Shown one piece after another: positions 1-64,000 of a stretch of 64,000 bases of DNA. The stretch spans positions 233,690 through 297,689 of the forward strand of contig JAKMXF010000354.1 of the NCBI GenBank assembly GCA_024704765.1. Reading direction: 5' to 3'. Under the pieces are notes generated by a model. The model ran no database searches. It had not been told where the DNA came from and saw nothing but the letters and a program-made list of their open reading frames with translations. Positions within the stretch are counted from its first letter, which is position 1; the number at the start of each line of letters is the position of its first letter. The stretch is from Oopsacas minuta (lineage: Eukaryota > Animalia > Porifera). Position numbers and translations under genes: made by a program.

Positions 1-2
1 AT

Positions 3-138
3 GGGTATTTATACTTTGACAGATTGGTGAATAAAGTGAGTACAGATGAAGCACTGAGAAATACACAAACACAACTTTGCTGAACGACAGACAGATGGCT
101 TCACAATGACTCCTATGGGAAAGTACCAGATTGAATAA
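3..138 (+). CDS. Possible 3' end of an upstream gene (exons 3-35 and 91-138, 55-bp intron 36-90); product unidentified
   Basis: Open frame GYLYFDRLVNK, GTGAGT donor at 36, CAG acceptor ending at 90, then TDGFTMTPMGKYQIE-TAA. No family recognised. Confidence 0.3.
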
Positions 139-724
139 TACAATATAAATAATACTGTCTTGTAAAAGGTGTCCATCTTATACTTAAATTTAATTCAGAA
201 CTGCTTAGTAGGCTTTAAACTAATTTAGATTTTTGAGATACGAATTTAGATCAGTAATTTAATTAAGCATTCCCAGTAAAGAACAGATGTCTTCTTTAAG
301 GTTTTTTGAATATCTAACTAACGTTTATAGAAATAGACCATTAAATTTGTGGTTGAGCAATTAAGACTTCCTAGAATCACCTGTGATTGGTACCAGTAAA
401 CATATAAAAAAGTACATTACATGCTGCTACGTGGCTTTTAGAAACGGTATATTTTACGCTGAGTAACTTTATGATCCAACATTGAAATCATGTTTACTTA
501 GGGACTAATTAGTGGTTTTACGAACAGACTATATTTATCCGTAATTGTTGAATAATTGATATTCGATTAAAATTCGGAACTGTTGTCAAAATATTTTCGA
601 TGATTGTTGCAAATTGTAGCGATTTCTAAGGCATTAGTCGATCACCAAATTAATGTTCGGAGATCGTGATCCCGATCCTTGTGCCAAAAGGATCGTAACT
701 ACGTTCACGATAATTTTTCTGAAA

Positions 725-915
725 TTTATATGCACCTCCCATAGGGAGATGCTTATGCTTTATTACGTGCGTCCGTCCGTGCATCCTCGCAGCAATGCGA
801 ATTCTACCAGTCCGATTGCCATGAAATTTATTACATACATTTTGATATACATATCGCGGTCTAGATTCGCGAATTTTCTCCGATCGTCGAAAATAGATCG
901 TGCGATTCTAGTGTC
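725..915. mobile_element. Possible non-autonomous Helentron/DINE-1-like element
   Basis: Hairpin GCACCTCCC-ATA-GGGAGATGC (732-752), GTCCGTCCGT microsatellite (771-780) and CCGATTGCCATGAAATTT (812-829). This order resembles DINE-1/HINE elements. Boundaries uncertain. Confidence 0.4.
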
Positions 916-1270
916 CTATAATATTCAAATGGGTTTGTAATGTAGTTGTTGTGAATAGTGGTTGGTTGTGTTTGTTGTTGTCGTGTGAAGTTTTACGTAT
1001 TCTTATAATCCAGTTCACAGTAGAATTGTATATCATAAAGTCCAGTCATCCCTATGAACCATTTTCCATAATATAACTATCTTATTATAGGCAATTAACG
1101 AGATTTTTTGAAAATCACGTTACTTCCCTTAATAAGGTAGTCGATGTGCTGTTTGGTCAAACAAGGTTCACAGTTGGTGAAAATTTGTATGCTATTTCGT
1201 ATATTGTAACTGATAAAACATTCAGTTTTATTAGAGGCTGAGAAAATAAGAAATTAAAATTTCCTGTTTA

Positions 1271-1855
1271 TCATTGAGTATCCATAGCTGTAAAGCAAGA
1301 TTGCTTCAAAGTGTGAGAACTTGTAATAATATTCCCAAACGGTACTTCAGTCAGGTCTGAGGTAGAATTATCCATCACGGTTGTTTGTTTTAGACTTTTC
1401 TCTAAAGTAGCTGATTCGTTAACTTTAAATATTATGTCATAAGAGAGTTTAGAAGGTAATTGTAGCATACACAACTGAGTCTTTAATTCTATGTCTTTGA
1501 AAGCAGCGCTAATTGAGTTCTCAGTATTTCGTATAGAAACTTGTTTATCAGTGTAATCCAAAGAGAAATCCCATTTCTCGACTATACTCTCATTCAAACT
1601 CTCGTATAGTATTAGCTCTATACAGTGTACATGCTTGCTTTGTATCCAACCACGTAGCACACTGATTGCATCATCCAAGAAATTCTTATCAAATGAATCT
1701 GATAGTTTACTTACAACCATCTCAAGATAGTTCTCATTATAGAAACTACTCTCTGGTAAAACTGATCTGAGCTTTAGAATGTGGCAGATACAGAGCTCTA
1801 GATAGGTTAGCATTTGTTGGTTGCTACCAGATACAGAGAATACCTGCATGGACAT
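1271..1855 (-). CDS. HORMA-domain protein (MAD2/REV7/HORMAD superfamily), divergent, intronless
   Basis: 194 aa; LELCICHILKLRSVLPESSF matches HORMA 'ILYxRxIYPxxxF'; GWIQ...IVEKWDFSL matches MAD2 DWLY...LERWQFDI; C-terminal FGNIITSSH resembles the HORMAD/MAD2 end strands. Confidence 0.75.
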   Translation of the reverse strand: MSMQVFSVSGSNQQMLTYLELCICHILKLRSVLPESSFYNENYLEMVVSKLSDSFDKNFLDDAISVLRGWIQSKHVHCIELILYESLNESIVEKWDFSLDYTDKQVSIRNTENSISAAFKDIELKTQLCMLQLPSKLSYDIIFKVNESATLEKSLKQTTVMDNSTSDLTEVPFGNIITSSHTLKQSCFTAMDTQ

Positions 1856-2128
1856 TGAATAATCTAAATTTAGAGAGTAAGATAGTTGGATAAATATTAT
1901 AAATACATATCACATGCATATGAACGCTCTATGTTGCAGTCCAACTGCGAAATTTGGTCATTCCGGAATGGGCCAATTTATGTCATTTTAAAAACAATAT
2001 ACATGTGATAAGGTCCTTCACATGTGTTTTCTCGAATCAGCTGTAACCAGCCTAGAGGTATCGATGGTGTCATTCTTTGATAGTTTACGTAGGCTGCATC
2101 ATTATACTTTAATGGGTAATTAATTAGA

Positions 2129-2773
2129 TTAATGAAATGAAAAATCTAAACATTTCTCCTTAATTTCAAACAAATATCCAAGATTTCCATATCTCAGTGC
2201 TACTTGATGTGCTGTATCACAACTACTGCTAACAATATTACAGTCAGTAGCAGAGTGCATTAATAGAATACTCATAATATCACGAGACTGATTGTTTGAA
2301 GCAGCCATGTGTAGTGGAGTGAGTCCTCCAGCAGATTGTGAATTAGGATCAGCTCCATTTTGTAATAGTACCTCTACTGCAGAAGTTTTGTTCCATTTAC
2401 AAGCACAGTGTAATGGTTGCCATCCATCCATGGTACGATTGTTAATATCAGCTCCACAGTCAAGTAGCAACTCAATAGCTTGTTTATGTCCATTATAAGC
2501 AGCTCTGTGTAGAGCTGTATATCCATCACTGTCACGGGAGTTTATTATACTCGGAAATATGGAATGAATGTGTCGTATAGAATCTGTATCACCATTCTCT
2601 CCAGCTTCTAGTAACAGTTCTTCTGCTTGTTCTTGTGTTAGAGAATTCAGTTGTGAAGTGCTTAGCTGCTTCTTCAATGGTTTGTTATCTTCCTGCATCC
2701 AATACTCACTGTGTGCTACAGCCATAGAATCCCATATCTCATCGTCTCTATCATTATCAATTGAACCTGCCAT
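2129..2773 (-). CDS. ANKRD49: Ankyrin repeat domain-containing protein 49-like
   Basis: DSDGYTALHRAAYNGH, DGWQPLHCACKWN, GGLTPLHMAASN and YLFEI align with ANKRD49. First ATG at 2773. Confidence 0.85.
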   Translation of the reverse strand: MAGSIDNDRDDEIWDSMAVAHSEYWMQEDNKPLKKQLSTSQLNSLTQEQAEELLLEAGENGDTDSIRHIHSIFPSIINSRDSDGYTALHRAAYNGHKQAIELLLDCGADINNRTMDGWQPLHCACKWNKTSAVEVLLQNGADPNSQSAGGLTPLHMAASNNQSRDIMSILLMHSATDCNIVSSSCDTAHQVALRYGNLGYLFEIKEKCLDFSFH

Positions 2774-2833
2774 CACTAGTATTATACTGGAATATAAATA
2801 TGGATAATGCTTCTTCAGGAATTGAAAGTGTTA

Positions 2834-3012
2834 CAGTAAACCCTCGTTATATCGAAACTCGAAGGGACCGCGAAAATACTTCGATATACTAAGCAGAGTC
2901 CAATAACGAATATAATTTTTTATACTTTTGACGGTTTGCGACCATATACGTATTTACTGTATCAGGCTCGATTTGGATATAAGCGGGAATTTTGATATAA
3001 CGAAGTTGACTG
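2834..3012. mobile_element. Tc1/pogo-type MITE (~180 bp)
   Basis: TA|CAGTAAACCCTCGTTATATC at 2832-2853 and imperfect inverse GATATAACGAAGTTGACTG|TA ending 3014; TA flanks both ends. Confidence 0.7.
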
Positions 3013-3093
3013 TATTCAGTATATGCTATAATTCAAACAACAACTATATAAATACATACCTTGTTTAACAGATAATATAGCACTTGTATCTAT

Positions 3094-4611
3094 CTATTGG
3101 GCAAGTTGTGGAATAACAGTATCTCCATTAACATTCCATATCTTGTATTCAGCACTAGAGAGTTCTCTATTGATAACTAGTTTGTATTTGGATTGAGGGA
3201 ATGATACCACAGATCTTGGTTCTATCACTATACCACTAATAGTGAAATCAAGAATACGGAAATTGATAAGAATATAAGCAGTGAGTCCAGTACAGAGAGG
3301 GTCTTCCCCTGGTACAGATTCTCCCGGGTCTTCTGGGAATGTTACTGTAGCTTGTAATGTTTGTTCTAGGTTTTTAGGAAATTTCTTATCAACATTCCAG
3401 ATTAGGCGTCTCTGGTCGCTAGAAATAGATACCTGCATAGAAGCAGGACGTATATCAGCTGTTTGAATAGGACCTCTGTTAAAGAGAGGGATAGTAATTT
3501 CAAGATATTCAAAGTTATTCCTTACTCGTTCATCTAATTTCAAATGAATATAGAACTCTAATTTATGTGTACCTTTCATTTCATAGTATGCTTTGATTGG
3601 AGCAAAATCAGAGTGTACTGGCAGATTCCTCTCAGAGCAGGAATACTCACATACCGTGAACCATCCGAGGGGAGGAGAGAATCGTATTTTTGTAGAAGAA
3701 GTGGTGTGAGCAAGCATGAGAGGTCCTTGTAGCGTAATTGAGTTCGTTTCTTCAGGATCAGGAGTTGAAGCTTGAGCATCAAACATGTGAACACTTGGAT
3801 GTGTGTGTATAGTTCGTAGGCCAAATCCTCCCTGGGGGATAACCAGGTTAAGCGTTATCTCAGGGACTCCTTCTAGCTCTGTTTTACACTGCACAGTACC
3901 GTAAGTGTTCCAGAACGTAGTAGAACGAGTAAGATCCCATTGTGTGAGTTGAACTTTCTCTGCAATTTTCAGAGTTAGTTTAGGATTACCTTTGAATACC
4001 ACAGGTTTCCAAGAGGGTAGATCAGGCAGTTGGGAGGGTAGTGTCTGCTCAGTGAGTACTGGTACATAAGACGAATATGTATTCACATTAGTTTCTAGAA
4101 TTGTCCCCATAGGGACAGATATAGACAGAAACTGGTGTAGAGAAGAAAGGAAAGGACCATCAACTTTAATCTTTTCAGGTGAATTGCTTAATATCTGTGC
4201 CATAGAAATCAATAGCTCTAATGCTACTGGTATTGAAGGTATTTCAATAGGAATAGGTCTCTCTTCTGATAGCTTATGTTGTGACAAGGGTAGTGTTACA
4301 AAGTATATGTTCTTCTGTTGAATTAACACTACAGGCCATAATCTGCCTTCAAACAATTCATACACAGGTTTAGACCAATTCTTATCACAAGATCTAATGG
4401 TAGTCTGGCTCAAGTCATTCTCCCTCACTGAGCCAACCTCCTGCATAACTGCATTACACATATCTTTGTCGGATGGCACTGGGAAGTGCGGAAAAGGTTT
4501 GGAGGAATATTTCAGTGCTCTTCTTTCTATGTTAGGATAACGACGGGAGTATAGTACTGATGGGGGATGATCTGAGTAGTCTAAAATAACCCAAACTCCA
4601 CGAATTGACAT
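3094..4611 (-). CDS. AP5M1: AP-5 complex subunit mu-1 (MUDENG), intronless
   Basis: N-terminus RGVWVI...VLYSRRYPNIERRA and LWPVVLI match AP5M1; C-terminal mu-homology domain (GTVQCKTELEG, IRFSPP, LIWNV). Confidence 0.9.
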   Translation of the reverse strand: MSIRGVWVILDYSDHPPSVLYSRRYPNIERRALKYSSKPFPHFPVPSDKDMCNAVMQEVGSVRENDLSQTTIRSCDKNWSKPVYELFEGRLWPVVLIQQKNIYFVTLPLSQHKLSEERPIPIEIPSIPVALELLISMAQILSNSPEKIKVDGPFLSSLHQFLSISVPMGTILETNVNTYSSYVPVLTEQTLPSQLPDLPSWKPVVFKGNPKLTLKIAEKVQLTQWDLTRSTTFWNTYGTVQCKTELEGVPEITLNLVIPQGGFGLRTIHTHPSVHMFDAQASTPDPEETNSITLQGPLMLAHTTSSTKIRFSPPLGWFTVCEYSCSERNLPVHSDFAPIKAYYEMKGTHKLEFYIHLKLDERVRNNFEYLEITIPLFNRGPIQTADIRPASMQVSISSDQRRLIWNVDKKFPKNLEQTLQATVTFPEDPGESVPGEDPLCTGLTAYILINFRILDFTISGIVIEPRSVVSFPQSKYKLVINRELSSAEYKIWNVNGDTVIPQLAQ

Positions 4612-5107
4612 ATCTAATAAATATTAATAAATAAATAACTTAGGATATACATATAAAGTATGAAAGTTTAACTTGCATAATCCAGATTATACGATGGTTG
4701 GATGATACGAGTATTGTATTATGAGGGATCGTGTAATAGCTCGAATGTACGTACACGTATACTGTGGGTATATTAGATCAACGAATTTTCGTCGCTGGAA
4801 ATTTGGTACCAGAGAAAATTAAACCCCCCTCCCTATAGCAATGAATATTCTATTCATGACAACTAAGGAATGCTTTATGTAGTGCAAAATATACCTCGCT
4901 ATTCCCCAACACTTGAAACATATTATCAAACAAGGAATAAAATATAACGAAAATATTCCTAGAACCAAATTACAGGAATTAATATCCTGAAGAACATCGT
5001 TCCTCCTTCGCCATGTAGACACAAAGAGAAGATGAAGTTCATTAACTTAAATTTTAATCAGATCTATAACAGGTGATAAAACAGAATGAAATATTAATAA
5101 ATCAGAA

Positions 5108-8092
5108 TCAAGAATTTGGAGGCCATGATGTAGATAATTGAGAGCTTATATTACGAGGTAACCAATGACAATACTCTTTAAATAGAAAAGTAGTATCTGT
5201 ACTCCACTCATTTTGAATTGTTACTTTACTCATAACATTCTTACTTCTCAGAGTATTGACAATATTCTCAGTCTCCTTAAGATATTTACCCCAAGGTTTG
5301 ACTAAACATTGAGTAGGATATCTCAGTAATTGAGAGTACTTTAAGAGTGACTCAAACACTTGTCCTTCTAAGAATGCTTTGGCAAATAGCTTATAAGTAA
5401 TAATATCAGATGAAGACATTTGTATTGGATAAGGAGGGAATCTCCATGACATGTTGTGATAGGAAAATTGCTTGAATTGTTTTAACACACCAGAGTTACT
5501 ATCGTAGATAGGAGCAGGGAATTGGAGTGGTGGTGAAAATGTGCAATAAGAATCGCAGACTTGAGGTATCCACAATAATTCGATTGGAAACAAACAACGC
5601 ATGTACATTTTGTTAGATTCGATTATATCTATAAATGCTACCCACTCAATGCTAGTTTGTTTTTTATATAAACAGCTGAATGGGTATATATATACAGGGG
5701 CTGAAGTGAGAGAGCATTCATATACTGGAATACGACTATCTGAATGATTTTCTGACTGATTTGATAAGTTAGCAATATGATCACCAAATCCTGACAGCAT
5801 TGCTCTACACAGTTTAATCTGTAGCTTTTTATCAGGAGGTAGGAGTTTATCTTTATGATTGAGATTTAGCTGTGGATACAGTCTGTTGAGAGATGAAGTT
5901 AGCAATTTCCGTAGCTTTAGTATTTCAATTATTTTTGTATCATTAATCCCATAAACATCACTTATTGTAGTTAATTCATCTTCAAAATCAGAAGCACAAA
6001 CTATTTTCAGAATTAACATTAAATCTCCCATCCAGCCGTCTTTAAGGTAAGATGGGGATATTCTAGAAGAATTACTAAACACCTGATCTAGAGTTGAGAG
6101 TCCGGAAATAATACAAATCAGATAATGTATCATATCCAATGAATGTGAATACTCGATCAATATTCTAGCTAATCTCGGTGCTATTGGCAGATTATTCATA
6201 TTCCTACCCAGAGAAGTTGGGACGGAATAATATGTACCATCAGTGACTCTCCTAGGAGATAAAGCGCCCAATTTGCATAATAAAATATCAGCTGACTCTA
6301 AGAGCTCTCTATCAGGTGGAGTAGGAAAAGGGAAGTTAGAAACATTTTGAATATTCATGCATTTCATTTGCAAATACAAATCATCCAAAGGACATTGTAG
6401 AATATCGGGTTGAGTGTGTTCAGGGAATTCATTCAGGAATACGGAAGAAGAATACAATCTATACAAGTGACCAGCAGATGTACGGCCAGCACGACCTGCA
6501 CGTTGCTCTGCACTAGCTTGAGAACACCAATCAACTCTAAACGTACTTACACCAGTGACTCTATCAACTAGTCTTCTTTTAACCTTTCCCGTGTCTACTA
6601 CATACTTAACATCTGGTATAGTTATACTGGTCTCAGCTACATTTGTACTCACTACTATTCTACGAGTTCTGTTAGGAATAGGTGTAAATACATGAGACTG
6701 TTCAAGTGTGGATAGCTGAGCGTGGAGAGGAAGGATCTGTAAAGCAATAGAGTCATTTTTACTCTGTGTGAAGTTATGTTCTTTCGTTAATTTCTCATAT
6801 TCAGATTGTATTCTATCACAAAGTGAATAAATCTCTCTTTTGCTAGTTAGAAACACTAGTATAGTTCCTAAAGGCTGCGATAAGTGGATGTCAATTATCT
6901 TGTTAAGAGCTCTAGTGACGTAATCATCAGTTGTTACACGTGAGAAGTGTATAGTAACCGGGTACTGTCTAGATTCTATGTGAATTACAGGTGGAATTCT
7001 TTCTACAGGAAATAGTTTACGATTTTCAATGAAATCTTCTAACCGAAGAGTAGCAGACATTATCACCAGTTTGAGTGGATTATTCCTTTCAGCTCTGATT
7101 CTGACTACACGAGATAGAATACCAATAAGAATATCTGTGTATACACTACGTTCATGTGCTTCATCCAGACAAACTACAGAATAGCTTGTTAGTAGAAAAT
7201 CACTCTCCAACTCTTTCATAAGCACACCATCTGTCATGAACTTTATAAGAGTGTTAGGACTGATAAGTTTATTGAATCTAGTTTGGAATCCAATAACATC
7301 ACTATTTGAGAATCCCATTTCTTGGGCAACTCTAGTGGCCATTAAAACAGCCGCCAATCTCCTAGGCTCTGTGACGCAGATCAAGCCTCTCTTGCAGCTG
7401 AGGTCGGAGTCAGGATCTGCATATCCTGCCTCGTAGAGAAACTGAGGAACTTGTGTAGTCTTACCTGATCCAGTGGAACCTGAAATAATTGTTACATCAT
7501 TTTCTCCAATGCTCTCCATTATTTGATATTCTTCTGAGAAAATAGGTAATTTCCTACGAGCTAACTGAGATTCAACAGACCTGGGAACGATACGAACAGT
7601 TCTTAGTTTGATGTGATTATTTGACATTTTTGAACGAGAATAATTAATAAATTTACATAATTTCTGACTGATAAAATATTGAAATTTCTTTTGAGACAAT
7701 AAATTCTGTCTTCTATCAGATTCTGTATTAAGTATTTCTATAATTCTTTTCAGAGTTAGAGTACTAACTGGTTTATTTCTCGAATTTGTTATCAAATGTG
7801 AAAGTAGTATTGATATGTCTTTTCGAAAGATGAATGACCTCTTTGCCTTCAATAATTCTTTACAAACAGATTTGAAATTTGTTAGTGAAGAAACAGAGGA
7901 ACATAATGAATTGAGAATAATAGAGAATAACCATTTAATCGAATACAAACATCTTTTCTTCCTATATTTCAGTTTCCAAGCAATACGGCTGTAAATAACA
8001 AACTTGTTTGTATATAAAGTTTTTAATAAAATATATAGAAGTTTAGTTGGGAATCTCTTTTCAAGTTCCGAAATAGATTTTTGAGTTTTCAT
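5108..8092 (-). CDS. DHX37: DEAH-box RNA helicase DHX37 (Dhr1), intronless
   Basis: GSTGSGKTTQVPQFLYEAG, TEPRRLAA, FMTDGVL, DEAHERSVYTDILIG, MSAT, STNVAETSITIP, QRAGRAGR. First ATG at 8092; true start uncertain. Confidence 0.93.
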   Translation of the reverse strand: MKTQKSISELEKRFPTKLLYILLKTLYTNKFVIYSRIAWKLKYRKKRCLYSIKWLFSIILNSLCSSVSSLTNFKSVCKELLKAKRSFIFRKDISILLSHLITNSRNKPVSTLTLKRIIEILNTESDRRQNLLSQKKFQYFISQKLCKFINYSRSKMSNNHIKLRTVRIVPRSVESQLARRKLPIFSEEYQIMESIGENDVTIISGSTGSGKTTQVPQFLYEAGYADPDSDLSCKRGLICVTEPRRLAAVLMATRVAQEMGFSNSDVIGFQTRFNKLISPNTLIKFMTDGVLMKELESDFLLTSYSVVCLDEAHERSVYTDILIGILSRVVRIRAERNNPLKLVIMSATLRLEDFIENRKLFPVERIPPVIHIESRQYPVTIHFSRVTTDDYVTRALNKIIDIHLSQPLGTILVFLTSKREIYSLCDRIQSEYEKLTKEHNFTQSKNDSIALQILPLHAQLSTLEQSHVFTPIPNRTRRIVVSTNVAETSITIPDVKYVVDTGKVKRRLVDRVTGVSTFRVDWCSQASAEQRAGRAGRTSAGHLYRLYSSSVFLNEFPEHTQPDILQCPLDDLYLQMKCMNIQNVSNFPFPTPPDRELLESADILLCKLGALSPRRVTDGTYYSVPTSLGRNMNNLPIAPRLARILIEYSHSLDMIHYLICIISGLSTLDQVFSNSSRISPSYLKDGWMGDLMLILKIVCASDFEDELTTISDVYGINDTKIIEILKLRKLLTSSLNRLYPQLNLNHKDKLLPPDKKLQIKLCRAMLSGFGDHIANLSNQSENHSDSRIPVYECSLTSAPVYIYPFSCLYKKQTSIEWVAFIDIIESNKMYMRCLFPIELLWIPQVCDSYCTFSPPLQFPAPIYDSNSGVLKQFKQFSYHNMSWRFPPYPIQMSSSDIITYKLFAKAFLEGQVFESLLKYSQLLRYPTQCLVKPWGKYLKETENIVNTLRSKNVMSKVTIQNEWSTDTTFLFKEYCHWLPRNISSQLSTSWPPNS

Positions 8093-8193
8093 AAGACTTA
8101 TGCTAATAAATTTCAAATACGTATAAACAAAATACCAAAAATTTCAAAATTATTTCCATAAACACCAATTTATTCTGAATTTAGTAGCTACTA

Positions 8194-8638
8194 CTGAGAT
8201 GGAACCGGTCTAGGGATCAACAGTAGATATCAAAGGATGCGCTTAAATCATAGACCTAATTACAAGTGTTACAAGCCAAATTTGAGTTATTTCGAGGTAT
8301 TAAAGGTGCATAGGTCATGCGGTTAATTAAGTGGTGTATAAAAGCTAATGTAACCATTTTGCCTTTTCTAATATCAATGACTGAAGTTTCCTCCTTGGAA
8401 CTCGAATAATGTGTTAAATAAGCTAAAACAACATACAGGGTTACTTATCCACTAATCCCAAGGTAAATACACTCAACACCTCAAATAGTGTGCTAAAATA
8501 CGCTAGAACCATACCCAAGCTTTACACAGAACATTTAACGCGAATGCTCTGTGTATTATTTATTATATGGAGAAAATTCTTAGTCTATCAAATTAGTCAA
8601 GTAAACCGACCGGTCAACCCTGACCGTTTCCATCTCTG
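8194..8638. mobile_element. hAT-like MITE (~445 bp)
   Basis: TIRs CTGAGATGGAACCGGTCTAGGG (8194-8215) / CCCTGACCGTTTCCATCTCTG (8618-8638); 8-bp flanks AGCTACTA and AGCAACTA (7/8 match) as TSD. Confidence 0.75.
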
Positions 8639-8685
8639 AGCAACTAGCCACCCCAATTAATATAGAAAAATTATATATTTAAATA

Positions 8686-8919
8686 CAATTGAACTTCCGA
8701 GATCCGGGCACAGGGTACCCCATATACGAGTATGTCAACTTGGCGTCTCGCCAAAGCCGTGAGATTTGGCATTTCAGCATCAAAATGTACAGTGAAAAGA
8801 ATCATAAAATGGCGTGGGGAGAGATTACACTTTTTGACCTCTAAAAAGGTGTGAGACTCAGTTGACATCTCTGGTACCCTCCAGACGAGACTGCCCGGGG
8901 GATTTCAGAGGTTCTACTG
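8686..8919. mobile_element. Tc1/pogo-type MITE, same family as 53055-53429
   Basis: Left TACAATTGAACTTCCGAGATCCGGGCA; right GACGAGACTGCCCGG...AGGTTCTACTG|TA, shared with 53398-53431. Confidence 0.6.
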
Positions 8920-9115
8920 TAACATCATAGGTAGGAAAAGAATAATAAAAATAGCAATGTAACAAATAATCACACAAGTAGAAATCAGTATGTACAAATA
9001 TAATACATCTGAGTTAGTAAAACTAGTTCTATAAACACAGAGTCCTAGGGAGAAGATAAACGAAACAAGATATGATACCTAAAGTACATTCTTAACTAAT
9101 TAAAAATACTACAAA

Positions 9116-12100
9116 CTAATTTTGAGCTAGGTCATGAGGAAGTCGTCTTATTCCGAAATTGTTAAGAGCCAATTCAATCTCCGCTCCTTGGTACACATGA
9201 CATATTAGCAAGTGAATCAAACTCTTATCAAACAGATTCGCCAAATACTGGTTAAGCTCATACGTCATCTCAACTGGAAGACGTTCTCTTTTAAGTTCGT
9301 CTGTGTTGATAAGAATTGTATCTTTATCTTCATCAAGAAAGCACATACAAGCATTTCGTAACGGACGTCTTATTCGAGTACTAGTATCCAATATTTCGAT
9401 ATCAATCCTACTCACTGGAACTATTTCTAGTTTATTGATCTTATCAGTTATAGATAAGTATCCGTCTGCTAGCCTGTATTGATCCTCCTCTGTTTGATGG
9501 TAAATTTTTCTGTTTTTGATTCTAACTTTGCTCAAAATTTTAAGAGTATCGTGATAATAAATTCTCTTTAGCCCAGCAAATACTTCTACACTTTTCAATC
9601 TATTTTTCAATATATCGGCAAGATTATCTTCAGTGTTATATTTCTCATAAACCCATTGGGGTAATATCTGTTTAAACCTATCAGATAGGAATTTGATTCC
9701 AAGAATGTGAGGAGGAGCAAATGAACCTAATTTGTTGGGAGAGAGAGGTGCTAATATTCTGAGCTCTTCATCCACAGTGTGCACCCTGTTTAGGAGTTGA
9801 GTATCATCTCCATAGAAGAGGTGTGGGGAGTCGTATGAAATAAACTGATTCTTGTCACTGAGCAAGAGAATGCCCCCTCGTGCTATTTGCGTATCTGTAG
9901 GGAGAGAGTGGAGTTCTGAAATCAAGAAGGAAAATGCACTTTCCGATTTAGCACATAGAATATTATTTTGATTAAGCTGGTCACTACCATTTTCGCGGTG
10001 GATGCTCATCAGCACAAACTTGAAGTGTTCATAATTTGGATTTTCAGAAACCTTTAACTTCAACAGAAAATTAGTAACCTGTCTCAACTCGTGTGGACAT
10101 TGGAAGAGATAAGGACTAAGGTCATTACTCCAATTCATAACTAAATTCATAGGTTGATATAGTTTGGATTCAAAAAGTATACAATTTTTATTCTCAAACT
10201 CAGGAAGTGCGTTTGGACAATCCTGAAGATATTTGTAAGTTGCAATGAACAATTTCCTCAAATGTTGATCAACTTCCTCAAGAGTATAAATATTGCACAA
10301 CTCCATTAGTTTCTGTAAATGCTGTTTTACGAAGTGAATCGAAGGATTAAGCTTCAGACCCAGCAATTTCATTACTCGGTTGAAAGTAGTCTTAGAGGCA
10401 TCAGATACTGGATCTTTGAAGGATAAGACAGGATCAAAGATAGGAAATGACATACAGCAATAGTCATGGTGTTTGGATACGAGAGCCTGAGAGAAACATC
10501 CTAGCCTCCATTGTAGTCCAGGATTAACTACAGTTCCAACAAAAGTCTCTCTAACATGTAATGGTAGAAAGTTAAGTGTAGAAAATTGTTGAAGTAATAA
10601 GTCAACCTCCTCCGATTGATCCGAATAAATATGTGAATCCACAAAATCGATTAAAGCTTGAATTGGCAATTGAATATCATTGTATTCAAAATGATGGGGG
10701 TCATTCATAGCTACAACCTTCGCACAGTGCAAAATATCTTCCAAATTTATCTTAGTTTTTAAGCCAAGTGTGACTATCTTTGTGTATAGATCATTAACCT
10801 TAGCCCAGCATTGCGGAAGAAGTTTATCTACCTTGAAAGCAGCAAACAAATGAACATTGGAGCAATACAATTCGCTTGGTTTATACAAACATTGCTCATA
10901 ACCAGGAATATAAATAAACGGAAGTGATTTTAATATTGAAATCCAATCCTTATTCAGTGCAGAATGCTTGAATATGAAGAAAATAATAGCCTTCTGATCT
11001 TTAAACTCAAGACAAGGCAATACATTAATATTTAAGATGTAAGTCTCAATAAATTCATTTAGAGCTAAACAATGTATTCCAACCTGACTGCAAATGCTCA
11101 TGATTAAGTTGAGAGGATTGTGATGATTAATATGAGAAGAGAGAAAACAAATATTGTAAAGATCTCGCAGTTTTAGGATTAAATTCTCTGAAATTGGAAA
11201 TTTATCATCATTCAAATAACAAACTCGACATTCTTTGAGAGCAATAAGGTTATACTCATCGGGTTTGCATTCGGCTACAAACATTTTGATACGTGACAAA
11301 GTTTGCCAGTCACCACCCGACAAATATTTAAAAGTAATATTCGGAAACAGATTTCTTAATCTCTCAGCTTCCTCATCAGCTAATACAACTTCTATATTTT
11401 TAGCAGAACTAACACACTTGATAATACTGTTCCCATCAATTGTTCTAATTGCCTTAGATATTAAAAGATTCAATATTGGAGATACATTTTCTATTCCTTT
11501 AGGAGGATGTTTCTTATATTTTAAGTAGGGAGTCAAATGTAAGAAGGGACATTCAAACTTACATAAAATTTTTGTCAATAATGGCTCCATTTCGTCTGTA
11601 GCTAAATGAAAAAGGTGTGCAATTGGTTGGAACTCGGGATCTGCTAGTTGGTCTTTTCCATAGGTAACAGGGGCTAATTTGAAATGACTGAACTGAGCGA
11701 GTTTCTCGGGATCATGAACATTCTCGTAAATAAAATGCCAGAAGAGCAGGAAAAATTCTGGAGACGGTTGGTGGGATATGTACATATTGTGTTTTAGGAA
11801 CTGAATAGAAAGATTTTCAACATATCCATGGTGAGTCAATAGTTTGATAATGTGTGCATTGTATTCTTTAGATATAAATCTATCAGGATGGTGTGGCAGA
11901 AGCAAGGCATATTGTATTGTAAATGTTGGTTGTGTTAGGGAGAACCAACCAATAGTATTAGCAGAGTCTACCTTCAATGGAATGGAAGGAATTTGCTCCT
12001 CAGCTTTGGGGTCAATATCAAAGTGTGTCAGTATAAATTTCAAAATAATTAACAAGTTATAGAAGTTGAAAATACAGTTCTCCAAGGAACAGGGGTATTC

Positions 12101-15100
12101 GAGGTTATCTTTGCAGAGGTTTGATGTATGAAGGTTAATATACTGTAATACATCTAATGGGGTAACATATTTACATTTTGAACCATCTTCACTGCAAGCC
12201 TTGAAAGATTTAGCTAATGTATAAGGAGCTAGTGTCAGATGATATTTCAATTCAATGAGACATTTATTAAGCGTCACCATAGATTTACGTTTAGTTATAT
12301 CTGGTTCAACTTTCTTGAAAACTCCAGCATTAGGTCCGTGAACTGGGTACCAAGTACAATTAATGTTTCTATCGATATCGTCTGCTAATAGAACCTCTGA
12401 ATTAGATTTATATAGCATTGTTAATACTGATTTTCCAAGAGCCTGTAAGTATTCCATACTGTTAGATCCAGGTTCTGTATGTTCGATTATAGGAAATAGC
12501 GAATAATACCAATCAAAATACTCAACATCAGATAAGTCACAACATCTATTAACACCACCAGGTCCAAGATCATACAAGAGCTTAAAATACAAAGGAGCTA
12601 GCACGAGGTTCATGATTTCACAATGCCAAACATAATCCCATGATTTGGATCCACTGATCTCATCTTGATAGCTCACGTACTTTCTATATGGGTCTAGAAT
12701 GAATGGAGCATTTATATGTACGGGAAAGTTGAGAGAAGCACCAAAAGGAAGATGACAATAAAGATATCTCTTCTGGGGTGGAAAATGCCTATCTTTTGAA
12801 ATTAGCTCTACTGCAACGCTGGAGAAGAGGCGAAGTTTTTCTAATTCATACTTAGATTTATGTTTCTTTAACAGTTCTGATCTACCACAAAACATATTTA
12901 GATTTCCTTCGAAATGGTAAATTAACCATTCAATTTTATTTAAGACCTTCATTGTACCAGTTCTCATATTTGTGGGTACTTCTACTGTAATTCTATTTCG
13001 AAGTATTCGCATAGTTCTACTGTAGCCAGCGATTGGTTTCTCAACCTCAACTCTTCTACTTGTTAGAAGTTGTGAGAATATTTCTACATTACGAAGTACG
13101 ATAGGTTTACATGATGGAATACAACTTACTTCAAATATTTGAATCTGTTTAACATTACTAATGAAGGGTAGAAGCCTAGGAGCTTCGTTCTTCAGTTGTT
13201 CAAGTAATTTTCTCATTATTCTAACGTTTTCTTTAGTATCAAGATTCTTGTTAATAGTTGTATTAAGGGGAAATCGAAATATTGAAAATGATTTCCTTTT
13301 CCAAAGATTCTTCATGACACTTGGATACTTGTTAAGAATAGGATTTACGAAATAAGGTTCAAATTGGTGAGTAAAACAGGAAAGAGGCCTTTGTTTATTG
13401 AAAGTAACCTTTGTTCCAGGCCTCTTACCCTTTGGGATGTTGAGATGCTCTTTGTAAGGATCAAATACACAGAAAACATACTCTTCTCCATCATCAGAGC
13501 ACGTGAGAAGACATGGACAGCGTGTCAAATGGAAAACCGAATTAAAGCCAAGACCGAATCGCCCGATTGTGGTTTTGTTTTCCTTCCCTCCTATCCCAAC
13601 AGCCTGAATCCCTATCAAGTCATCAGGTGAGAAGGACTGATTGTTGTAAACAAGAAGCGAGGGTGTCTTTTGAAGTTCTTTCCACTTAGGTTTGTAGCCT
13701 GATGGACACAATGAAGTGTCTCCATATTCTTGGGTATCAAGTATAAATACAATTTTTGTAGCCTTGGCATCATCTGCATTTTGTATGAGCTCTTTGAAAA
13801 TGGTTACATCGAGAGGAAATTCTCGAAGAAGATTATCAATACGCTTTGACATATCCTCGTGCTGACCGAAGTCTTCCCATTCTTGTTCATATAATGTATC
13901 CATTTTACTCTTTGCGCCTAATTTGTGTGATACTTTGGTTGTTATTCTATGATTCACGAGTGATTCCCTCTCTTCTTCAGTAAACTCCACCCAGGGCACA
14001 TCGTTGATGTATAAACTTGAAGATAATTTGAGATTGTTATTCTCGGTAAGCAAGAATATGCCTTCAAAATTTCCATCATCTTTAACCTCGATAGCCTCGT
14101 TAATCAGCTTAATGACTAACTCACGTTCGTTTGGACCATTTCCTGAAAGGGTTGGTGAAGGCAGAGATTGATTACCGAAATGTTCCTTGATTAACGAGAT
14201 TATGTTAATAGCCATATTAGATGTAACTTTTGTAGGGAGTTTCATAAAAGTAAAGAATTTTTTGATTACTGATTCTTGATCTATCATTTCTGGGAGAATA
14301 AAAGAAACAAGAAAGGAGCTCTGATAACTAAGATAATCTGTTGAGGAAATCACTTTACTAATGGGATAGAACTTCTTTAGTGAACGAACCCAAAGCCATT
14401 TCCTTCCTTCAAGATTCTGTTGAATAATTAGTCTATTATTCTCTAAGTATTCATCCAATATATAACATTTCTTGGCTAGATAATTGTAAATAGCTCTACA
14501 TCGCTTTGTTACTTCCACCAGTTTATTAGAGAGGAGAGATTCATTCACCTCTAATATGAAGAGAGTTTCCATGACAGATTCTAGAGGAATGTCTTTGTCA
14601 GAGATGCCTAGGAGAGTGAGTGCGTGACACTGAGAATTCACCTCTTTCGTGATGATATGATAATCAACCGATAAGTGTTGTAGATCATTACCGCGACATT
14701 TGGCAGGTGAAGAGAACTTACATGCAATTTCAGGACATATAAAATTGAAAATAGAATCTTGGCATACAGGTATGAATCGAATATCAAAAAGCAAGTGTTG
14801 AATTTCTTCCCTTTGTGGTTGATCAATTCTGAGAGTATTCAAATAATCAAGTAAGCACTCTGAATGTGTGAGGCCCAGTTCTTCATTGTATTGAGAAAGT
14901 TCTAATGTTATGCCACACCTGTCTACTAACAAACCTAATGGAAGCCTATCAGTAATCACACCGAGGAGGTTAAGGGTATGAAAGGTCTCAGGAGATTCTT
15001 TTTCATCAAAGAGAGCATTAAATGAGCTGTGAGGTAGACGTTTGTCACGAGGATAGAATATCTGTTTGAATCGAGAGTTAGGACTCAATACCTGAGGGAT

Positions 15101-18100
15101 AGGTAGGAAAACAGGAGCTTCTTCTCCACAAGGAATACATTTCAAACTGGTTAATAAATCTTTTAGACAGGGTTCATACTTAAATGTGAGCAACAAGACA
15201 GAAATAATCCTGTAAATTACGTCGATTATAGCAATGGACTTTATGATATCAATTTCAAATTTCTCGAAAACTCCAACAATAATTTCTTTATAAAAACGCG
15301 CAACTGTAAATTCATTAGTTTTCCTTTCAATCAACTTTTTGAATATTTTGTGTTCATAAAATTTAGGGAACATGTCCATGAAGAATATTCCACACCGAGC
15401 AGAATACGGAAAGATTATTTCGTTAATGAGCCAAGAGTCTAGTGAATATTTAGTTGGTGGAAGGAAAAAAGATACATCCTTGAAAGTAATCCAACGATTA
15501 GGATGTAAGCTGCAATAGAAGATCTGAGCATTTATAGAAATAATACGGTCAGCAATGTAGGAAGAGAAATTACTCCATAGGACATCACCTGTATTTGAAT
15601 TAGGCCAAAATGAGTAATACCTTTCAATCTGAGTTATAGTGAGACTATTATGAACGAATTCTTCTCTTAGAGAGATGAGCATGTTTACAACAGCAATAGG
15701 AAGTGGATCACAGATGAGGGCATGATTCCAACGTGTGCGTATGGTATTATCCGCAGTGGAATAGAGTGCACAACGAGAAGGTTGCAACTGGAAACAGCCG
15801 TTAATATGCATTGGGTAAGGTGATGTACATGGTATGGGTAGGAAAGAAAAGAGAGAGTATTTAACTTTTGAAAATTCTTTTAAAGAAAGAGTTATTAAGC
15901 TCTTAACCACCGCAACAGCACAAACTGGGAGAGATGAGAATTCAACATCTTCTTTAAGCTCTGGAATCAACTTAAAAGATGGAGTTGTACCAGAAGCATA
16001 CGATATGATAATTTCCTCTGGATCTGTCTCTTTGCTTGGAGGATAAATAGTAGTGAGTGTAAAACTGGTAACATCCGTGACAGCCTCTTGTGTATTTTTG
16101 CTTAATAGTTCCTGAAAATGAGATTGGTTATCTGATAAGAATCTATTAGGCAGAGACTTCTTAACTCTGCATACAAGAGAGATATCCTCATCTCTATCAT
16201 TTCTAGTGTATATCTCAATACATTGTATATTTTGAAGAAAAAATATTAAATCCTTAGCGATTTCCAAAAGTTGTGTTTGAAGATTGATTATAGATTCTGT
16301 TGAATCAAATCTCCTTGAAGAGATCTTGCTTGAAACCTTACAAGTTCGTAGAGGTAATCTAAACAAAGTATGATTATATTCCTTCTTTTTAAATAGATCA
16401 CAACCAAAAATACCGTTATAGACAGAAAACTGATCTTCATAATATTGTATTTCTTCATTCTCATTAACAAAATCAATTTGCATTCCGGGACTGCCATGGT
16501 CGATCAGTTGTTTCAGATATAACACATGAGGATCAAAGAAAATGATATTGCGACGACTCACAAAACTGGGAAGATCAGTCAAATGGTATACAGTATTGAA
16601 CCCTATACCAAAAGCTCCTATAGTGGATTGATCAGCCATCTTAGTACGGGAAGCAAGTTTAGTAATATTTTCAAAATCAGCATCAGAAAAAGTAGCATCG
16701 TTATAACAATAGACAGCAGGACCTTGCCAATGTTTCATCTCTTCGTGAAGTATGCTCGTTATCCCATGCGTTGAGTGATCAAATAGAAACTTAACTTCAC
16801 TAGCTTTAGCATCATCAGCATTCTGTGTCAACTCTTTAAACACATCTACGTCGCATTCATAGTCTCGGATAATATTATTAAGTCTTGTTGTAAGGGGTTC
16901 TGATTGTCCATGAAGTGAATAATGGAATAGTACTGGCTTTCTGCCAGAGAGTTTAATGCTACTCAACGGATTAACTCCTAAACGAAATGCAGTTTCGTTA
17001 CTGACATCTTTGTGAATGAAATAATATGTTTTATTCTTGTAATTGAAGACTCCCTTTGAGTACTCCCTTTTATCCCAACTGAGATCATGAAATATACAAT
17101 CTTCTACATAATGTACTCGATTGTCCTGACACAGAATGAAATTCTTTTCTCCAGTACAAGTTATGTTGTCACATATTTCTTTAGTGAATCTGAGTACTAT
17201 TATCTGTTCATCTGAGTCAAGAGGTGTATCTTGTGAAATAGTGTATAATTTTCTCAATGTATATTGACACTGATCAACTGATAATGATTTTTGAACTCCT
17301 ATACGATTGAAAAATTCTCGAGTATTCCTGTTGTTGATATCATAATAGATATTTATTGAATGAATATAGGGAGAAAAATCTTCCTTTGAAGATACGAGTA
17401 GTATAGAAGTATCACAAAATCCAACAAATGGAATTAAAACCATATTACTTGGAAGCTGGCTAATCTTGCTGCTATTTTCATCAAAATTTTCGCCTAAAGT
17501 CTCATATATTTTTTTAACTTTAGCATACAAGTCAATATTCACAGCTAAAGTATTGTAATTATGAATACAGATTTTTAGTTCATCAATTGCAATGGGTGCT
17601 AATGGTCCAGAGAATTTGAAATCTGAGATTCTCGTCTTAGAAGTGAAATTATAGTACTGTTGAAACTGTTCAGGAAAAACTGGGAGTTGGAATTCTACAA
17701 GTTCCCTGAATTGGCAAGGGATAAGCTGGCATGGAGACTTGAAATGTATTTGATTCAATATGGAATTGTGAGTTAATGTAGGAATATTTACCGGAATGAA
17801 AGTTAAAGTACTCAACACAGAGAACATTTCATCTGACTCAGAGGTTGTGAATATTTTTTGATCCAGGTATTCGATAAATCTATGAGCGAGTCGTTCGTTT
17901 TTGTTATTGCTTATATAATTTGCTCTAGACTTAAGCTCTTCAACTCTCAATTTAACAGATATGATGTTACAATAAGTTCTGAGATTATGAAGTGTCTGAG
18001 AATCTATTTGGAATAGAGTTTCACAACAGAGTTTAGTAGGAGATCTATTCTCCTTAGCGTCATATAAATTCGCTACCAACGTAGCATTTGGATCGACTAC

Positions 18101-21100
18101 ATCACGGGTATATTGCAATTCCCCGAATTCTCCACAAGGTATACATTTGAATGATCTTATCAAATCTATGAACCATTGATAAGAACAACAAACTGGTATA
18201 AGAACATTGAGAACTTCAATTATCCTAATAATTTCGAACTTGCCCAAATTTTCAAAGAAGATAATGGAAAAGTTCCTCAGATCAATCACGTTACTTCTGC
18301 TTTCACCAAATATATAGAATAACATACCACTTTTCTCAAAACATATTTCTGGAATTACCGCAACCTGAAATCCGCACTCGATTAAAATGTGTAACAAAGA
18401 ATCTGAGAATGATTGAGGATAGTATCCTCGTAAATCAGACTGGATTGATGGAAGGTTTAAGAAAAAGGTCGTTTGAAAGCTACACCATTCTGTTCCTTTG
18501 TTAGATTTTACGATAAAGAAGTTAAATTGACTATTAATTATCTCATGAGTTATACCCTGAGTAAACCATTTCCAGAGACTGTTACTTGTCAGATCCTTTG
18601 AGAACATATTCAACAATAGACAAGTGTATGTATGATGCATTTCCATAGTATTAATTGACTGCATTTTAATTGCTAGATATTTGTAAAGAGTGAACACAGC
18701 TCGTACTAGTGCATCAGATACAATAGCTTCGTTCCATTTTGTTTTTGCCTCTGCTGTGTCTACTAATCCCTGTCTATCCTGTCTCAACTCAAACATTGCA
18801 TGGCAGTGAAAAGGGAGAGCTATCTGAATAGGGAGTGGAAGGAAGCAATAGAGATTTGAATTAGAGCCAGCTGTTCTATCTTGATCAAAAAGATCTAAGT
18901 TTAACGCTACTCCAGCAAAAGGCAGGAGGGATCTAGTATGTGATAACTTGTTTAGGAGGTTAGCACATTGTTCGCTTCCTGTGGCATAAGTAACAATCCA
19001 ATTGGCATCCGATTTATCAGTTATACTCAATTGATACTCACAAGAAGATGATACTGGTGTAGAATTACAACCATTTATCATATGGATCATATGTTCACGA
19101 TTGGCCTGAAGGAAAGGTTGATTCAGTGGGATATTCGCACTTCGCTTTACACAATGTATACTCTTCATATCTTCAGATCTACTGTCTGAATTGATCACGT
19201 AGATGCCCAGAGAATTTATGTGCTGCATGAAAAATAGAACAGATTCTGCCTCTTTTATGAAATTATCTTGAATTTGATTGATATCTTGTTCATTGAATGT
19301 TTTTAGAGAAATCTTTGATGTGATATTACTAAGCCTTATAGGGAGACGGAATAATGTTCCATTAAAAGGTGAAGGCTTCAGGATATCACACCCGAAAATG
19401 TTTTGATAAGGTGCGAATTGATCTTGATAGATTTGTATATATTTCACTAACCTTTCTTGACAGAAATCTATCTTTACTCCTTTCTTTAGGTAATCTCCGT
19501 GTGGATCTAGAATATGAATATAGTTTCTTGATACAAAGCTAGGTAAGTCAGTGAGATGATAGACCGTACAGAATCCGAGACCAAACTGGCCTATAGAAGT
19601 TACATCATGTGCCTTGGTTGCTGCCTCAATCTTCATGATATTGTCAAAATCTGCATCGAGAAAAGTAGAATTGTTGTAAAAGAGAATGGCAGGACCTTGC
19701 CACACCTCCATCTGTGGGGAAAGTAAGGACATATTAGGATGAATCCTCCAATCGAATACTACATTCATTTCTGTTGCCTTAGCATCATCAGCGTTCTGCA
19801 ACATTTCTTTCAATACATTAATCGTTCCATGATACCCTTCTAATATTCCACGTATTCGGTCAGTAACAGCTATTTTTTGTCCAGTTTCTTCAAACCACAT
19901 TTCACTGGGATCGGTTATCCTCTCATTGAAATGAGACACGCCGAGTCTACGAGCTATATCATTTGATATCTTCTCGTGAACGAAGATAAAATCTTGCTCA
20001 ATCATTGAGCGATTTAACCAAATTTGGTCACAGAAAACTAATTTCTCTTCCTTAGGACTATACATTCTCATGTCTTTACCTGGTATATATACTTCTGCCT
20101 GAGAATTGAGATTAACTATCAGATTGAGAATGTTGATAACTAGCTCAAGTTGTGTTGATGTGAGTGCCGTACAAGTTGAGTTAATTTCAGTTAATATAGA
20201 TGAGAGTTGTGCAGAACTGGGAGACTTTTGTATTGCAAGAAAATCAAAAAACTTGACTGCCCTGTATTTGAGATCTTGTAGCGAATAAATGAAAGGCTTC
20301 ATATCAAAAGGAACTTCGATTACAATTCTATTTTGTGAAACAAATGCAACTTCATCTGGAAGATATATCATGTTCAATGGTATACTTTGAATTTCTGCAA
20401 CCCTCCTGTCCAAAAATAAGTAAATATTCGAGACAATTTGATGGATAAGTTCTGAATCATTCTTCGAAATTCTAGACTTCGTTAGCATGGCAAGATGCTC
20501 TACAACCATCTGAGTCGTAATGTCAGTTAGAAATCCAATTTCACGGATAATTTCCTCGCTCACATCATCTTTCATCATTTGAGAGAGAATTAATGTATTT
20601 TGTACAGAACCTACTAAGTATACATCTTGAGAATTACAAATTAATATTTGTAGAGGAGAACACAATTGAGTGCTGGTAGAGAAATCAACATTTTCTGGCC
20701 AATCACCAGGAATAGACTCAGATATTACAAAATTACTTTGGAAGATTTTAAATAGGGTCTTCCAAGATTCATAATCAAATGTGCTACGATAGACGGACAA
20801 AAATTCAACTAAAGCGCCAAATGTGTCTATCCAATCATTACCTGATTTCGAAACAATGGTTTCAAGACTGTATCTGCAAACTTGTAAACATAACTTCAAA
20901 GAGAGATTTTTATAACATTTCAAACCCAGAGACTTTCTCATAACATCAAAATAATCTTCTAAAATGTTGTGTGGAAATAAACCGCTTGTTTGTGGAGGTA
21001 AAAGCCGATTTAAGATGTGGTCTCTAGGATCAAATAGCTGTGAGGGTGCATATAGTTTAACTCGTCCTTCAATTTCTGTGTTGGCAGAAGAATCTAGTAT

Positions 21101-24100
21101 CCATTCCTTACTCTTGAGATAATCCAGATCAAACAGTTTCAGATTGTCCATTACAAAAACTATTAACTGATTTCTAATTCTAGGATCCTTGTGAGTTTGA
21201 ATAAATGGCATTAAATGATATTTGATAAATGCATCATTAGAGAGTGATTTTGAATTCAGCTTCTTGTAGAGTTGTTTTACAGATGAATTGAATGGAGAAA
21301 TGAAATGAGGAGGGTATGCAATATCAAGAGGGATTTTCAACGGAGGTAGAATGATAATCGAGGAAAGTTTTAACCAATCACCAATTGTATTAGGGAATAA
21401 TGGAAGCTGAGAAATTATTTTGGAGTTTTGTGCATTTGTAATAGGAATTAACAATTCTATCAAGTCAAACTTTAAATTCTCATCAACAGTAGATTCTAGA
21501 GCTAGAATGAACGAATTCAGAACGGCTTTAGACTTCAATGCAATAAGGAGACCCTTAGGAATCGGTGGAAGTACAAACTCGCTAAAACGGACAATAAACT
21601 GTTGTCTGTAACATAAATAACAACCTGATGTCTCAAGTAACTTTTCAAGCTGAATCAAATGACTATCTTCACTGTGTTCAATGTAAGTAGTGCGAGATCT
21701 AAGTGGTAGTAAGGACACGATACCATCATTGATTGAATTCTGTGGTAAGATTGGTAAATGAGAAACAGCCTCTAGGAGAGATTTGGAATTATCAATAAAC
21801 TGGAATAGCTTGACAATCCAAGTTGAAGGCGGGTGTGCGGGGTCTGAGGGCATCCAATCGACAGAATCATTCGATTCAAATCTAAATTTGCCAGAAATTG
21901 ATTGAAATAATAGTTCGGCAAATAACTGAGGATCATTAACTAGTTTCGTGACATCAATCAAATTTAGAGGAGTGCATTTAATTGCTATTGAGAGTAAATT
22001 GGAATGAATCTTGGGAGGGATATAAGGATCGACGAATAAACTCTCTAATCCCGGGAATATATTCATGAGAGTAGAAGTATTAGAGCTAATGTATATTGGT
22101 TTGTGTGCGAATATCTGAGGCTCATCGATACTAGCAATTGGGAGGAGGGGAATACCTTCTAGTATCCTTTTTATTCGCTTGGAAGATTCAATTCCTGAAC
22201 ACATAGTGAGAATTCCTTCTAACAAAGGAATGGCTTTATCTCTAGAAGAGAGAAACTCTCTTAGCTCATTCGAACCGGAAAACCTTTTAAGCAACTCCCT
22301 AATAGCATTCTGATTTATAGTTCTATCACTAATTTGTGACTTTATTCCTGGGATGTTGAGGATAACTTCCTGAATAGATTCAGGAACGTCAATAATTGGT
22401 TCATTAAGTTTCTCCAGCAACTCAAGACATACCTTTTCATTGGTCAGATATTGCTTAGTTAAATTTGGTAAAAAGAATCCATCACATATTGATAGCCATC
22501 TCCCACCCAGTTGCTGAGTATATAGCAAGATATTATGCTTAGAGAGTATCTCTAGTCCCCCACAGAGAACAGAACTGAAGGGGGAATTGTCTGGCTCATG
22601 AGGACTCCAACGTGATAACAACTGATAATGATAAGCTAGAGGAGAAGAGTGTTTCAATGCTTTTATAGTAATAAATAAGAAAACAGCGTAGGCAATAGAC
22701 CCCAGATCTTCAGATAGCAGTAGATTCCACCTGGCTCCTATCTCACTCTCATTATCATCTGAAGGCCAGGGAATAGCACGACGATTAGAACTCAGAGAGA
22801 AGTAACCATGGAAATGAAATGGGAATTTGGAATGTAACTGCGTTGGAAGGAAACAGAAAATCTTACCCGTTGAAATATTTAACTCAATATCTTGATCAAC
22901 TATGAAAGGACATTTGAATACTTCGCTAATCACATCGAATACAGTTGAAGGATTTTCCTTATTCCACTTAAACTGCCACCTGCCACAATTTGTCAGATTG
23001 CTAACTCCTGTAGCAAGGGCTACTCCAACCCATGGAAGATAGTCTAGATGATGATGGTTGTAAAATTGTTGTAGTTTTTTCTTTGTAGCTCCAAAACCAA
23101 GGATATTCAATACCAACCATACAGTTTGCTTCTCTTCACCACCAGATTCACGGGACACAGTCGGGAATAAACACACAAAGATCTTAGTGCTTGATTTGAA
23201 CTCTTCAGAAGAAGCGAATTCTACAATTTCCCTTCTATAACTCTTCACATTATCAAGATAAGCAATAGGAATTTCAGCTTTAAAGAGAGCATGATCTACT
23301 CCACATATTCTATCACATACTTCAATAGAAGTAACGTTCTTCAGGAATAACAGTGCATGCTCTGCTTCACTCATAAGTGGGTTAATTAATTTATTTCTTA
23401 CACTTATTACGTCATAGCAATTCTCACTAATTTCAGATTTTACCTTTCTAAATGGAAACCTAAATATAGTTCCTGGGTAGTCTGCCTGTCCTTCAAATCC
23501 AAAGTAACCTTTGTAACATGAGAGGTGTCCATAAAGTTGTGGATTAGTGCTCAGAGACAGGAGTGGCCAGGATATTCCAGTCTGTCCTTGAGTTGTTAGT
23601 TCCATTAGTGGGTGGTTGATACCGAATTGTTTGTCACTCAGTATCGTAGGACAGTCTATAATATAATATATTTGTTAAATTATAGCAGTATATGGTTAGA
23701 TATATATATATATATATATATATATAATAATCAGGGAAAATATGACAGGTACGCGAACTCCGTACCTCACCAATTTCAAACAGGTACCTCAAATCTTGAC
23801 CCTAGAATGGTGAATAAGTCGGTATCGATGTGAACAGCTATACTTTCGAATAGATGCGATAATTACTATAGAGGTCGCAACCTCTATAAAACTTATTGCA
23901 TAGACAGTGCATTCAAATTGTGATCATGTATGTACTCGCATTCATGTACGTATGTCCAAAGTAAAGAGCAATTCCAATTCTAATAATAATAACCACGGAC
24001 ACCTATATACCCAGACGGGAAACTCTCGATCGCGAAGAAAGTTAAAAGGCCTAACTCAAACGATAATAAGTCCAGTTCTACTTTGAATACCGTATTACCT

Positions 24101-25669
24101 CGAATAATAGCCGGAGCGATAATTAATTTCAAACCCCCCCGAGAGGGAACTTGTGATTTTGTAACCACGATCATTTCTATATATTCATACCCACACGCTT
24201 ACATTACGTGTCTTTTTCCTAACAAATAGTAGATAAATCAAAATATAGGGAAAATGAAAATCACAGTAAGCAGGTTAGAGGCCATTAAGGTCATTTCCGG
24301 TCAAAAAATTATTTTTTTCACACGGTACGACAACTTTGCATAGAATTATTTTAGTGAATGTTGTACAGGCAAAATACAAGCAAAGAATAACCAACCAGTT
24401 AAGTGATAGACAGACACAAATCCAAGTCCAAATCTGCCTACTTTGAGCGCAGTTTTCTCTTTTACACTCTTACCGATTTTCTGGATTCCATCCCAGTCTT
24501 TTGCCCTAAATATAGCGTTATTCCAGGAATATAGCGCAGGTCCCTGATATTTGGATAAACCGGGAATAGCCAGATTGTCTTCAGAATGTTGCGTGGAATC
24601 TAGAAGAAATGTAACCCTACTAGCCTCAGCATCATCAGCGTTCTGAACTAATTCCTAAAGTAAATAAAAAGAGGAATGATATCAGGAAGGAATTTGTGAC
24701 ATATTCGATTGCATTTCTCAATTATGTATACACATCTATTCGCCGTATCTTACGTTTTGCGATCTTGAAAATTAGAATCGTTTATTTTTCCATTCGAAAT
24801 ATCAAAAAGACTAAATCATGGCCAACTAAAATTCAGAGTTGTGGATTTGATTGATATTTCATTCAAATCCAAATCAAATCAAATCAAATCAAATCAAAAT
24901 AATATAGAGAGAATTAATTGAGATGCGTACTTAGTTAGATATGATTGAATAATATTGATTAATACGTGTATAACGTGTAATATTTATTAACGTAATACGT
25001 TTTAATTAAAAGGCGTATTAAACAACTTAGATATAATAGTATACTATCGTATTGTATTGTATTGTATAGCTAATTATTCACGTTAATACGAACAGCACCA
25101 ACACATTTAAAAGGATTTGGCTGAAACATTTATGAAATCAAATCCACAACTCTGACTAAAATACGGCTATACATGCTGCCGAATCAGAGCAAAAACTAAG
25201 AGTTATATACATTTCATAAAAGAAAAATTCCCGTATTTTAGTAGGACATGACTCAATCGTAAAAAGAAGTAACAAAATTATGCCTGGTTAGCTAGAATGA
25301 TTGGTGTTAATTAACTCACTTTGAGTATATTACTTCCATCAGGATATTCCCTCAGTATATCCGTTATTTCTTCTAACAAGGTTCTCTGTTTCGGACCAAA
25401 GCTCAAATCTAAGAGGAACAAATTTAATTTAATTAATCGTCCAGCGGGAGGAATGGGGGCCCCCTTTACCCCTTTATATAGTATATATAATAATTATTCG
25501 CTATTTATCCGCTACCCAAGAGTATAAATATTAAAAGGTTTAGGACAAGAAGCTGGAACTCACTCATTTCAGATTGAGCTGAGGAATCTTCTAAACCTAA
25601 AATGAATAATCTTAATCATTTTTGGACATTAGTAGATCCATAATATAAAAATAACCTACCAGTTTGCAT
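9116..25669 (-). CDS. Sacsin-like protein (~4970 aa) with four HSP90-like sacsin repeat regions; exons 25660-25669 (tentative), 25320-25408, 24396-24654, 9116-23655
   Basis: 4829-aa ORF plus upstream exons read by hand: DLSFGPKQRTLLEEITDILREYPDGSNILK | ELVQNADDA...GRFGLGFVSVYHLT | DCPTILSDKQFGINHPLM, all GT-AG and in phase. Three more QNADDA/GxFGxGF motifs at ~19.8, ~16.8 and ~13.8 kb. First exon MQT is the least certain. Confidence 0.9.
23700..23726. repeat. (AT)n microsatellite in sacsin intron
   Basis: About 13 AT units. Confidence 0.9.
24833..25155. mobile_element. hAT-like MITE (323 bp) in sacsin intron
   Basis: Perfect 20-bp TIR TCAGAGTTGTGGATTTGATT (24833-24852 / 25136-25155); flanking direct repeat CTAAAAT (24826-24832, 25156-25162); internal (AAATC)n and (TTGTA)n. 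Confidence 0.85.
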
Positions 25670-26379
25670 TTGAGATGACATAGGGAATCGGGAAATTTTA
25701 ATATATCGTGATTGTATCACTCACAAAAAGCATTAAATGCACCTACTAATGATAATTCTAAATCTACTAGCATTTATGTACTAACTACCACTATATTCAA
25801 TATCATTTCATATATCAAATATCACTGTAACCGACCATACAACATCACTATACACTTATGTAAAGGTTATACCCGTGATTTGCATATATGCGATTTACTC
25901 GATGTCACGAACATGAGCGCATTTATGGATCTTTTATACCAGGATACAGTGGGGATTGCCTATCAGCGAGTGGTACTTTGCAAGAATTTACTGCTAATAC
26001 GCGAACTTTGCTATTAGAGGAACATTTCTAATCAAAAATATATAACACTGAATATATAGTTAATAAAGAATATTGCAGTCAGAGCAATTGCCATAAGTGA
26101 ACACCAATGTTATAGTCAACATTCGGGTTAAATATAGTCTTAGATTAGGAAGACTCAAACTTCTAACTTCTAACTTACTCCTAGCACTACGCTCGCTCGT
26201 TGGGAGTATGCTATTGACACAAACATTCGCTGATAGCGAAATTTGTATAAAAATTTCCAGATCTACGGTAATACGCAATACGTTATCATAAATTTGTATG
26301 CATCTTGACATAAACAAATATACAGAGGGCATCTATGTATAAATAATGATAAAATTCTTACAAATTGTTAAAATATTCG

Positions 26380-27636
26380 TTATAAAATGCTACATTTCTT
26401 AGTTTCAGCTCTAACCTTCACTCGTGTCTTCTTAGTGTTAACCTCTTCTCTGTGTTTGAGCCATTCAATAAACACAATCCCTCCTACATAGCATTTGAGA
26501 CGACTCGGTATGGGCAATTGGTCTACTTTCTCATTTTCATACGGTCTAAGACAATCGTACACTTGTTGCTTAGCTAGCTGCCTGAGAGATAAATTGGAAC
26601 GGTTTTCCTCCAAAATAAGGAATTGTAATACTGGAGAAAATGAGGAGAAATTATGATGTTTAGGAGTCAGCTGATCAAGTTTTAAATTATAACGCTGATA
26701 TACAGAGAAGCAGCTCTCTTTAGCAACATCTAGAGGAGTCTGTCCGTACAAGTTCAAACAAGTGATTGGTACCTTGCACTAGATACAAATATTGTAAATA
26801 GAAATACGTATATCCGTTATCTCGAACTATCAAGGGAAAACACAACCTGTTTTATATAACAAATGTTGGAACTAACGGATGGCCCAATTTGAGTTAATTT
26901 AACCGAAGGTTGAAAGTGTTCGTCCCAAAATCAGTACAGTATTCATGAATAGGTTTCTCATCGAATACCAAATTCTGATATTTGGTTTGCTTACCGAATA
27001 AATCTCTGATAATTTTCGGGGGTAACATAAAGAATACGAATACTGATAATAATGAGTCAGTTGCTTTCTCGAAACCTAGATTATGATCGAGATTCCGAAT
27101 GTGCGAGATGCAGGGCATTAGATATACAGAATTCAATTGGAGAGGAAATAAAAATTCGTTCGAGAAAACGGGCATTCGAGATAACGGATATCAACCGTTA
27201 TTTTTAAGTAATAGGGTTTTTAGAGCTGCTACACATCATACCAAACTTGTAAGAAAGTTATTTCTATACAAATTCCTATACTACAGCAAATGTGTACCTC
27301 TAAAACCAAGTAAGCAGCTATATTTCTGCTGACTCTATGTCTTGCAATACAGTGTAACGGAGTTTCTTCTAATTTATCCAAAGCACAATGATCTGCTCCA
27401 TTAATAACTAACAATTTTACTATTTCCATGTAAACATCTGAAAGCGCACATTGATTATTACAACAAGCTTCATGGAGAGGAGTCCTTCCTTGCTCGTCTC
27501 TACAATTAACATCAACTCCAAGAGAGATATAATCCTGTACCCCACTTTTAGCGCCTTGAAATGCAAATGAATGTAACGGATAGGATACTCCTATACTGTG
27601 TTTGACGGGACATCTATTCTCGTCAAGAGCAAACAT
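26380..27636 (-). CDS. Ankyrin repeat and SOCS box protein with C-terminal CAAX; exons 27298-27636 and 26380-26778
   Basis: Ankyrin repeats (QGRTPLHEAC, EETPLHCIA, YGQTPLDVA); phase-0 intron 26779-27297 joins YLVLE|CKVPITCLNLYG; SOCS box SLRQLAKQQVY...VDQLPIPSRLKCYV; ends KKCSIL. Confidence 0.8.
26810..27200. mobile_element. MITE in ASB intron
   Basis: Perfect 17-bp inverted repeat ATATCCGTTATCTCGAA (26810-26826 / 27175-27191); right end continues CAACCGTTA, pogo-like. Confidence 0.65.
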
Positions 27637-27736
27637 TATTAAATATTCAGAACGTTTCCACTAAAACAAAGCAAAATTATAAATCAGTATTTCAAACAAT
27701 CCTATGAACACAGAAATAAATATTATTACGTACAAT

Positions 27737-28220
27737 GTACTGTTGTATGAGGATTCAACTATTTCTATTATAACAACCATGGATACTTCACAACTATGAG
27801 AATTTAACTACCTTCTATTTATGGCTTCATAACTGTATACTTCCTATTACACATCAATAAATATGTATATTTATTTTCTTGAATTATAATACTCTATGGG
27901 GGAAAAGCATACTGTGTTCATAAAACAGCTTGATTTAAAATATATTGAACATAAGAAATCAGTTTGTTGTATTGCCTTAAACACTCTTTGTGCTTATGGT
28001 TTTTGTTCAGATCCCGTAGCATTTATTCAGGGAAAGATCATATTTAAAATAGAAAACAGTTTGTGTTTGTTGATAATAAAAGAATAGTTTGTATAATTAT
28101 TGATCTGTAATAGGAAGTATACAATTATGAAGCCATAAATAGAAGGTAGTTAAACCCTCATGGTTGTGAAGTATCCATGGTTGTTATAATAGAAGTAGTT
28201 GAATCCTCATACAACAGTAC
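27737..28220. mobile_element. Foldback-type element with ~124-bp terminal inverted repeats
   Basis: 27737-27860 is the near-identical reverse complement of 28097-28220 (roughly 90-95% by eye); the ends can be read as TA|CTGTTG...CAACAG|TA. Confidence 0.85.
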
Positions 28221-28476
28221 TACTAATAACATTAGACTATACAGATTGAATTACTAAATACTAATAAACGGATGCCTATAATAATCACCTCCTCACTAAG
28301 GAGTGTAACCAACAATGATGTTAGTAGGAAATTGACATTACGGAATGACGTCAGAGGACTGCTACATACATATATTCTGTATGTAGATAATTCATGAGGC
28401 ATAATCGTCTCTCACCCATCAGTACTCAAGATGCATCTTGCTACTATAATAATATAGTATTTACGAATGATACAAA

Positions 28477-30387
28477 TTAAGGTTCTTTCGTCGATAAATC
28501 AGCTGTAGTGTCCGTTAAATCATGCTCTGATCTAAAGTTACTATCACTGTCTTCATATTCTAATTCTCCCTCATTCCTTGTGTCTTCTCCTAGATCCTCA
28601 CCTGACTCCTGACCTAGCTGGTTTTCAACGGGAGGATACTCTTCAGTCCCGTCCGTGAAGAATGAGAGAGGAACTGATGAATGCTCAGAAATGAAGTGTA
28701 TAGTGTCACTCCACTCGTCTGTCATCTTCTCAGTGGACAGATCTACTCTTCCCATTTCCTCAAGTAAGTTTATGAGACGCTCAGATGGCATATCCTCACA
28801 GAGTGCACGGATAAGTCTGCAGGCGTGCCTGAATGCATCCTCTTCTGTATAGAACACCAACCAGAAACGAACAAACACTATAGCATGTACATCTTGTAGG
28901 TCACAGTGAGATACTTGTGATAGTACTGGCACTAGATAAGTGGAAAATTCATGGAAGAACAATTCTGGTAATAACTCCAAGTTATGATGGTCTGCATACA
29001 CAGGAAGTAGCTTCAATAGAGCGAATAAGTCTCTCTTCTTAGTCACTTGTATAACTAGAAAGCAGAATAGGGAATTAGCGACAGGATCACATTCTAGGAG
29101 TCTGAGAGTACCAGCTGAGAAGGGGAATGCTTGAGGGGGACCTGTCTCAGATATCTGACCGAGTCTAAGCACAGGAACAATAGAACTGGAAGAGAAGGAG
29201 ATCTTCTCTTGAGTCATGAATAACATAAGATCTGGGATAAACTGAGACAGCATCCTATGATCTAGCGCAGGTTCTGGTGCTATCCTCTTATCTATAATAC
29301 TCAGAGCTTGTAGAGCTATATTTAGCAGATGTAGAGTGAGTAGAACTTCATTACTCTGTCTAGGTAACTTCCTCTTTATAGCTAGTTTAGAAGCATGCTC
29401 TAGAGTTATACGACATAACATATGTACTGTGTGAGGATCTCTAAGAGCCATAACAAGATCGAATAAAGTCTCATAAGAATCAGACATGTATTTCTTAACA
29501 GCTCTGAACTGTTGATGAATCTCTACTAGTCTAGCAGCACGCTGTCGAGGCTCTCCTTGAGCTTGATCCAGTAGAGATATGAAATGACTACAACTCTCTT
29601 GCTCCAGCAGTCGAACAGCTGATGGAGAATCTGTTCTCTGTAGTGACGTCACTAGGTCACATCTGAGTGTACAGAAGTGAGGTTTCCTTGTTTTACTGAA
29701 CAATATACGAATAAATACAGATAGTGTGTTGTATAGCTTGTAAGATCCTCCTACCAGCTCCAATAACTTGTGTACCTCTCTATTACTTCTGCGGATATCA
29801 AGTGGGAGAGTAAAGAACGTTTGTCCAACGGATCCACCTACCATCCCGAGGCTGGAGTTGAGGATCCGCTCTTTAGCTTCAATGTACTCATCCAAGAGAG
29901 GAGATACAGAGTCAGAAAATAGACTCTTGTGCTCCTCTAGCTCCCACACGAGTTGCTTGAGGGGGAGGGGACACTTCTCTAGGAAGTCTGGCTCTGAGGC
30001 TAGAATCCGAAGATACACCTCATCCACTGACTCCATGTGCAGCATCAGATCGAACAGACAGCTGCTGAGCTCTGGCATTGGCATCCTGATAAGCTCCTCC
30101 AGTTTCAGCCTCTGCATAACTTCTTGTAAGAGCACTGGGTCTGCTGACGTAACCTCTTTTCGCATACACACACAGAGCTGACGAATTAGACTCTGATTGT
30201 AGGAGGCCCGACGGATGCCCAAGAGGTCCAGGAGCTCTAGGGGTATCAGAGGGAGAGGGGAGGGAGAGTTGGGCGTGGGGCAGGGGGGCGAGGTCAGATG
30301 AGAGACAGATTTTTGAAATCTACCTATACATTCAGGATATCCAGTCTGGAATTCAGCAAAGTCTGGGAAAGGAGGAATGTCTTCCAT
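28477..30387 (-). CDS. NELFB: Negative elongation factor B (COBRA1), intronless
   Basis: LPLIPLELLDLLG, LKQLVWE...LFSDSVSPLLDEYI, FFTLP...RRSN, KLYNTLSVFIRILFSKTRKPHFCTLRCDL and LVMALRDP match NELF-B. Confidence 0.9.
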   Translation of the reverse strand: MEDIPPFPDFAEFQTGYPECIGRFQKSVSHLTSPPCPTPNSPSPLPLIPLELLDLLGIRRASYNQSLIRQLCVCMRKEVTSADPVLLQEVMQRLKLEELIRMPMPELSSCLFDLMLHMESVDEVYLRILASEPDFLEKCPLPLKQLVWELEEHKSLFSDSVSPLLDEYIEAKERILNSSLGMVGGSVGQTFFTLPLDIRRSNREVHKLLELVGGSYKLYNTLSVFIRILFSKTRKPHFCTLRCDLVTSLQRTDSPSAVRLLEQESCSHFISLLDQAQGEPRQRAARLVEIHQQFRAVKKYMSDSYETLFDLVMALRDPHTVHMLCRITLEHASKLAIKRKLPRQSNEVLLTLHLLNIALQALSIIDKRIAPEPALDHRMLSQFIPDLMLFMTQEKISFSSSSIVPVLRLGQISETGPPQAFPFSAGTLRLLECDPVANSLFCFLVIQVTKKRDLFALLKLLPVYADHHNLELLPELFFHEFSTYLVPVLSQVSHCDLQDVHAIVFVRFWLVFYTEEDAFRHACRLIRALCEDMPSERLINLLEEMGRVDLSTEKMTDEWSDTIHFISEHSSVPLSFFTDGTEEYPPVENQLGQESGEDLGEDTRNEGELEYEDSDSNFRSEHDLTDTTADLSTKEP

Positions 30388-31177
30388 CTGGTCCCTGCTG
30401 AAATGTTCAATAAAGTACTATACCTAACTGAGGTAGGGTAGTCATCTGTGGAAAATGAAATGGGATATTTTCTCGAATTATTAACTAATCAATCTTCTAT
30501 TTGTAGTATTAGTGAATTTTCCTATCTACTTGTACTGTAGCTGAGAGATTTTTCCAGATTTTGTGTAAATCCCAATTATGGATGACACAATTGTAATTAT
30601 GAACTCGAGTCAAAATACATTATCTAGTGACCGGATATCTGAGTGAATTTAGTACAGCAAGCCCGAAGGGACCAAACGGACCAGTGGTGTGGGCGTCAGA
30701 GGTAATCCTGTTCTCTGAACATTATTCAATAGTGAATGATGTTTAGGGAAACATCATTCGCAAGGAAACCCTATTTCTCCGAGTGTTTCCTCTTGTACAC
30801 TTAGCACCACGAACGTGGATCAAGGAAACTTCCAGCCACCTCACAGGGCCAAGATTCAATGAAAATCCACACAGGCTATCAAATAGTGAGTTAGAAATGC
30901 TCATATTCTCGGCTAAATGCTATCTCTAGCTAGATAATCCAATCAAAATCACGAAAATAGTGAGTTCAAAACACACTTAGCAACACATACGCGGGTCAAA
31001 GAAAGGGGAACAGGATTACTTATGACACTGGCACTATATAGTGACCTACTTGGCCTTGGAAACCCTTGCAAAGCCTGTTAGGCAGACAGTCAGGTAAGGA
31101 ATAAAATATATTTTGAAAGATAGATTACTGTAATAAATTGACAATAGGTAATGTCAAAAAATCGAGGTATTAAAAAG

Positions 31178-31221
31178 TACAGTAGACATGTCCATTAGGT
31201 ACAGTGGACATGTCCATTAGG
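31178..31221 (+). repeat. 22-bp tandem duplication
   Basis: TACAGTAGACATGTCCATTAGG / TACAGTGGACATGTCCATTAGG. Confidence 0.85.
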
Positions 31222-31320
31222 TAAACTGCATGTAGGTATTCAAGACTAGTGTCATTGGACATAGGAGATTCCCTCCCTCCCGAGGTATTAACAGTCGAGT
31301 GTGCATACTCACAGAGTCTA

Positions 31321-31539
31321 CGTCACGATCGTAACGAATCGAAGAAATAATGCCAAATTCCCTTCACTTATAGTGAGAATAAATGCACTAATTCAACAGT
31401 AACTCTTCTCCTATAGCTAATGGCTTCCAACAGCACACTCCAAGAGGCCAAGATCAGATCCCAACTTGCTCGTCACAATCGTAACGAATCCGAGAAAGAA
31501 TGCCAATTTGTCTTCACTTATAGTGAGTATAAATTCACT
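31321..31539 (+). repeat. Two 69-bp direct repeats with 150-bp period
   Basis: 31321-31389 vs 31471-31539: 60/69 identical, no indels. Confidence 0.85.
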
Positions 31540-31744
31540 GACGAACAATATTGTTTTAGACTTAATTATTGATTTACACACACGTATTTACTAATCACAT
31601 AACTAATCGATCAATTTGTTGTAAAACCCCTCGCGTACCTCAGGCTGGGAACCCTGCTCGAATTAATTCTCAACCAAAGCTTTTATTTACAATCTATAGT
31701 AATATGTGTGCTATTCTAATTCTCTGGTAAATTAGTCAACAAAG

Positions 31745-33264
31745 TTATAAAAATGGCAATAATTCCACTATAATTTGAATAGTTATGCTGTCCTCTCGAA
31801 AATATTTCTCTCCTAATATTTCAGTGTTTGAAATGAATGAACGATGTCCAAAACCTTGATCATATGCCAGATCAATAGGTCTCTTGAAGCTATTTGAATA
31901 TTTCACTAAGTCTTCCTTAGTTATTTGATAAATCCATTAATAATTATCATTACTGTTAATATGATTGAGTAGAATAAACGTAGATTTGTATCTGATAGGC
32001 CAGGGTAGTATATCATCATAAACTCCCTTCATAATACAAAGGAAAACACCTACTCTACCTGTATTATCACAATTCCAATTCAATATTCATCTGACACTTG
32101 TATAAACCTACATAGAATGGATCACTGTAAGTATCTTTTTCGTTTTGTATCTTCAGTATAACACCTTCAATATTCAATTCCAATTGTCCTATGGAAAGTT
32201 GTGTTGAAAGTACTTCTGTTAAGTCTTCAAATCTTGGATCCTTGCAAATAATCTGATTTTCTTTGAGAGAAACTTCAGTAAGTTGAGAATAAGCTGTATC
32301 AAGTTCAATAGATGTTTCCATTTGTTTCTGTTTGAATTTTGACAGCTCTTCGGTCTTAGATTCATTTTCATTTTCTAAGAATGCTATCCTCTTAGTTGCC
32401 TTATCCAGTTTATCTTGCAGTTGTTCATATATTTCATCTTGTTTCTGTTTCATCTTAATCATGGATAATTTAAGGTGAACGTGACTGAAATCTCTCTCAT
32501 GAACATCTAGCGCTCTTCTATCTTCTTTGTACATCCATGGTTCCAATAAGGACACTGTAATTTCTGTAGAGGGCACTCATCAGTTAGATGGACAGGAACA
32601 TCTTTCCTCTTCACTTGTTTCGTCCCTTCCTTTCCTTCTGTCACACATTCATTCGGACAAGGAATTGGAAAGTGCTTACAATTCCTCAAATGAGAATTCA
32701 TCTCACAGGCCTTCACTTTTTCCAAACAGAATTCACATACCAGTTGCCTGAAGGGACACGAGTCTCTCTGATGTTGAGGGATGAGTCTCCTCTCCAGTTT
32801 AAGAACTTTCCCTTTCATGTCTCCTTCTAGAGAGACACACCTCAGAGGACACAATACAGGAAAGAACTCACAATCTTTCAAGTGTTGTAGTGCTGTACTC
32901 ACTGTGTTACTCCATTCACACCCTCTCTTCTTCAGGGGACAACTAATCTACAAAAATAAATCATTGTAATAAACACAAATAAACAGTTTAACCAACAACA
33001 ATAAACCACCTTTTTATCGTTAACAATTACACGATTCTGCTTTGCTGGTTGCCATATTACACCTTCATTAGGAATGCAGACCCTACATCTCAATTCTCCC
33101 TGAAAAAGACAAGCTTCTCTCAATAATCCATCACAGATGTTACACCGCAATAATTCCTCTTCCACTTTGCCAGATAAGTTTTCTACTAACAAATCAACCC
33201 TCCAGCCTCTGTAGTCACCCTCCTGAGTCTTTACGTAGACCAAGTCCTCTAAATTCTCTGCCAT
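31745..33264 (-). pseudogene. TRAF-family gene (degenerate RING, TRAF zinc fingers, coiled coil, MATH), disrupted
   Basis: 62-bp intron 32948-33009; zinc fingers (CPLKKRGCEW, CEFC, CPNEC, CPYWNHGC); frameshift near 32515 (IE..RALD); frameshift near 32077; in-frame TAA at 31937-31939 inside MATH (FLCIMKGVYDDILPWP...GFGHRSFIS); end TAA at 31745. Confidence 0.85.
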
Positions 33265-34195
33265 TCTACAATGTATAAACGTCATGGTGATTATTTTAAA
33301 TAATATTTACGAGATATGTCATATACGGTGGAACCCGAGGATTGATTTACAGTACAACGGCTTCCGTACATGGCAGGAGTAAGGTAGTTCTGGACCCTAG
33401 TGAGGCCTATTCATAACATTATTCTTAAATATTCGAAAATATTTAAATCGTTGGCTTTGTTTGTGGACTATAATAATAGCATTGTATTTATTATTGTATA
33501 GTGCAGTATTCCCCAAAGGCGGGTTAAGCGTGTCACCTAACGCGGTTAACCTGCTAAATGACGCGCTTAGGATATCTAGCTGCGTCAAAATGTGTATCTG
33601 TAGGGCTTGATACATGATTGAGTGCAGCCTCTATCGCATGCTGCGCTCAATCCCACTTATGACCGCTCTACAAAAATCCTGTGGGAAACACTGTCCTGTT
33701 GTATACAATAATCAGTTCACTGATATGCAGAGCATTCTATGGTTCTAGTTATAATTATATAAATAAATAACTTAGCCTATGGCTTCCCATAGAGATAGTA
33801 TTTATACATTGCCTTCTATAAGGCCTGTTATAAGAATATGTATTAAAAAGTACACAAAGCATGCTTCTTAAATACACTTATGCAAATTATCTTAATTAAA
33901 TAGTGGCTATAGGGAGGGTATAACTGTCAATGTCGAATTCACAGTTATAATAATTACAAGTACAACATAGTGAACGTGAGCGCATTTGAGAATAATCGTT
34001 AAGCAGACAAGGATAATATTTATCATTAACATACAAATAATAATATACCGCATTAGTACCATCCATTCCCATATTAATCCGGTTCTGCTTTCCTATTTCG
34101 CAGAACGGAACGGACATGTGTGATTTGTCACAGTGAATACTGTTTGAACCCTGAACATTCTTCACTAAGGGAATATGCTTCAATAGTGTATTAAT

Positions 34196-34285
34196 TGTCA
34201 CTGGAAATTTTGGTCCCCCGGACCATTTTCCCATTGCATTTTGGTCTGGAGGACCAATTTTCCTGGGGACCAAATTTTCGTGGCA
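34196..34285. mobile_element. ~90-bp palindromic miniature element
   Basis: GAAATTTTGGTCCCC (34204-34218) vs GGGGACCAAATTTTC (34265-34279), outer TGTCAC/GTGGCA, internal GGTC/GGACC repeats. Confidence 0.55.
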
Positions 34286-34395
34286 GCATTATGTTAGGGG
34301 AACACAAATCCCTAGTGGATAATTTCCCCGAATATAATTCTCTAGAGAATATGGTTCCTCAAAGTTTGAGCTATTAAATATGTGACTATAGCGTA

Positions 34396-35317
34396 ATGAT
34401 AGTAGATCTCAGTAACCCAGTAGAATATAAGGCAGAGGAGAAGAGACAGAGAGACGCCGTGTTGAAGATTGAGAACTGGTGGATCAGAAGAAGAAACAAA
34501 AAGATATTTTTACTCTTGAAGGAAGGAATATGTGCAGCAGAGCGTACCCTCTCCTACCAGGTGCTCAGGAAGATATCTCCGACTGAAGCAGACCTACTCA
34601 ATGACCCAGCACTTGCTACCAGAGTTAGATTTAGATTCGGTGGAGACGACTATCCACCACGTATTCTATTTAAAATATTCACTAACATTAAGTCCTGTGG
34701 TAACAGCATACACTACTTGTCTGGGAAGAAGTATATAAAGCCAGGGAGTCAGGCAGCAATAGACGCGGGAAAACAGATGGGGAACAGACGGCTGATGGAA
34801 CAGCTGATAGTTGATACTTGTCAACAGCAGGGTGGGAGAGTCACTAACGATAGTGACGTGACTAATTTAAAGGAGCTGGTTCAATACCGTGCCTGTTTAG
34901 ATGAGACACCTGCATATCTTGGAGGGAAGGATAACACCTGGAGAGAACTGGATCTTAAAATACTACCCAGACATCATGTAATGCATGACGTATCTCTCTA
35001 CGTCACACGTGGTGTTGTTACTGCTAACCTCAAATATTCGTTCCCTAAATACTGGCCACATTCTCCTTGTCAGAAGGTTAAGCAAATCCGATCTCTTATG
35101 AACATACGATACAAAGAACAAATTATATCTACAGAGAAATCTCGAGCACGTAGTTCTAGGAGATCAGCTGTACAGAGAGCTAAGATGATGCGTGAGTTGT
35201 ATCTTGACGGGGAGAGGAAACAAATCACTACTCCAGAGGAGGGATACTCCGAGAGGAATCAGCTGACTACATCTCCAGACTCAGAGATTGATATAATGCA
35301 AGATCCAGAGGGTTGGA

Positions 35318-35352
<35 letters not shown>

Positions 35353-35409
35353 GCTTTATCACTCTATGAATGGACACAAACTCTACCTGTAGATGTTGCT
35401 GATCTGTGA
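34396..35409 (+). CDS. CXorf58: CXorf58-like conserved uncharacterised protein
   Basis: IFLLLKEGICAAE, VLRKISPTEADLLNDP, VRFRFGGDDYPPRILFKIF, LDETPAYLGGKDNTWREL; poly-Asp tail. Confidence 0.8.
35320..35349 (+). repeat. (GAT)10 coding repeat (poly-Asp)
   Basis: Ten GAT codons in the CXorf58-like ORF. Confidence 0.9.
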
Positions 35410-35622
35410 GTTGTTGTTTTTTATGAAACACTGGAACAAATGTAAACAATCTTGTTATTCATAAACATCTCATTAAGATGTTCACATATTATAAATCTTT
35501 AAAACCTGCATGAGTATATAAATAGCATAATATCTTCACTTTCAGTTGATAATATGAATACAATTGTTATATTTGCTATTCCAACCAGAACCAGTACATA
35601 TATGGTAGATGAATATAGTTAG

Positions 35623-38600
35623 ATGGAAGGATACATTACAACACGTCACAAAAGAAAGACTTTACCTATATCTACCCTGATCTCTGAGATAGAAGACCAT
35701 TTGGATATTGAACCTGAACATTTCACATCTTTCTACACAGACTCTCTACTCAGCTCGAAACTAACACAACCTCGCCCCTCTCCTTCTCACTACTCAACAT
35801 TCCAAGATATCGCTGAGATTACTAGGAACTGTACAGACGTGTTATCCCAGCTAAGATTGACAGAGTTATATTCTGAATATAAGAATGTAATTGACACACA
35901 AAATGAGTTAAAGATTGAACCAAACTTAGATGAATGTCCCTACCTACACCAATGTAAGCATAGCTTATCTGATAGACAGCTGACTAAACTTCTGAAGAAG
36001 ATTAATATACAAGTCAGGAATGAGACGAGCTTGACATTTGACAGATTGCTATCAGAGGCTAAACAGAAACAAACCTCTAAGACAGATCCTCCAAACATTG
36101 ACTTCCTTCTTGCGAAGTACTCTACTACATCTCTACAGCTGTTTAATCCTACTACTAATGATTGTACAGATACATTAACTGATCAGCTGCAATTAGAAGG
36201 AACAGGAACAGCTGATACAGAGCCTGATCATAACAAGGCTTATGCAAATTGTGTTAAGAGAGTACCTAGAGTAGCTAAACAGTTAATGACGTCACGATAT
36301 ATTATATTAAATAACTGTAGAAAGGTACATTGAGATTCTATAACACATTTATATTGTGTTATAGTTAGTGTTGATTGAATATGTTGTGTAGGTAGCTTCT
36401 CTTTGTGCTAAAGAGGCACGTAGACAAGCTCAACGATCTCTCAAACTGTCACGTGATTCTATCGCTCGTGCAAGACGTCTTATGCGAGAAGCTAACATCT
36501 GCTGGAGACGGTATGAGCGAGTAGAGAGAGAAGCTAGGAGGAAAGCAGACAGAGAAGCTCTAGAACAACGGAAAATGGAGGAGGAGAGGAAGGAGGCTAA
36601 GAGACAGCAAAGGAAGCTTAACTTCTTAATTACGCAAACTGAATTATACGCTCATTTCGTGTCTGGTAAGAAAGCAGCTAGAATTAAGTCAGAGAGTGGA
36701 GTAGATACTGAAGAGCATACTCATACTGAAAGGTATGTATCTTAGATTCCGAATTATATACATCTACATAAAATAGACCTCAGTATACCGAAATCATATT
36801 CATTATAAGTTAATAACCTATACGTATAATTTAAGAGATTCTGACCGTAATAAGAAATATTCGGATAATCTTCATTAATCGGCCTAAAGTTTCCTTCGAC
36901 TAATACGTACAAGTATGCCATTTATGCTCTGTTCATTGATATGTGAGTTTGAGTAAAGATTGCTAAATTATATTCCATAACATCCTAATGTATAGTGATA
37001 GTATATTACGTCAACTCGATGAGGCTCCAGAAAGCAATGCGGATCCTCTTGACTCGTACAGCTCTGAGACAGCTAAGAAACAAGCTCTAGATGTAGTGAG
37101 GGAAGCAATCGAGAGAGACAAGGAGAGAGAGGAGCTGTGTACAGCTGCTCTACAAGATACTCCTATTTTGGAGAATACTGAAACAGCTGAGCAACCAGAA
37201 ATGTTTCAAGGGGAACTCAAATCTTATCAATTAAAAGGGATGAGATGGCTAGCTGGCTTATATAGTCAGGGTATTAATGGTATATTGGCTGATGAGATGG
37301 GATTAGGAAAAACTATACAAACCCTAGCATTACTGGCTCATCTAGCCGAGAAGGAAAATATTTGGGGTCCTTTCTTAGTGGTGTCTCCAGCTGGAACTCT
37401 ATACAATTGGCAGCAAGAATGTGAGAGGTGAGAAAGGTCAAAGGTAATTCTACTGTTTGTACATGACTAGAATGAACTCAGTAATGTGTTCTAGGTTTGT
37501 ACCAAAGTTCAAAGTACTCCCTTACTGGGGCAATGCTCAAGACAGACGTACAACTCGTCAGTACATGAGCAAGAAACATCTGTTATCATGCTCTGACTCT
37601 CCTTTTCACATCCTCATAACCTCTTACCAGTTAGCAGTCAAGGACTGTGGATATCTTCACAGGATTACTTGGCAGTATATGGTACTTGATGAAGCTCAGG
37701 CTATAAAGAGTTCAGCTTCTCAGAGATGGCAGGTAATATTTAGCACTTATTATGGTATCTACGTAACTCTTAATTTCTATGTACATAGTATATTAATTTC
37801 ATATTGTCATGCAATTATCTTTAGTCTGGATTATCACTAGCCACGGCCACTGATTTATCTAATCTATTTACTTAGGTACTTCTCGGGTTTAAATGTAGGA
37901 ACAGATTACTGCTAACAGGTACTCCAATACAGAACTCTATGGCAGAGCTATGGGCTCTCTTACACTTCATTATGCCGAGTATATTTGACTCTCATGACGA
38001 GTTCAAAGAATGGTTCTCTAAAGACATTGAGTCACATGCTGAAGGAAAATCAGCTGCTCTGGATAAAGATCAGCTGTCTAGGCTACATCTCATACTAAAA
38101 CCATTCATGCTCAGACGAGTTAAGAAAGATGTGGAGCATGAAATGGCAGAGAAAATTGAGGTACAATTATAATTTTGATTACATAAATTGTGAAATTACA
38201 CTAGACTCAGCTTAATAAGGTTACATCGAGACCAGGTCATTTTGACTCGATGAAGCGAAATAAAGGTGTTGGCCTGTTTAACCAGAGCATTTTAACGCTA
38301 TTTGTATGGTTCTGTTCTGGCTAAGTGACCTGATTAACCGGTGGCTCTATTAAGCAGAGTCTACTGTATTAAATTATTTCTACAATATTAACTGCAATAT
38401 ATTTACAGGTAAATCTAGAATGTGAGTTAACATTAAGACAAAGAATTCTGTATCAAGGTCTGAAGAACAAACTCTCTCTAGATGAAATATTCCAACACAG
38501 TAATCTCTCCAGAGGTTCTACATCTACCTGTCTACTTAATATTGTCATGCAATTCAGAAAGGTTTGTAATCATCCAGAACTGTTTGACAGACGTGACGTG

Positions 38601-40043
38601 TCATCTCCATTTGTGTGTGAAGAGAGAGAGTACTTCATTTCAAGACAACTATACTACTACTCTGCAGAAGAGGAGAGATTTTCTCTCTACAAACGAAATC
38701 TATTAAATATACACTCTCCAATAAATATACACAATCCTACAGTATGTAATGGAATACTCAGTCTCTTATTTCTACTATCATTATCTATGTTTCAATGGTA
38801 TAAGCTATGGAATGGAGATTACTTAGAGCAACTAAGAGTGTTAGAACAATTTAAAATCAAAATTCTTCTCTTATTGCACTATCAAGCATGGTGTGAAGAT
38901 TCTAACAAGAACCAAATTATATGTCCTTACAACTTTCATAAAATACAGTCAATACAAACTCCATATAACCTCCCATCACTCACATTTACTGTAATTAATT
39001 CAGTTTATGGATTTGAATATAACTTTACAATACAGAGATTAGAACCTAGGTTATTTCCTCGTCTCCTCTCTCTACAAACATGCTACAAAGCAGTGTCCTC
39101 TCAAATCAGTTTGTATGCTAGCACCAGAAGAGCTGAGCTTGATAGAATTCTCCAGTTCAATGGAGGCGGTATTGAGAAGATACATTTCTTCAAAGAAGGA
39201 GCTCTTGAGCAGACTAGTTGTCAATTTGATTCTCTTTCATCTAACAAGAGAGGTCTCCATTCAATTTATCCACTCAATGGATGGTCTAACATTACAATTC
39301 CTGATAAAGAAGTTCTAATTACAGATTCTGGTAAGATGCGAGTATTAGATATTTTGCTAGCAAAACTAAAAACAGAAGGACATAGAGTCCTTATATACTC
39401 CCAGATGACTAAAGTAATTGATCTACTAGTAGAGTACATGATATACCGGAAGTATAGGTATATCCGTCTAGACGGGAGTTGTAGAATTTCTGATAGGAGA
39501 GATATGGTAGATGACTTTCAGAACAAATCAGACATTTTCGTGTTCCTGCTAAGCACACGTGCAGGGGGACTTGGCATAAACCTGACAGCAGCTGACACTG
39601 TAATATTCTATGACTCAGATTGGAATCCTACTGTTGATCAGCAAGCTATGGATCGTGCTCATAGGCTAGGACAAACTAGACAAGTTACTGTATATAGACT
39701 AATTACAAAGGGTACTATTGATGAGAGAATTTTACAGAGAGCTAGAGAAAAGAGTGAGATACAACATATGGTTATATCAGGTGGAGAGTTTAAAATGGAT
39801 CAACTTAAACCTAAAGAGATGGCCTCACTACTCTTAGACAGTGAAGAGATTGAGAGTAAACTTCTAGCTAAGCAACAGGAGAGAAGAGAGCAAGAAGAGA
39901 GAACCAAAGAGAAGAAGAGGAAATATAAACATTCTCTCCCTCCTTCAAAGAGGGTTAAATTAGATTCATCCCTGCAGGCCTCTTCTTCACGAGCATCATC
40001 TCCTTCAATAAACAACTCATCTTCTCTTTTAACAAACAAATAA
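35623..40043 (+). CDS. INO80: Chromatin-remodelling ATPase INO80; exons 35623-36324, 36392-36732, 36996-37427, 37495-37732, 37876-38160, 38409-40043
   Basis: DBINO ([23 protein letters not shown]), [73 protein letters not shown]. All five introns are GT-AG and phase-consistent. Confidence 0.95.
38199..38366. mobile_element. Tc1/mariner-type MITE (168 bp) in INO80 intron 5
   Basis: TA|CACTAGACTCAGCTTAATA ... TATTAAGCAGAGTCTACTG|TA; 17/19 TIR match and TA TSD. Confidence 0.8.
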
Positions 40044-40272
40044 TTCAATAATTGTGACCAGGTTCTATTCCAACTATACATGTGGAGGAATTGATATTTC
40101 TACTACATTACATCCTCATAACTCAGGTATTATTTCAATCATGATTTCGTTATACTTGTATTTGAATTCTTTAATTATATTTTACATACTGTGCTAATTT
40201 GTAAAGTCAATTTTGGTAAAACAGTTCGCATAAATTGTATTTTTGGGGATGGCTATATCCTAGCCTATATTA

Positions 40273-40435
40273 CAGTGCAACCTCGTAATACTTACACGGT
40301 TAATACGAATTTAGGATAAGAACAAATATTTACGCAATACCAGTTCCCTACAATGGTTATTCAATTGATATTCCTCTGGATAATACGAACAAAATTTGAC
40401 CGTCCGTTGGTGTTCGTATTAACGAGGTTCCATTG
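40273..40435. mobile_element. Tc1/pogo-type MITE (~163 bp)
   Basis: TA|CAGTGCAACCTCGTAATAC ... GTATTAACGAGGTTCCATTG; imperfect TIRs. Confidence 0.65.
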
Positions 40436-40452
40436 GATATATAGATATTTAT

Positions 40453-42627
40453 ATGAGTGCGAATTTCTATTTTTCTGACAAGAAGTTGTTGGAGAGAGTC
40501 CGCCATCATTACAACATCATATCTCCTATACATCAAGGGAGGATTGATAATTCAGCTTTGATAGAATTGTTGTTAGTAGAATACCAAGAGTATAGACGGA
40601 AAAATAATAGAGTTTTTACAAATCAAGTCAATAAAGCTATTTATTTAATTCGACAGCAAAATAATAACACAGTTCAACATTTAGAAAAAGAAACAGATAC
40701 TATGAACAATGCTATAACTGAGCTATACTCTAAGCCAAGTAAAGGATCACTAGAAAATGATGATAGAAGCTCTGTTACGGCAGATTCAGTATCAAATGGT
40801 AATGAAAATCTAAAGAGAAACAATTCAGTTTCAGATCATAATTCAACTTCCAATGAGAAGAGAATAAAGCTCAGAAATAATCACAAATTTAAGTCAAGCA
40901 AAAATCTTGAATCTTCTACTGAAGAAACTCTGTTAAAAACTCATTTTATTCCAGAGATTTCTGATATCAATTTTTCTCATGTTGGTGGTTTAGAAAATAT
41001 ACTAAATGAAATAAGAAAACTATTTATACATTTTCAGCGAGCAGATTTGTTTGTTGAGATAGGGATATCTCCTCCCACAGGTATGTTGCTACAGGGTCCT
41101 CCTGGTTGCGGCAAGACCCTACTAGCAAGAGCTATTTCTGGAGAGTTCAATGTGCCTATGATAGGTGTAGCAGGGACTGAGCTAGTATCAGGAATATCTG
41201 GTGAATCAGAGAATCAAATAAGGAAGTTATTCGACTCAGCTACCAGCAGCAGTACACCCGTAATTCTATTTCTAGACGAGCTGGATGCAATAGCTCCAAA
41301 AAGAGAGGAGCAGTCAAGAGAAATGGAGCGTAGAATCGTGTCTCAACTTCTCATCTGTATGGACGAATTGAACAAGAATCATAAACAAGCTAATAACAAA
41401 GTATTTGTAATCGGAGCAACCAGTAGGGTGTCTGCTATCGACCCGTCTCTCCGTAGATCTGGAAGGTTTGACAGAGAGGTGCGTATAGGAATCCCGAATG
41501 AATCGGCTAGGAAGAATATTCTAGAAGTTATCTGTAAGAGTTTGAAAATAGATGATAATGTTAACTTACCTCTTCTCTCCCATTTAACTCCTGGATATGT
41601 AGCAGCTGATCTCTATGCTCTAGCGCAAGAAGCTGCTCTCAACGCTGTTAACACATTTCTAGACATCGAGCAAAGCATTAGTACCGATTTAGTTAATCTT
41701 AAAATTCAAAACTCTGATTTTGAAAAAGCTCTTACACAAATTCAACCATCTTCTATGAGAGAGGGATTTGCTACAATACCCAATGTAAGATGGTCAGAGG
41801 TAGGAGCTCTTAAAGAAATCAAGACAGAACTAACTCTCTCTATTCTTGCTCCCATTAGATATCCTCAACATTATGCTTCTTTATGTATAACAAAACCTCC
41901 TGGTATATTGTTAGCTGGTCCCCCTGGCTGTGGTAAGACAATGCTGGCAAAAGCTTTAGCTAACGAGGCTGGCCTCAATTTCCTCTCTATAAAGGGTCCA
42001 GAACTGATGAATATGTATGTGGGAGAGACAGAAAGAGCTGTGAGACAGGTATTCCAGAGAGCGCGAAATTCCTCACCTTGTGTAGTATTCTTTGACGAAG
42101 TTGATGCTCTGTGTCCTAAGAGATCAGAGTCTGGGGAGAGTAGTGTGACTGCTCGTGTTGTTAATCAGATGCTAACTGAGATGGACGGGATGGAGCCAAA
42201 GAATCAAGTCTACTTCCTAGGAGCTACAAACCGTCCTGATATGATAGATCCAGCTCTCCTAAGACCCGGTAGAATAGATAAAACACTGTATGTAGGTCTC
42301 CCAACTGAATCGGAGCGAGTTGACATACTTAATTCTCTCACTAAATATAGAACTCATCCCCAAATTAGTCCAGAGGTAAAATTCGAAGAATTAGCTAATG
42401 CTGATAATACTAAGGGATTTTCAGGAGCTGATCTAGCTGCTCTAATCCATGAAGCTTCTCAAGAAGCTTTTAGAGAATTTATCAAGTCTGTAGAAGATAT
42501 TTTATTTGAGTCTAAATGTGAAAATCATTTGAGTGAGCCTTTTGAATCAGTTGTCTGTAAGAGACATTTTGATGTTGCTATTCATAAAGTACATCCGTCA
42601 ATTAAAACTATTCAGGATTTTCTTTAA
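40453..42627 (+). CDS. NVL: Nuclear VCP-like AAA+ ATPase (Rix7/smallminded), intronless
   Basis: NVL N-terminal nucleolin-binding segment (EYQEYRRKN..VF..QV); two AAA modules GPPGCGKT with LFLDELD and VFFDEVD; SMREGFATIPNVRW. Confidence 0.93.
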   Translation: MSANFYFSDKKLLERVRHHYNIISPIHQGRIDNSALIELLLVEYQEYRRKNNRVFTNQVNKAIYLIRQQNNNTVQHLEKETDTMNNAITELYSKPSKGSLENDDRSSVTADSVSNGNENLKRNNSVSDHNSTSNEKRIKLRNNHKFKSSKNLESSTEETLLKTHFIPEISDINFSHVGGLENILNEIRKLFIHFQRADLFVEIGISPPTGMLLQGPPGCGKTLLARAISGEFNVPMIGVAGTELVSGISGESENQIRKLFDSATSSSTPVILFLDELDAIAPKREEQSREMERRIVSQLLICMDELNKNHKQANNKVFVIGATSRVSAIDPSLRRSGRFDREVRIGIPNESARKNILEVICKSLKIDDNVNLPLLSHLTPGYVAADLYALAQEAALNAVNTFLDIEQSISTDLVNLKIQNSDFEKALTQIQPSSMREGFATIPNVRWSEVGALKEIKTELTLSILAPIRYPQHYASLCITKPPGILLAGPPGCGKTMLAKALANEAGLNFLSIKGPELMNMYVGETERAVRQVFQRARNSSPCVVFFDEVDALCPKRSESGESSVTARVVNQMLTEMDGMEPKNQVYFLGATNRPDMIDPALLRPGRIDKTLYVGLPTESERVDILNSLTKYRTHPQISPEVKFEELANADNTKGFSGADLAALIHEASQEAFREFIKSVEDILFESKCENHLSEPFESVVCKRHFDVAIHKVHPSIKTIQDFL

Positions 42628-42720
42628 TTATTAAAAGTAGGAATTAGTCTAGTTTTCTATTTAATATTACTACTTTTGAAATTAACCAAAAGTAACGTAC
42701 AGTCGTACATTTGAATTAGA

Positions 42721-43473
42721 ATGATTAGAAAACTTTTACTTAATAAAGTCTTTCAAACTCAAAATTTCTTGGAATTGATACCTGGAGTGAAGGCTAAAAA
42801 CTCTACCAAAACGAGGCAAATTCATTCTACTTATATATTACTGAAGTCGAAATCGAAAAAGTTTGAAAAGAAAAGCAAGGCTCCTTCTGTAACAGATTTA
42901 GATATTTCTTCTGAGATTCTAGACAAAATCGGTATCTCCTCCCTTGGTGATGATGCAACTGAGTCTATTGACAAGATGAATCAAATTCTCCGTAAACGTA
43001 TCGCTATAAAGATTACTCCTGCTCATTTAGACACTGTACAGATAGAATCTAAAACAGGCTTCGTTCCTCTTAAGCTGGTCTCTCAATTATCTTTCCCAAA
43101 ACCAAATCTCATTAGATTAGACATGTCTCAATCAAGGGAACATCTACAAAACGCTGTTAAAGCTCTCAAGCATTATTTCCCTTTCGCAGGCATTCAAACT
43201 CAAGGATTCGATCATATAGAGATTACGACTTATAAATTAAATAAAGTTATCAAAGTAGAAATGCAACGAGAAGCTAAGAAGTGTTGTGAAGATACCAAAT
43301 CTATTATAAGAAATATATCAGCACCTGTTCTGAAAAGACTCAAATCTCAAAAATCTCTTGGACAAGATACCAAACACGACGGAGAATTGTTTATTCAATC
43401 TCTCACGAGGTATTATAGCCAACAAATCGATGAATCAGTTGAGAAGAAATTGGAAGAAGTAGATGAGTTGTAG
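42721..43473 (+). CDS. MRRF: Mitochondrial ribosome recycling factor
   Basis: Presequence-like N-terminus (RQIHSTYILLKSK); RRF core HLDTVQIE...PLKLVSQLSFPKPNLIRLDMS; helical C-terminus ending KKLEEV. Confidence 0.8.
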   Translation: MIRKLLLNKVFQTQNFLELIPGVKAKNSTKTRQIHSTYILLKSKSKKFEKKSKAPSVTDLDISSEILDKIGISSLGDDATESIDKMNQILRKRIAIKITPAHLDTVQIESKTGFVPLKLVSQLSFPKPNLIRLDMSQSREHLQNAVKALKHYFPFAGIQTQGFDHIEITTYKLNKVIKVEMQREAKKCCEDTKSIIRNISAPVLKRLKSQKSLGQDTKHDGELFIQSLTRYYSQQIDESVEKKLEEVDEL

Positions 43474-43937
43474 TCTTATAATATAATTTATCAATTACAA
43501 AACTACACTCCAGTTCACGATTACACATATTTACTAATATTTTCGATTATACACCCTCTGAAATTTACATATACTATTAAATAATGGTCACTGACACGTG
43601 CGTTAATCGTCTAATTGAATTTAGCCATTTTAGGTTGCAATTTTAGTTAGAAAAGGATGGGTTTTGATTGGACAAGAGTGAAGTTATACCACTTTCCTGT
43701 TGCCGGAGAGTTCAGGCAGCCCCTGCCTGTTGTGCCAGCTTCTCTTACTTGTTTATACAGAGATTTCTATGATTAGATAATTATCGCTTCAATTGTTGAA
43801 TTTAGACTGTTTTGCAATTCGAACTGAAATCCCAAAGACTTTTTATGTGTGTGTAGCCCGAAATTTACTTCATCCTTTCATGAGTTTATATTTCTATTTT
43901 TTCAAGAATGTAAACATATTCGTACATTAGTAGTATA

Positions 43938-44756
43938 ATGGAGAATATGTGTGACATTCCAATGGCACTATTGACTCATTGTCAGCTGTTTACACCCCAC
44001 ACATGTGATGACAGCTTTAAAATACCTGTGCAACTTTACGAGCCAATCTGGCTGCCTAAACAGTGTATGCAAGAGGTGAATGCTGAGCTCAGCTCGTTAT
44101 GTCTACAGGTTGAAGCTCTGTTAGTATCTAGCTCGTTGCATTCTAAAGATATTCAGTCAGGTAAAAGCAGAGGTAGGAGTAAGGTTAAATTTGAATCTCT
44201 TCACCAAGAAGAGATTATAGAGTTTGTGAATAGGATGCAAGATATAGTACACCCTCTAGAGCCTACAGAATCTCTGTACAATTATCTTATTGGACATGAT
44301 ATGGGACAAGTATACCCACACTTAATGCAGTTATTACAACATCCTGGAATAATTCCTGATTCAAGAAGTTTACCTTCTATTCCTATGGATTACTTCCAAT
44401 ACTTATCCAGACTGAATAACCTCATGATAATGTCCCAAGAATTAAATGCTGACAACAATAACTGCAGTAATCATAAATACCTAGCTCACCAATTAGCATT
44501 GTTGCATCAAACATCTAACTGCCTAGGTGACCAGACTCAATGGGCTAAAAGAGAAATACAGTCACACTTTGATGCAGTCAGAGGTGCTTGCTCTCAAACA
44601 TCAAAGAAACGGATACGACTACCTTTAGAAGAGACACAATGGATAGACAGATTGACACGTGGTTTGTATTCACAAGCATCATCATTCTCTCTACACTTAT
44701 CCACACAGCAGTCAGTAGACTCTATGCTCAGCCTATGTCATCTGATTAATCATTAA
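43938..44756 (+). CDS. Uncharacterised protein (272 aa)
   Basis: Clean ATG-TAA ORF in the plus-strand gene run with TAG 4 nt before ATG; protein-like motif NHKYLAHQLALLHQ. No family assigned. Confidence 0.7.
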   Translation: MENMCDIPMALLTHCQLFTPHTCDDSFKIPVQLYEPIWLPKQCMQEVNAELSSLCLQVEALLVSSSLHSKDIQSGKSRGRSKVKFESLHQEEIIEFVNRMQDIVHPLEPTESLYNYLIGHDMGQVYPHLMQLLQHPGIIPDSRSLPSIPMDYFQYLSRLNNLMIMSQELNADNNNCSNHKYLAHQLALLHQTSNCLGDQTQWAKREIQSHFDAVRGACSQTSKKRIRLPLEETQWIDRLTRGLYSQASSFSLHLSTQQSVDSMLSLCHLINH

Positions 44757-44878
44757 TGTTGAGATTATCTCTTATTTATCTTTAATTTAATTTATTGACT
44801 AATTAATTTAGCGAACCTTCTTTGATACGGAATAATATATTCTGTCTATCTAGTAGCAATAGTAACGTAAAAAAGACA

Positions 44879-46957
44879 ATGCGTCTTCATAGAACTCTCA
44901 ATCAGTTACGTCACGTGAAGAAGATAAATTCTAGACATAGGCACACCCTCACAGTTTCCACTGAGGTATCAGAAGCAGTTAGAAAGGGAAGGCCTATTGT
45001 AGCTCTTGAATCAGCTGTTCTATCACATGGAATGCCACCTCCTGACAACTTTAACACAGCTGTTAATATACAGAACATACTTACTCAGATGGGAGTAGTA
45101 CCAGCTGTTACAGCTGTGATAGACGGAACTCTGAGAGTTGGACTAGCTAGGGAGGAGTTGGAGAGATTATGCAACGGAGACTCTAATGAATTTGTCAAGG
45201 TGTCCAGACGAGACTTGGCTCCCTGTGTGGCTAAAGGGTTAACCGGGGGTACAACTGTGAGTGGGAGCATGCTCCTCGCTCATTGGGCGGGTATCAACTT
45301 GCTAGTCACCGGGGGAATAGGAGGAGTACATCTGGGGGGAGAGAATAGCATGGATGTTAGTGCTGACCTCATCGAACTTGGGCGTACCCCTGTTACTGTG
45401 GTGTGTGCAGGAGTTAAGAGTATTCTAGATATACAACGAACTTTAGAAGTTCTGGAGACACAGGGCGTGACTGTGTGTACCCTAGGAGAGGATCAGATAC
45501 CAGCCTTCTACTCCACTCACAGTGGTATCAAGGCTCCTCTTAGGGTTGATTCTATTACAGAAATTACTTGCTTAATCTCCGCTAACAAACAGCTGGAGTT
45601 GAGTAGTGGTATTGTAGTATGCGTCCCCCTTTCTAAAGTTGATTCTATCAACAAAGAAGAGATAGATTCTACCTTAAAGGATGCTATGCAGACAGCTAAT
45701 GATAATAGTATCACTGGTAATAAAATTACTCCATACTTACTGGATTATATGAATAATAGGAATCCTAGATATTTGGATGCTAACATAAGTCTATTGAAGA
45801 ATAACACTATAGTGGGAGCTAGAATAGCGAAATCTCTCTCAAGTGTGTCTAAGAGGTATTTACACACATCTACACAAAGAGAGGAGGTGAGGTCAAGCGG
45901 TAGAGGTAGAGGAAGACCTGTTGTTATAGGAGGGATAAACTTCGACCTTGTGTTAAAGTTTAAACAGAATGAAATAGATACTCTCACTACAAATGCAGGT
46001 TGTATTAAACACAGTCTGGGTGGTGTGGGAAGGAACCTAGCTCAATGTTTGAAACAGCTGGGTCCTGGTTGTGAATTTATCTCTGTAGTTGGACAAGACA
46101 CATTCGGACAGATGATCCTTAAAGAGATGCCTGATCCTCAACACGTGAGAGAGTTATCCGGTGTCAGTACAGCTAAATACTGTGCTATGTTAAATGAGGA
46201 GGGAGAACATATGTATGGAATGGGAGATATGGATATTCACCAGTTAATAACACCTAAAATGATACAGGAATCCTATCAGCTGATTGCTAATAGTCCTATT
46301 GTTGCATTTGATGGTAATATATGTTATGATACAATGATCATGCTAATTGGTATCTGTAAGAAAGAGGGAGTACCAACTTGGTTTGAACCAACCTGTAGAG
46401 CTCTTTCTGCCAAGTTCCTAGGTCCTACACAACTCTACCCATCTATTATCTCTCCTAACCGCGAGGAGTTAGTCACAATACACAGAGCTATGTTCTCTCC
46501 TTCTGCGGAGAATAGCTCACTACGCCCTGACTACCAAACTGCTACAAAGTTATGTACAGATCTCTTGAGGCATATCCCTGTAGTCCTCTTAACCCTGGGA
46601 GGAGAGGGTGCTCTAGTTGGTGTGAGACACAAAGACATGCTACACTCCCCTAAACTTCTGTCTCTTCTCGGCAGGGAGAGTACAACACAAACTGTCCTCT
46701 ATCCTGTCCAATTCGTGACCAATCACATGCCAGCTGTTCCTGTCAGCTCTGTAACTAGTGTGTCGGGTGCTGGAGACTGTCTAGCTGGTACAGTGATAGC
46801 AGGGTTATCACAGGGTGTTAGTTTAGAGGAGTCTGTATCCTCTGGGATAATTGCGGCAAGCCTGTCTCTTCTATCAAATGATACTGTTCCTGATACTTTA
46901 ACAGATAAAGTGTTTTCACAGGTTAAAGATACTTCTGTTCAAGAAGTATATTCTTAA
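44879..46957 (+). CDS. Bifunctional pseudouridine-5'-phosphate glycosidase (PsuG) + pseudouridine kinase (PfkB family)
   Basis: PIVALESAVLSHGMP, GGTTVSGSM, TGGIGGVH, DVSADLIEL, GVKSILDI (PsuG); GGVGRNLA, SPNREEL and VSGAGDCLAG (PfkB). ATG at 44879. Confidence 0.92.
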   Translation: MRLHRTLNQLRHVKKINSRHRHTLTVSTEVSEAVRKGRPIVALESAVLSHGMPPPDNFNTAVNIQNILTQMGVVPAVTAVIDGTLRVGLAREELERLCNGDSNEFVKVSRRDLAPCVAKGLTGGTTVSGSMLLAHWAGINLLVTGGIGGVHLGGENSMDVSADLIELGRTPVTVVCAGVKSILDIQRTLEVLETQGVTVCTLGEDQIPAFYSTHSGIKAPLRVDSITEITCLISANKQLELSSGIVVCVPLSKVDSINKEEIDSTLKDAMQTANDNSITGNKITPYLLDYMNNRNPRYLDANISLLKNNTIVGARIAKSLSSVSKRYLHTSTQREEVRSSGRGRGRPVVIGGINFDLVLKFKQNEIDTLTTNAGCIKHSLGGVGRNLAQCLKQLGPGCEFISVVGQDTFGQMILKEMPDPQHVRELSGVSTAKYCAMLNEEGEHMYGMGDMDIHQLITPKMIQESYQLIANSPIVAFDGNICYDTMIMLIGICKKEGVPTWFEPTCRALSAKFLGPTQLYPSIISPNREELVTIHRAMFSPSAENSSLRPDYQTATKLCTDLLRHIPVVLLTLGGEGALVGVRHKDMLHSPKLLSLLGRESTTQTVLYPVQFVTNHMPAVPVSSVTSVSGAGDCLAGTVIAGLSQGVSLEESVSSGIIAASLSLLSNDTVPDTLTDKVFSQVKDTSVQEVYS

Positions 46958-47013
46958 TTATGCTAATTATAGTTTAATTTTTGTTTTAAATAATTTAAGT
47001 ATAAATACACTAA

Positions 47014-47670
47014 TTTATCACACATGATTAATCACATTTTTACACCTTTTTGTGGATATTTCAAAATTATCCTAGAGATTAACTTCTACCTGCTAATTAG
47101 GTAAACAGGGACGTATGAGATTTGAAAGTAACTAATTCGCAGATTTATCATATGATTAATGTTATTTTCACACCTTTTGGTAATATTTCAAAATTATGCT
47201 CGAGATTTCATTTCAACTTCTAGTCAGGGGATAATCGAGTATGTAGACTGCAAATTGTGGTATCAACACAGGAGAGGAGGTGTCTGTGAATTTGTAAGGA
47301 GAAATTCGATTTATCAATTCATATTGATGAGCCACAATAATTATAATTGTGTCACCAACCATCTTATCTTATTTAAGTATCCAAATGTGAAGCAGAAGGT
47401 TATTGGTAACAACAACATCTTTTGAACCCTTGTGCCTTAAAGTCTACTCACCAATTTTGAAATAATATCAAGATGTTGTGTTGTTATCAATAATCTTCCA
47501 CCATAGCCTATGATATATCGAACTTCTCCTTACAAATTCACTGGTTTATCATATGATTAGCAAATTTTCGTATCATTTGCATGTATTATAAATAATTATT
47601 TGCTATAATTACGTTTCAACGGCTAGCCAGAGGTAATCGAGCATGTAGATTCTAATTTTGGCATTTTCAA
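47014..47670 (+). repeat. Degenerate ~130-bp tandem array
   Basis: TTTATCA(C/T)A..ATGATTA at 47014, 47144 and 47545; CAG.GGA/GTAATCGAG(T/C)ATGT at 47225 and 47628. Related to the array at 56798. Confidence 0.6.
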
Positions 47671-48636
47671 ATATATACGCGACCCAGAGGCCCGAGCTGC
47701 ACTCTCATTCTAAGCTGGTCATTTGCTGAATATATATTTTCGATTCCTACATAAATTCATTACTGGGGTCTAGTGATGCTATTCGGTCACTGTTTATAAT
47801 TGTCATATATTTAGTTACCTACGATTATGGAAATCTTGAGTACTATACACTGACAATATGGAATCTCAAAGTAATGACAGTTGCTCAGACAGTAATACCT
47901 CCCCAACTAGCAAACAAATCCAATCTAATCAATCCGAATCAGGAAGTCAAGATGAAACAACTTCTAGTAAGTTGATAATTATCTCTGATGTAGACAACAA
48001 AACTGGCGGGAGTATGACTTTTGTGTACAAAACTAGCGCGACGATTGTGTACAAATATATGGTACACAAACGTCGCACTAGCAAAGATGCCAACTCTCAC
48101 GGATAAACCGTGAATCTCACGGCTATGCCCAAATTCTCACTTTTCAGAGGATTTCTAACGGATCCTTGAGAAGCAAGTTGGCATCTATGCACTAGCTTTG
48201 TACAAGAATGACATTTGTGAAATAGTGAGCTAAAATCCACAAACCAATTATAACCAATATTCTCTAATCCAATTGAAATCCATCCACCAGGTAGATATCG
48301 ATTTAAATTACCCAATTTTACAAGCAGGAGGTAGTCAGACATCCAGGCAATATCCAGAAATCCTGGAGCAATACTGACACTATTCCAATGTAAAAAGCTA
48401 GTGTAACGTTTGTATACAGATATGCATATGCAGATATATGTGACACAAACATAGCACTAGCTTTGCACACAATGTCTCCCTACGGAAACTAGCTCATGAA
48501 TTATTACCTTAAACATTTAAATCGTAACCTGCCGAAAGTATCATTAACGGTCGTTATAGATATGATTGACACCTAAAAGTATGAATTTTTTGATAATTTT
48601 AAGAAATTTATTGCGAACGATTTGTATTATATAAAA

Positions 48637-51207
48637 ATGAATCTTTCAGGTACCCTTTCTCCTACAAAATTAATGCCTGAGAGAGTGAGTCTAAACATAA
48701 CAAGAATGTCAAAAGTTGATTTGTATCGTACGACAAGCCTTTCTTCTCAGAATTCAGACTCTCTTTATCCCAACTTATTACCAGGGAAGAGAGCACCAGC
48801 TATAGGGGAACATAATTCCTCTGAATTAGAAGAAGTTCGTCCTGATTTGAAGAGGATCACTCGCTCTTCCCGTAGAGGTGAGGCTATTTCTTCTAAAGAG
48901 CCGAAAGTCGACCCTATTGAAAGGAAAATTAAGACTGAAAAATCTAAGAAATTTGCTAGAAAATCTAACAGAAAGTTAAAAAATAAAAATCCTATTAAAA
49001 ATCGTGAAAAAGAATCTGAATATTCAAGTGAAGCTGAAGATTCCGATATCTTCTCTCCTCCATTGGTGTTACTCGTATCTATCCCGATTGAAAACTCGAG
49101 TATTAACGGAGAAGATGACTCCTCCATTTCTGATACACTCAGTGAAATTTCAACACCTAACATTCACAAGGGTAAGGATATAAGAAACTTGGAGGAAGAT
49201 TATGATTCTAGATCAGCTGATAACAGCTGTGATGATTCTAACTCAATGGTTAGCTCGAAGGAAGATTCTGCTAGAGAAGAGGAAATACTGGATTTGGTGG
49301 ATGGGGAGAAGAAATTACAGACATGGGAGCAACAACCTTCTTCTAGTGAATCAGAGGGAGATTCTCAATCAGAAAGTGAAGTGGAATCTCAAAGGACTAC
49401 TCGATCCCATAAACTAACATCAAGTGAGAAAATAATCGAAAATAATCAAACTGATAAGTCTGGTAAATCTATTCCAAGTAAGAAGAGGATAACGAAGAAG
49501 AATGAGCGCGAAAATTCGCGATTTCAACAATCTGTTAGAACTTCTAACAAGCGCAAATCGTACCGAAACAAACTAGAAATTAATAAAGTAGATAAGAACA
49601 GGAAAAAAGTAGAACATATAATTCAGCTAGACAAACAGCTGGGCAAGGATCAGCTGGATACAGTTTTATTAGAGAGTTATAATATTCTAAGGAGTCGGGA
49701 TCAACAGGCAATATTCTTCAGTCCTGTCACTGATGACATGGCTCCTGGCTATTCTAAGCTGATCACACAACCGATGGACTTCTCTCGTATGAAAGATAAG
49801 ATTGAGAGAGGAGACTACAGTCGGTTAGAGGAAATATACAATGATTTCTTATTAATGTGTCAGAACGCTATGTCTTACAATAAACCAACTACATTTTATT
49901 ACAGGACTGCTAAGAGGATTAAAGAGACGGGGGTTAAGAGTTTGGAGAAGATGGCAAGAGCTCGTCTCACTTCTCAGGAGAATATACGTTCTGTGAGTTC
50001 TCATACAAGTAGTCATAACTCAGATATTAATAATGAAAATAAAGACATGAATGATATCACAGGTCCTCTCGTGGTGAAGATAGACAGGAGTATCTTACCT
50101 GCATTCCCAGCCAGGCTCTCTCCTGTTGGCATAACTCCACTTAAGAATGTTAGTAGTCAAGGAGATGTTACACAAGCAGACTCACATCCTGTAGATGAAG
50201 AAAAATCATCATCAAATTGTTTGAATGCAAATTTAAAACTTCTAGAAACTTTAGGTGTGACGTCATCAGCATTAAGTAGTACGATTAAAGCACAGAAAGA
50301 CGTAATTAATCCAGATACAGCATTACTTCCTCCTCCTTCCTCTTTCACTCACTCGCTCTCTCCCAAAAACCAAACTACGACACGAAGTCAAACCAGTACA
50401 ACTGATACTACAGCTAAGCTATCAACAGTTGATATCAATACACACAATCAAAACCCTCCTACTAGCAAGAAACAGCTGACTCCTTTGGAAATAAAACAAA
50501 GAAAATACAAGAAAAGACAGGAACAGATTCATCAGAGATTGTATACTCGTGCTACTCAGGCCAGGAGGATATACAGAGGCTCTCTTGCACCTGTCAAACC
50601 CCTCAACTACGGATCTTTCGCTTCCTTCGCTCCCAGCTATGACAGCTCTTTTGCTAACATTAACGGACAGGAGACAGATAAAGTGTATTCGTTACTAGAC
50701 CACAGGGAACTGAATGAGTGTGACAATACCATGGTATATACGAGTGAGTTTCAAGATGCCATTTGCTACGAATTAATCTTTGACTTGCGATTAATTTGTT
50801 AGATATATTAATTTTATCTCCTATTTATAGACTACAACGAAGAGGTATCTCCTTTCTACCTACAGCTAGCAGATGGTATCCTGAATCTGGATAAAGATAT
50901 CAATACTTATGCTAAGAATTCTTATCGAAGAACATACCGAGACACTAGTATGCCTCCAGATATAATCAGAATGCATATGTTAAGACAGCCAGCAATTCAG
51001 GGTGAGATGCGACGTAGAATGGAGTTACCTCCTGACGCCAGAGTTCAGCAACAGCTGGACGATATGTTACAACAATCAGCTGAGCTGATTAGCAGTCTCA
51101 GTCAGAAACAAAGCAGAGAGGAGAATCTAACTGGAGCAGAAGAGTTAGACAAAATTAATAAGATTTTAATGACTATTGGAACAACTCTCAAATCAAATGA
51201 TCTATGA
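48637..51207 (+). CDS. BRD7: Bromodomain protein BRD7/BRD9-like; intron 50744-50830
   Basis: Bromodomain FFSPVTDDMAPGYSKLITQPMDF...LMCQNAMSYNKPTTFYY; DUF3512-type LNYGSFASFAPSYDSSFAN; phase-1 GTGAGT...TAG intron. Start codon and BRD7 versus BRD9 identity uncertain. Confidence 0.85.
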
Positions 51208-51273
51208 TATTACTTGCATAGTTAAAATAATATATACATTGTATAAGTGTGTTTTTCCAATCAATTAAATTAG

Positions 51274-52815
51274 ATGCGAAAGAGATTTGTGTATCTAATA
51301 GGAACCCTAATGTTGGTCAGCTTCGTAATGAAATTAACGGCAAGATGGGACTCAGAGAATCGTAATGTAAATCTTTTGTTTGAACTTCAACAAATGAAGA
51401 ACAGCTATATCAATGCAACATTAGAATTGGATAAAGTTAGAGGAAAGCTAAGTGTTAATACAACACATCCTCTGATACAAACGAAATCAAACACAATTGT
51501 AATACCTGATATCAATAAGAATAACAACAATAAAGATCCTCTTCAAAATACAAAGTTTAATCACAAGAAACCAGGGAATGATCATCCATTCGTATTGCTC
51601 AGTGACATTTCAATAGACAAGTTTCGTATTATTCCAGAGAAAGGAAGGAAAAATTACAAATTCGTGTTTGGAATACCAACAATTGCCAGGCCTCATAAAG
51701 AAAAATATTTACTCGAAACTCTAGATTCTCTCCTTAAAGATCCTGCAAGTTTTCAAGAGCTCAATATTCTAATTATCATTTTTGTTGCTGACATGGAAAC
51801 TGATAGATGCACATCTGTCTCCAATATGGTTACAGAGAAACACAGAGAACTCATCGATGGAGGTTTCATAGAGATCCTCTGTCCACATCCTAATCTCTAC
51901 CCGTCTCTAGATAACGTGAGACAGACATTAGGTGATCCAGAAGATCGGTTTAAATGGCGATCAAAACAGAATTTAGATTTTGCTTTCTTGATGTGGTATG
52001 CTAGTGGAAAAGGAGAATATTACCTGCAATTGGAGGATGACATCATAGCTAGTGAAGGGTATACTTACCACCTCAACAGTTATGTGGATAAAGTGAAAAA
52101 TGATTTTTGGTTCCTTATACACTTCACACAGTTAGGATTCATAGGCAAGTTATTGAAGGGTAACGATCTGCTATCATTTGCTCAGTACTTACTACTCTTC
52201 TACATGAATCAACCATGTGATTGGCTACTATACGATTATGGAAGGGGACTTGTTTGTTACTCAGGATTAGATGAAAAGGAGTGCAGGTCTCTTCTAGACA
52301 GTGTCTATTTAATGCACACACCTGCTCTCTTCCAACATGTGGGAACTGTATCTAGTCTTGGAGGTAAGATTCAGAATTTGAAGGACCCAACATTTCAGGA
52401 ACATTTAGCTCTGCCCAAAAATCCTATCTACTCAAATCCTCCAGCTGTAGTCACTTCAACTTTTTCAATTTACCTACATAACACTGCTAATATATTATAC
52501 GAAGGGGTTGGAATGCTATGGTCAGATAAAGTCCTGGAAGGAAATCACATAATAGTCGAGTTTTTACATCCACAAGAGTTGAAGGGGATTCAAATACGAT
52601 CAGGTAATCTAGATAATCAGGAAGACACTTTTGAGAATGGAGTAGTCGAGTTTAAAAGGGCTATGAATGAAGAGTATGAATACTGGTGTGATTTTACAGA
52701 TGGAGAAGCGTTTATATATTCTTCAGAATCAAAGCTGATACATGCGATACGAGTAATAGCGATTGAAAGTCAAAAACACTGGCTACTAATCTCACATTTT
52801 GAATGTTTGAATTAG
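51274..52815 (+). CDS. MGAT4: Alpha-1,3-mannosyl-glycoprotein 4-beta-N-acetylglucosaminyltransferase (GT54)
   Basis: N-terminal signal anchor; FGIPTIAR..YLLETL, KWRSKQNLDFAFLM, YYLQLEDDI, FTQLGFIGKL, LFQHVG..SSLGGKIQNLKD; C-terminal lectin-like domain. Confidence 0.92.
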   Translation: MRKRFVYLIGTLMLVSFVMKLTARWDSENRNVNLLFELQQMKNSYINATLELDKVRGKLSVNTTHPLIQTKSNTIVIPDINKNNNNKDPLQNTKFNHKKPGNDHPFVLLSDISIDKFRIIPEKGRKNYKFVFGIPTIARPHKEKYLLETLDSLLKDPASFQELNILIIIFVADMETDRCTSVSNMVTEKHRELIDGGFIEILCPHPNLYPSLDNVRQTLGDPEDRFKWRSKQNLDFAFLMWYASGKGEYYLQLEDDIIASEGYTYHLNSYVDKVKNDFWFLIHFTQLGFIGKLLKGNDLLSFAQYLLLFYMNQPCDWLLYDYGRGLVCYSGLDEKECRSLLDSVYLMHTPALFQHVGTVSSLGGKIQNLKDPTFQEHLALPKNPIYSNPPAVVTSTFSIYLHNTANILYEGVGMLWSDKVLEGNHIIVEFLHPQELKGIQIRSGNLDNQEDTFENGVVEFKRAMNEEYEYWCDFTDGEAFIYSSESKLIHAIRVIAIESQKHWLLISHFECLN

Positions 52816-53054
52816 GATTTTCAAACTAGGATTAATGATATCACTCTATCAATTTTCCCTTTTCAAGAAATATTAATTTTATTATTTTACGGGGCTGTAA
52901 TAATTTTCGCCTGTGAAAAGCAGTAAGAACATAAGTACTGATTTTGTTATGGTTTGCAAACTTTACACATATTTTTGTATGGCTCGCGCTAGCGAACAAC
53001 ATAATGACATTTAGTATAGTATTAACTTAATGACATGTAGCCAGAATTAACATA

Positions 53055-53429
53055 CAGTCGAACCTCCGAGTTTCGGGTATCATTTCCAAAACGTTCATTT
53101 GAATATTTTCAGCTAATTTCCCTTATAATAGAGTTATCTTCAGTTGTACTGCATGTCTATCTTACTAACCGCAAACCGTTAATCATCTAGATTCGCCAAT
53201 TCAAATGCACCTCAATATAGCACTGGAAAGTTGTGTAGTAACATAACTTAATTGTCTCTCTTACCTGGGGTATGAAAACATTGAGTTGTGTCGAATTAGT
53301 AAATTGATGGATTATCCAAGTTAACTTTTCATTCATAATTTCGAGGATGTCAAAATTGGATCTACAATCTGGTGAGATTGTTATTTCTGAATTCCGGACG
53401 AGACTGCCCGGATCTCTTAGGTTCTACTG
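53055..53429. mobile_element. Tc1/pogo-type MITE (~375 bp)
   Basis: TA|CAGTCGAACCTCCGAG ... CTCTTAGGTTCTACTG|TA; TA TSD; right end shared with the element ending at 8919. Confidence 0.75.
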
Positions 53430-53551
53430 TACTACCCAAATCATAAACTGAATGTAAAACTTAATTAATTATTGAAAAAACTAACTCAATTACACTCAAA
53501 AGATAAGACTAGTAGTCCTCAGAAGGAGAACAGAATACGAAACTAGACCTA

Positions 53552-55462
53552 TTAGTCAGCTGGAGTTACTGTTTCAGGTTGGTCCTGATTCAGCTTCATG
53601 CTGACAGGGATAGACAAATTATGCTTGAATATGTTTTGTGGATCACTCGCACTCTTTGTCGAAACCAGTTTATCCAGATTATCCTCAAAGTATAATCTCA
53701 GGACTGCTTCCTTAGCCTCATGTTCATTTACTCCATATTCATGGCGTATAACATCTATCATTTCAGTATCAATATAATTGTAATAACATCCATCAACTAT
53801 TCTATCAGGGTCTAGAGGTATTGTGGGATTGGCACATGATGATTTAGGCTTTGTATTAGTTGCCCCACCATCCTCCCTTAACTCACCTGGTATGTAATAG
53901 GGATCAGGCACGCCTCCAGTCTTACTGTAAACTTCTTTAAACATCTGATTGATCCAAAGTATATGAATCCAATCTTGGAACGCATTGAAACTATCGTATG
54001 GTATCTCAATCTCATTCATCTCAATTATAGACTTAGGCACTGGGGCTCTCTTCCAATAGGTTTGGTATTGCAGTTTCATGAATGAGTCTCTTTGAGGAAT
54101 TGCTGTTTCATCTGGAGCTATTGTATTGATATATACTCCATAGCTATCAACCTGGACCAGTGACTGTGTCATGTCCACAAAATTCTTCGTTGCTAAGTCC
54201 TTTACGAAATTATCATAGTATTTATTGGTAGTATCAGGGAAACGACCTGCTAAGTCTGCTAACTCTTTGTTTCCCATGGTTAGGAATCTGTATAGCGCTA
54301 TACATTGATCATCTGGGAAATGTTTACGCATATAAGATGATTTATATTTTCCACATTGATTACTGCCAGAAGAATTTAGTGTTTGTGCAGCCTCAAACCA
54401 TGTCAGCTGTTGGGCAATGTTCAGAATGCCTTTTGTGCTAGGATGGCCTACACCAGGAATTGTAGTACTTTTCAAGGTGATTCCAGCATTTTTCAGGTCA
54501 TTTGTAAATTTTAAGAACTTGTCCTGATAGTAAATCTCATCTTGGTTAAAAACTGATTGGAAAAGGAGAGGTATTTCTCCTGCGGATTGATGCATTAAAG
54601 GTAACAGGGTAAAATAAGGAAAATCATTATTAACCAATTCCCAATACAACTTTAGCATGATTATGAATTTTCCGAGGTCTAATCCATTCCAATCGACAGA
54701 GAGTGTCTCCAAGTAAGCGTACTGAGGCGATTGTGGCAGATTCTCGAAATAGTAACAAGTTATAATCCCGAAGTTTCCACCACCTCCCCCTTTACATGCC
54801 CACAACAATTCCTGGTCACCTTTATCTGTTGAGTCAGCCCTGATCTTCTTTAACTCTAATTTATCGTCTTTATCAACACACAAAATATCTACACCGCTTA
54901 GATAGTCTATTGTCAAACCGAATTTCCTCGACAACAATCCATAACCACCTCCACATATGTGTCCACCTAATCCAACACTATAGCACGATCCACCAGGTAT
55001 CACTAGACCGAATTTCCGATACAACTCTTTCACTAGCCACCAATTGGTGCCACCAGCCTCAGCTCCATATGACTTATCACATCCACTTAACTTAAAGACT
55101 TTGTTCATTAATGAAAGGTCGATAACAGCTAGTATTTCCTTATTATAAACAAAATTCTCATAACAATGACCGCCTCCTTTGATGGAGAAATGATGTCTAT
55201 GCTTAGTGTTCGACAAGACTTCATTTAATGCCTGTTTCACTTCGTCAGTGGTTGTAGGAAGATAGATAACCTCACAATTGTTGGCTTCAAACCGCATATT
55301 AAACCCTTGTATTAATCCGACATACTGTATCGACTGTCTAGTAACCTTCAGACAATCTACCGGATCTACAGTTTCCAGTTGTGGTAGTTGTGTAGGTGGT
55401 AAGGCTGCCTGAGGTGCTGGTGCAATTGTATTACGTGTAGACCCTGTACATATTTGCCCCAT
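53552..55462 (-). CDS. FAD-linked oxidase, BBE/hexose-oxidase family, intronless
   Basis: GFNMRF, GGGHCYENFV, PGGSCYSVGLGGHICGGG, GGGGGNFGIITCYYF, GSNQCGKYKSSYM, KLQYQTYW, GGVPDP, GCYYNY, DPQNIF. This motif series matches Chondrus hexose oxidase and actinobacterial AknOx/Dbv29-type enzymes. Confidence 0.9.
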   Translation of the reverse strand: MGQICTGSTRNTIAPAPQAALPPTQLPQLETVDPVDCLKVTRQSIQYVGLIQGFNMRFEANNCEVIYLPTTTDEVKQALNEVLSNTKHRHHFSIKGGGHCYENFVYNKEILAVIDLSLMNKVFKLSGCDKSYGAEAGGTNWWLVKELYRKFGLVIPGGSCYSVGLGGHICGGGYGLLSRKFGLTIDYLSGVDILCVDKDDKLELKKIRADSTDKGDQELLWACKGGGGGNFGIITCYYFENLPQSPQYAYLETLSVDWNGLDLGKFIIMLKLYWELVNNDFPYFTLLPLMHQSAGEIPLLFQSVFNQDEIYYQDKFLKFTNDLKNAGITLKSTTIPGVGHPSTKGILNIAQQLTWFEAAQTLNSSGSNQCGKYKSSYMRKHFPDDQCIALYRFLTMGNKELADLAGRFPDTTNKYYDNFVKDLATKNFVDMTQSLVQVDSYGVYINTIAPDETAIPQRDSFMKLQYQTYWKRAPVPKSIIEMNEIEIPYDSFNAFQDWIHILWINQMFKEVYSKTGGVPDPYYIPGELREDGGATNTKPKSSCANPTIPLDPDRIVDGCYYNYIDTEMIDVIRHEYGVNEHEAKEAVLRLYFEDNLDKLVSTKSASDPQNIFKHNLSIPVSMKLNQDQPETVTPAD

Positions 55463-56696
55463 CTTGAACTATACAAATAATGCAATGTATATTTAAGGAG
55501 CCTATATATAGTGTCTCTCAGTGTTACTACGTATAAGGCTCATATCCAATCTGGGTAATTAATCAAAACCTAAATATTAACAGCTAATCACTAATATAGA
55601 GATTATATATTGTTTTCTTTACATCTGATTCCATCATCATTTTACGGGTAATATATGTATATGATAATTTAGTTAGAGGATGCGGATCTTCACTTTAGGA
55701 AATATATTATTTCATACTGACAATTAGTGTACATACATGCATGGATATTTAAGAATCTGTTTTATATGGGGCTAGGCGGCAGACCCTCTTACTATCAATC
55801 GCTATATTTTTCCTGGTTAATATCCTAGCTTTGAGTTATTACCTCTTTAATTTTACTTACAAATTCTATATTATAGGGAATATTCGGCATTCATTAGTTG
55901 GGTTAGGTCTCCTATTGAAAGAGGTCAATTGTACACGAAAGAGGATAATTGTCTACTATCTAGCGTAATTGTATATTTAAAAGTTCAATGTTACTTAAGG
56001 TACTAATACTAAACAGCTTATTGGTGTGATATATGCATTTTACTCAAAACGAGTTTATTATAAATATTCATAGTGTTAACTTTGTTATTTTTCTTATTTC
56101 ATTTGTTCTTTATCATGCTTTTGATGATGTTCTACTCTTTTAAGTTCATGTATTTGATTCCCTGTTCTCTCGTTTATGTATTCGTAGTAATATGACAGTG
56201 CCCAGTACATTTTTCGAAGGTTTGTTCTACTTGGTTATTATTCATATCAATCAAATATTTCTCCGGGTTCTTCATGCACATTCCTTGTCTTACCATTGTT
56301 ATCATGTTTGACGCGTATATAATGCTACTTGTCGCTTTCATTCTCTTTTCTATGAGCCTTTGTTTACATTATATTCATAAAAGCACTAATAAATTACAAA
56401 AGAGAAAGTTGAAAATGCGAAGTTCTGGTTCAGCGTATTGTGTTACACATGTGTAGCCGTTTAGAGCAACCCTGTACGTATATTTTGAGATTTGGAGAAT
56501 TTGTTAAGCTTATTCTCATAAAAAAACAACAATAAGTTACATATTATTCATCCAAAAGTGTGAAAATTGGATTCAACATATTCGATATATTTAGTGAAGT
56601 TTTATTGAATTCTATATACTTCCTTGATGATAAACATGATAAATACATAGTTATGCGACAATTTCAAAATTGCATAGCGTAGATCCTTTCCTTGAC

Positions 56697-56717
56697 AACA
56701 AACAAACAAACAAACAA
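56697..56717. repeat. (AAAC)n microsatellite
   Basis: ACAAACAAACAAACAAACAA run. Confidence 0.8.
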
Positions 56718-56797
56718 TCGATGAGATTTAAAAATATAGATTCTTGTACATGTCTTAAAGTTTCCAGCGGTTTCTAGCAGTTTCTGGCAGCTTCTAC

Positions 56798-57089
56798 CAA
56801 CATATGGTGAATATCTGTTTACTTTACATTCATAAAGTAAACAAATTTCAAAATTGTGGCAGAATCATGCTTTTAAAGGCTATACTGGGGTAACCGAGTT
56901 TCCTGAGTCCGATTATGATATTGTACACAACATATAGTGAATTTTTGTTTACTTTTAGGTACATAAAGCAAACAAACTTTAACATTGTGGTAGATTCATA
57001 CTTTCAACGGTTATACAGGGGTAATCGAGTATGTTGAGTCCGAATATGATATTGTAAACAACATATTGTAAATATTTGTTTACTTTTGG
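56798..57089 (+). repeat. ~130-bp tandem repeat, ~2.3 copies
   Basis: CAACATAT.GT.AAT.T.TGTTTACTTT at 56798, 56928 and 57059 (periods 130 and 131). Confidence 0.85.
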
Positions 57090-57523
57090 GGAAATATGTA
57101 ATTATTTTTATTTTTGTTTATTAATTGTCCAAATACATTTAACCACTACACGAAAGGGTTAATTATACACGAAGCAACCTGATTGTCCTTTTGCATTATG
57201 AGCTTGGTGAATGCAATTTTTTCCCTTGTTCATGTTTCATTGTTTTAGTAACCTTCTAAACTGAAACTCTTTCATTCTCTATTGCTTTTTGTACTGAAAT
57301 TCATTCAAATTTCCTTGCGTTCCTTTAACCTGTTCTGAAGAGGTTTTCAAACATGACACAAACATACTAGTCATCATAATTACTATTTAATATAACATAC
57401 TTAAGAATAAGAAATCGTAAAATCGCACTTAAGATTTTATTCTTTATTACGTAAATATTGAAAAACAAATTAATAATATTACAAATTTATTAAAATCCTA
57501 CCAAGTACCAGAATTAGATAATC

Positions 57524-60500
57524 TCAAATAAATTTAGAGATTGCATCTGATAGTCTTAGAGAAATGTCAACAGCATTTGCTGCAACAGTTTTTATCCGAC
57601 AGCTATTGTTCTCAGACTTAACTGCATCTCTAAACTCGTCCTCATTATGAAATAGAGATAATTCACAGAATTTTCTTCCCAAACTAAAGTTATCCCTACA
57701 GTACTCTATACCAGTGGAGATCTTAGCTATAACATCCTTCCACTTGTAGTATTCAACTTGTTGGTTGTGTTTGATTATTTTCATCTTAGTTTTCAGACGT
57801 TCACAAATTGTTGGTATTTCTCCTTCATTAATACTTATAAGAGAGCTTTTCAAGCCATCAGGAAGAAGCAGTCTATAGATATCAGAATCCTTCTGTACAG
57901 GCCTGGCACTCTCACTTCGTAATCTAATATCGTGTGTCTTACTTTGGTCAACAACATTCCTATTACCCACTATGGTTGCTAGCATCCATATGAGAGGACG
58001 CTCCGAGATACTAACAACATGGAGATTGTCATCCAGATTGATTCGTATATCAAAAGAAAATTGCCATTGAATTTCTACACGCCAGGTATAAGATTTACAA
58101 ATGTCTACTTGTCGCACAAATCCACATTCCTCTAATGATTTTACGTATACAGATTTAGTTCTTTCCAATTGAATGTCTTCATCTGTTCCTGTCATTGGCA
58201 GCCCAGGACAGAATGCGCTAGTGGTAGACTTAAGTACCTTTTCATTATATTTAGAAGTCTTTTTAATAATTTTGTTAAAGGATTTGTCATGACTCGGTTG
58301 CTGTGATATTGTAGAGTTTGTCTGTAATTCCTTCTTATCTTCAGCTGAATCTATCTGACGATTTCCTTTTACTAAGCATTTTTCGAATTCATCCAAGTAT
58401 AACGAATCTCCAACCTCTTGAAAAGAATCAGGACCATCTAATATATAGAAAAAGCCGAATCTTGATTTAAATTTGAGATTTTTAAGAAGATCCTTATTAT
58501 TCGACGGAAATCGTGACAATTGATTCCAGAGGAGAGTTTGTATCCTATTTACGCCCTCGCTCTTCCAATTAGGGTTAACCCTTTGTTCTGCAGAAATTAG
58601 AAAGCTCTTATGGTTATTAGTATGAATCTGCTTGCAACAAGCTTGTTCAAAACTGGACAGTTTGACACGACATTTCGCTGAATATTCGGACATAATAATT
58701 AGCGTACTTCCATCTAGTATATAATGGTAAGAATTTGATTTGTATTTCCTGGTTAAGGCTGAATTTGATTCCATTAGCGATATTTCAGTAGCTAATTTGT
58801 GTATAGCACTGGCAGAGCCCTGAGCAGTGAGGAGTAGATTACGCCCTGATGATTCTATCTTAATCAAGGCACCTGTTGCAGTGTTCCAAGATTTTTCATA
58901 GAATCGTGTAGATGACCGAATACGATCACTCATAAATGGAGTAAATCGCTTTGCAAATGTTAACTGAACTTGAACACGTTCAAACAACTTAAATATATTC
59001 CTAGTATACGCCAAACAGTGCCAACCTTGAAATAAAAGTGCTGATATTTTATTGAGTGCAGTTACACTGATCGTATGAATAGGATCCCCCTGTATAGGCC
59101 ATGTATATACTATTTCATTCACACTCTCAGACGTTATCTTATAACCTCTACGAAAGAATTCTTCTAACATTAATCCTAACTTCTTCTCAATCTCTGCATT
59201 CATTAACAAGTTAGTCAAAGATTGCAAAATAGTGTTATCACATTCTAAATCACTTGTCACAGTTTCTGGTTTACATAGCATCTCATCATAGATGTATAGG
59301 ATCAGAGCTTCAAATTCTGCGGTTAGAATAAGCCCAGTGCTTTTGGGTGAAGTGTGACACTTTAATATACCAATATGTCTACCCCAGTGAATGAGAATCC
59401 AGAAAAATGCGAAGAATATACCTCCAGTAGTACGATAGAGTTGTAGAATATATTTTGATTTGAGTACTCCATCGCTCTCTATACTTACATCTACACTTAT
59501 GTCTGATCGTGTGTCCATTTCAGAATCCATGGTTAGTGTAATGATGGGAAAATCTAGGTTAAACTTTTCTATTTTAGAAAGAGCTACCTCCTCAAGCGAA
59601 GGTGATACAAACAACCGGAGAAGGTGGAGTCGTGTTTTTTTAATATCCATTTTTGCAAGATTATCTTTTCCGATAAAATCAATTCCAAAATTCGTTAGTG
59701 AGATGGAAATATCTAAATCAGATTCCAACTCACAAAGAAATTTTGAAACTGAACCGAATACCTCTACATTGAATACTTTACCATTTTCAGGAATATTTAT
59801 TGTTTTTTCTTGTTGAATACAAAAGTCATTAATAGCTGAGCTTATCTTCCCTAATAAACACATCTTAGCATTTACATTTGTGTGAATAAATTCGCTTTGT
59901 TGCATGATATATTCCCTCGCTGTGCTGCCAATGGAGCAGTGTAAATCTAGTTCAGTATGGTTTGGTTGTTTTGCTAATAAATCACATAATTCTTTTCTCA
60001 TTATCCAGGCAAAAGATAGAAAAGTTGTCTCTTCACTCTGTTGTTGCTGATACACGGTTAGGTACCAGGCAGCTGCTTTTTTAGCATAACAATCTAGAGG
60101 AGTATTCCTTTCGAATATTTCTCTAAATTCTTCTGTGAGATAGCGCATAGCGGTTATAAGCGCACTTGTAACTTTGTTTTTATCAGCAGACAAGAAGGGG
60201 TGACACTTAATGATTAAACCAAGTATAACTTCAGCTTCTGTCTCTATACCAAATGATAACATTATTCTCTGTAACGCATTAGAATACTCGAAATATCTAA
60301 TTTTAGCATCTTGCATGTAACCTTCGTGACCTGGGATTTGGAATATCTCTAATGGAATGCTATGTGGTATTTTCTGTTTAAAAGTTTGTTTGTTGTAGTA
60401 GTTTAATATATTCTGCCATTCATTAGTCTCAAAACACACAGATTTAGCCAATTGATAGAGTTCTCCTAACAACTTTTCCGAAGGATAAGCAGTTGATTCC

Positions 60501-63500
60501 GTCTTCTCCATAAAATCAGGATAGCCCTTTTCCTTAATTAATACTTTAGCTTCATCGGGTATAGTTGGAGTTATTCCGGTCTTAGGAGAGTCTACAGATA
60601 GAGAAGCTAATCTAGCAAGTTGTATTGACAACTCATCTCTTGAACCATTTTCCTTCATATCGCTAATAGCCACGTGATAATGCGATATTATTCCTAACAG
60701 ATCGTTACTTATAATTTTACAATATGACTCAGCTAATATAGTTTGTATGTTGTCATGCATATGTAATGGAATTTTGGTGTCTATAGGATTTTTTCTCTCT
60801 GGTTCCTTACTCTTTAGCTGTTCTTTGTACTCATTTAGTACATTATCATAGTTTAATGAAGGGAATATTGCACTAATCGGCGGAATAAGATCTTTATCCC
60901 AAATAATACCAAACTCATCTCCATCCAAATCCCCTCCCCCAGTACAAGCAGGCAGTGACGTACTGCCTTTACTAGGAAATACTATAACATTGTGAAGATG
61001 ATGTAATTCTATCTTATCTACAGCAGTAGGAGTAAGGAGATCTCCAGGATGAAGACACGGGTTCTTATACACTAAAATACGTCCTGTAAGAGGTGCCTTA
61101 GTTGATGTATCTTCAAAAGTTACATATACCTCTCTATCCTCTAATATTCCTATAGGATCAGGTATACCCATTAGTAAACAGCCGTTTTTCAGAGGAATAT
61201 GAAACTTTTTTATCAAATTTTGAATTTTAAAGGTGTATATACATCTGAGTAAAGAGAGGTGGAAAGGCTCAGATAGAATATCAATACAGTTAATTGCAGT
61301 ATTTGAATTGTGAGGGAGATGAGAGGTAAGCTCAGTACTTGCTATAGTAATATCTGTGAATATTCGTACGTTTCTTTCAAGTACTTCTTTGTAAATAGCT
61401 CTTAGACGAGGTTTAGGATCCCAATTCTGTTCGCTACAATCTTCTAAACTAGTCAATAAAGTCATCATCTGAGTGTTAAGATGTAAATCATTATATTTGC
61501 CTAATTTCACTAAACAAAGAGTAGATTGTGTCCATTCAATCTTCTTCATTGACTTTCTATAGAGTATATCGCAGTGTAGTAACCCGCTGTTGAAATCAGT
61601 ATCAGTATCAGCATCAACTATAGTGAATACTCCCTTTAGACCAGCTAGCCTCACTTGTATAGCTGAAATATTCTGTAATGAGGCATTTCCTACAATTTCT
61701 GAATTATCAAATATCTTCTCAGCTACAGATCTTCTAATTTTACCATTCCCATCAGTCAAGTTAAGACCATTGTCAGCAAACAGATCAGATAAACAGTGAG
61801 TATTAGCCTCAGGTATATCACAGATAGGATGATCTGAAGTACAAAACAATCCTAGTCTAGACAGATACTTAGTCTCATTAGCAACAATAGAATCTCCCAT
61901 CAACTCATGTCTCATATTTCTTAACGTTTCTGAAACACAACCATCTCTAATGTGAATAAATATCGCTCGCTTACTTCTTAATTGACTCCCACTACAAACC
62001 AAAAAGTAGAAATTCAACCCATTAATTGTAACACCGTTAATAATTATGTTCTTAACACGATCAATGACGTCAGAACTCTTAAGCGCCTCTCCGTGTTCTT
62101 CTCTGAAAGCTAAATTCAGGAATCTCTCTTTCGGGAATTTCCTATAAAGTCTGTTACGTTGAGTAAATACAGATTGTAGAGGAATTACAGTAGAGGGAGT
62201 TACCATAGCACACTCGATGTAGCAATAGTTATCATGAGAAGAGGCTGGGCTAGATAGAGGGTAGTCTTTGAGAGTGTCCAAATATTTATCGAAAGAGCTC
62301 TGCAAATCAAAAAAGTAATAAGTTGTATCTTTACATCTCAAGGATAGAAGATAAGAGAATGTTTTAGACAGAGCCCTAATAAGAGATAAATCTGCTACAT
62401 AAATCTCCTTAGTAAATTTACGAATAGTTTCTTCAGGTAGACAAATATTTCTTATAGATTTTAATACATAAAATTCCCATAGACAGTCTTGCATTTCTTT
62501 ATCCCAGTATAGAGAATTATCTGATAAAATTATTGCCTCAGTCTCCATGGAGGTACACTCAATAATACGTGAATCATATACTGGAACAGATAGAGTATTT
62601 GGTGAGTGGAGAAATATCCATAATTTACTCCAATTAGACGTCTTGTATGCAAGTGAGATCCCGAAGACAGGAGACTCTCCGAAGAATCTCAGGAATGAAC
62701 AGTTATCACATGACAACATTTCTCCAGATTGAGATAGGACTTTAGGACAGAAGGAAAGAGGTAGGTATAGCATGACGTCATTCTCTCTCCAATCAGCTAG
62801 CATAAATAGAAAGATAGAAGCGAATGGAATCTCAATTGTCAACCGAGAATCTGCCTGGTTACGGATAGTTATGTGTATGGTGCGGTCAGATGAGAGTTCA
62901 AAAATTCCTTTCTCTCCGAAAGTATTCGCTTCTAATTGCTCAGTTACCTGAAAAGTATGTTTATCGTTAAATTTTCCCCATGAGATCTTATTTACAGTCC
63001 ACTTTGTTTGATATTTCATTTCTTTATCTAGAGGTACTCGAACCCTTGTCCACACCTCAGGACCTCCGTTTCCGATAGAGAATGACCACTGCACAGTCAA
63101 GAGTTTGTAACGCTCATAAATGTTTGGTTTTTGAGTTTGCAAACCCAAATTTAATAGAGAATCTTCGAATGGGAATATTCCATTAGATTTCCAACGAGAA
63201 TTACAAGCAGCTTGTTCAATACGCTTAACTTTCAAGAAATATTTTTCAAATAGAATTTTAGCAATATTATCCTGAATATCGAATAATTCATGTGTTCCTG
63301 TTAAGTAGAATTCGACTGCACATTCTGTCGATGACAATATGTTACATTTCTGACTGTGGTCAGAGCAAGAAACTGTATTTTCAATATCTTTTTGAATATT
63401 TTCTATGATATTTTCTGTGAATGGAGAAGGAAATTTAGTCTCTGAATGGTGTTCTTTTAAAACAGATTTTACAGTATATTCTTGAGCTTGGATTTCTTCA

Positions 63501-64000
63501 AATGTACGATTCTCATCTTCAGATAGAATCAAAATAAACCTGCTATTATCCCATTTTCTAGCTCTCCCTTTACTCTGTTTATAAGAAGTTAGAGATTTTA
63601 AGCCATTAAATCTGATAACGACATCACACACAGGGATATCAAGACCTTCTTCCAATACAGACGTGCTAACCAGGAGATTACACTTCCCGTTACGGAAATT
63701 CTCAATTATTTCTTCCTGATCATTAACCCAGTTCATACCAAATGGTCCTGACTGTCCAACTATTTTCAAAGGAGAAAATTTCTGATTAACCTTCTGGTCT
63801 TCCTTCAGAACAGTAGCTAAAATAGAAGCCATACGGCGGGTCTCAACGAATATAATAATTTTAGAATTATCAGAAATTTCATTGAGGATATTAAACAGCT
63901 CTTGTAGTCTTGGAGAGAAGCTCGGCTGATGATCCAATCCCTCAAATATATCCATATCTCGTAGCTTCTGGTGAGCATATGTAACTCCTAACATCTCTGT
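57524..64000 (-). CDS. Multidomain protein, 5' end outside window: Dicer/RLR-type helicase C + cellular RNA-dependent RNA polymerase + Cid1/TRF4-type nucleotidyltransferase + KH-like and unknown C-terminal region
   Basis: Frame open to the window edge. Helicase: IIFVETR, LLVSTSVLEEGLDIP, SYKQSKGRAR. RdRP: QVRLAGLKG, YKNPCLHPGD, GGDLDGD (60917-60931), SVDSPKTG, YPDFMEK, KAAAWY, FLSFAW. NTase: FGS...SDLDISI (DLD 59711-59719), VDVSI (D 59489-59491), LIHWGRHIGI, LGLMLEEFF. Confidence 0.93.
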   Translation of the reverse strand, partial: TEMLGVTYAHQKLRDMDIFEGLDHQPSFSPRLQELFNILNEISDNSKIIIFVETRRMASILATVLKEDQKVNQKFSPLKIVGQSGPFGMNWVNDQEEIIENFRNGKCNLLVSTSVLEEGLDIPVCDVVIRFNGLKSLTSYKQSKGRARKWDNSRFILILSEDENRTFEEIQAQEYTVKSVLKEHHSETKFPSPFTENIIENIQKDIENTVSCSDHSQKCNILSSTECAVEFYLTGTHELFDIQDNIAKILFEKYFLKVKRIEQAACNSRWKSNGIFPFEDSLLNLGLQTQKPNIYERYKLLTVQWSFSIGNGGPEVWTRVRVPLDKEMKYQTKWTVNKISWGKFNDKHTFQVTEQLEANTFGEKGIFELSSDRTIHITIRNQADSRLTIEIPFASIFLFMLADWRENDVMLYLPLSFCPKVLSQSGEMLSCDNCSFLRFFGESPVFGISLAYKTSNWSKLWIFLHSPNTLSVPVYDSRIIECTSMETEAIILSDNSLYWDKEMQDCLWEFYVLKSIRNICLPEETIRKFTKEIYVADLSLIRALSKTFSYLLSLRCKDTTYYFFDLQSSFDKYLDTLKDYPLSSPASSHDNYCYIECAMVTPSTVIPLQSVFTQRNRLYRKFPKERFLNLAFREEHGEALKSSDVIDRVKNIIINGVTINGLNFYFLVCSGSQLRSKRAIFIHIRDGCVSETLRNMRHELMGDSIVANETKYLSRLGLFCTSDHPICDIPEANTHCLSDLFADNGLNLTDGNGKIRRSVAEKIFDNSEIVGNASLQNISAIQVRLAGLKGVFTIVDADTDTDFNSGLLHCDILYRKSMKKIEWTQSTLCLVKLGKYNDLHLNTQMMTLLTSLEDCSEQNWDPKPRLRAIYKEVLERNVRIFTDITIASTELTSHLPHNSNTAINCIDILSEPFHLSLLRCIYTFKIQNLIKKFHIPLKNGCLLMGIPDPIGILEDREVYVTFEDTSTKAPLTGRILVYKNPCLHPGDLLTPTAVDKIELHHLHNVIVFPSKGSTSLPACTGGGDLDGDEFGIIWDKDLIPPISAIFPSLNYDNVLNEYKEQLKSKEPERKNPIDTKIPLHMHDNIQTILAESYCKIISNDLLGIISHYHVAISDMKENGSRDELSIQLARLASLSVDSPKTGITPTIPDEAKVLIKEKGYPDFMEKTESTAYPSEKLLGELYQLAKSVCFETNEWQNILNYYNKQTFKQKIPHSIPLEIFQIPGHEGYMQDAKIRYFEYSNALQRIMLSFGIETEAEVILGLIIKCHPFLSADKNKVTSALITAMRYLTEEFREIFERNTPLDCYAKKAAAWYLTVYQQQQSEETTFLSFAWIMRKELCDLLAKQPNHTELDLHCSIGSTAREYIMQQSEFIHTNVNAKMCLLGKISSAINDFCIQQEKTINIPENGKVFNVEVFGSVSKFLCELESDLDISISLTNFGIDFIGKDNLAKMDIKKTRLHLLRLFVSPSLEEVALSKIEKFNLDFPIITLTMDSEMDTRSDISVDVSIESDGVLKSKYILQLYRTTGGIFFAFFWILIHWGRHIGILKCHTSPKSTGLILTAEFEALILYIYDEMLCKPETVTSDLECDNTILQSLTNLLMNAEIEKKLGLMLEEFFRRGYKITSESVNEIVYTWPIQGDPIHTISVTALNKISALLFQGWHCLAYTRNIFKLFERVQVQLTFAKRFTPFMSDRIRSSTRFYEKSWNTATGALIKIESSGRNLLLTAQGSASAIHKLATEISLMESNSALTRKYKSNSYHYILDGSTLIIMSEYSAKCRVKLSSFEQACCKQIHTNNHKSFLISAEQRVNPNWKSEGVNRIQTLLWNQLSRFPSNNKDLLKNLKFKSRFGFFYILDGPDSFQEVGDSLYLDEFEKCLVKGNRQIDSAEDKKELQTNSTISQQPSHDKSFNKIIKKTSKYNEKVLKSTTSAFCPGLPMTGTDEDIQLERTKSVYVKSLEECGFVRQVDICKSYTWRVEIQWQFSFDIRINLDDNLHVVSISERPLIWMLATIVGNRNVVDQSKTHDIRLRSESARPVQKDSDIYRLLLPDGLKSSLISINEGEIPTICERLKTKMKIIKHNQQVEYYKWKDVIAKISTGIEYCRDNFSLGRKFCELSLFHNEDEFRDAVKSENNSCRIKTVAANAVDISLRLSDAISKFI

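Follow-up and report, generated by a model that had tools for sequence, protein, structure and literature searches.

The locus

JAKMXF is the genome of Oopsacas minuta, a glass sponge (PMC10280926); the contig studied is JAKMXF010000354.1 in assembly GCA_024704765.1. The window analysed here—the whole 64,000-nucleotide stretch of this genome—carries on its minus strand an undamaged open reading frame (53552–55462), which starts with ATG and forms a complete single-exon coding sequence, stop included, for a BBE-like flavoprotein oxidase of 636 amino acids. All features of the gene described below lie on the same strand. The start codon stands in the context AAGATGG, and the initial annotation was right in placing a TAG 6 nt 5' of it, which is in frame (55471–55469). 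A TATA-like box, TATATATAGG, can be read 39–48 nt 5' of the ATG (55501–55510) and might serve as part of a promoter. Read depth in the sequencing-run search marks a high-copy repeat upstream of the oxidase.

The gene is flanked by MGAT4 (51274–52815) and a helicase-RdRP gene (57524–63994), the animal-gene surroundings that had been claimed for it. The initial annotation had also stressed that the gene is intronless. This is true as a description, but it carries no weight in such an intron-poor region, because almost every adjacent gene is a single ORF as well: nearly all of the 17 other ORFs of at least 150 amino acids in the window are long and uninterrupted, including a sacsin-like ORF of 4829 amino acids. 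An ORF of equal length (28477–30387) was considered as a paralogue and rejected; it encodes NELF-B and is unrelated.

In composition, the oxidase gene (GC 0.393, GC3 0.352) resembles its surroundings. The GC3 of the 17 neighbouring ORFs spans 0.24–0.41, and the RSCU correlation between oxidase and neighbours is 0.77, within the neighbours' own range of 0.61–0.95, whereas the loci of bacterial homologues have a median GC of 0.67. The host-like composition noted earlier thus holds for both GC3 and codon usage.

The Pfam domains FAD_binding_4 (PF01565, PCMH-type; residues 65–195, 54878–55270) and BBE (PF08031; residues 560–619, 53606–53785) are recognized with 49.4 bits against a cut-off of 26.4 and with 32.4 bits against a cut-off of 20.6, respectively. 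NCBIfam holds no model specific to this oxidase family and gave only weak BagG/BagK matches far under cut-off. The protein bears four inserts that are common to all sponge copies described below: insert 1 at residues 400–422 (54197–54265), insert 2 at residues 479–492 (53987–54028), whose length varies, insert 3 at residues 527–550 (53813–53884), 3' of the GGVPDP motif, and insert 4 at residues 573–579 (53726–53746). Insert 1 is missing from bacterial homologues, and a counterpart of similar length occurs only in the orphan metagenome protein P0124.

Homologues and related assemblies

A search of 5.8 billion clusters yielded just 11 proteins with 51–67% identity to the oxidase. They come from about ten other eukaryote-like assemblies, and at least five of them lie in the same gene neighbourhood—NVL, RRF, pseudouridine-5'-phosphate (PsiMP) glycosidase-kinase, oxidase, BRD, MGAT4, and RdRP. 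Synteny, composition, and the shared inserts identify these assemblies as probable glass sponges. The next-best matches by BLASTP are about 40% identical and belong to Bradyrhizobium, Ascidiimonas, Acidobacteriota, and similar bacteria. A search of 1.84 billion representatives gave 963 bits for a single sponge representative and 374 bits for the match ranked after it; all other homologues there show at most about 47% identity. Every near relative with a name or a context is bacterial, with Hormoscilla, Vibrio coralliilyticus, Streptomyces, and Rhodobacteraceae among those named. Neither of the two large searches, in which non-bilaterian animals are thinly sampled, contained any other eukaryote-like sequence ranking above the bacterial matches, and neither yielded an orthologue from another animal group or a close outgroup. 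The hexose oxidase (HOX) of Chondrus was absent from the named cluster members of 20 representatives. P0144, whose composition is like that of the sponge sequences, was considered as a second eukaryote and rejected, as it is located in a bacterial ABC-transporter operon.

The physical linkage of the gene to sponge DNA is borne out by contigs. DNA contigs from the source sample span the oxidase and both flanks; a further DNA contig, from a second study whose sample shows about 96% identity, connects the upstream region of the oxidase to RdRP. The sequencing-run search for the oxidase matched DNA-like runs only, none of them recorded as RNA, which does not imply that the gene is silent.

Phylogenetic position

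A homology search and a maximum-likelihood phylogeny, named in the initial annotation as the way to check its proposal, place the sponge sequences inside bacterial diversity, in a tree computed without Chondrus HOX. The sponge clade (support 100/100) is nested in a bacterial clade (100/99) that comprises five phyla—Pseudomonadota, Bacteroidota, Acidobacteriota, Actinomycetota, and Cyanobacteriota—and distant BBE representatives place elsewhere. A 49-row clade containing the sponge sequences has the Ralstonia/Paraburkholderia clade as its sister; as these are sister clades, the sponge oxidase is of the same family as the Ralstonia enzyme, the N-acetylhexosamine oxidase NagOx/HexNAcO, but not its orthologue.

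The sister of the sponge clade is P0124 (99/98), which sits on a metagenome contig of 2.5 kb with a GC of 0.53. On either side of its gene, over 400 nt seem to be non-coding, and the contig shows no eukaryotic hallmark. The best matches of P0124 besides itself are bacterial-type proteins at 44–49% identity, about the same distance as to the sponge proteins. It lacks inserts 3 and 4, but where the sponge proteins have insert 1, it also bears an insert.

Structure, cofactor, and active site

The AlphaFold2 model of the oxidase (pLDDT 90, pTM 0.89) displays the VAO fold with its F-domain and S-domain. Foldseek assigns a probability of 1.00 to 7zzk, TamL, GilR, and AknOx, and the N-acetylhexosamine oxidase 7zzk is the top match both by fold and by sequence (E 1e-80). 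The earlier description as hexose-oxidase-like is corrected in this respect: among the solved structures compared, the nearest characterized enzyme is 7zzk, not a hexose oxidase. The motifs that had been quoted in support—GKYKSSYM, KLQYQTYW, GGVPDP, and GCYYNY—are all found, collinear with this solved bacterial enzyme.

Bicovalent flavinylation was judged by a linking His (8-alpha-N1), a linking Cys (6-S), and a His at Cys+8 that aids formation of the S–C bond. Both covalent-FAD positions are where the initial annotation had read them: His99 in GGGHCYENF (codon 55166–55168; counterpart of NagOx His64) and Cys160 in PGGSCYSVG (counterpart of NagOx Cys123), the latter within the G158-S-C160-Y-S-V163 codons (54974–54991). 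No full-length sponge copy lacks His99, Cys160, or His168. On these residues, the oxidase most likely binds FAD covalently via His99 and Cys160. The oxygen-pocket gate of oxidases is described by a Gly at Cys-2 and a Val at Cys+3 (PMC4898691); the corresponding Gly158 and Val163 occur in 11 of 11 sponge copies, which marks these proteins as oxidase-type rather than dehydrogenase-type.

At the NagOx active-site positions (PMC9850908), 15 of 16 residues are identical in the oxidase, the exception being Val334, replaced by Leu. The set compared includes Tyr66, Ser122, Tyr137, Leu139, Leu251, Val334, Tyr345, Gln381, Asp383, Gln410, Gln412, Tyr414, Tyr459, and Tyr462. The counterpart of Tyr462, the proposed catalytic base, is Tyr563 (codon 53774–53776), inside the BBE domain, and that of the N-acetyl-pocket residue Leu251 is Leu286 (codon 54605–54607), a position held by Leu or Ile in every sponge copy. 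Since the active-site set is kept across the entire bacterial family sampled—a sample picked in part via the KLQYQTYW pattern—the substrate is not fixed by this set alone. Bacterial gene neighbourhoods are heterogeneous, without a consistent operon pointing to a substrate: one relative lies within a peptide/amino-acid operon, and one cyanobacterial relative adjoins an aldose 1-epimerase. Nevertheless, Leu or Ile at the N-acetyl pocket, together with the L251R result in PMC9850908, favours N-acetylated sugars over plain hexoses, and the O. minuta enzyme probably oxidizes amino sugars and yields peroxide.

N-terminus and localization

Neither a signal peptide nor a transmembrane segment is predicted for the sponge oxidase, and the Tat signal found in some of the nearest bacterial relatives is absent. 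Instead, residues 1–32 are predicted to form a disordered tail headed by MGQICT, whose codons (55445–55462) encode a candidate motif for N-myristoylation at Gly2 and palmitoylation at Cys5. As read from the protein sequence, this start has the features expected for dual acylation: Met-Gly, a residue 6 that is small or carries a hydroxyl group, and a Cys close by. AKAP18-alpha, which begins with MGQLCC, is a dually acylated example. Seven of the 11 full-length sponge sequences, from both clades, retain MGQxC[T/S/A]. In the other four, Gly2 is substituted; hence, a lipid anchor would not be indispensable. The motif suggests a myristoyl/palmitoyl anchor, which is the weakest step of the explanation proposed below.

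Selection and paralogues

Between sponge orthologues, dN/dS is 0.08–0.26 with saturated dS, and it is 0.08–0.15 when the O. minuta gene is compared with orthologues in synteny, synonymous sites again being saturated. In the assembly ERZ20067936, a 402-amino-acid gene resembling histidine/serine decarboxylases occurs four times, with two oxidase paralogues lying in between these copies. The paralogues evolve fast, with dN/dS of 0.7–1.0. No such decarboxylase is adjacent to the O. minuta oxidase or its syntenic orthologues. The assembly L005 retains only residues 182–628 of the oxidase.

Origin and function of the oxidase

A bacterial oxidase gene resides in the nuclear genome of the sampled glass sponges, where it has become adapted to its host and is maintained by selection. 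The proposal of horizontal transfer from bacteria followed by domestication is supported by the identity gap, the nested tree, the conserved synteny, the host-like composition, and the purifying selection. Because the related glass-sponge assemblies share the oxidase, this is an old, retained transfer and not a contamination.

In full, we propose that an ancestor of the sampled glass sponges took up into its nuclear genome, and kept, a bacterial gene that codes for a BBE-like carbohydrate oxidase with bicovalent FAD. The gene product would turn an N-acetylhexosamine-type sugar into the lactone by oxidizing its hydroxyl at C1, with Tyr563 as the base; GlcNAc, GalNAc, and chitobiose-like reducing ends are candidate substrates, and the electrons would pass to O2 to give H2O2. 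We infer this step from the oxygen gate, which is of oxidase type, and from the conservation of the NagOx active site. The roles suggested in the initial annotation, oxidative defence or secondary metabolism, are conjectures. The Tat signal would have been lost, and the disordered MGQICT tail might serve as a myristoyl/palmitoyl anchor on the cytosolic membrane face. A cytosol-facing H2O2 producer is unusual. Taken as a whole—transfer, retention, HexNAc-type oxidase, and putative lipid anchor—we consider this reading likely.

Different origins of the gene carry far less weight. Its closest homologues outside the small sponge cluster are all bacterial, and microbes are present in glass-sponge samples, so that a misassembly might have fused the gene of a symbiont or contaminant to sponge DNA. 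The chance of this is negligible, and for practical purposes the idea is refuted: GC and codon usage are like those of the neighbours and unlike those of bacterial loci, the same eukaryotic neighbours recur in several independent assemblies, and no bacterial sequence exceeds about 47% identity. The four inserts shared solely with other sponge copies, the source-sample contigs over both flanks, and the second-study contig reaching RdRP speak against it as well, and the initial annotation had correctly argued against contamination. A gene inherited vertically from an early eukaryote or opisthokont ancestor and lost nearly everywhere but in glass sponges is highly improbable, even though BBE-like enzymes are known in fungi, plants, and a red alga, the databases cover non-bilaterian animals thinly, and the tree was computed without Chondrus HOX. 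Plant and fungal BBE-like structures match with E values of only 1e-27 to 1e-15, compared with 1e-80 to 1e-47 for bacterial ones; the sponge clade lies several nodes deep in a well-supported bacterial clade, and neither large search ranked another eukaryote-like sequence above the bacterial matches. The position of P0124 as sister to the sponge clade, its insert at the place of sponge insert 1, and its apparently non-coding surroundings would fit an indirect route via another eukaryote or a virus, with P0124 as a trace of the intermediate. Its GC, the missing eukaryotic hallmark, its bacterial-type best matches, and the lack of inserts 3 and 4 make this route improbable.

Other views concern what the gene does. 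That the O. minuta copy is a decaying, functionless relic would agree with the DNA-like run matches, the truncated copy in L005, and the near-neutral evolution of certain paralogues elsewhere; it is very unlikely given a complete ORF in which all cofactor and catalytic residues are intact and a dN/dS of 0.08–0.15 against the syntenic orthologues despite saturated synonymous sites. A more serious, albeit still unlikely, competitor is that the substrate is an amine-derived small molecule or another secondary metabolite, processed in a two-enzyme pathway with the bacterial-type PLP decarboxylase. The interleaved genes of ERZ20067936 and the fast evolution of the paralogues agree with it, and many solved bacterial relatives (TamL, AknOx, GilR, CrmK, and Dbv29) tailor natural products. 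Against it, no such decarboxylase lies beside the O. minuta oxidase or beside the orthologues syntenic with it, all sugar-binding residues of NagOx are retained, and the cyanobacterial relative has an aldose 1-epimerase as its neighbour. More speculatively—and with a rather small probability—several bacterial transfers could have built an amino-sugar module, in which the oxidase, anchored on the cytosolic membrane face, would use GlcNAc freed from glycans or from digested bacteria to produce H2O2 locally, as a signal or for defence; in one lineage, the oxidase gene and a bacterial-type PLP decarboxylase would have been recruited together into a repeated two-gene metabolic cluster.

Significance

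BBE-like bicovalent flavoprotein oxidases have been described in bacteria, fungi, and plants (PMC4898691). We found no published report of one in an animal, and the two glass-sponge genome papers mention neither this oxidase gene nor any horizontal transfer. The gene hence provides a concrete example of the adoption of a bacterial peroxide-making sugar oxidase by an early-branching animal lineage, and a clean old case with conserved synteny, lineage-specific inserts, and later duplications. It might also document how an enzyme exported by bacteria came to be tethered by a lipid anchor of the eukaryotic kind. In addition, it adds a putative second, very divergent sequence to the poorly known EC 1.1.3.29 family, which is relevant to biosensors and carbohydrate biocatalysis.

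Comparison with known systems

The plant and fungal BBE-like enzymes GOOX, ChitO, AtBBE-like, and Phl p 4 belong to the same superfamily and share the cofactor chemistry and the oxygen-gate rule, but they show only 17–20% identity to the sponge oxidase in fold alignments. Unlike the sponge protein, which lacks a signal peptide, they are secreted, and they are glycosylated. The bicovalent FAD fold is also common to Dbv29 (2wdw), TamL (2y08), AknOx (2ipi), GilR (3pop), and CrmK (5i1v), with target-normalized TM-scores of 0.86–0.89 and E values of 1e-47 to 1e-57; these are farther from the sponge oxidase than NagOx is, have large antibiotic scaffolds as substrates, and are encoded in biosynthetic clusters. 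The hexose oxidase of Chondrus crispus (EC 1.1.3.5) is 35% identical to HexNAcO, bicovalent, and equipped with the same extended loop (PMC9299179); hexose oxidase is also the JGI label on many bacterial relatives of the sponge oxidase.

The closest counterpart is NagOx/HexNAcO of Ralstonia solanacearum (EC 1.1.3.29; PDB 7zzk; PMC9299179, PMC9850908), the sole characterized member of the family. The two proteins are only about 33–36% identical, and the sponge oxidase is about 125 residues longer owing to the four inserts and the N-terminal tail. The flexible loop of NagOx finds its place in the sponge model at residues 331–350, where pLDDT is lower, but the Cys291–Cys316 pair at the base of the NagOx loop is missing. 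The two domains recur in both enzymes, as do the His and Cys positions that link FAD, the Tyr proposed as base, and the N-acetyl-pocket Leu.

The oxidase gene and its genomic setting

The oxidase is a real and intact gene of bacterial origin, which glass sponges have long kept. Its open reading frame (window 53552–55462, minus strand) runs uninterrupted through 636 codons and encodes a PCMH-type FAD_binding_4 domain (residues 65–195) and a C-terminal BBE domain (residues 560–619), both above the curated Pfam cut-offs. The frame proposed in the initial annotation hence holds, and every motif named there is found in the protein. The start codon lies in the context AAGATGG, with an in-frame TAG 6 nt upstream—as had been described—and a TATA-like box, TATATATAGG (55510–55501, minus strand), 39–48 nt upstream. 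The gene is also intronless as claimed; however, nearly all its neighbors are single long ORFs, and hence this property does not set it apart from them. The gene lies on contig JAKMXF010000354.1 of assembly GCA_024704765.1, which belongs to JAKMXF, the whole-genome project of the glass sponge Oopsacas minuta (PMC10280926). The window as a whole is a eukaryotic region dense in genes, bearing HORMA, ankyrin, AP-mu, and DHX37 genes, a 4829-aa sacsin-like ORF, NELF-B, a SNF2-type helicase piece, an NVL-type AAA ATPase, RRF, a pseudouridine-5'-phosphate (PsiMP) glycosidase-kinase fusion, a BRD7/9-like gene, MGAT4, and a helicase-RdRP-nucleotidyltransferase. The sacsin-like gene (9116–23605, minus strand; one ORF of 4829 codons with four sacsin domains, 688 bits) illustrates a trait typical of glass-sponge genomes, namely very long genes made of one exon.

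Contamination, against which the initial annotation had argued, and a chimeric assembly can in practice be ruled out. GC (0.393), GC3 (0.352), and codon usage (r = 0.77 with the neighbors) of the oxidase lie inside the range of 17 surrounding ORFs, and contigs from reads of the source sample span the gene and both flanks. In addition, a contig from a second study, ~96% identical (49 differences in 1218 aligned letters), connects the region upstream of the oxidase with the 3' end of the RdRP gene, running from 55912 straight to 57394 and omitting a repeat-rich stretch found in the window. This stretch (55913–57393), wholly missing from the second sample's contig, is hence an insertion polymorphism between oxidase and RdRP. 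It is a very high-copy repeat (core 56334–57121), and in each of the four DNA data sets its summed contig depth exceeds that of the flanks 100- to 1000-fold.

Relatives in probable glass sponges and in bacteria

Among 5.8 billion protein clusters, a word-indexed search returned 11 close relatives at 51–67% identity, all from ENA assemblies and 571–631 aa long, save for one 430-aa fragment. Below these, identity falls steeply to ~40% (BLASTP), with proteins of 505–567 aa that, where named, come from Bradyrhizobium, Ascidiimonas, Acidobacteriota, Hyphomicrobiales, and similar. This agrees with an exhaustive HMMER search against 1.84 billion representatives, in which the single sponge-cluster representative scores 963 bits and the next match 374 bits. 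Those members of the following clusters that bear a name are bacterial: Hormoscilla, Vibrio coralliilyticus (on a 1.5-Mb contig), Streptomyces, Rhodobacteraceae, Rhodospirillales, and Buttiauxella. A protein-language-model atlas also ranked bacterial clusters first. One homolog of odd composition, P0144, was considered as possibly non-bacterial and rejected, as it sits in a bacterial ABC-transporter operon.

From synteny, composition, and shared derived characters, we infer that the assemblies with close relatives are other glass sponges. ERZ25766962, ERZ25071281, ERZ25069837, and ERZ23487945 share the neighborhood of NVL, RRF, PsiMP glycosidase-kinase, oxidase, BRD7/9-like, MGAT4, and helicase-RdRP genes, with minor local rearrangements: the oxidase lies between MGAT4 and RdRP in the window, whereas it lies between the kinase fusion and the BRD gene in the syntenic assemblies. 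GC of these loci is window-like (0.35–0.42); the median for bacterial homolog loci is 0.67. The proximity of oxidase and MGAT4 in several assemblies may reflect inherited synteny alone.

Some close relatives are paralogs at other sites rather than syntenic copies, four of them on one 1.1-Mb contig of ERZ20067936. In this assembly (L001, contig ptg000050l, 10001–21875), oxidase paralogs at 10001–11875 and 13780–15642 alternate with a 402-aa PLP decarboxylase present four times, whose best matches are a bacterial-type histidine decarboxylase (NF002748; 195 bits, under the cut-off) and the plant serine decarboxylase 8jg7; the array possibly forms a metabolic cluster in which a pair of genes is repeated. 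A second paralog, P0006, is nested among pieces of a NAT10-like gene in four samples (L091–L094: ERZ23490157, ERZ26869290, ERZ23487945, and ERZ23489137). The flanking pieces match NAT10-type GNAT_acetyltr_2 and tRNA_bind_2, arranged as if P0006 lay within an intron of that gene, and in ERZ26869290 the whole unit is doubled in inverted orientation. The syntenic copy of ERZ25069837 (L005, 9950–11293) retains residues 182–628 only; it lacks the preceding 181 residues and with them both FAD-linking ones, and hence the gene has probably been lost in that lineage. For ERZ25072740 (L004, 9824–11716), the database call P0007 (571 aa) begins too late: the ORF continues 5' to an MDQVC start, making this copy full length with Asp replacing Gly2.

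Bacterial origin and selection

The horizontal acquisition suspected initially agrees with maximum-likelihood phylogeny. A quick 148-row tree and a careful 69-row tree (LG+C20+F+G4 by PMSF; supports as ultrafast bootstrap/SH-aLRT), both built without the Chondrus HOX sequence, concur. The sponge sequences form a single clade (100/100) with a long stem and two subclades, nested in a clade (100/99) of Pseudomonadota, Bacteroidota, Acidobacteriota, Actinomycetota, and Cyanobacteriota. Sister to the sponge clade is P0124 (99/98), the nearest non-sponge relative, encoded with one frame break near 826 on a 2.5-kb metagenome contig (L088, ERZ1303167; GC 0.53) with >400 nt lacking an obvious gene on each side. 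It is about as distant from bacterial proteins (44–49% identity) as from those of sponges (42–46%). Beyond it branch a Bradyrhizobium/alphaproteobacterial group and a Vibrio representative (support 81–93). Sister to the enclosing clade is a Ralstonia/Paraburkholderia clade that holds close kin of the N-acetylhexosamine oxidase NagOx, and an actinomycete-rich clade lies further out. Distant BBE representatives in the first tree fall into the actinomycete half, away from the sponges, which places the root elsewhere than on the sponge stem. This rooting and the nested position of the sponge clade identify the donor as a bacterium.

Compared with its syntenic orthologs, the window oxidase shows dN of 0.22–0.25, saturated dS, and dN/dS of 0.08–0.15 (Nei–Gojobori); P0002 and the L004 copy give 0.26. 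Hence, the gene has long been under purifying selection. Exceptions are the truncated L005 copy (0.46) and the four recent ERZ20067936 paralogs (0.7–1.0). A search of sequencing runs for the window gene returned DNA-like runs and none recorded as RNA.

Sponge-specific changes

Four inserts (residues 400–422, 479–492, 527–550, and 573–579), most of them confidently modeled by AlphaFold, are common to the sponge copies and found in none of the bacterial homologs; P0124 bears an insert at the position of the first and lacks the third and fourth. Among the bacterial proteins closest to them, a twin-arginine export signal is present in about one-third, and roughly half lack any signal. The sponge proteins bear neither signal peptide nor hydrophobic segment and open with a tail of 30–40 residues for which disorder is predicted. 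In seven of the 11 full-length copies, from both subclades, this tail starts with MGQxC and then Thr, Ser, or Ala, which fits the consensus for N-myristoylation at Gly2 and palmitoylation of the nearby Cys; the start of AKAP18-alpha, MGQLCC, is a known case. This match suggests a membrane-tethered oxidase that would face the cytosol. Gly2 is gone in the four other full-length copies, and hence the anchor—if real—is not needed in some lineages.

Enzyme identity and possible role

By sequence (E 1e-80) and by fold, the nearest solved structure is 7zzk, NagOx of Ralstonia solanacearum, followed by Dbv29, TamL, AknOx, CrmK, and GilR, with the BBE-like enzymes of plants and fungi at a much greater distance. 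The AlphaFold model, computed from a 60-sequence alignment, has high confidence (pLDDT 90.1, pTM 0.89). The NagOx active-site residues listed in PMC9850908 were mapped onto the sponge protein through the HMMER alignment and a separate family alignment that includes Ralstonia homologs: His64 to His99, Tyr66 to Tyr101, Ser122 to Ser159, Cys123 to Cys160, Tyr137 to Tyr174, Leu139 to Leu176, Leu251 to Leu286, Val334 to Leu362, Tyr345 to Tyr373, Gln381 to Gln437, Asp383 to Asp439, Gln410 to Gln465, Gln412 to Gln467, Tyr414 to Tyr469, Tyr459 to Tyr560, and Tyr462 to Tyr563. Leu251 of NagOx sets the choice between N-acetylated and plain sugars—its exchange to Arg moves the preference toward glucose (PMC9850908)—and its counterpart is Leu or Ile in all sponge copies. 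Oxygen access in BBE-like enzymes is gated at two positions, where a Gly/Val pair marks an oxidase (PMC4898691); all sponge copies carry this combination (Gly158 and Val163). Judged from the kept active site, the pocket residue, and the gate, the sponge protein is expected to be a bicovalent flavoprotein that produces H2O2 while oxidizing an N-acetylhexosamine-type sugar at C1.

Bacteria are digested by sponges, and the breakdown of peptidoglycan, chitin, and glycans yields GlcNAc as a major product. Oxidation of GlcNAc could remove or mark the sugar, and the released H2O2 could serve signaling or defense. Weak hints come from the bacterial context: an aldose 1-epimerase gene adjoins that of one cyanobacterial relative, and an H2O2-producing LodA-type L-lysine epsilon-oxidase (L016, 5711–7201) lies ~1 kb from the homolog in a Thermoanaerobaculia MAG. 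The genome papers of O. minuta (PMC10280926) and Aphrocallistes vastus do not mention horizontal transfer, FAD, or berberine-bridge enzymes, and full-text literature searches that paired horizontal gene transfer with hexose oxidase, or with berberine bridge and sponge, gave nothing relevant.

Compared with NagOx, 15 of the 16 active-site residues are identical, and the sole change—Val334 to Leu362—is conservative. The same residues are kept throughout the sampled bacterial family, a sample partly chosen by one of these motifs, and hence do not fix the substrate by themselves; a single family member has been assayed. With the sponge oxidase, a known enzyme family gains a new member from an animal, through a known kind of event.

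What the first reader, a model, noticed from the sequence alone, without database searches (positions are those of the whole stretch)
57524..64000. Single polypeptide fusing RLR/Dicer-type helicase, RdRP and a terminal nucleotidyltransferase: candidate all-in-one RNA sensing, tailing and amplifying enzyme
Seen in sequence: one uninterrupted frame of >2158 aa carries a helicase C domain with Dicer/RIG-I-style motifs (EEGLDIP, QSKGRAR), a complete cellular RdRP with intact DLDGD, and directly after it a Cid1/TRF4-like NTase. Established: in C. elegans these activities are separate cooperating proteins. The helicase DRH-3 partners the RdRPs RRF-1/EGO-1, and the NTase RDE-3/MUT-2 adds poly(UG) tails that recruit RdRP. 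Helicase-RdRP fusions are known (e.g. Dictyostelium, some invertebrates); I do not recall a description of the added NTase, though I could not check this. Inference: a Rosetta-stone fusion in which target RNA is recognised, 3'-tailed and copied in cis for antiviral or transposon silencing in an early-branching animal.
Basis: partly seen in the sequence, partly recalled or inferred. Interest (0 to 1): 0.93.

Follow-up and report, generated by a model that had tools for sequence, protein, structure and literature searches.

The report
Sponge helicase–RdRP–tailing enzyme, one chain
A glass-sponge gene encodes one 2606-residue protein joining an RNA helicase, an RNA-copying polymerase, an RNA-tailing enzyme and a previously unremarked triphosphate-tunnel-like domain. 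It belongs to an ancient family found across eukaryotes, so it is not a sponge or animal invention.

Summary
The minus-strand frame 57527-64000 is open. It is the last 2158 residues of a single-exon, 2606-aa gene of Oopsacas minuta.

Modules in order:
- a four-cysteine domain resembling the RIG-I C-terminal domain (outside the window)
- a Dicer/RIG-I-type DExH helicase
- a cellular RdRP with DLDGD
- a Cid1/Trf4/GLD-2-type nucleotidyltransferase. The fold match is confident, and GS, DxD and the third Asp are invariant in 27 close and 10 distant homologues.
- new here: a KH-like domain plus a triphosphate-tunnel barrel. The barrel is most like the trypanosome guide-RNA 5'-triphosphate binder RESC1/RESC2 and lacks Cet1's metal-binding glutamates.

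The whole architecture is collinear in cnidarians, an acoel, dinoflagellates, Diplonema, a liverwort and oomycetes.

Helicase-RdRPs have been described since 2002. The nucleotidyltransferase domain was noted once in passing, in a 2023 Amoebozoa preprint, and is flagged by Pfam. I found no functional study of it and no mention of the C-terminal barrel.

I could obtain no RNA evidence. The scan noted the same architecture in a paralogue on other DNA of this genome (s1-226612).

Verdict: a new member of a known family whose published domain description is incomplete. It most likely works as a single-chain equivalent of the multi-protein RdRP complexes.

The parts
57524..64000 (-). Coding sequence for residues 449-2606 of a single-exon 2606-aa gene, plus its stop codon (57524-57526). 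The first 448 codons lie beyond the window end.
   Evidence: open frame identical to P0001 449-2606. The gene is 7821 nt with no internal stop in contig JAKMXF010000354.1.
63560..63901 (-). Helicase C-terminal RecA domain (Hel2) of a Dicer/RIG-I-type DExH helicase. Contains EEGLDIP (63632-63652) and QSKGRAR (63557-63577).
   Evidence: Pfam Helicase_C E 1.3e-18. For P0001 1-660 the best solved relatives are an ancestral Dicer helicase (E 8.7e-44, one stretch 163-630), LGP2, Dicer, MDA5 and RIG-I. The motifs are invariant.
62204..63559 (-). Region of about 450 residues between the helicase and the RdRP core, with no confident assignment. It may hold PH-like/RRM-like N-terminal RdRP domains.
   Evidence: No Pfam hit. 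The only lead is a weak language-model match to the plant RDR2 PH-like/RRM domains (score 0.71). Scattered invariant residues.
60452..62203 (-). Cellular RNA-dependent RNA polymerase core (PF05183), with the catalytic DLDGD at 60917-60931.
   Evidence: Pfam RdRP E 1.4e-106 over model positions 1-580 of 582. D1472, D1474 and D1476 are invariant in 27 + 11 sequences.
59978..60451 (-). RdRP 'head' region joining the RdRP core to the nucleotidyltransferase. Boundaries are approximate.
   Evidence: PF26253 RdRP_head is precomputed for this protein. Its position is inferred as the stretch between the PF05183 end and the start of the NTase model.
58985..59977 (-). Cid1/Trf4/GLD-2-type terminal nucleotidyltransferase, catalytic plus central domain. 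FGS...SDLD lies at 59711-59758; the third catalytic Asp lies within SVDVS at 59483-59497.
   Evidence: AlphaFold model pLDDT 84. Foldseek PDB hits are all terminal nucleotidyltransferases, E 1.6e-7. Swiss-Prot models: Cid13, Cid1, GLD-4, HESO1, TENT4. G1864, S1865, D1876, D1878 and D1952 are invariant. The Pfam PF22600 hit is sub-threshold here but above threshold in the paralogue P0015, Hydra, Sanderia and Riccia.
58766..58963 (-). KH-like (type I, beta-alpha-alpha-beta-beta-alpha) domain without the GXXG loop.
   Evidence: In the model of P0001 2120-2606, residues 5-79 match hnRNP K, PCBP, Nova and PNPase KH domains at Z about 8. The loop reads SDRIRSS instead of GXXG.
57527..58708 (-). Triphosphate-tunnel (Cet1/RESC-like) beta-barrel with a disordered insert. 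The beta-1 equivalent is KFKSRFG (58454-58474), where Cet1 has ExExKFG. The conserved HDIRLRSE lies at 57911-57934.
   Evidence: VIA-align: RESC1-RESC2 8cdp_A Z 22.6, Cet1 1d8h Z 17.5, Pct1 15.5, T. cruzi Cet1 14.8, mimivirus triphosphatase 10.4. Foldseek E 1.2e-9. No Pfam or PDB sequence match. Conservation.

Best explanation
What the gene is. It is an intact, single-exon Oopsacas minuta gene for a 2606-aa member of the ancient helicase-RdRP family. That family includes Dictyostelium RrpA-C, Phytophthora RDR and the Hydra/Nematostella RdRPs.

Shown here:
- Six modules lie in one chain: a zinc domain resembling the RIG-I C-terminal domain, a Dicer/RIG-I-type DExH helicase, a cellular RdRP, a Cid1/Trf4-type terminal nucleotidyltransferase, a KH-like domain, and a Cet1/RESC-like triphosphate-tunnel barrel.
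- The catalytic residues of all three enzymes are invariant.
- The barrel lacks the metal-binding glutamates of active tunnel triphosphatases.

Inferred mechanism. The protein works as a single-chain equivalent of the multi-protein RdRP complexes (S. pombe Rdp1-Hrr1-Cid12, Tetrahymena Rdr1-Rdn).
1. The zinc domain and helicase select and remodel an RNA.
2. The nucleotidyltransferase adds untemplated nucleotides to a 3' end, most likely that of the template, which favours or regulates initiation.
3. The RdRP copies the template into a complementary strand that starts with a 5'-triphosphate.
4. The KH-like domain and the catalytically dead tunnel hold a 5'-triphosphate end, either of the nascent strand or of a foreign template, as RESC2 holds guide RNA.
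5. The output is dsRNA or small RNA for Dicer/Argonaute-type defence against viruses or transposons.
For: Frame and gene.

Domain identities:
- Pfam.
- Helicase relatives in the PDB.
- NTase model and fold matches.
- C-terminal model and fold matches.

Conservation:
- GKT, DECHH, QxxGRAR, DLDGD, GS/DxD/D and the four N-terminal cysteines are conserved across 27 close and 10 distant homologues. All are invariant in the 11 distant-set sequences. In the 27, two of the cysteines are only nearly invariant.
- The full-length protein is collinear in sponges, cnidarians, an acoel, dinoflagellates, Diplonema, a liverwort and oomycetes. This argues that the fusion is selected as a unit.

Supporting literature:
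- RESC2's tunnel binds the 5'-triphosphate of guide RNA and is inactive because it lost the Cet1 glutamates (PMC10201420). The same loss is seen here.
- The P. sojae family member was confirmed as one intronless cDNA by overlapping RT-PCR and RACE (PMC4791657).
- Three of the four Nematostella RdRPs are induced by poly(I:C) (PMC8476169; PMC12768352).
Against: - No RNA or protein evidence exists for this sponge gene. The only public runs holding it behave like DNA of the sequenced sample.
- No enzyme activity of any family member's NTase or tunnel domain has been measured.
- The Pfam NTase score of this copy is below threshold.
- In Nematostella no RdRP-type secondary siRNAs were found, so the output and role may differ from classical amplification.
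- In a Dictyostelium family member the NTase aspartates are replaced (NLN), so the family can function without NTase catalysis.
- The 5'-triphosphate-binding role of the barrel rests on fold similarity alone. No sequence match supports it.
- Haplotype differences in the gene are mostly non-synonymous (21 of 29). This could mean relaxed constraint.
Confidence: 0.6

Rival explanations
1. The protein is an innate-immune sensor or effector rather than a small-RNA amplifier. The RIG-I-like end-recognition domain, the helicase and the triphosphate tunnel detect foreign 5'-triphosphate RNA. The polymerase and tailing activities then mark, sequester or destroy that RNA, or make a signalling dsRNA, without producing secondary siRNAs.
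For: - The helicase is of the RIG-I-like-receptor/Dicer type, and the N-terminal zinc domain gives sub-threshold RIG-I_C-RD hits.
- Nematostella RdRPs are induced by poly(I:C), yet no secondary siRNAs appear even after RppH treatment.
- The sponge has three lineage-specific paralogues, and the haplotypes differ by an excess of amino-acid changes, clustered just upstream of Helicase_C. This is a pattern common in immune genes.
Against: - Family members that have been studied are tied to siRNA pathways. Dictyostelium RrpC is needed for 5' spreading of siRNAs (PMC3661229).
- No signalling domain (CARD, Death, TIR) was found in the 2606 residues.
- The family also occurs in unicellular eukaryotes that have no interferon-like signalling.
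Confidence: 0.2
2. Only the helicase and RdRP are functional. The nucleotidyltransferase, the KH-like domain and the tunnel domain are structural scaffolds or regulatory pseudo-enzymes.
For: - In the Dictyostelium homologue the NTase DxD is NLN and the third Asp is absent.
- The KH-like domain lacks GXXG.
- The tunnel lacks the metal-binding glutamates.
- The Pfam NTase score is sub-threshold here.
Against: - G-S, D-x-D and the third Asp are invariant in all 27 + 11 aligned sequences, which span sponges to oomycetes. That is hard to explain for a dead active site.
- The fold includes both the catalytic and the central domain, with high model confidence.
Confidence: 0.12
3. The long frame does not give one protein. 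Splicing, internal initiation or proteolysis releases separate helicase, RdRP and NTase products.
For: No transcript or protein data could be obtained for this gene. Hydra RefSeq lists shorter isoforms of 2299 and 2342 aa.
Against: - The frame is 7821 nt, uninterrupted, in a genome that averages 1.59 introns per gene.
- Order and length are preserved in dozens of species.
- The P. sojae homologue was confirmed as one cDNA.
Confidence: 0.05

Closest known systems
Helicase-RdRP family: Dictyostelium RrpA/RrpB/RrpC, Phytophthora RDR, Hydra and Nematostella RDRs (Martens 2002 as cited in, and Bollmann 2016 = PMC4791657)
   Same: Full-length collinear homology. It runs from the N-terminal DExH helicase with Helicase_C through the RdRP. 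It also covers the NTase and, except in Dictyostelium, the C-terminal modules.
   Different: Published descriptions list only the helicase and RdRP domains. In the Dictyostelium protein examined the NTase catalytic aspartates are lost, and the C-terminal region is not detectably similar. The sponge copy keeps them all.
S. pombe RDRC (Rdp1 + Hrr1 helicase + Cid12 NTase) and Tetrahymena Rdr1-Rdn1/2 complexes (from my own knowledge, not re-read here)
   Same: The same three activities (helicase, cellular RdRP, Cid1-family nucleotidyltransferase) work together on one RNA.
   Different: There they are separate polypeptides, and as I recall Hrr1 is not a Dicer/RIG-I-type helicase. Here they form one chain, with an added zinc end-recognition-like domain and a tunnel domain.
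C. elegans RRF-1/EGO-1 + DRH-3 + RDE-3/MUT-2
   Same: A Dicer-related helicase, an RdRP and a tailing NTase cooperate. DRH structures are among the PDB relatives of this helicase.
   Different: They are separate proteins. The nematode RdRPs are the outgroup in the quick tree and carry different flanking domains. There is no evidence here for poly(UG) specificity.
RESC1-RESC2 guide-RNA binding complex of trypanosomes (PDB 8cdp, 8fn6; PMC10201420)
   Same: It is the best structural match of the C-terminal barrel (Z 22.6). Both have a Cet1-like tunnel that has lost metal-binding glutamates. RESC2 binds an RNA 5'-triphosphate.
   Different: No detectable sequence similarity. RESC1/2 are stand-alone mitochondrial proteins that form a domain-swapped heterodimer. 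Ligand binding by the sponge domain is untested.
Cet1/Pct1/mimivirus RNA triphosphatases (triphosphate tunnel metalloenzymes)
   Same: The same beta-barrel tunnel fold (Z 10-17.5).
   Different: The ExExK metal-binding motif on beta-1 reads K-F-K-S/T-R in sponges and is non-acidic in all relatives checked. A metal-dependent triphosphatase activity is therefore unlikely.
Cid1, Trf4/TENT4, GLD-2, HESO1, TUT4/7 terminal nucleotidyltransferases
   Same: Two-domain fold and the catalytic hG[GS]...DxD...D signature.
   Different: About 12-15% identity. No PF03828 PAP-associated hit. Nucleotide preference is unknown. The domain is embedded in a 2606-aa protein.

Membership tests
Cellular (eukaryotic) RdRP, PF05183 | Full-length match to the RdRP profile above the curated threshold | tested here: met
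   358 bits against a cut-off of 23.8, model positions 1-580 of 582.
Cellular (eukaryotic) RdRP, PF05183 | Catalytic DxDGD motif | tested here: met
   DLDGD at window 60917-60931. All three Asp are invariant in 27 + 11 homologues.
Dicer/RIG-I-like (RLR) SF2 helicase | Motif I GxGKT, motif II DECH, motif VI QxxGRxR | tested here: met
   GKT 192-194, DECHH 287-291 and QSKGRAR 590-596 are invariant. Motifs I and II lie outside the window, in P0001.
Dicer/RIG-I-like (RLR) SF2 helicase | Closest relatives are Dicer/RLR helicases, including the insertion between the two RecA domains | tested here: met
   phmmer against the PDB finds an ancestral Dicer helicase at E 8.7e-44 as one stretch over 163-630, then LGP2, DCL1, Dicer, MDA5 and RIG-I. 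The fold of the insertion was not modelled.
Cid1/Trf4/GLD-2 terminal nucleotidyltransferase (Pol beta superfamily) | hG[GS] ... DxD ... third Asp catalytic signature | tested here: met
   FGS(x10)DLD and SVDVS. G1864, S1865, D1876, D1878 and D1952 are invariant.
Cid1/Trf4/GLD-2 terminal nucleotidyltransferase (Pol beta superfamily) | Two-lobed fold: catalytic palm plus central/PAP-associated domain | tested here: met
   Model pLDDT 84. All 50 listed PDB matches are from this family, aligned over about 360 columns with TM about 0.55. Swiss-Prot models agree.
Cid1/Trf4/GLD-2 terminal nucleotidyltransferase (Pol beta superfamily) | Pfam profile match above the curated threshold | tested here: inconclusive
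   PF22600 scores 20.3 bits against a cut-off of 27 in this copy. It is above threshold in the paralogue P0015 (27.4), Sanderia (31.7), Hydra (41.2) and Riccia (50.2). There is no PF03828 hit.
Cid1/Trf4/GLD-2 terminal nucleotidyltransferase (Pol beta superfamily) | Untemplated 3' nucleotide addition and its nucleotide specificity | not testable with these tools
   Needs a biochemical assay. The uridine-selecting residue could not be read because model coordinates are not exported.
Triphosphate tunnel metalloenzyme (Cet1-like RNA triphosphatase) | Antiparallel beta-barrel tunnel fold | tested here: met
   Z 17.5 to Cet1, 15.5 to Pct1, 14.8 to T. cruzi Cet1, 9.0 to YgiF.
Triphosphate tunnel metalloenzyme (Cet1-like RNA triphosphatase) | Metal-binding glutamates (ExExK on beta-1, plus a glutamate on the last strand) | tested here: not met
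   The beta-1 equivalent is K-F-K-S-R-F-G, non-acidic in all 27 + 10 relatives. This mapping rests on the motif pattern and the strand position in the fold alignment, not on a residue-level superposition. I therefore do not file it as an active member. It resembles the inactive RESC1/2.
RESC1/RESC2-like 5'-triphosphate-binding tunnel | Structural similarity higher than to the catalytic tunnel enzymes | tested here: met
   Z 22.6, 21.6 and 21.3 to the RESC chains, against 17.5 to Cet1. Foldseek E 1.2e-9.
RESC1/RESC2-like 5'-triphosphate-binding tunnel | Selective binding of 5'-triphosphate RNA through basic tunnel residues | not testable with these tools
   Conserved basic residues exist (R2295, R2449, R2474, R2476), but binding needs experiment. 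There is no sequence homology.
Type I KH domain | beta-alpha-alpha-beta-beta-alpha fold | tested here: met
   Model residues 9-74. Z about 8-8.6 to hnRNP K, PCBP2, Nova and PNPase KH domains. Z about 8 is near the level the tool calls common.
Type I KH domain | GXXG nucleic-acid-binding loop | tested here: not met
   The loop between the two helices reads SDRIRSS. Hence 'KH-like'.
RIG-I C-terminal domain / Yippee-Mis18 zinc domain | Two CxxC pairs and a profile match | tested here: inconclusive
   C3, C6, C56 and C59 are conserved. Of 27 members, 19 hit Yippee-Mis18 and 8 hit RIG-I_C-RD, all below threshold (best E 1.5e-4 and 2e-4). The domain was not modelled and lies outside the window.
Helicase-RdRP family (Dictyostelium Rrp, oomycete RDR, cnidarian RDR) | Collinear full-length homology with named members | tested here: met
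   An alignment of 11 species gives 36% mean column identity, with invariant residues in every module. Dictyostelium is hit at E 1.5e-279. Tree.

The most novel reading that the evidence does not exclude
The ancestral eukaryotic helicase-RdRP was a self-contained RNA-silencing 'factory'. Two of its modules have gone unnoticed: an active terminal nucleotidyltransferase, and a catalytically dead triphosphate tunnel. The tunnel captures the 5'-triphosphate end of the RdRP product or of a foreign template. It belongs to the same structural lineage as the trypanosome guide-RNA binders RESC1/RESC2, which were thought to have no relatives outside kinetoplastids. It also shares that fold with the uncharacterised fungal DUF7905 and plant DUF7903 proteins.
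Probability: 0.3. Interest if true: 0.75.

Novelty: new member of a known kind. Interest (0 to 1): 0.6.

Why it matters
What cellular RdRPs do in animals outside nematodes is an open question. RdRP genes are common in animals, but secondary siRNAs were found neither in amphioxus (PMC6396948) nor in Nematostella (PMC12768352).

This family keeps an active-looking tailing enzyme and a probable 5'-triphosphate-binding tunnel welded to the helicase and polymerase, from sponges to oomycetes. That gives three concrete handles:
- mutate the tailing site;
- test binding of 5'-ppp RNA ends;
- look for tailed templates rather than only for 22G-like small RNAs.

It is also natural 'Rosetta-stone' support for the helicase-RdRP-NTase partnership, which was established biochemically in fission yeast, Tetrahymena and C. 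elegans. Finally, it suggests a possible evolutionary source for the RESC1/2 fold.

Tried and rejected
- RNA evidence. Two run searches found only runs of unknown kind from one sample. Laying them gave uniform depth, long contigs spanning neighbouring DNA and a second haplotype, with no joints. This is DNA-like, so it says nothing about transcripts.
- Sequence-only searches of the PDB:
  - The C-terminal profile gave only chance-level RAD51D hits.
  - The NTase profile gave only the GS-DxD motif in CutA and MEAT1.
  - The N-terminal profile gave weak Mis18 and MsrB hits.
- Pfam on the C-terminal region of all 27 members found nothing consistent.
- The review by Burroughs, Ando and Aravind (2014, PMC4066877), the paper most likely to have catalogued RdRP fusions, is not held. 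Prior description of the NTase fusion there cannot be excluded.
- Contamination or recent horizontal transfer is rejected. The gene sits in a 1.1-Mb sponge contig among ordinary animal genes such as NELF-B, MGAT4, a BRD7/9-like gene and DHX37. Its three paralogues form one clade with other presumed sponge sequences.
- An active Cet1-type triphosphatase is rejected because the glutamates are absent.
Only a weak lead to the RDR2 PH-like/RRM domains exists.
- The quick tree (LG+G4) has long branches and compositional heterogeneity. I draw no conclusion from the position of dinoflagellates and Diplonema between sponges and cnidarians.

Full report
**The observation**

The minus strand of window 57521-64000 translates as one frame of 2158 codons. 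It ends at the stop 57524-57526 and is still open at the window edge. A database search found the full protein, P0001 (2606 aa, 100% identical). The window encodes its residues 449-2606.

The encoding contig is JAKMXF010000354.1 of assembly GCA_024704765.1. Accession JAKMXF is the whole-genome project of the glass sponge Oopsacas minuta (PMC10280926). In that contig the gene is one ORF of 7821 nt with no internal stop. An in-frame stop lies two codons upstream of the ATG. The genome averages 1.59 introns per gene, and most neighbouring genes in the window are also long uninterrupted ORFs of ordinary eukaryotic type: an AP-complex medium subunit, DHX37, NELF-B, an AAA ATPase, MGAT4 and a bromodomain protein.

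**Domain content from sequence**

Pfam results for the whole protein:

| Family | P0001 residues | E-value | Note |
|---|---|---|---|
| DEAD/ResIII | 170-327 | about 1e-17 | outside the window |
| Helicase_C | 482-595 | 1e-18 | |
| RdRP PF05183 | 1048-1631 | 1e-106 | full model length |
| MTPAP-like_central PF22600 | 1858-1971 | 6e-4 to 2e-3 | below the curated threshold |

PF26253 RdRP_head is precomputed for the stretch after the RdRP core.

The helicase is of the Dicer/RIG-I type. Its best solved relatives are a reconstructed ancestral Dicer helicase (E 8.7e-44, one stretch over residues 163-630, which covers the region between the two RecA domains), then LGP2, plant DCL1, Dicer, MDA5, RIG-I and nematode Dicer-related helicases.

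The first 165 or so residues carry four conserved cysteines (C3, C6, C56, C59). Across the 27 family members they give sub-threshold hits to Yippee-Mis18 (19 members) and to the RIG-I C-terminal domain (8 members). From my own knowledge, these families share one zinc-binding fold. This agrees with an earlier scan note (s1-201583). I did not model this domain, and it lies outside the window.

**The nucleotidyltransferase is real**

I aligned 27 full-length homologues, cut out P0001 1790-2140 and predicted its structure (pLDDT 84, pTM 0.84).

- All 50 listed Foldseek matches in the PDB are terminal nucleotidyltransferases of the Cid1/Trf4/GLD-2 kind: Cid1, CutA, TUT7, MEAT1, GLD-2, Trf4, T. brucei TUT4, mtPAP, TUT1 and URT1. 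The best E is 1.6e-7, and the matches align over both lobes.
- Against Swiss-Prot models the list is Cid13, Cid1, GLD-4, Trf5, Cid11, HESO1 and TENT4A/B. No subfamily stands out.
- The signature FGS-x10-DLD and a third Asp in SVDVS are invariant in all 27 sequences and in 11 sequences spanning eukaryotes.
- The same Pfam family passes its threshold in the paralogue P0015, Sanderia, Hydra, Rhopilema and Riccia.

The last 487 residues have no Pfam match in any of the 27 members and no PDB sequence match. A model of P0001 2120-2606 (pLDDT 77, pTM 0.71, with two disordered inserts) resolves two parts.

- Residues 9-74 have the beta-alpha-alpha-beta-beta-alpha topology of a type I KH domain. Z is about 8 to hnRNP K, PCBP2, Nova and PNPase KH domains, a level the tool warns is not far above background. 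The GXXG loop is absent.
- Residues 94-487 form a beta-barrel. Its best matches are the trypanosome RESC1-RESC2 complex (Z 22.6, 21.6, 21.3), followed by the tunnel RNA triphosphatases Cet1 (17.5), Pct1 (15.5), T. cruzi Cet1 (14.8), the mimivirus enzyme (10.4), YgiF and an archaeal tunnel enzyme (Foldseek E 1.2e-9).

The RESC paper shows the following (PMC10201420):
- RESC1/2 are inactive because two of the three metal-binding glutamates of Cet1 (E305, E307, E496) are missing.
- The authors found no sequence relatives outside kinetoplastids.

In the sponge family the strand that corresponds by pattern and position to Cet1 beta-1 (ExExKFG) reads K-F-K-S/T-R-F-G. It is non-acidic in every distant relative as well. 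Several basic residues facing the same side are conserved: R2295, R2449, R2474 and R2476. I therefore read this as an inactive, ligand-binding tunnel and not as a triphosphatase. This residue mapping is by motif and strand order, because model coordinates cannot be exported.

In the AlphaFold cluster library the same fold appears in several places:
- a 983-aa NTase-containing protein (E 2e-34);
- a 1169-aa entry named RNA-dependent RNA polymerase (organism withheld by the tool);
- the kinetoplastid guide-RNA binding subunit 2;
- uncharacterised fungal DUF7905 proteins;
- uncharacterised DUF7903 proteins (plants, from my recollection of the accessions, since the tool withheld organisms).

**How widespread is the architecture?**

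A profile of the NTase-to-C-terminus region was searched against 1.84 billion representatives. It found 242 proteins at E ≤ 1e-3. Many are 2000-2900 aa long with the match at about 1750-2600, the same position as here. Named members:

| Group | Species |
|---|---|
| Cnidarians | Hydra vulgaris (two loci), Sanderia malayensis, Rhopilema esculentum |
| Acoel | Convolutriloba macropyga |
| Dinoflagellates | Prorocentrum cordatum, Polarella glacialis (name attached to the same cluster), Effrenium voratum |
| Euglenozoa | Diplonema papillatum |
| Liverwort | Riccia sorocarpa |
| Oomycete | Plasmopara halstedii RDR1 |

Further points:
- Pfam confirms DEAD + Helicase_C + RdRP + PF22600 in each member tested except one unnamed relative, P0172, which lacks the PF22600 hit.
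- An 11-species full-length alignment has invariant residues in every module, including the four N-terminal cysteines and G2297, Y2300, R2449 and W2453 of the barrel.
- O. minuta itself has three paralogues, about 52% identical, which form one clade in a quick tree. One of them appears to be the earlier scan note s1-226612.
- A Dictyostelium discoideum family member (2381 aa) still gives a PF22600 hit. Its DxD reads NLN, the third Asp is gone, and the region beyond is not recognisably similar. The best-studied species thus has a degenerate version.

**What the literature says**

- Bollmann et al. 2016 (PMC4791657) describe the DEAD-helicase + Helicase_C + RdRP arrangement in peronosporomycete oomycetes, Dictyostelium, Hydra and Nematostella. 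They show that these helicases form one clade distinct from the Dicer helicases. The words 'nucleotidyl' and 'C-terminal' do not occur in that paper. They confirmed the P. sojae RDR as an intronless cDNA by overlapping RT-PCR and RACE.
- Pinzon et al. 2019 do not mention helicase or NTase fusions.
[quoted passage not shown] The NTase has therefore been seen, without comment on function.
- No paper in the searchable library combines 'triphosphate tunnel' with RdRP and RNA interference.
- The 2014 comparative-genomics review by Burroughs, Ando and Aravind could not be read.
- In Nematostella, three of four RdRPs rise after poly(I:C). No secondary siRNAs were detected even after RppH treatment.

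**Most likely mechanism**

Shown: six modules in one frame, three intact catalytic centres, a dead tunnel, and conservation of the whole arrangement since early eukaryotes.

Inferred: the protein is a one-chain counterpart of the multi-protein RdRP complexes. From my own knowledge these are Rdp1-Hrr1-Cid12 in S. pombe, Rdr1-Rdn1/2 in Tetrahymena, and RRF-1/EGO-1 with DRH-3 and RDE-3 in C. elegans. The proposed sequence is:
1. The zinc domain and helicase choose and unwind a substrate.
2. The NTase tails a 3' end, which favours or gates RdRP initiation.
3. The RdRP makes a complementary strand beginning with a triphosphate.
4. The KH-like domain and tunnel grip a 5'-triphosphate end.

Which end is held, which nucleotide is added and what the final product is remain unknown. 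A rival I take seriously (0.2) is that the machine is an RLR-like antiviral sensor or effector whose output is not amplified siRNA.

**Limits**

I could not obtain transcript evidence. The only runs holding the sequence come from one sample. They show flat depth and long contigs, plus a second haplotype, which is DNA-like behaviour.

That haplotype differs at 29 positions in 6 kb, of which 21 change the amino acid. Eight of those fall in residues 460-482, just before Helicase_C. This may reflect diversifying selection, relaxed constraint or a collapsed paralogue, and I did not resolve which.

**Verdict**

The evolutionary framing (an invention of an early-branching animal, an unreported NTase) is not correct. 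The gene is a new member of a known and ancient helicase-RdRP family.

The useful novelty lies in the family's incomplete description: a conserved, apparently active tailing domain that has never been studied, and a RESC-like triphosphate tunnel that I could not find mentioned anywhere.

Noticed in passing
window 58001-64000, especially 63901-63966: Contigs of runs X2-X4 carry a second haplotype with 29 differences in 6 kb. Of these, 21 are non-synonymous and 8 synonymous. Eight amino-acid changes are packed into P0001 residues 460-482, just upstream of Helicase_C. This could be diversifying selection, relaxed constraint or a collapsed paralogue.
   Followed up: partly
P0218 (Dictyostelium discoideum, 2381 aa), residues about 1947-2063: The Dictyostelium family member keeps the NTase palm (PF22600, 28.8 bits), but its catalytic DxD reads NLN and the third Asp is missing. 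The C-terminal KH/tunnel region is not recognisably similar. The model organism for this family therefore has a degenerate tail.
   Followed up: partly
P0046, P0051, P0052, P0067, P0203-P0210 (2308-2364 aa; those included in the quick tree cluster with cnidarians): A set of homologues ends at profile position about 553. That is inside the disordered insert of the tunnel domain, so they would lack the second half of the barrel. This is either a real truncation in that lineage or gene models cut at an intron.
   Followed up: no
AlphaFold cluster hits of model mfec6ca82d0c1: The C-terminal barrel also matches uncharacterised fungal DUF7905 proteins, DUF7903 proteins (plants by my recollection of the accessions) and a Trichoplax entry named 'decapping nuclease'. 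E-values are 1e-7 to 1e-14 and TM scores are modest (0.3-0.5). This may be a broad, undescribed group of RESC/Cet1-like tunnel proteins.
   Followed up: no
window 9116-23605, minus strand: An uninterrupted ORF of 4829 codons, the longest in the window. I did not examine it.
   Followed up: no
window 53552-55462, minus strand: A 636-aa ORF with FAD_binding_4 and a berberine-bridge (BBE) domain lies directly downstream of the RdRP gene. Another scan note already flags it as a possible horizontal acquisition.
   Followed up: no
same genome, other pieces (scan notes s1-230912, s1-226637, s1-226678): The genome also holds RdRP genes fused to a Upf1/ZNFX1-type SF1 helicase and a P-loop domain. This is a different RdRP-helicase fusion, like amphioxus BL02069 with AAA_12 (PMC6396948) and P0035.
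   Followed up: no
window 59460-59816, plus strand: A 118-codon TTG-initiated ORF lies antisense to the NTase coding region. There is no support for it, and it is probably a chance frame.
   Followed up: no
quick tree: Dinoflagellate and Diplonema sequences sit between the sponge clade and the cnidarian + acoel clade. The sponge protein is about as similar to the dinoflagellate proteins (28-29%) as to the cnidarian ones (29%). Long branches and compositional bias make this unreliable, but transfer between animals and protists was not excluded.
   Followed up: partly
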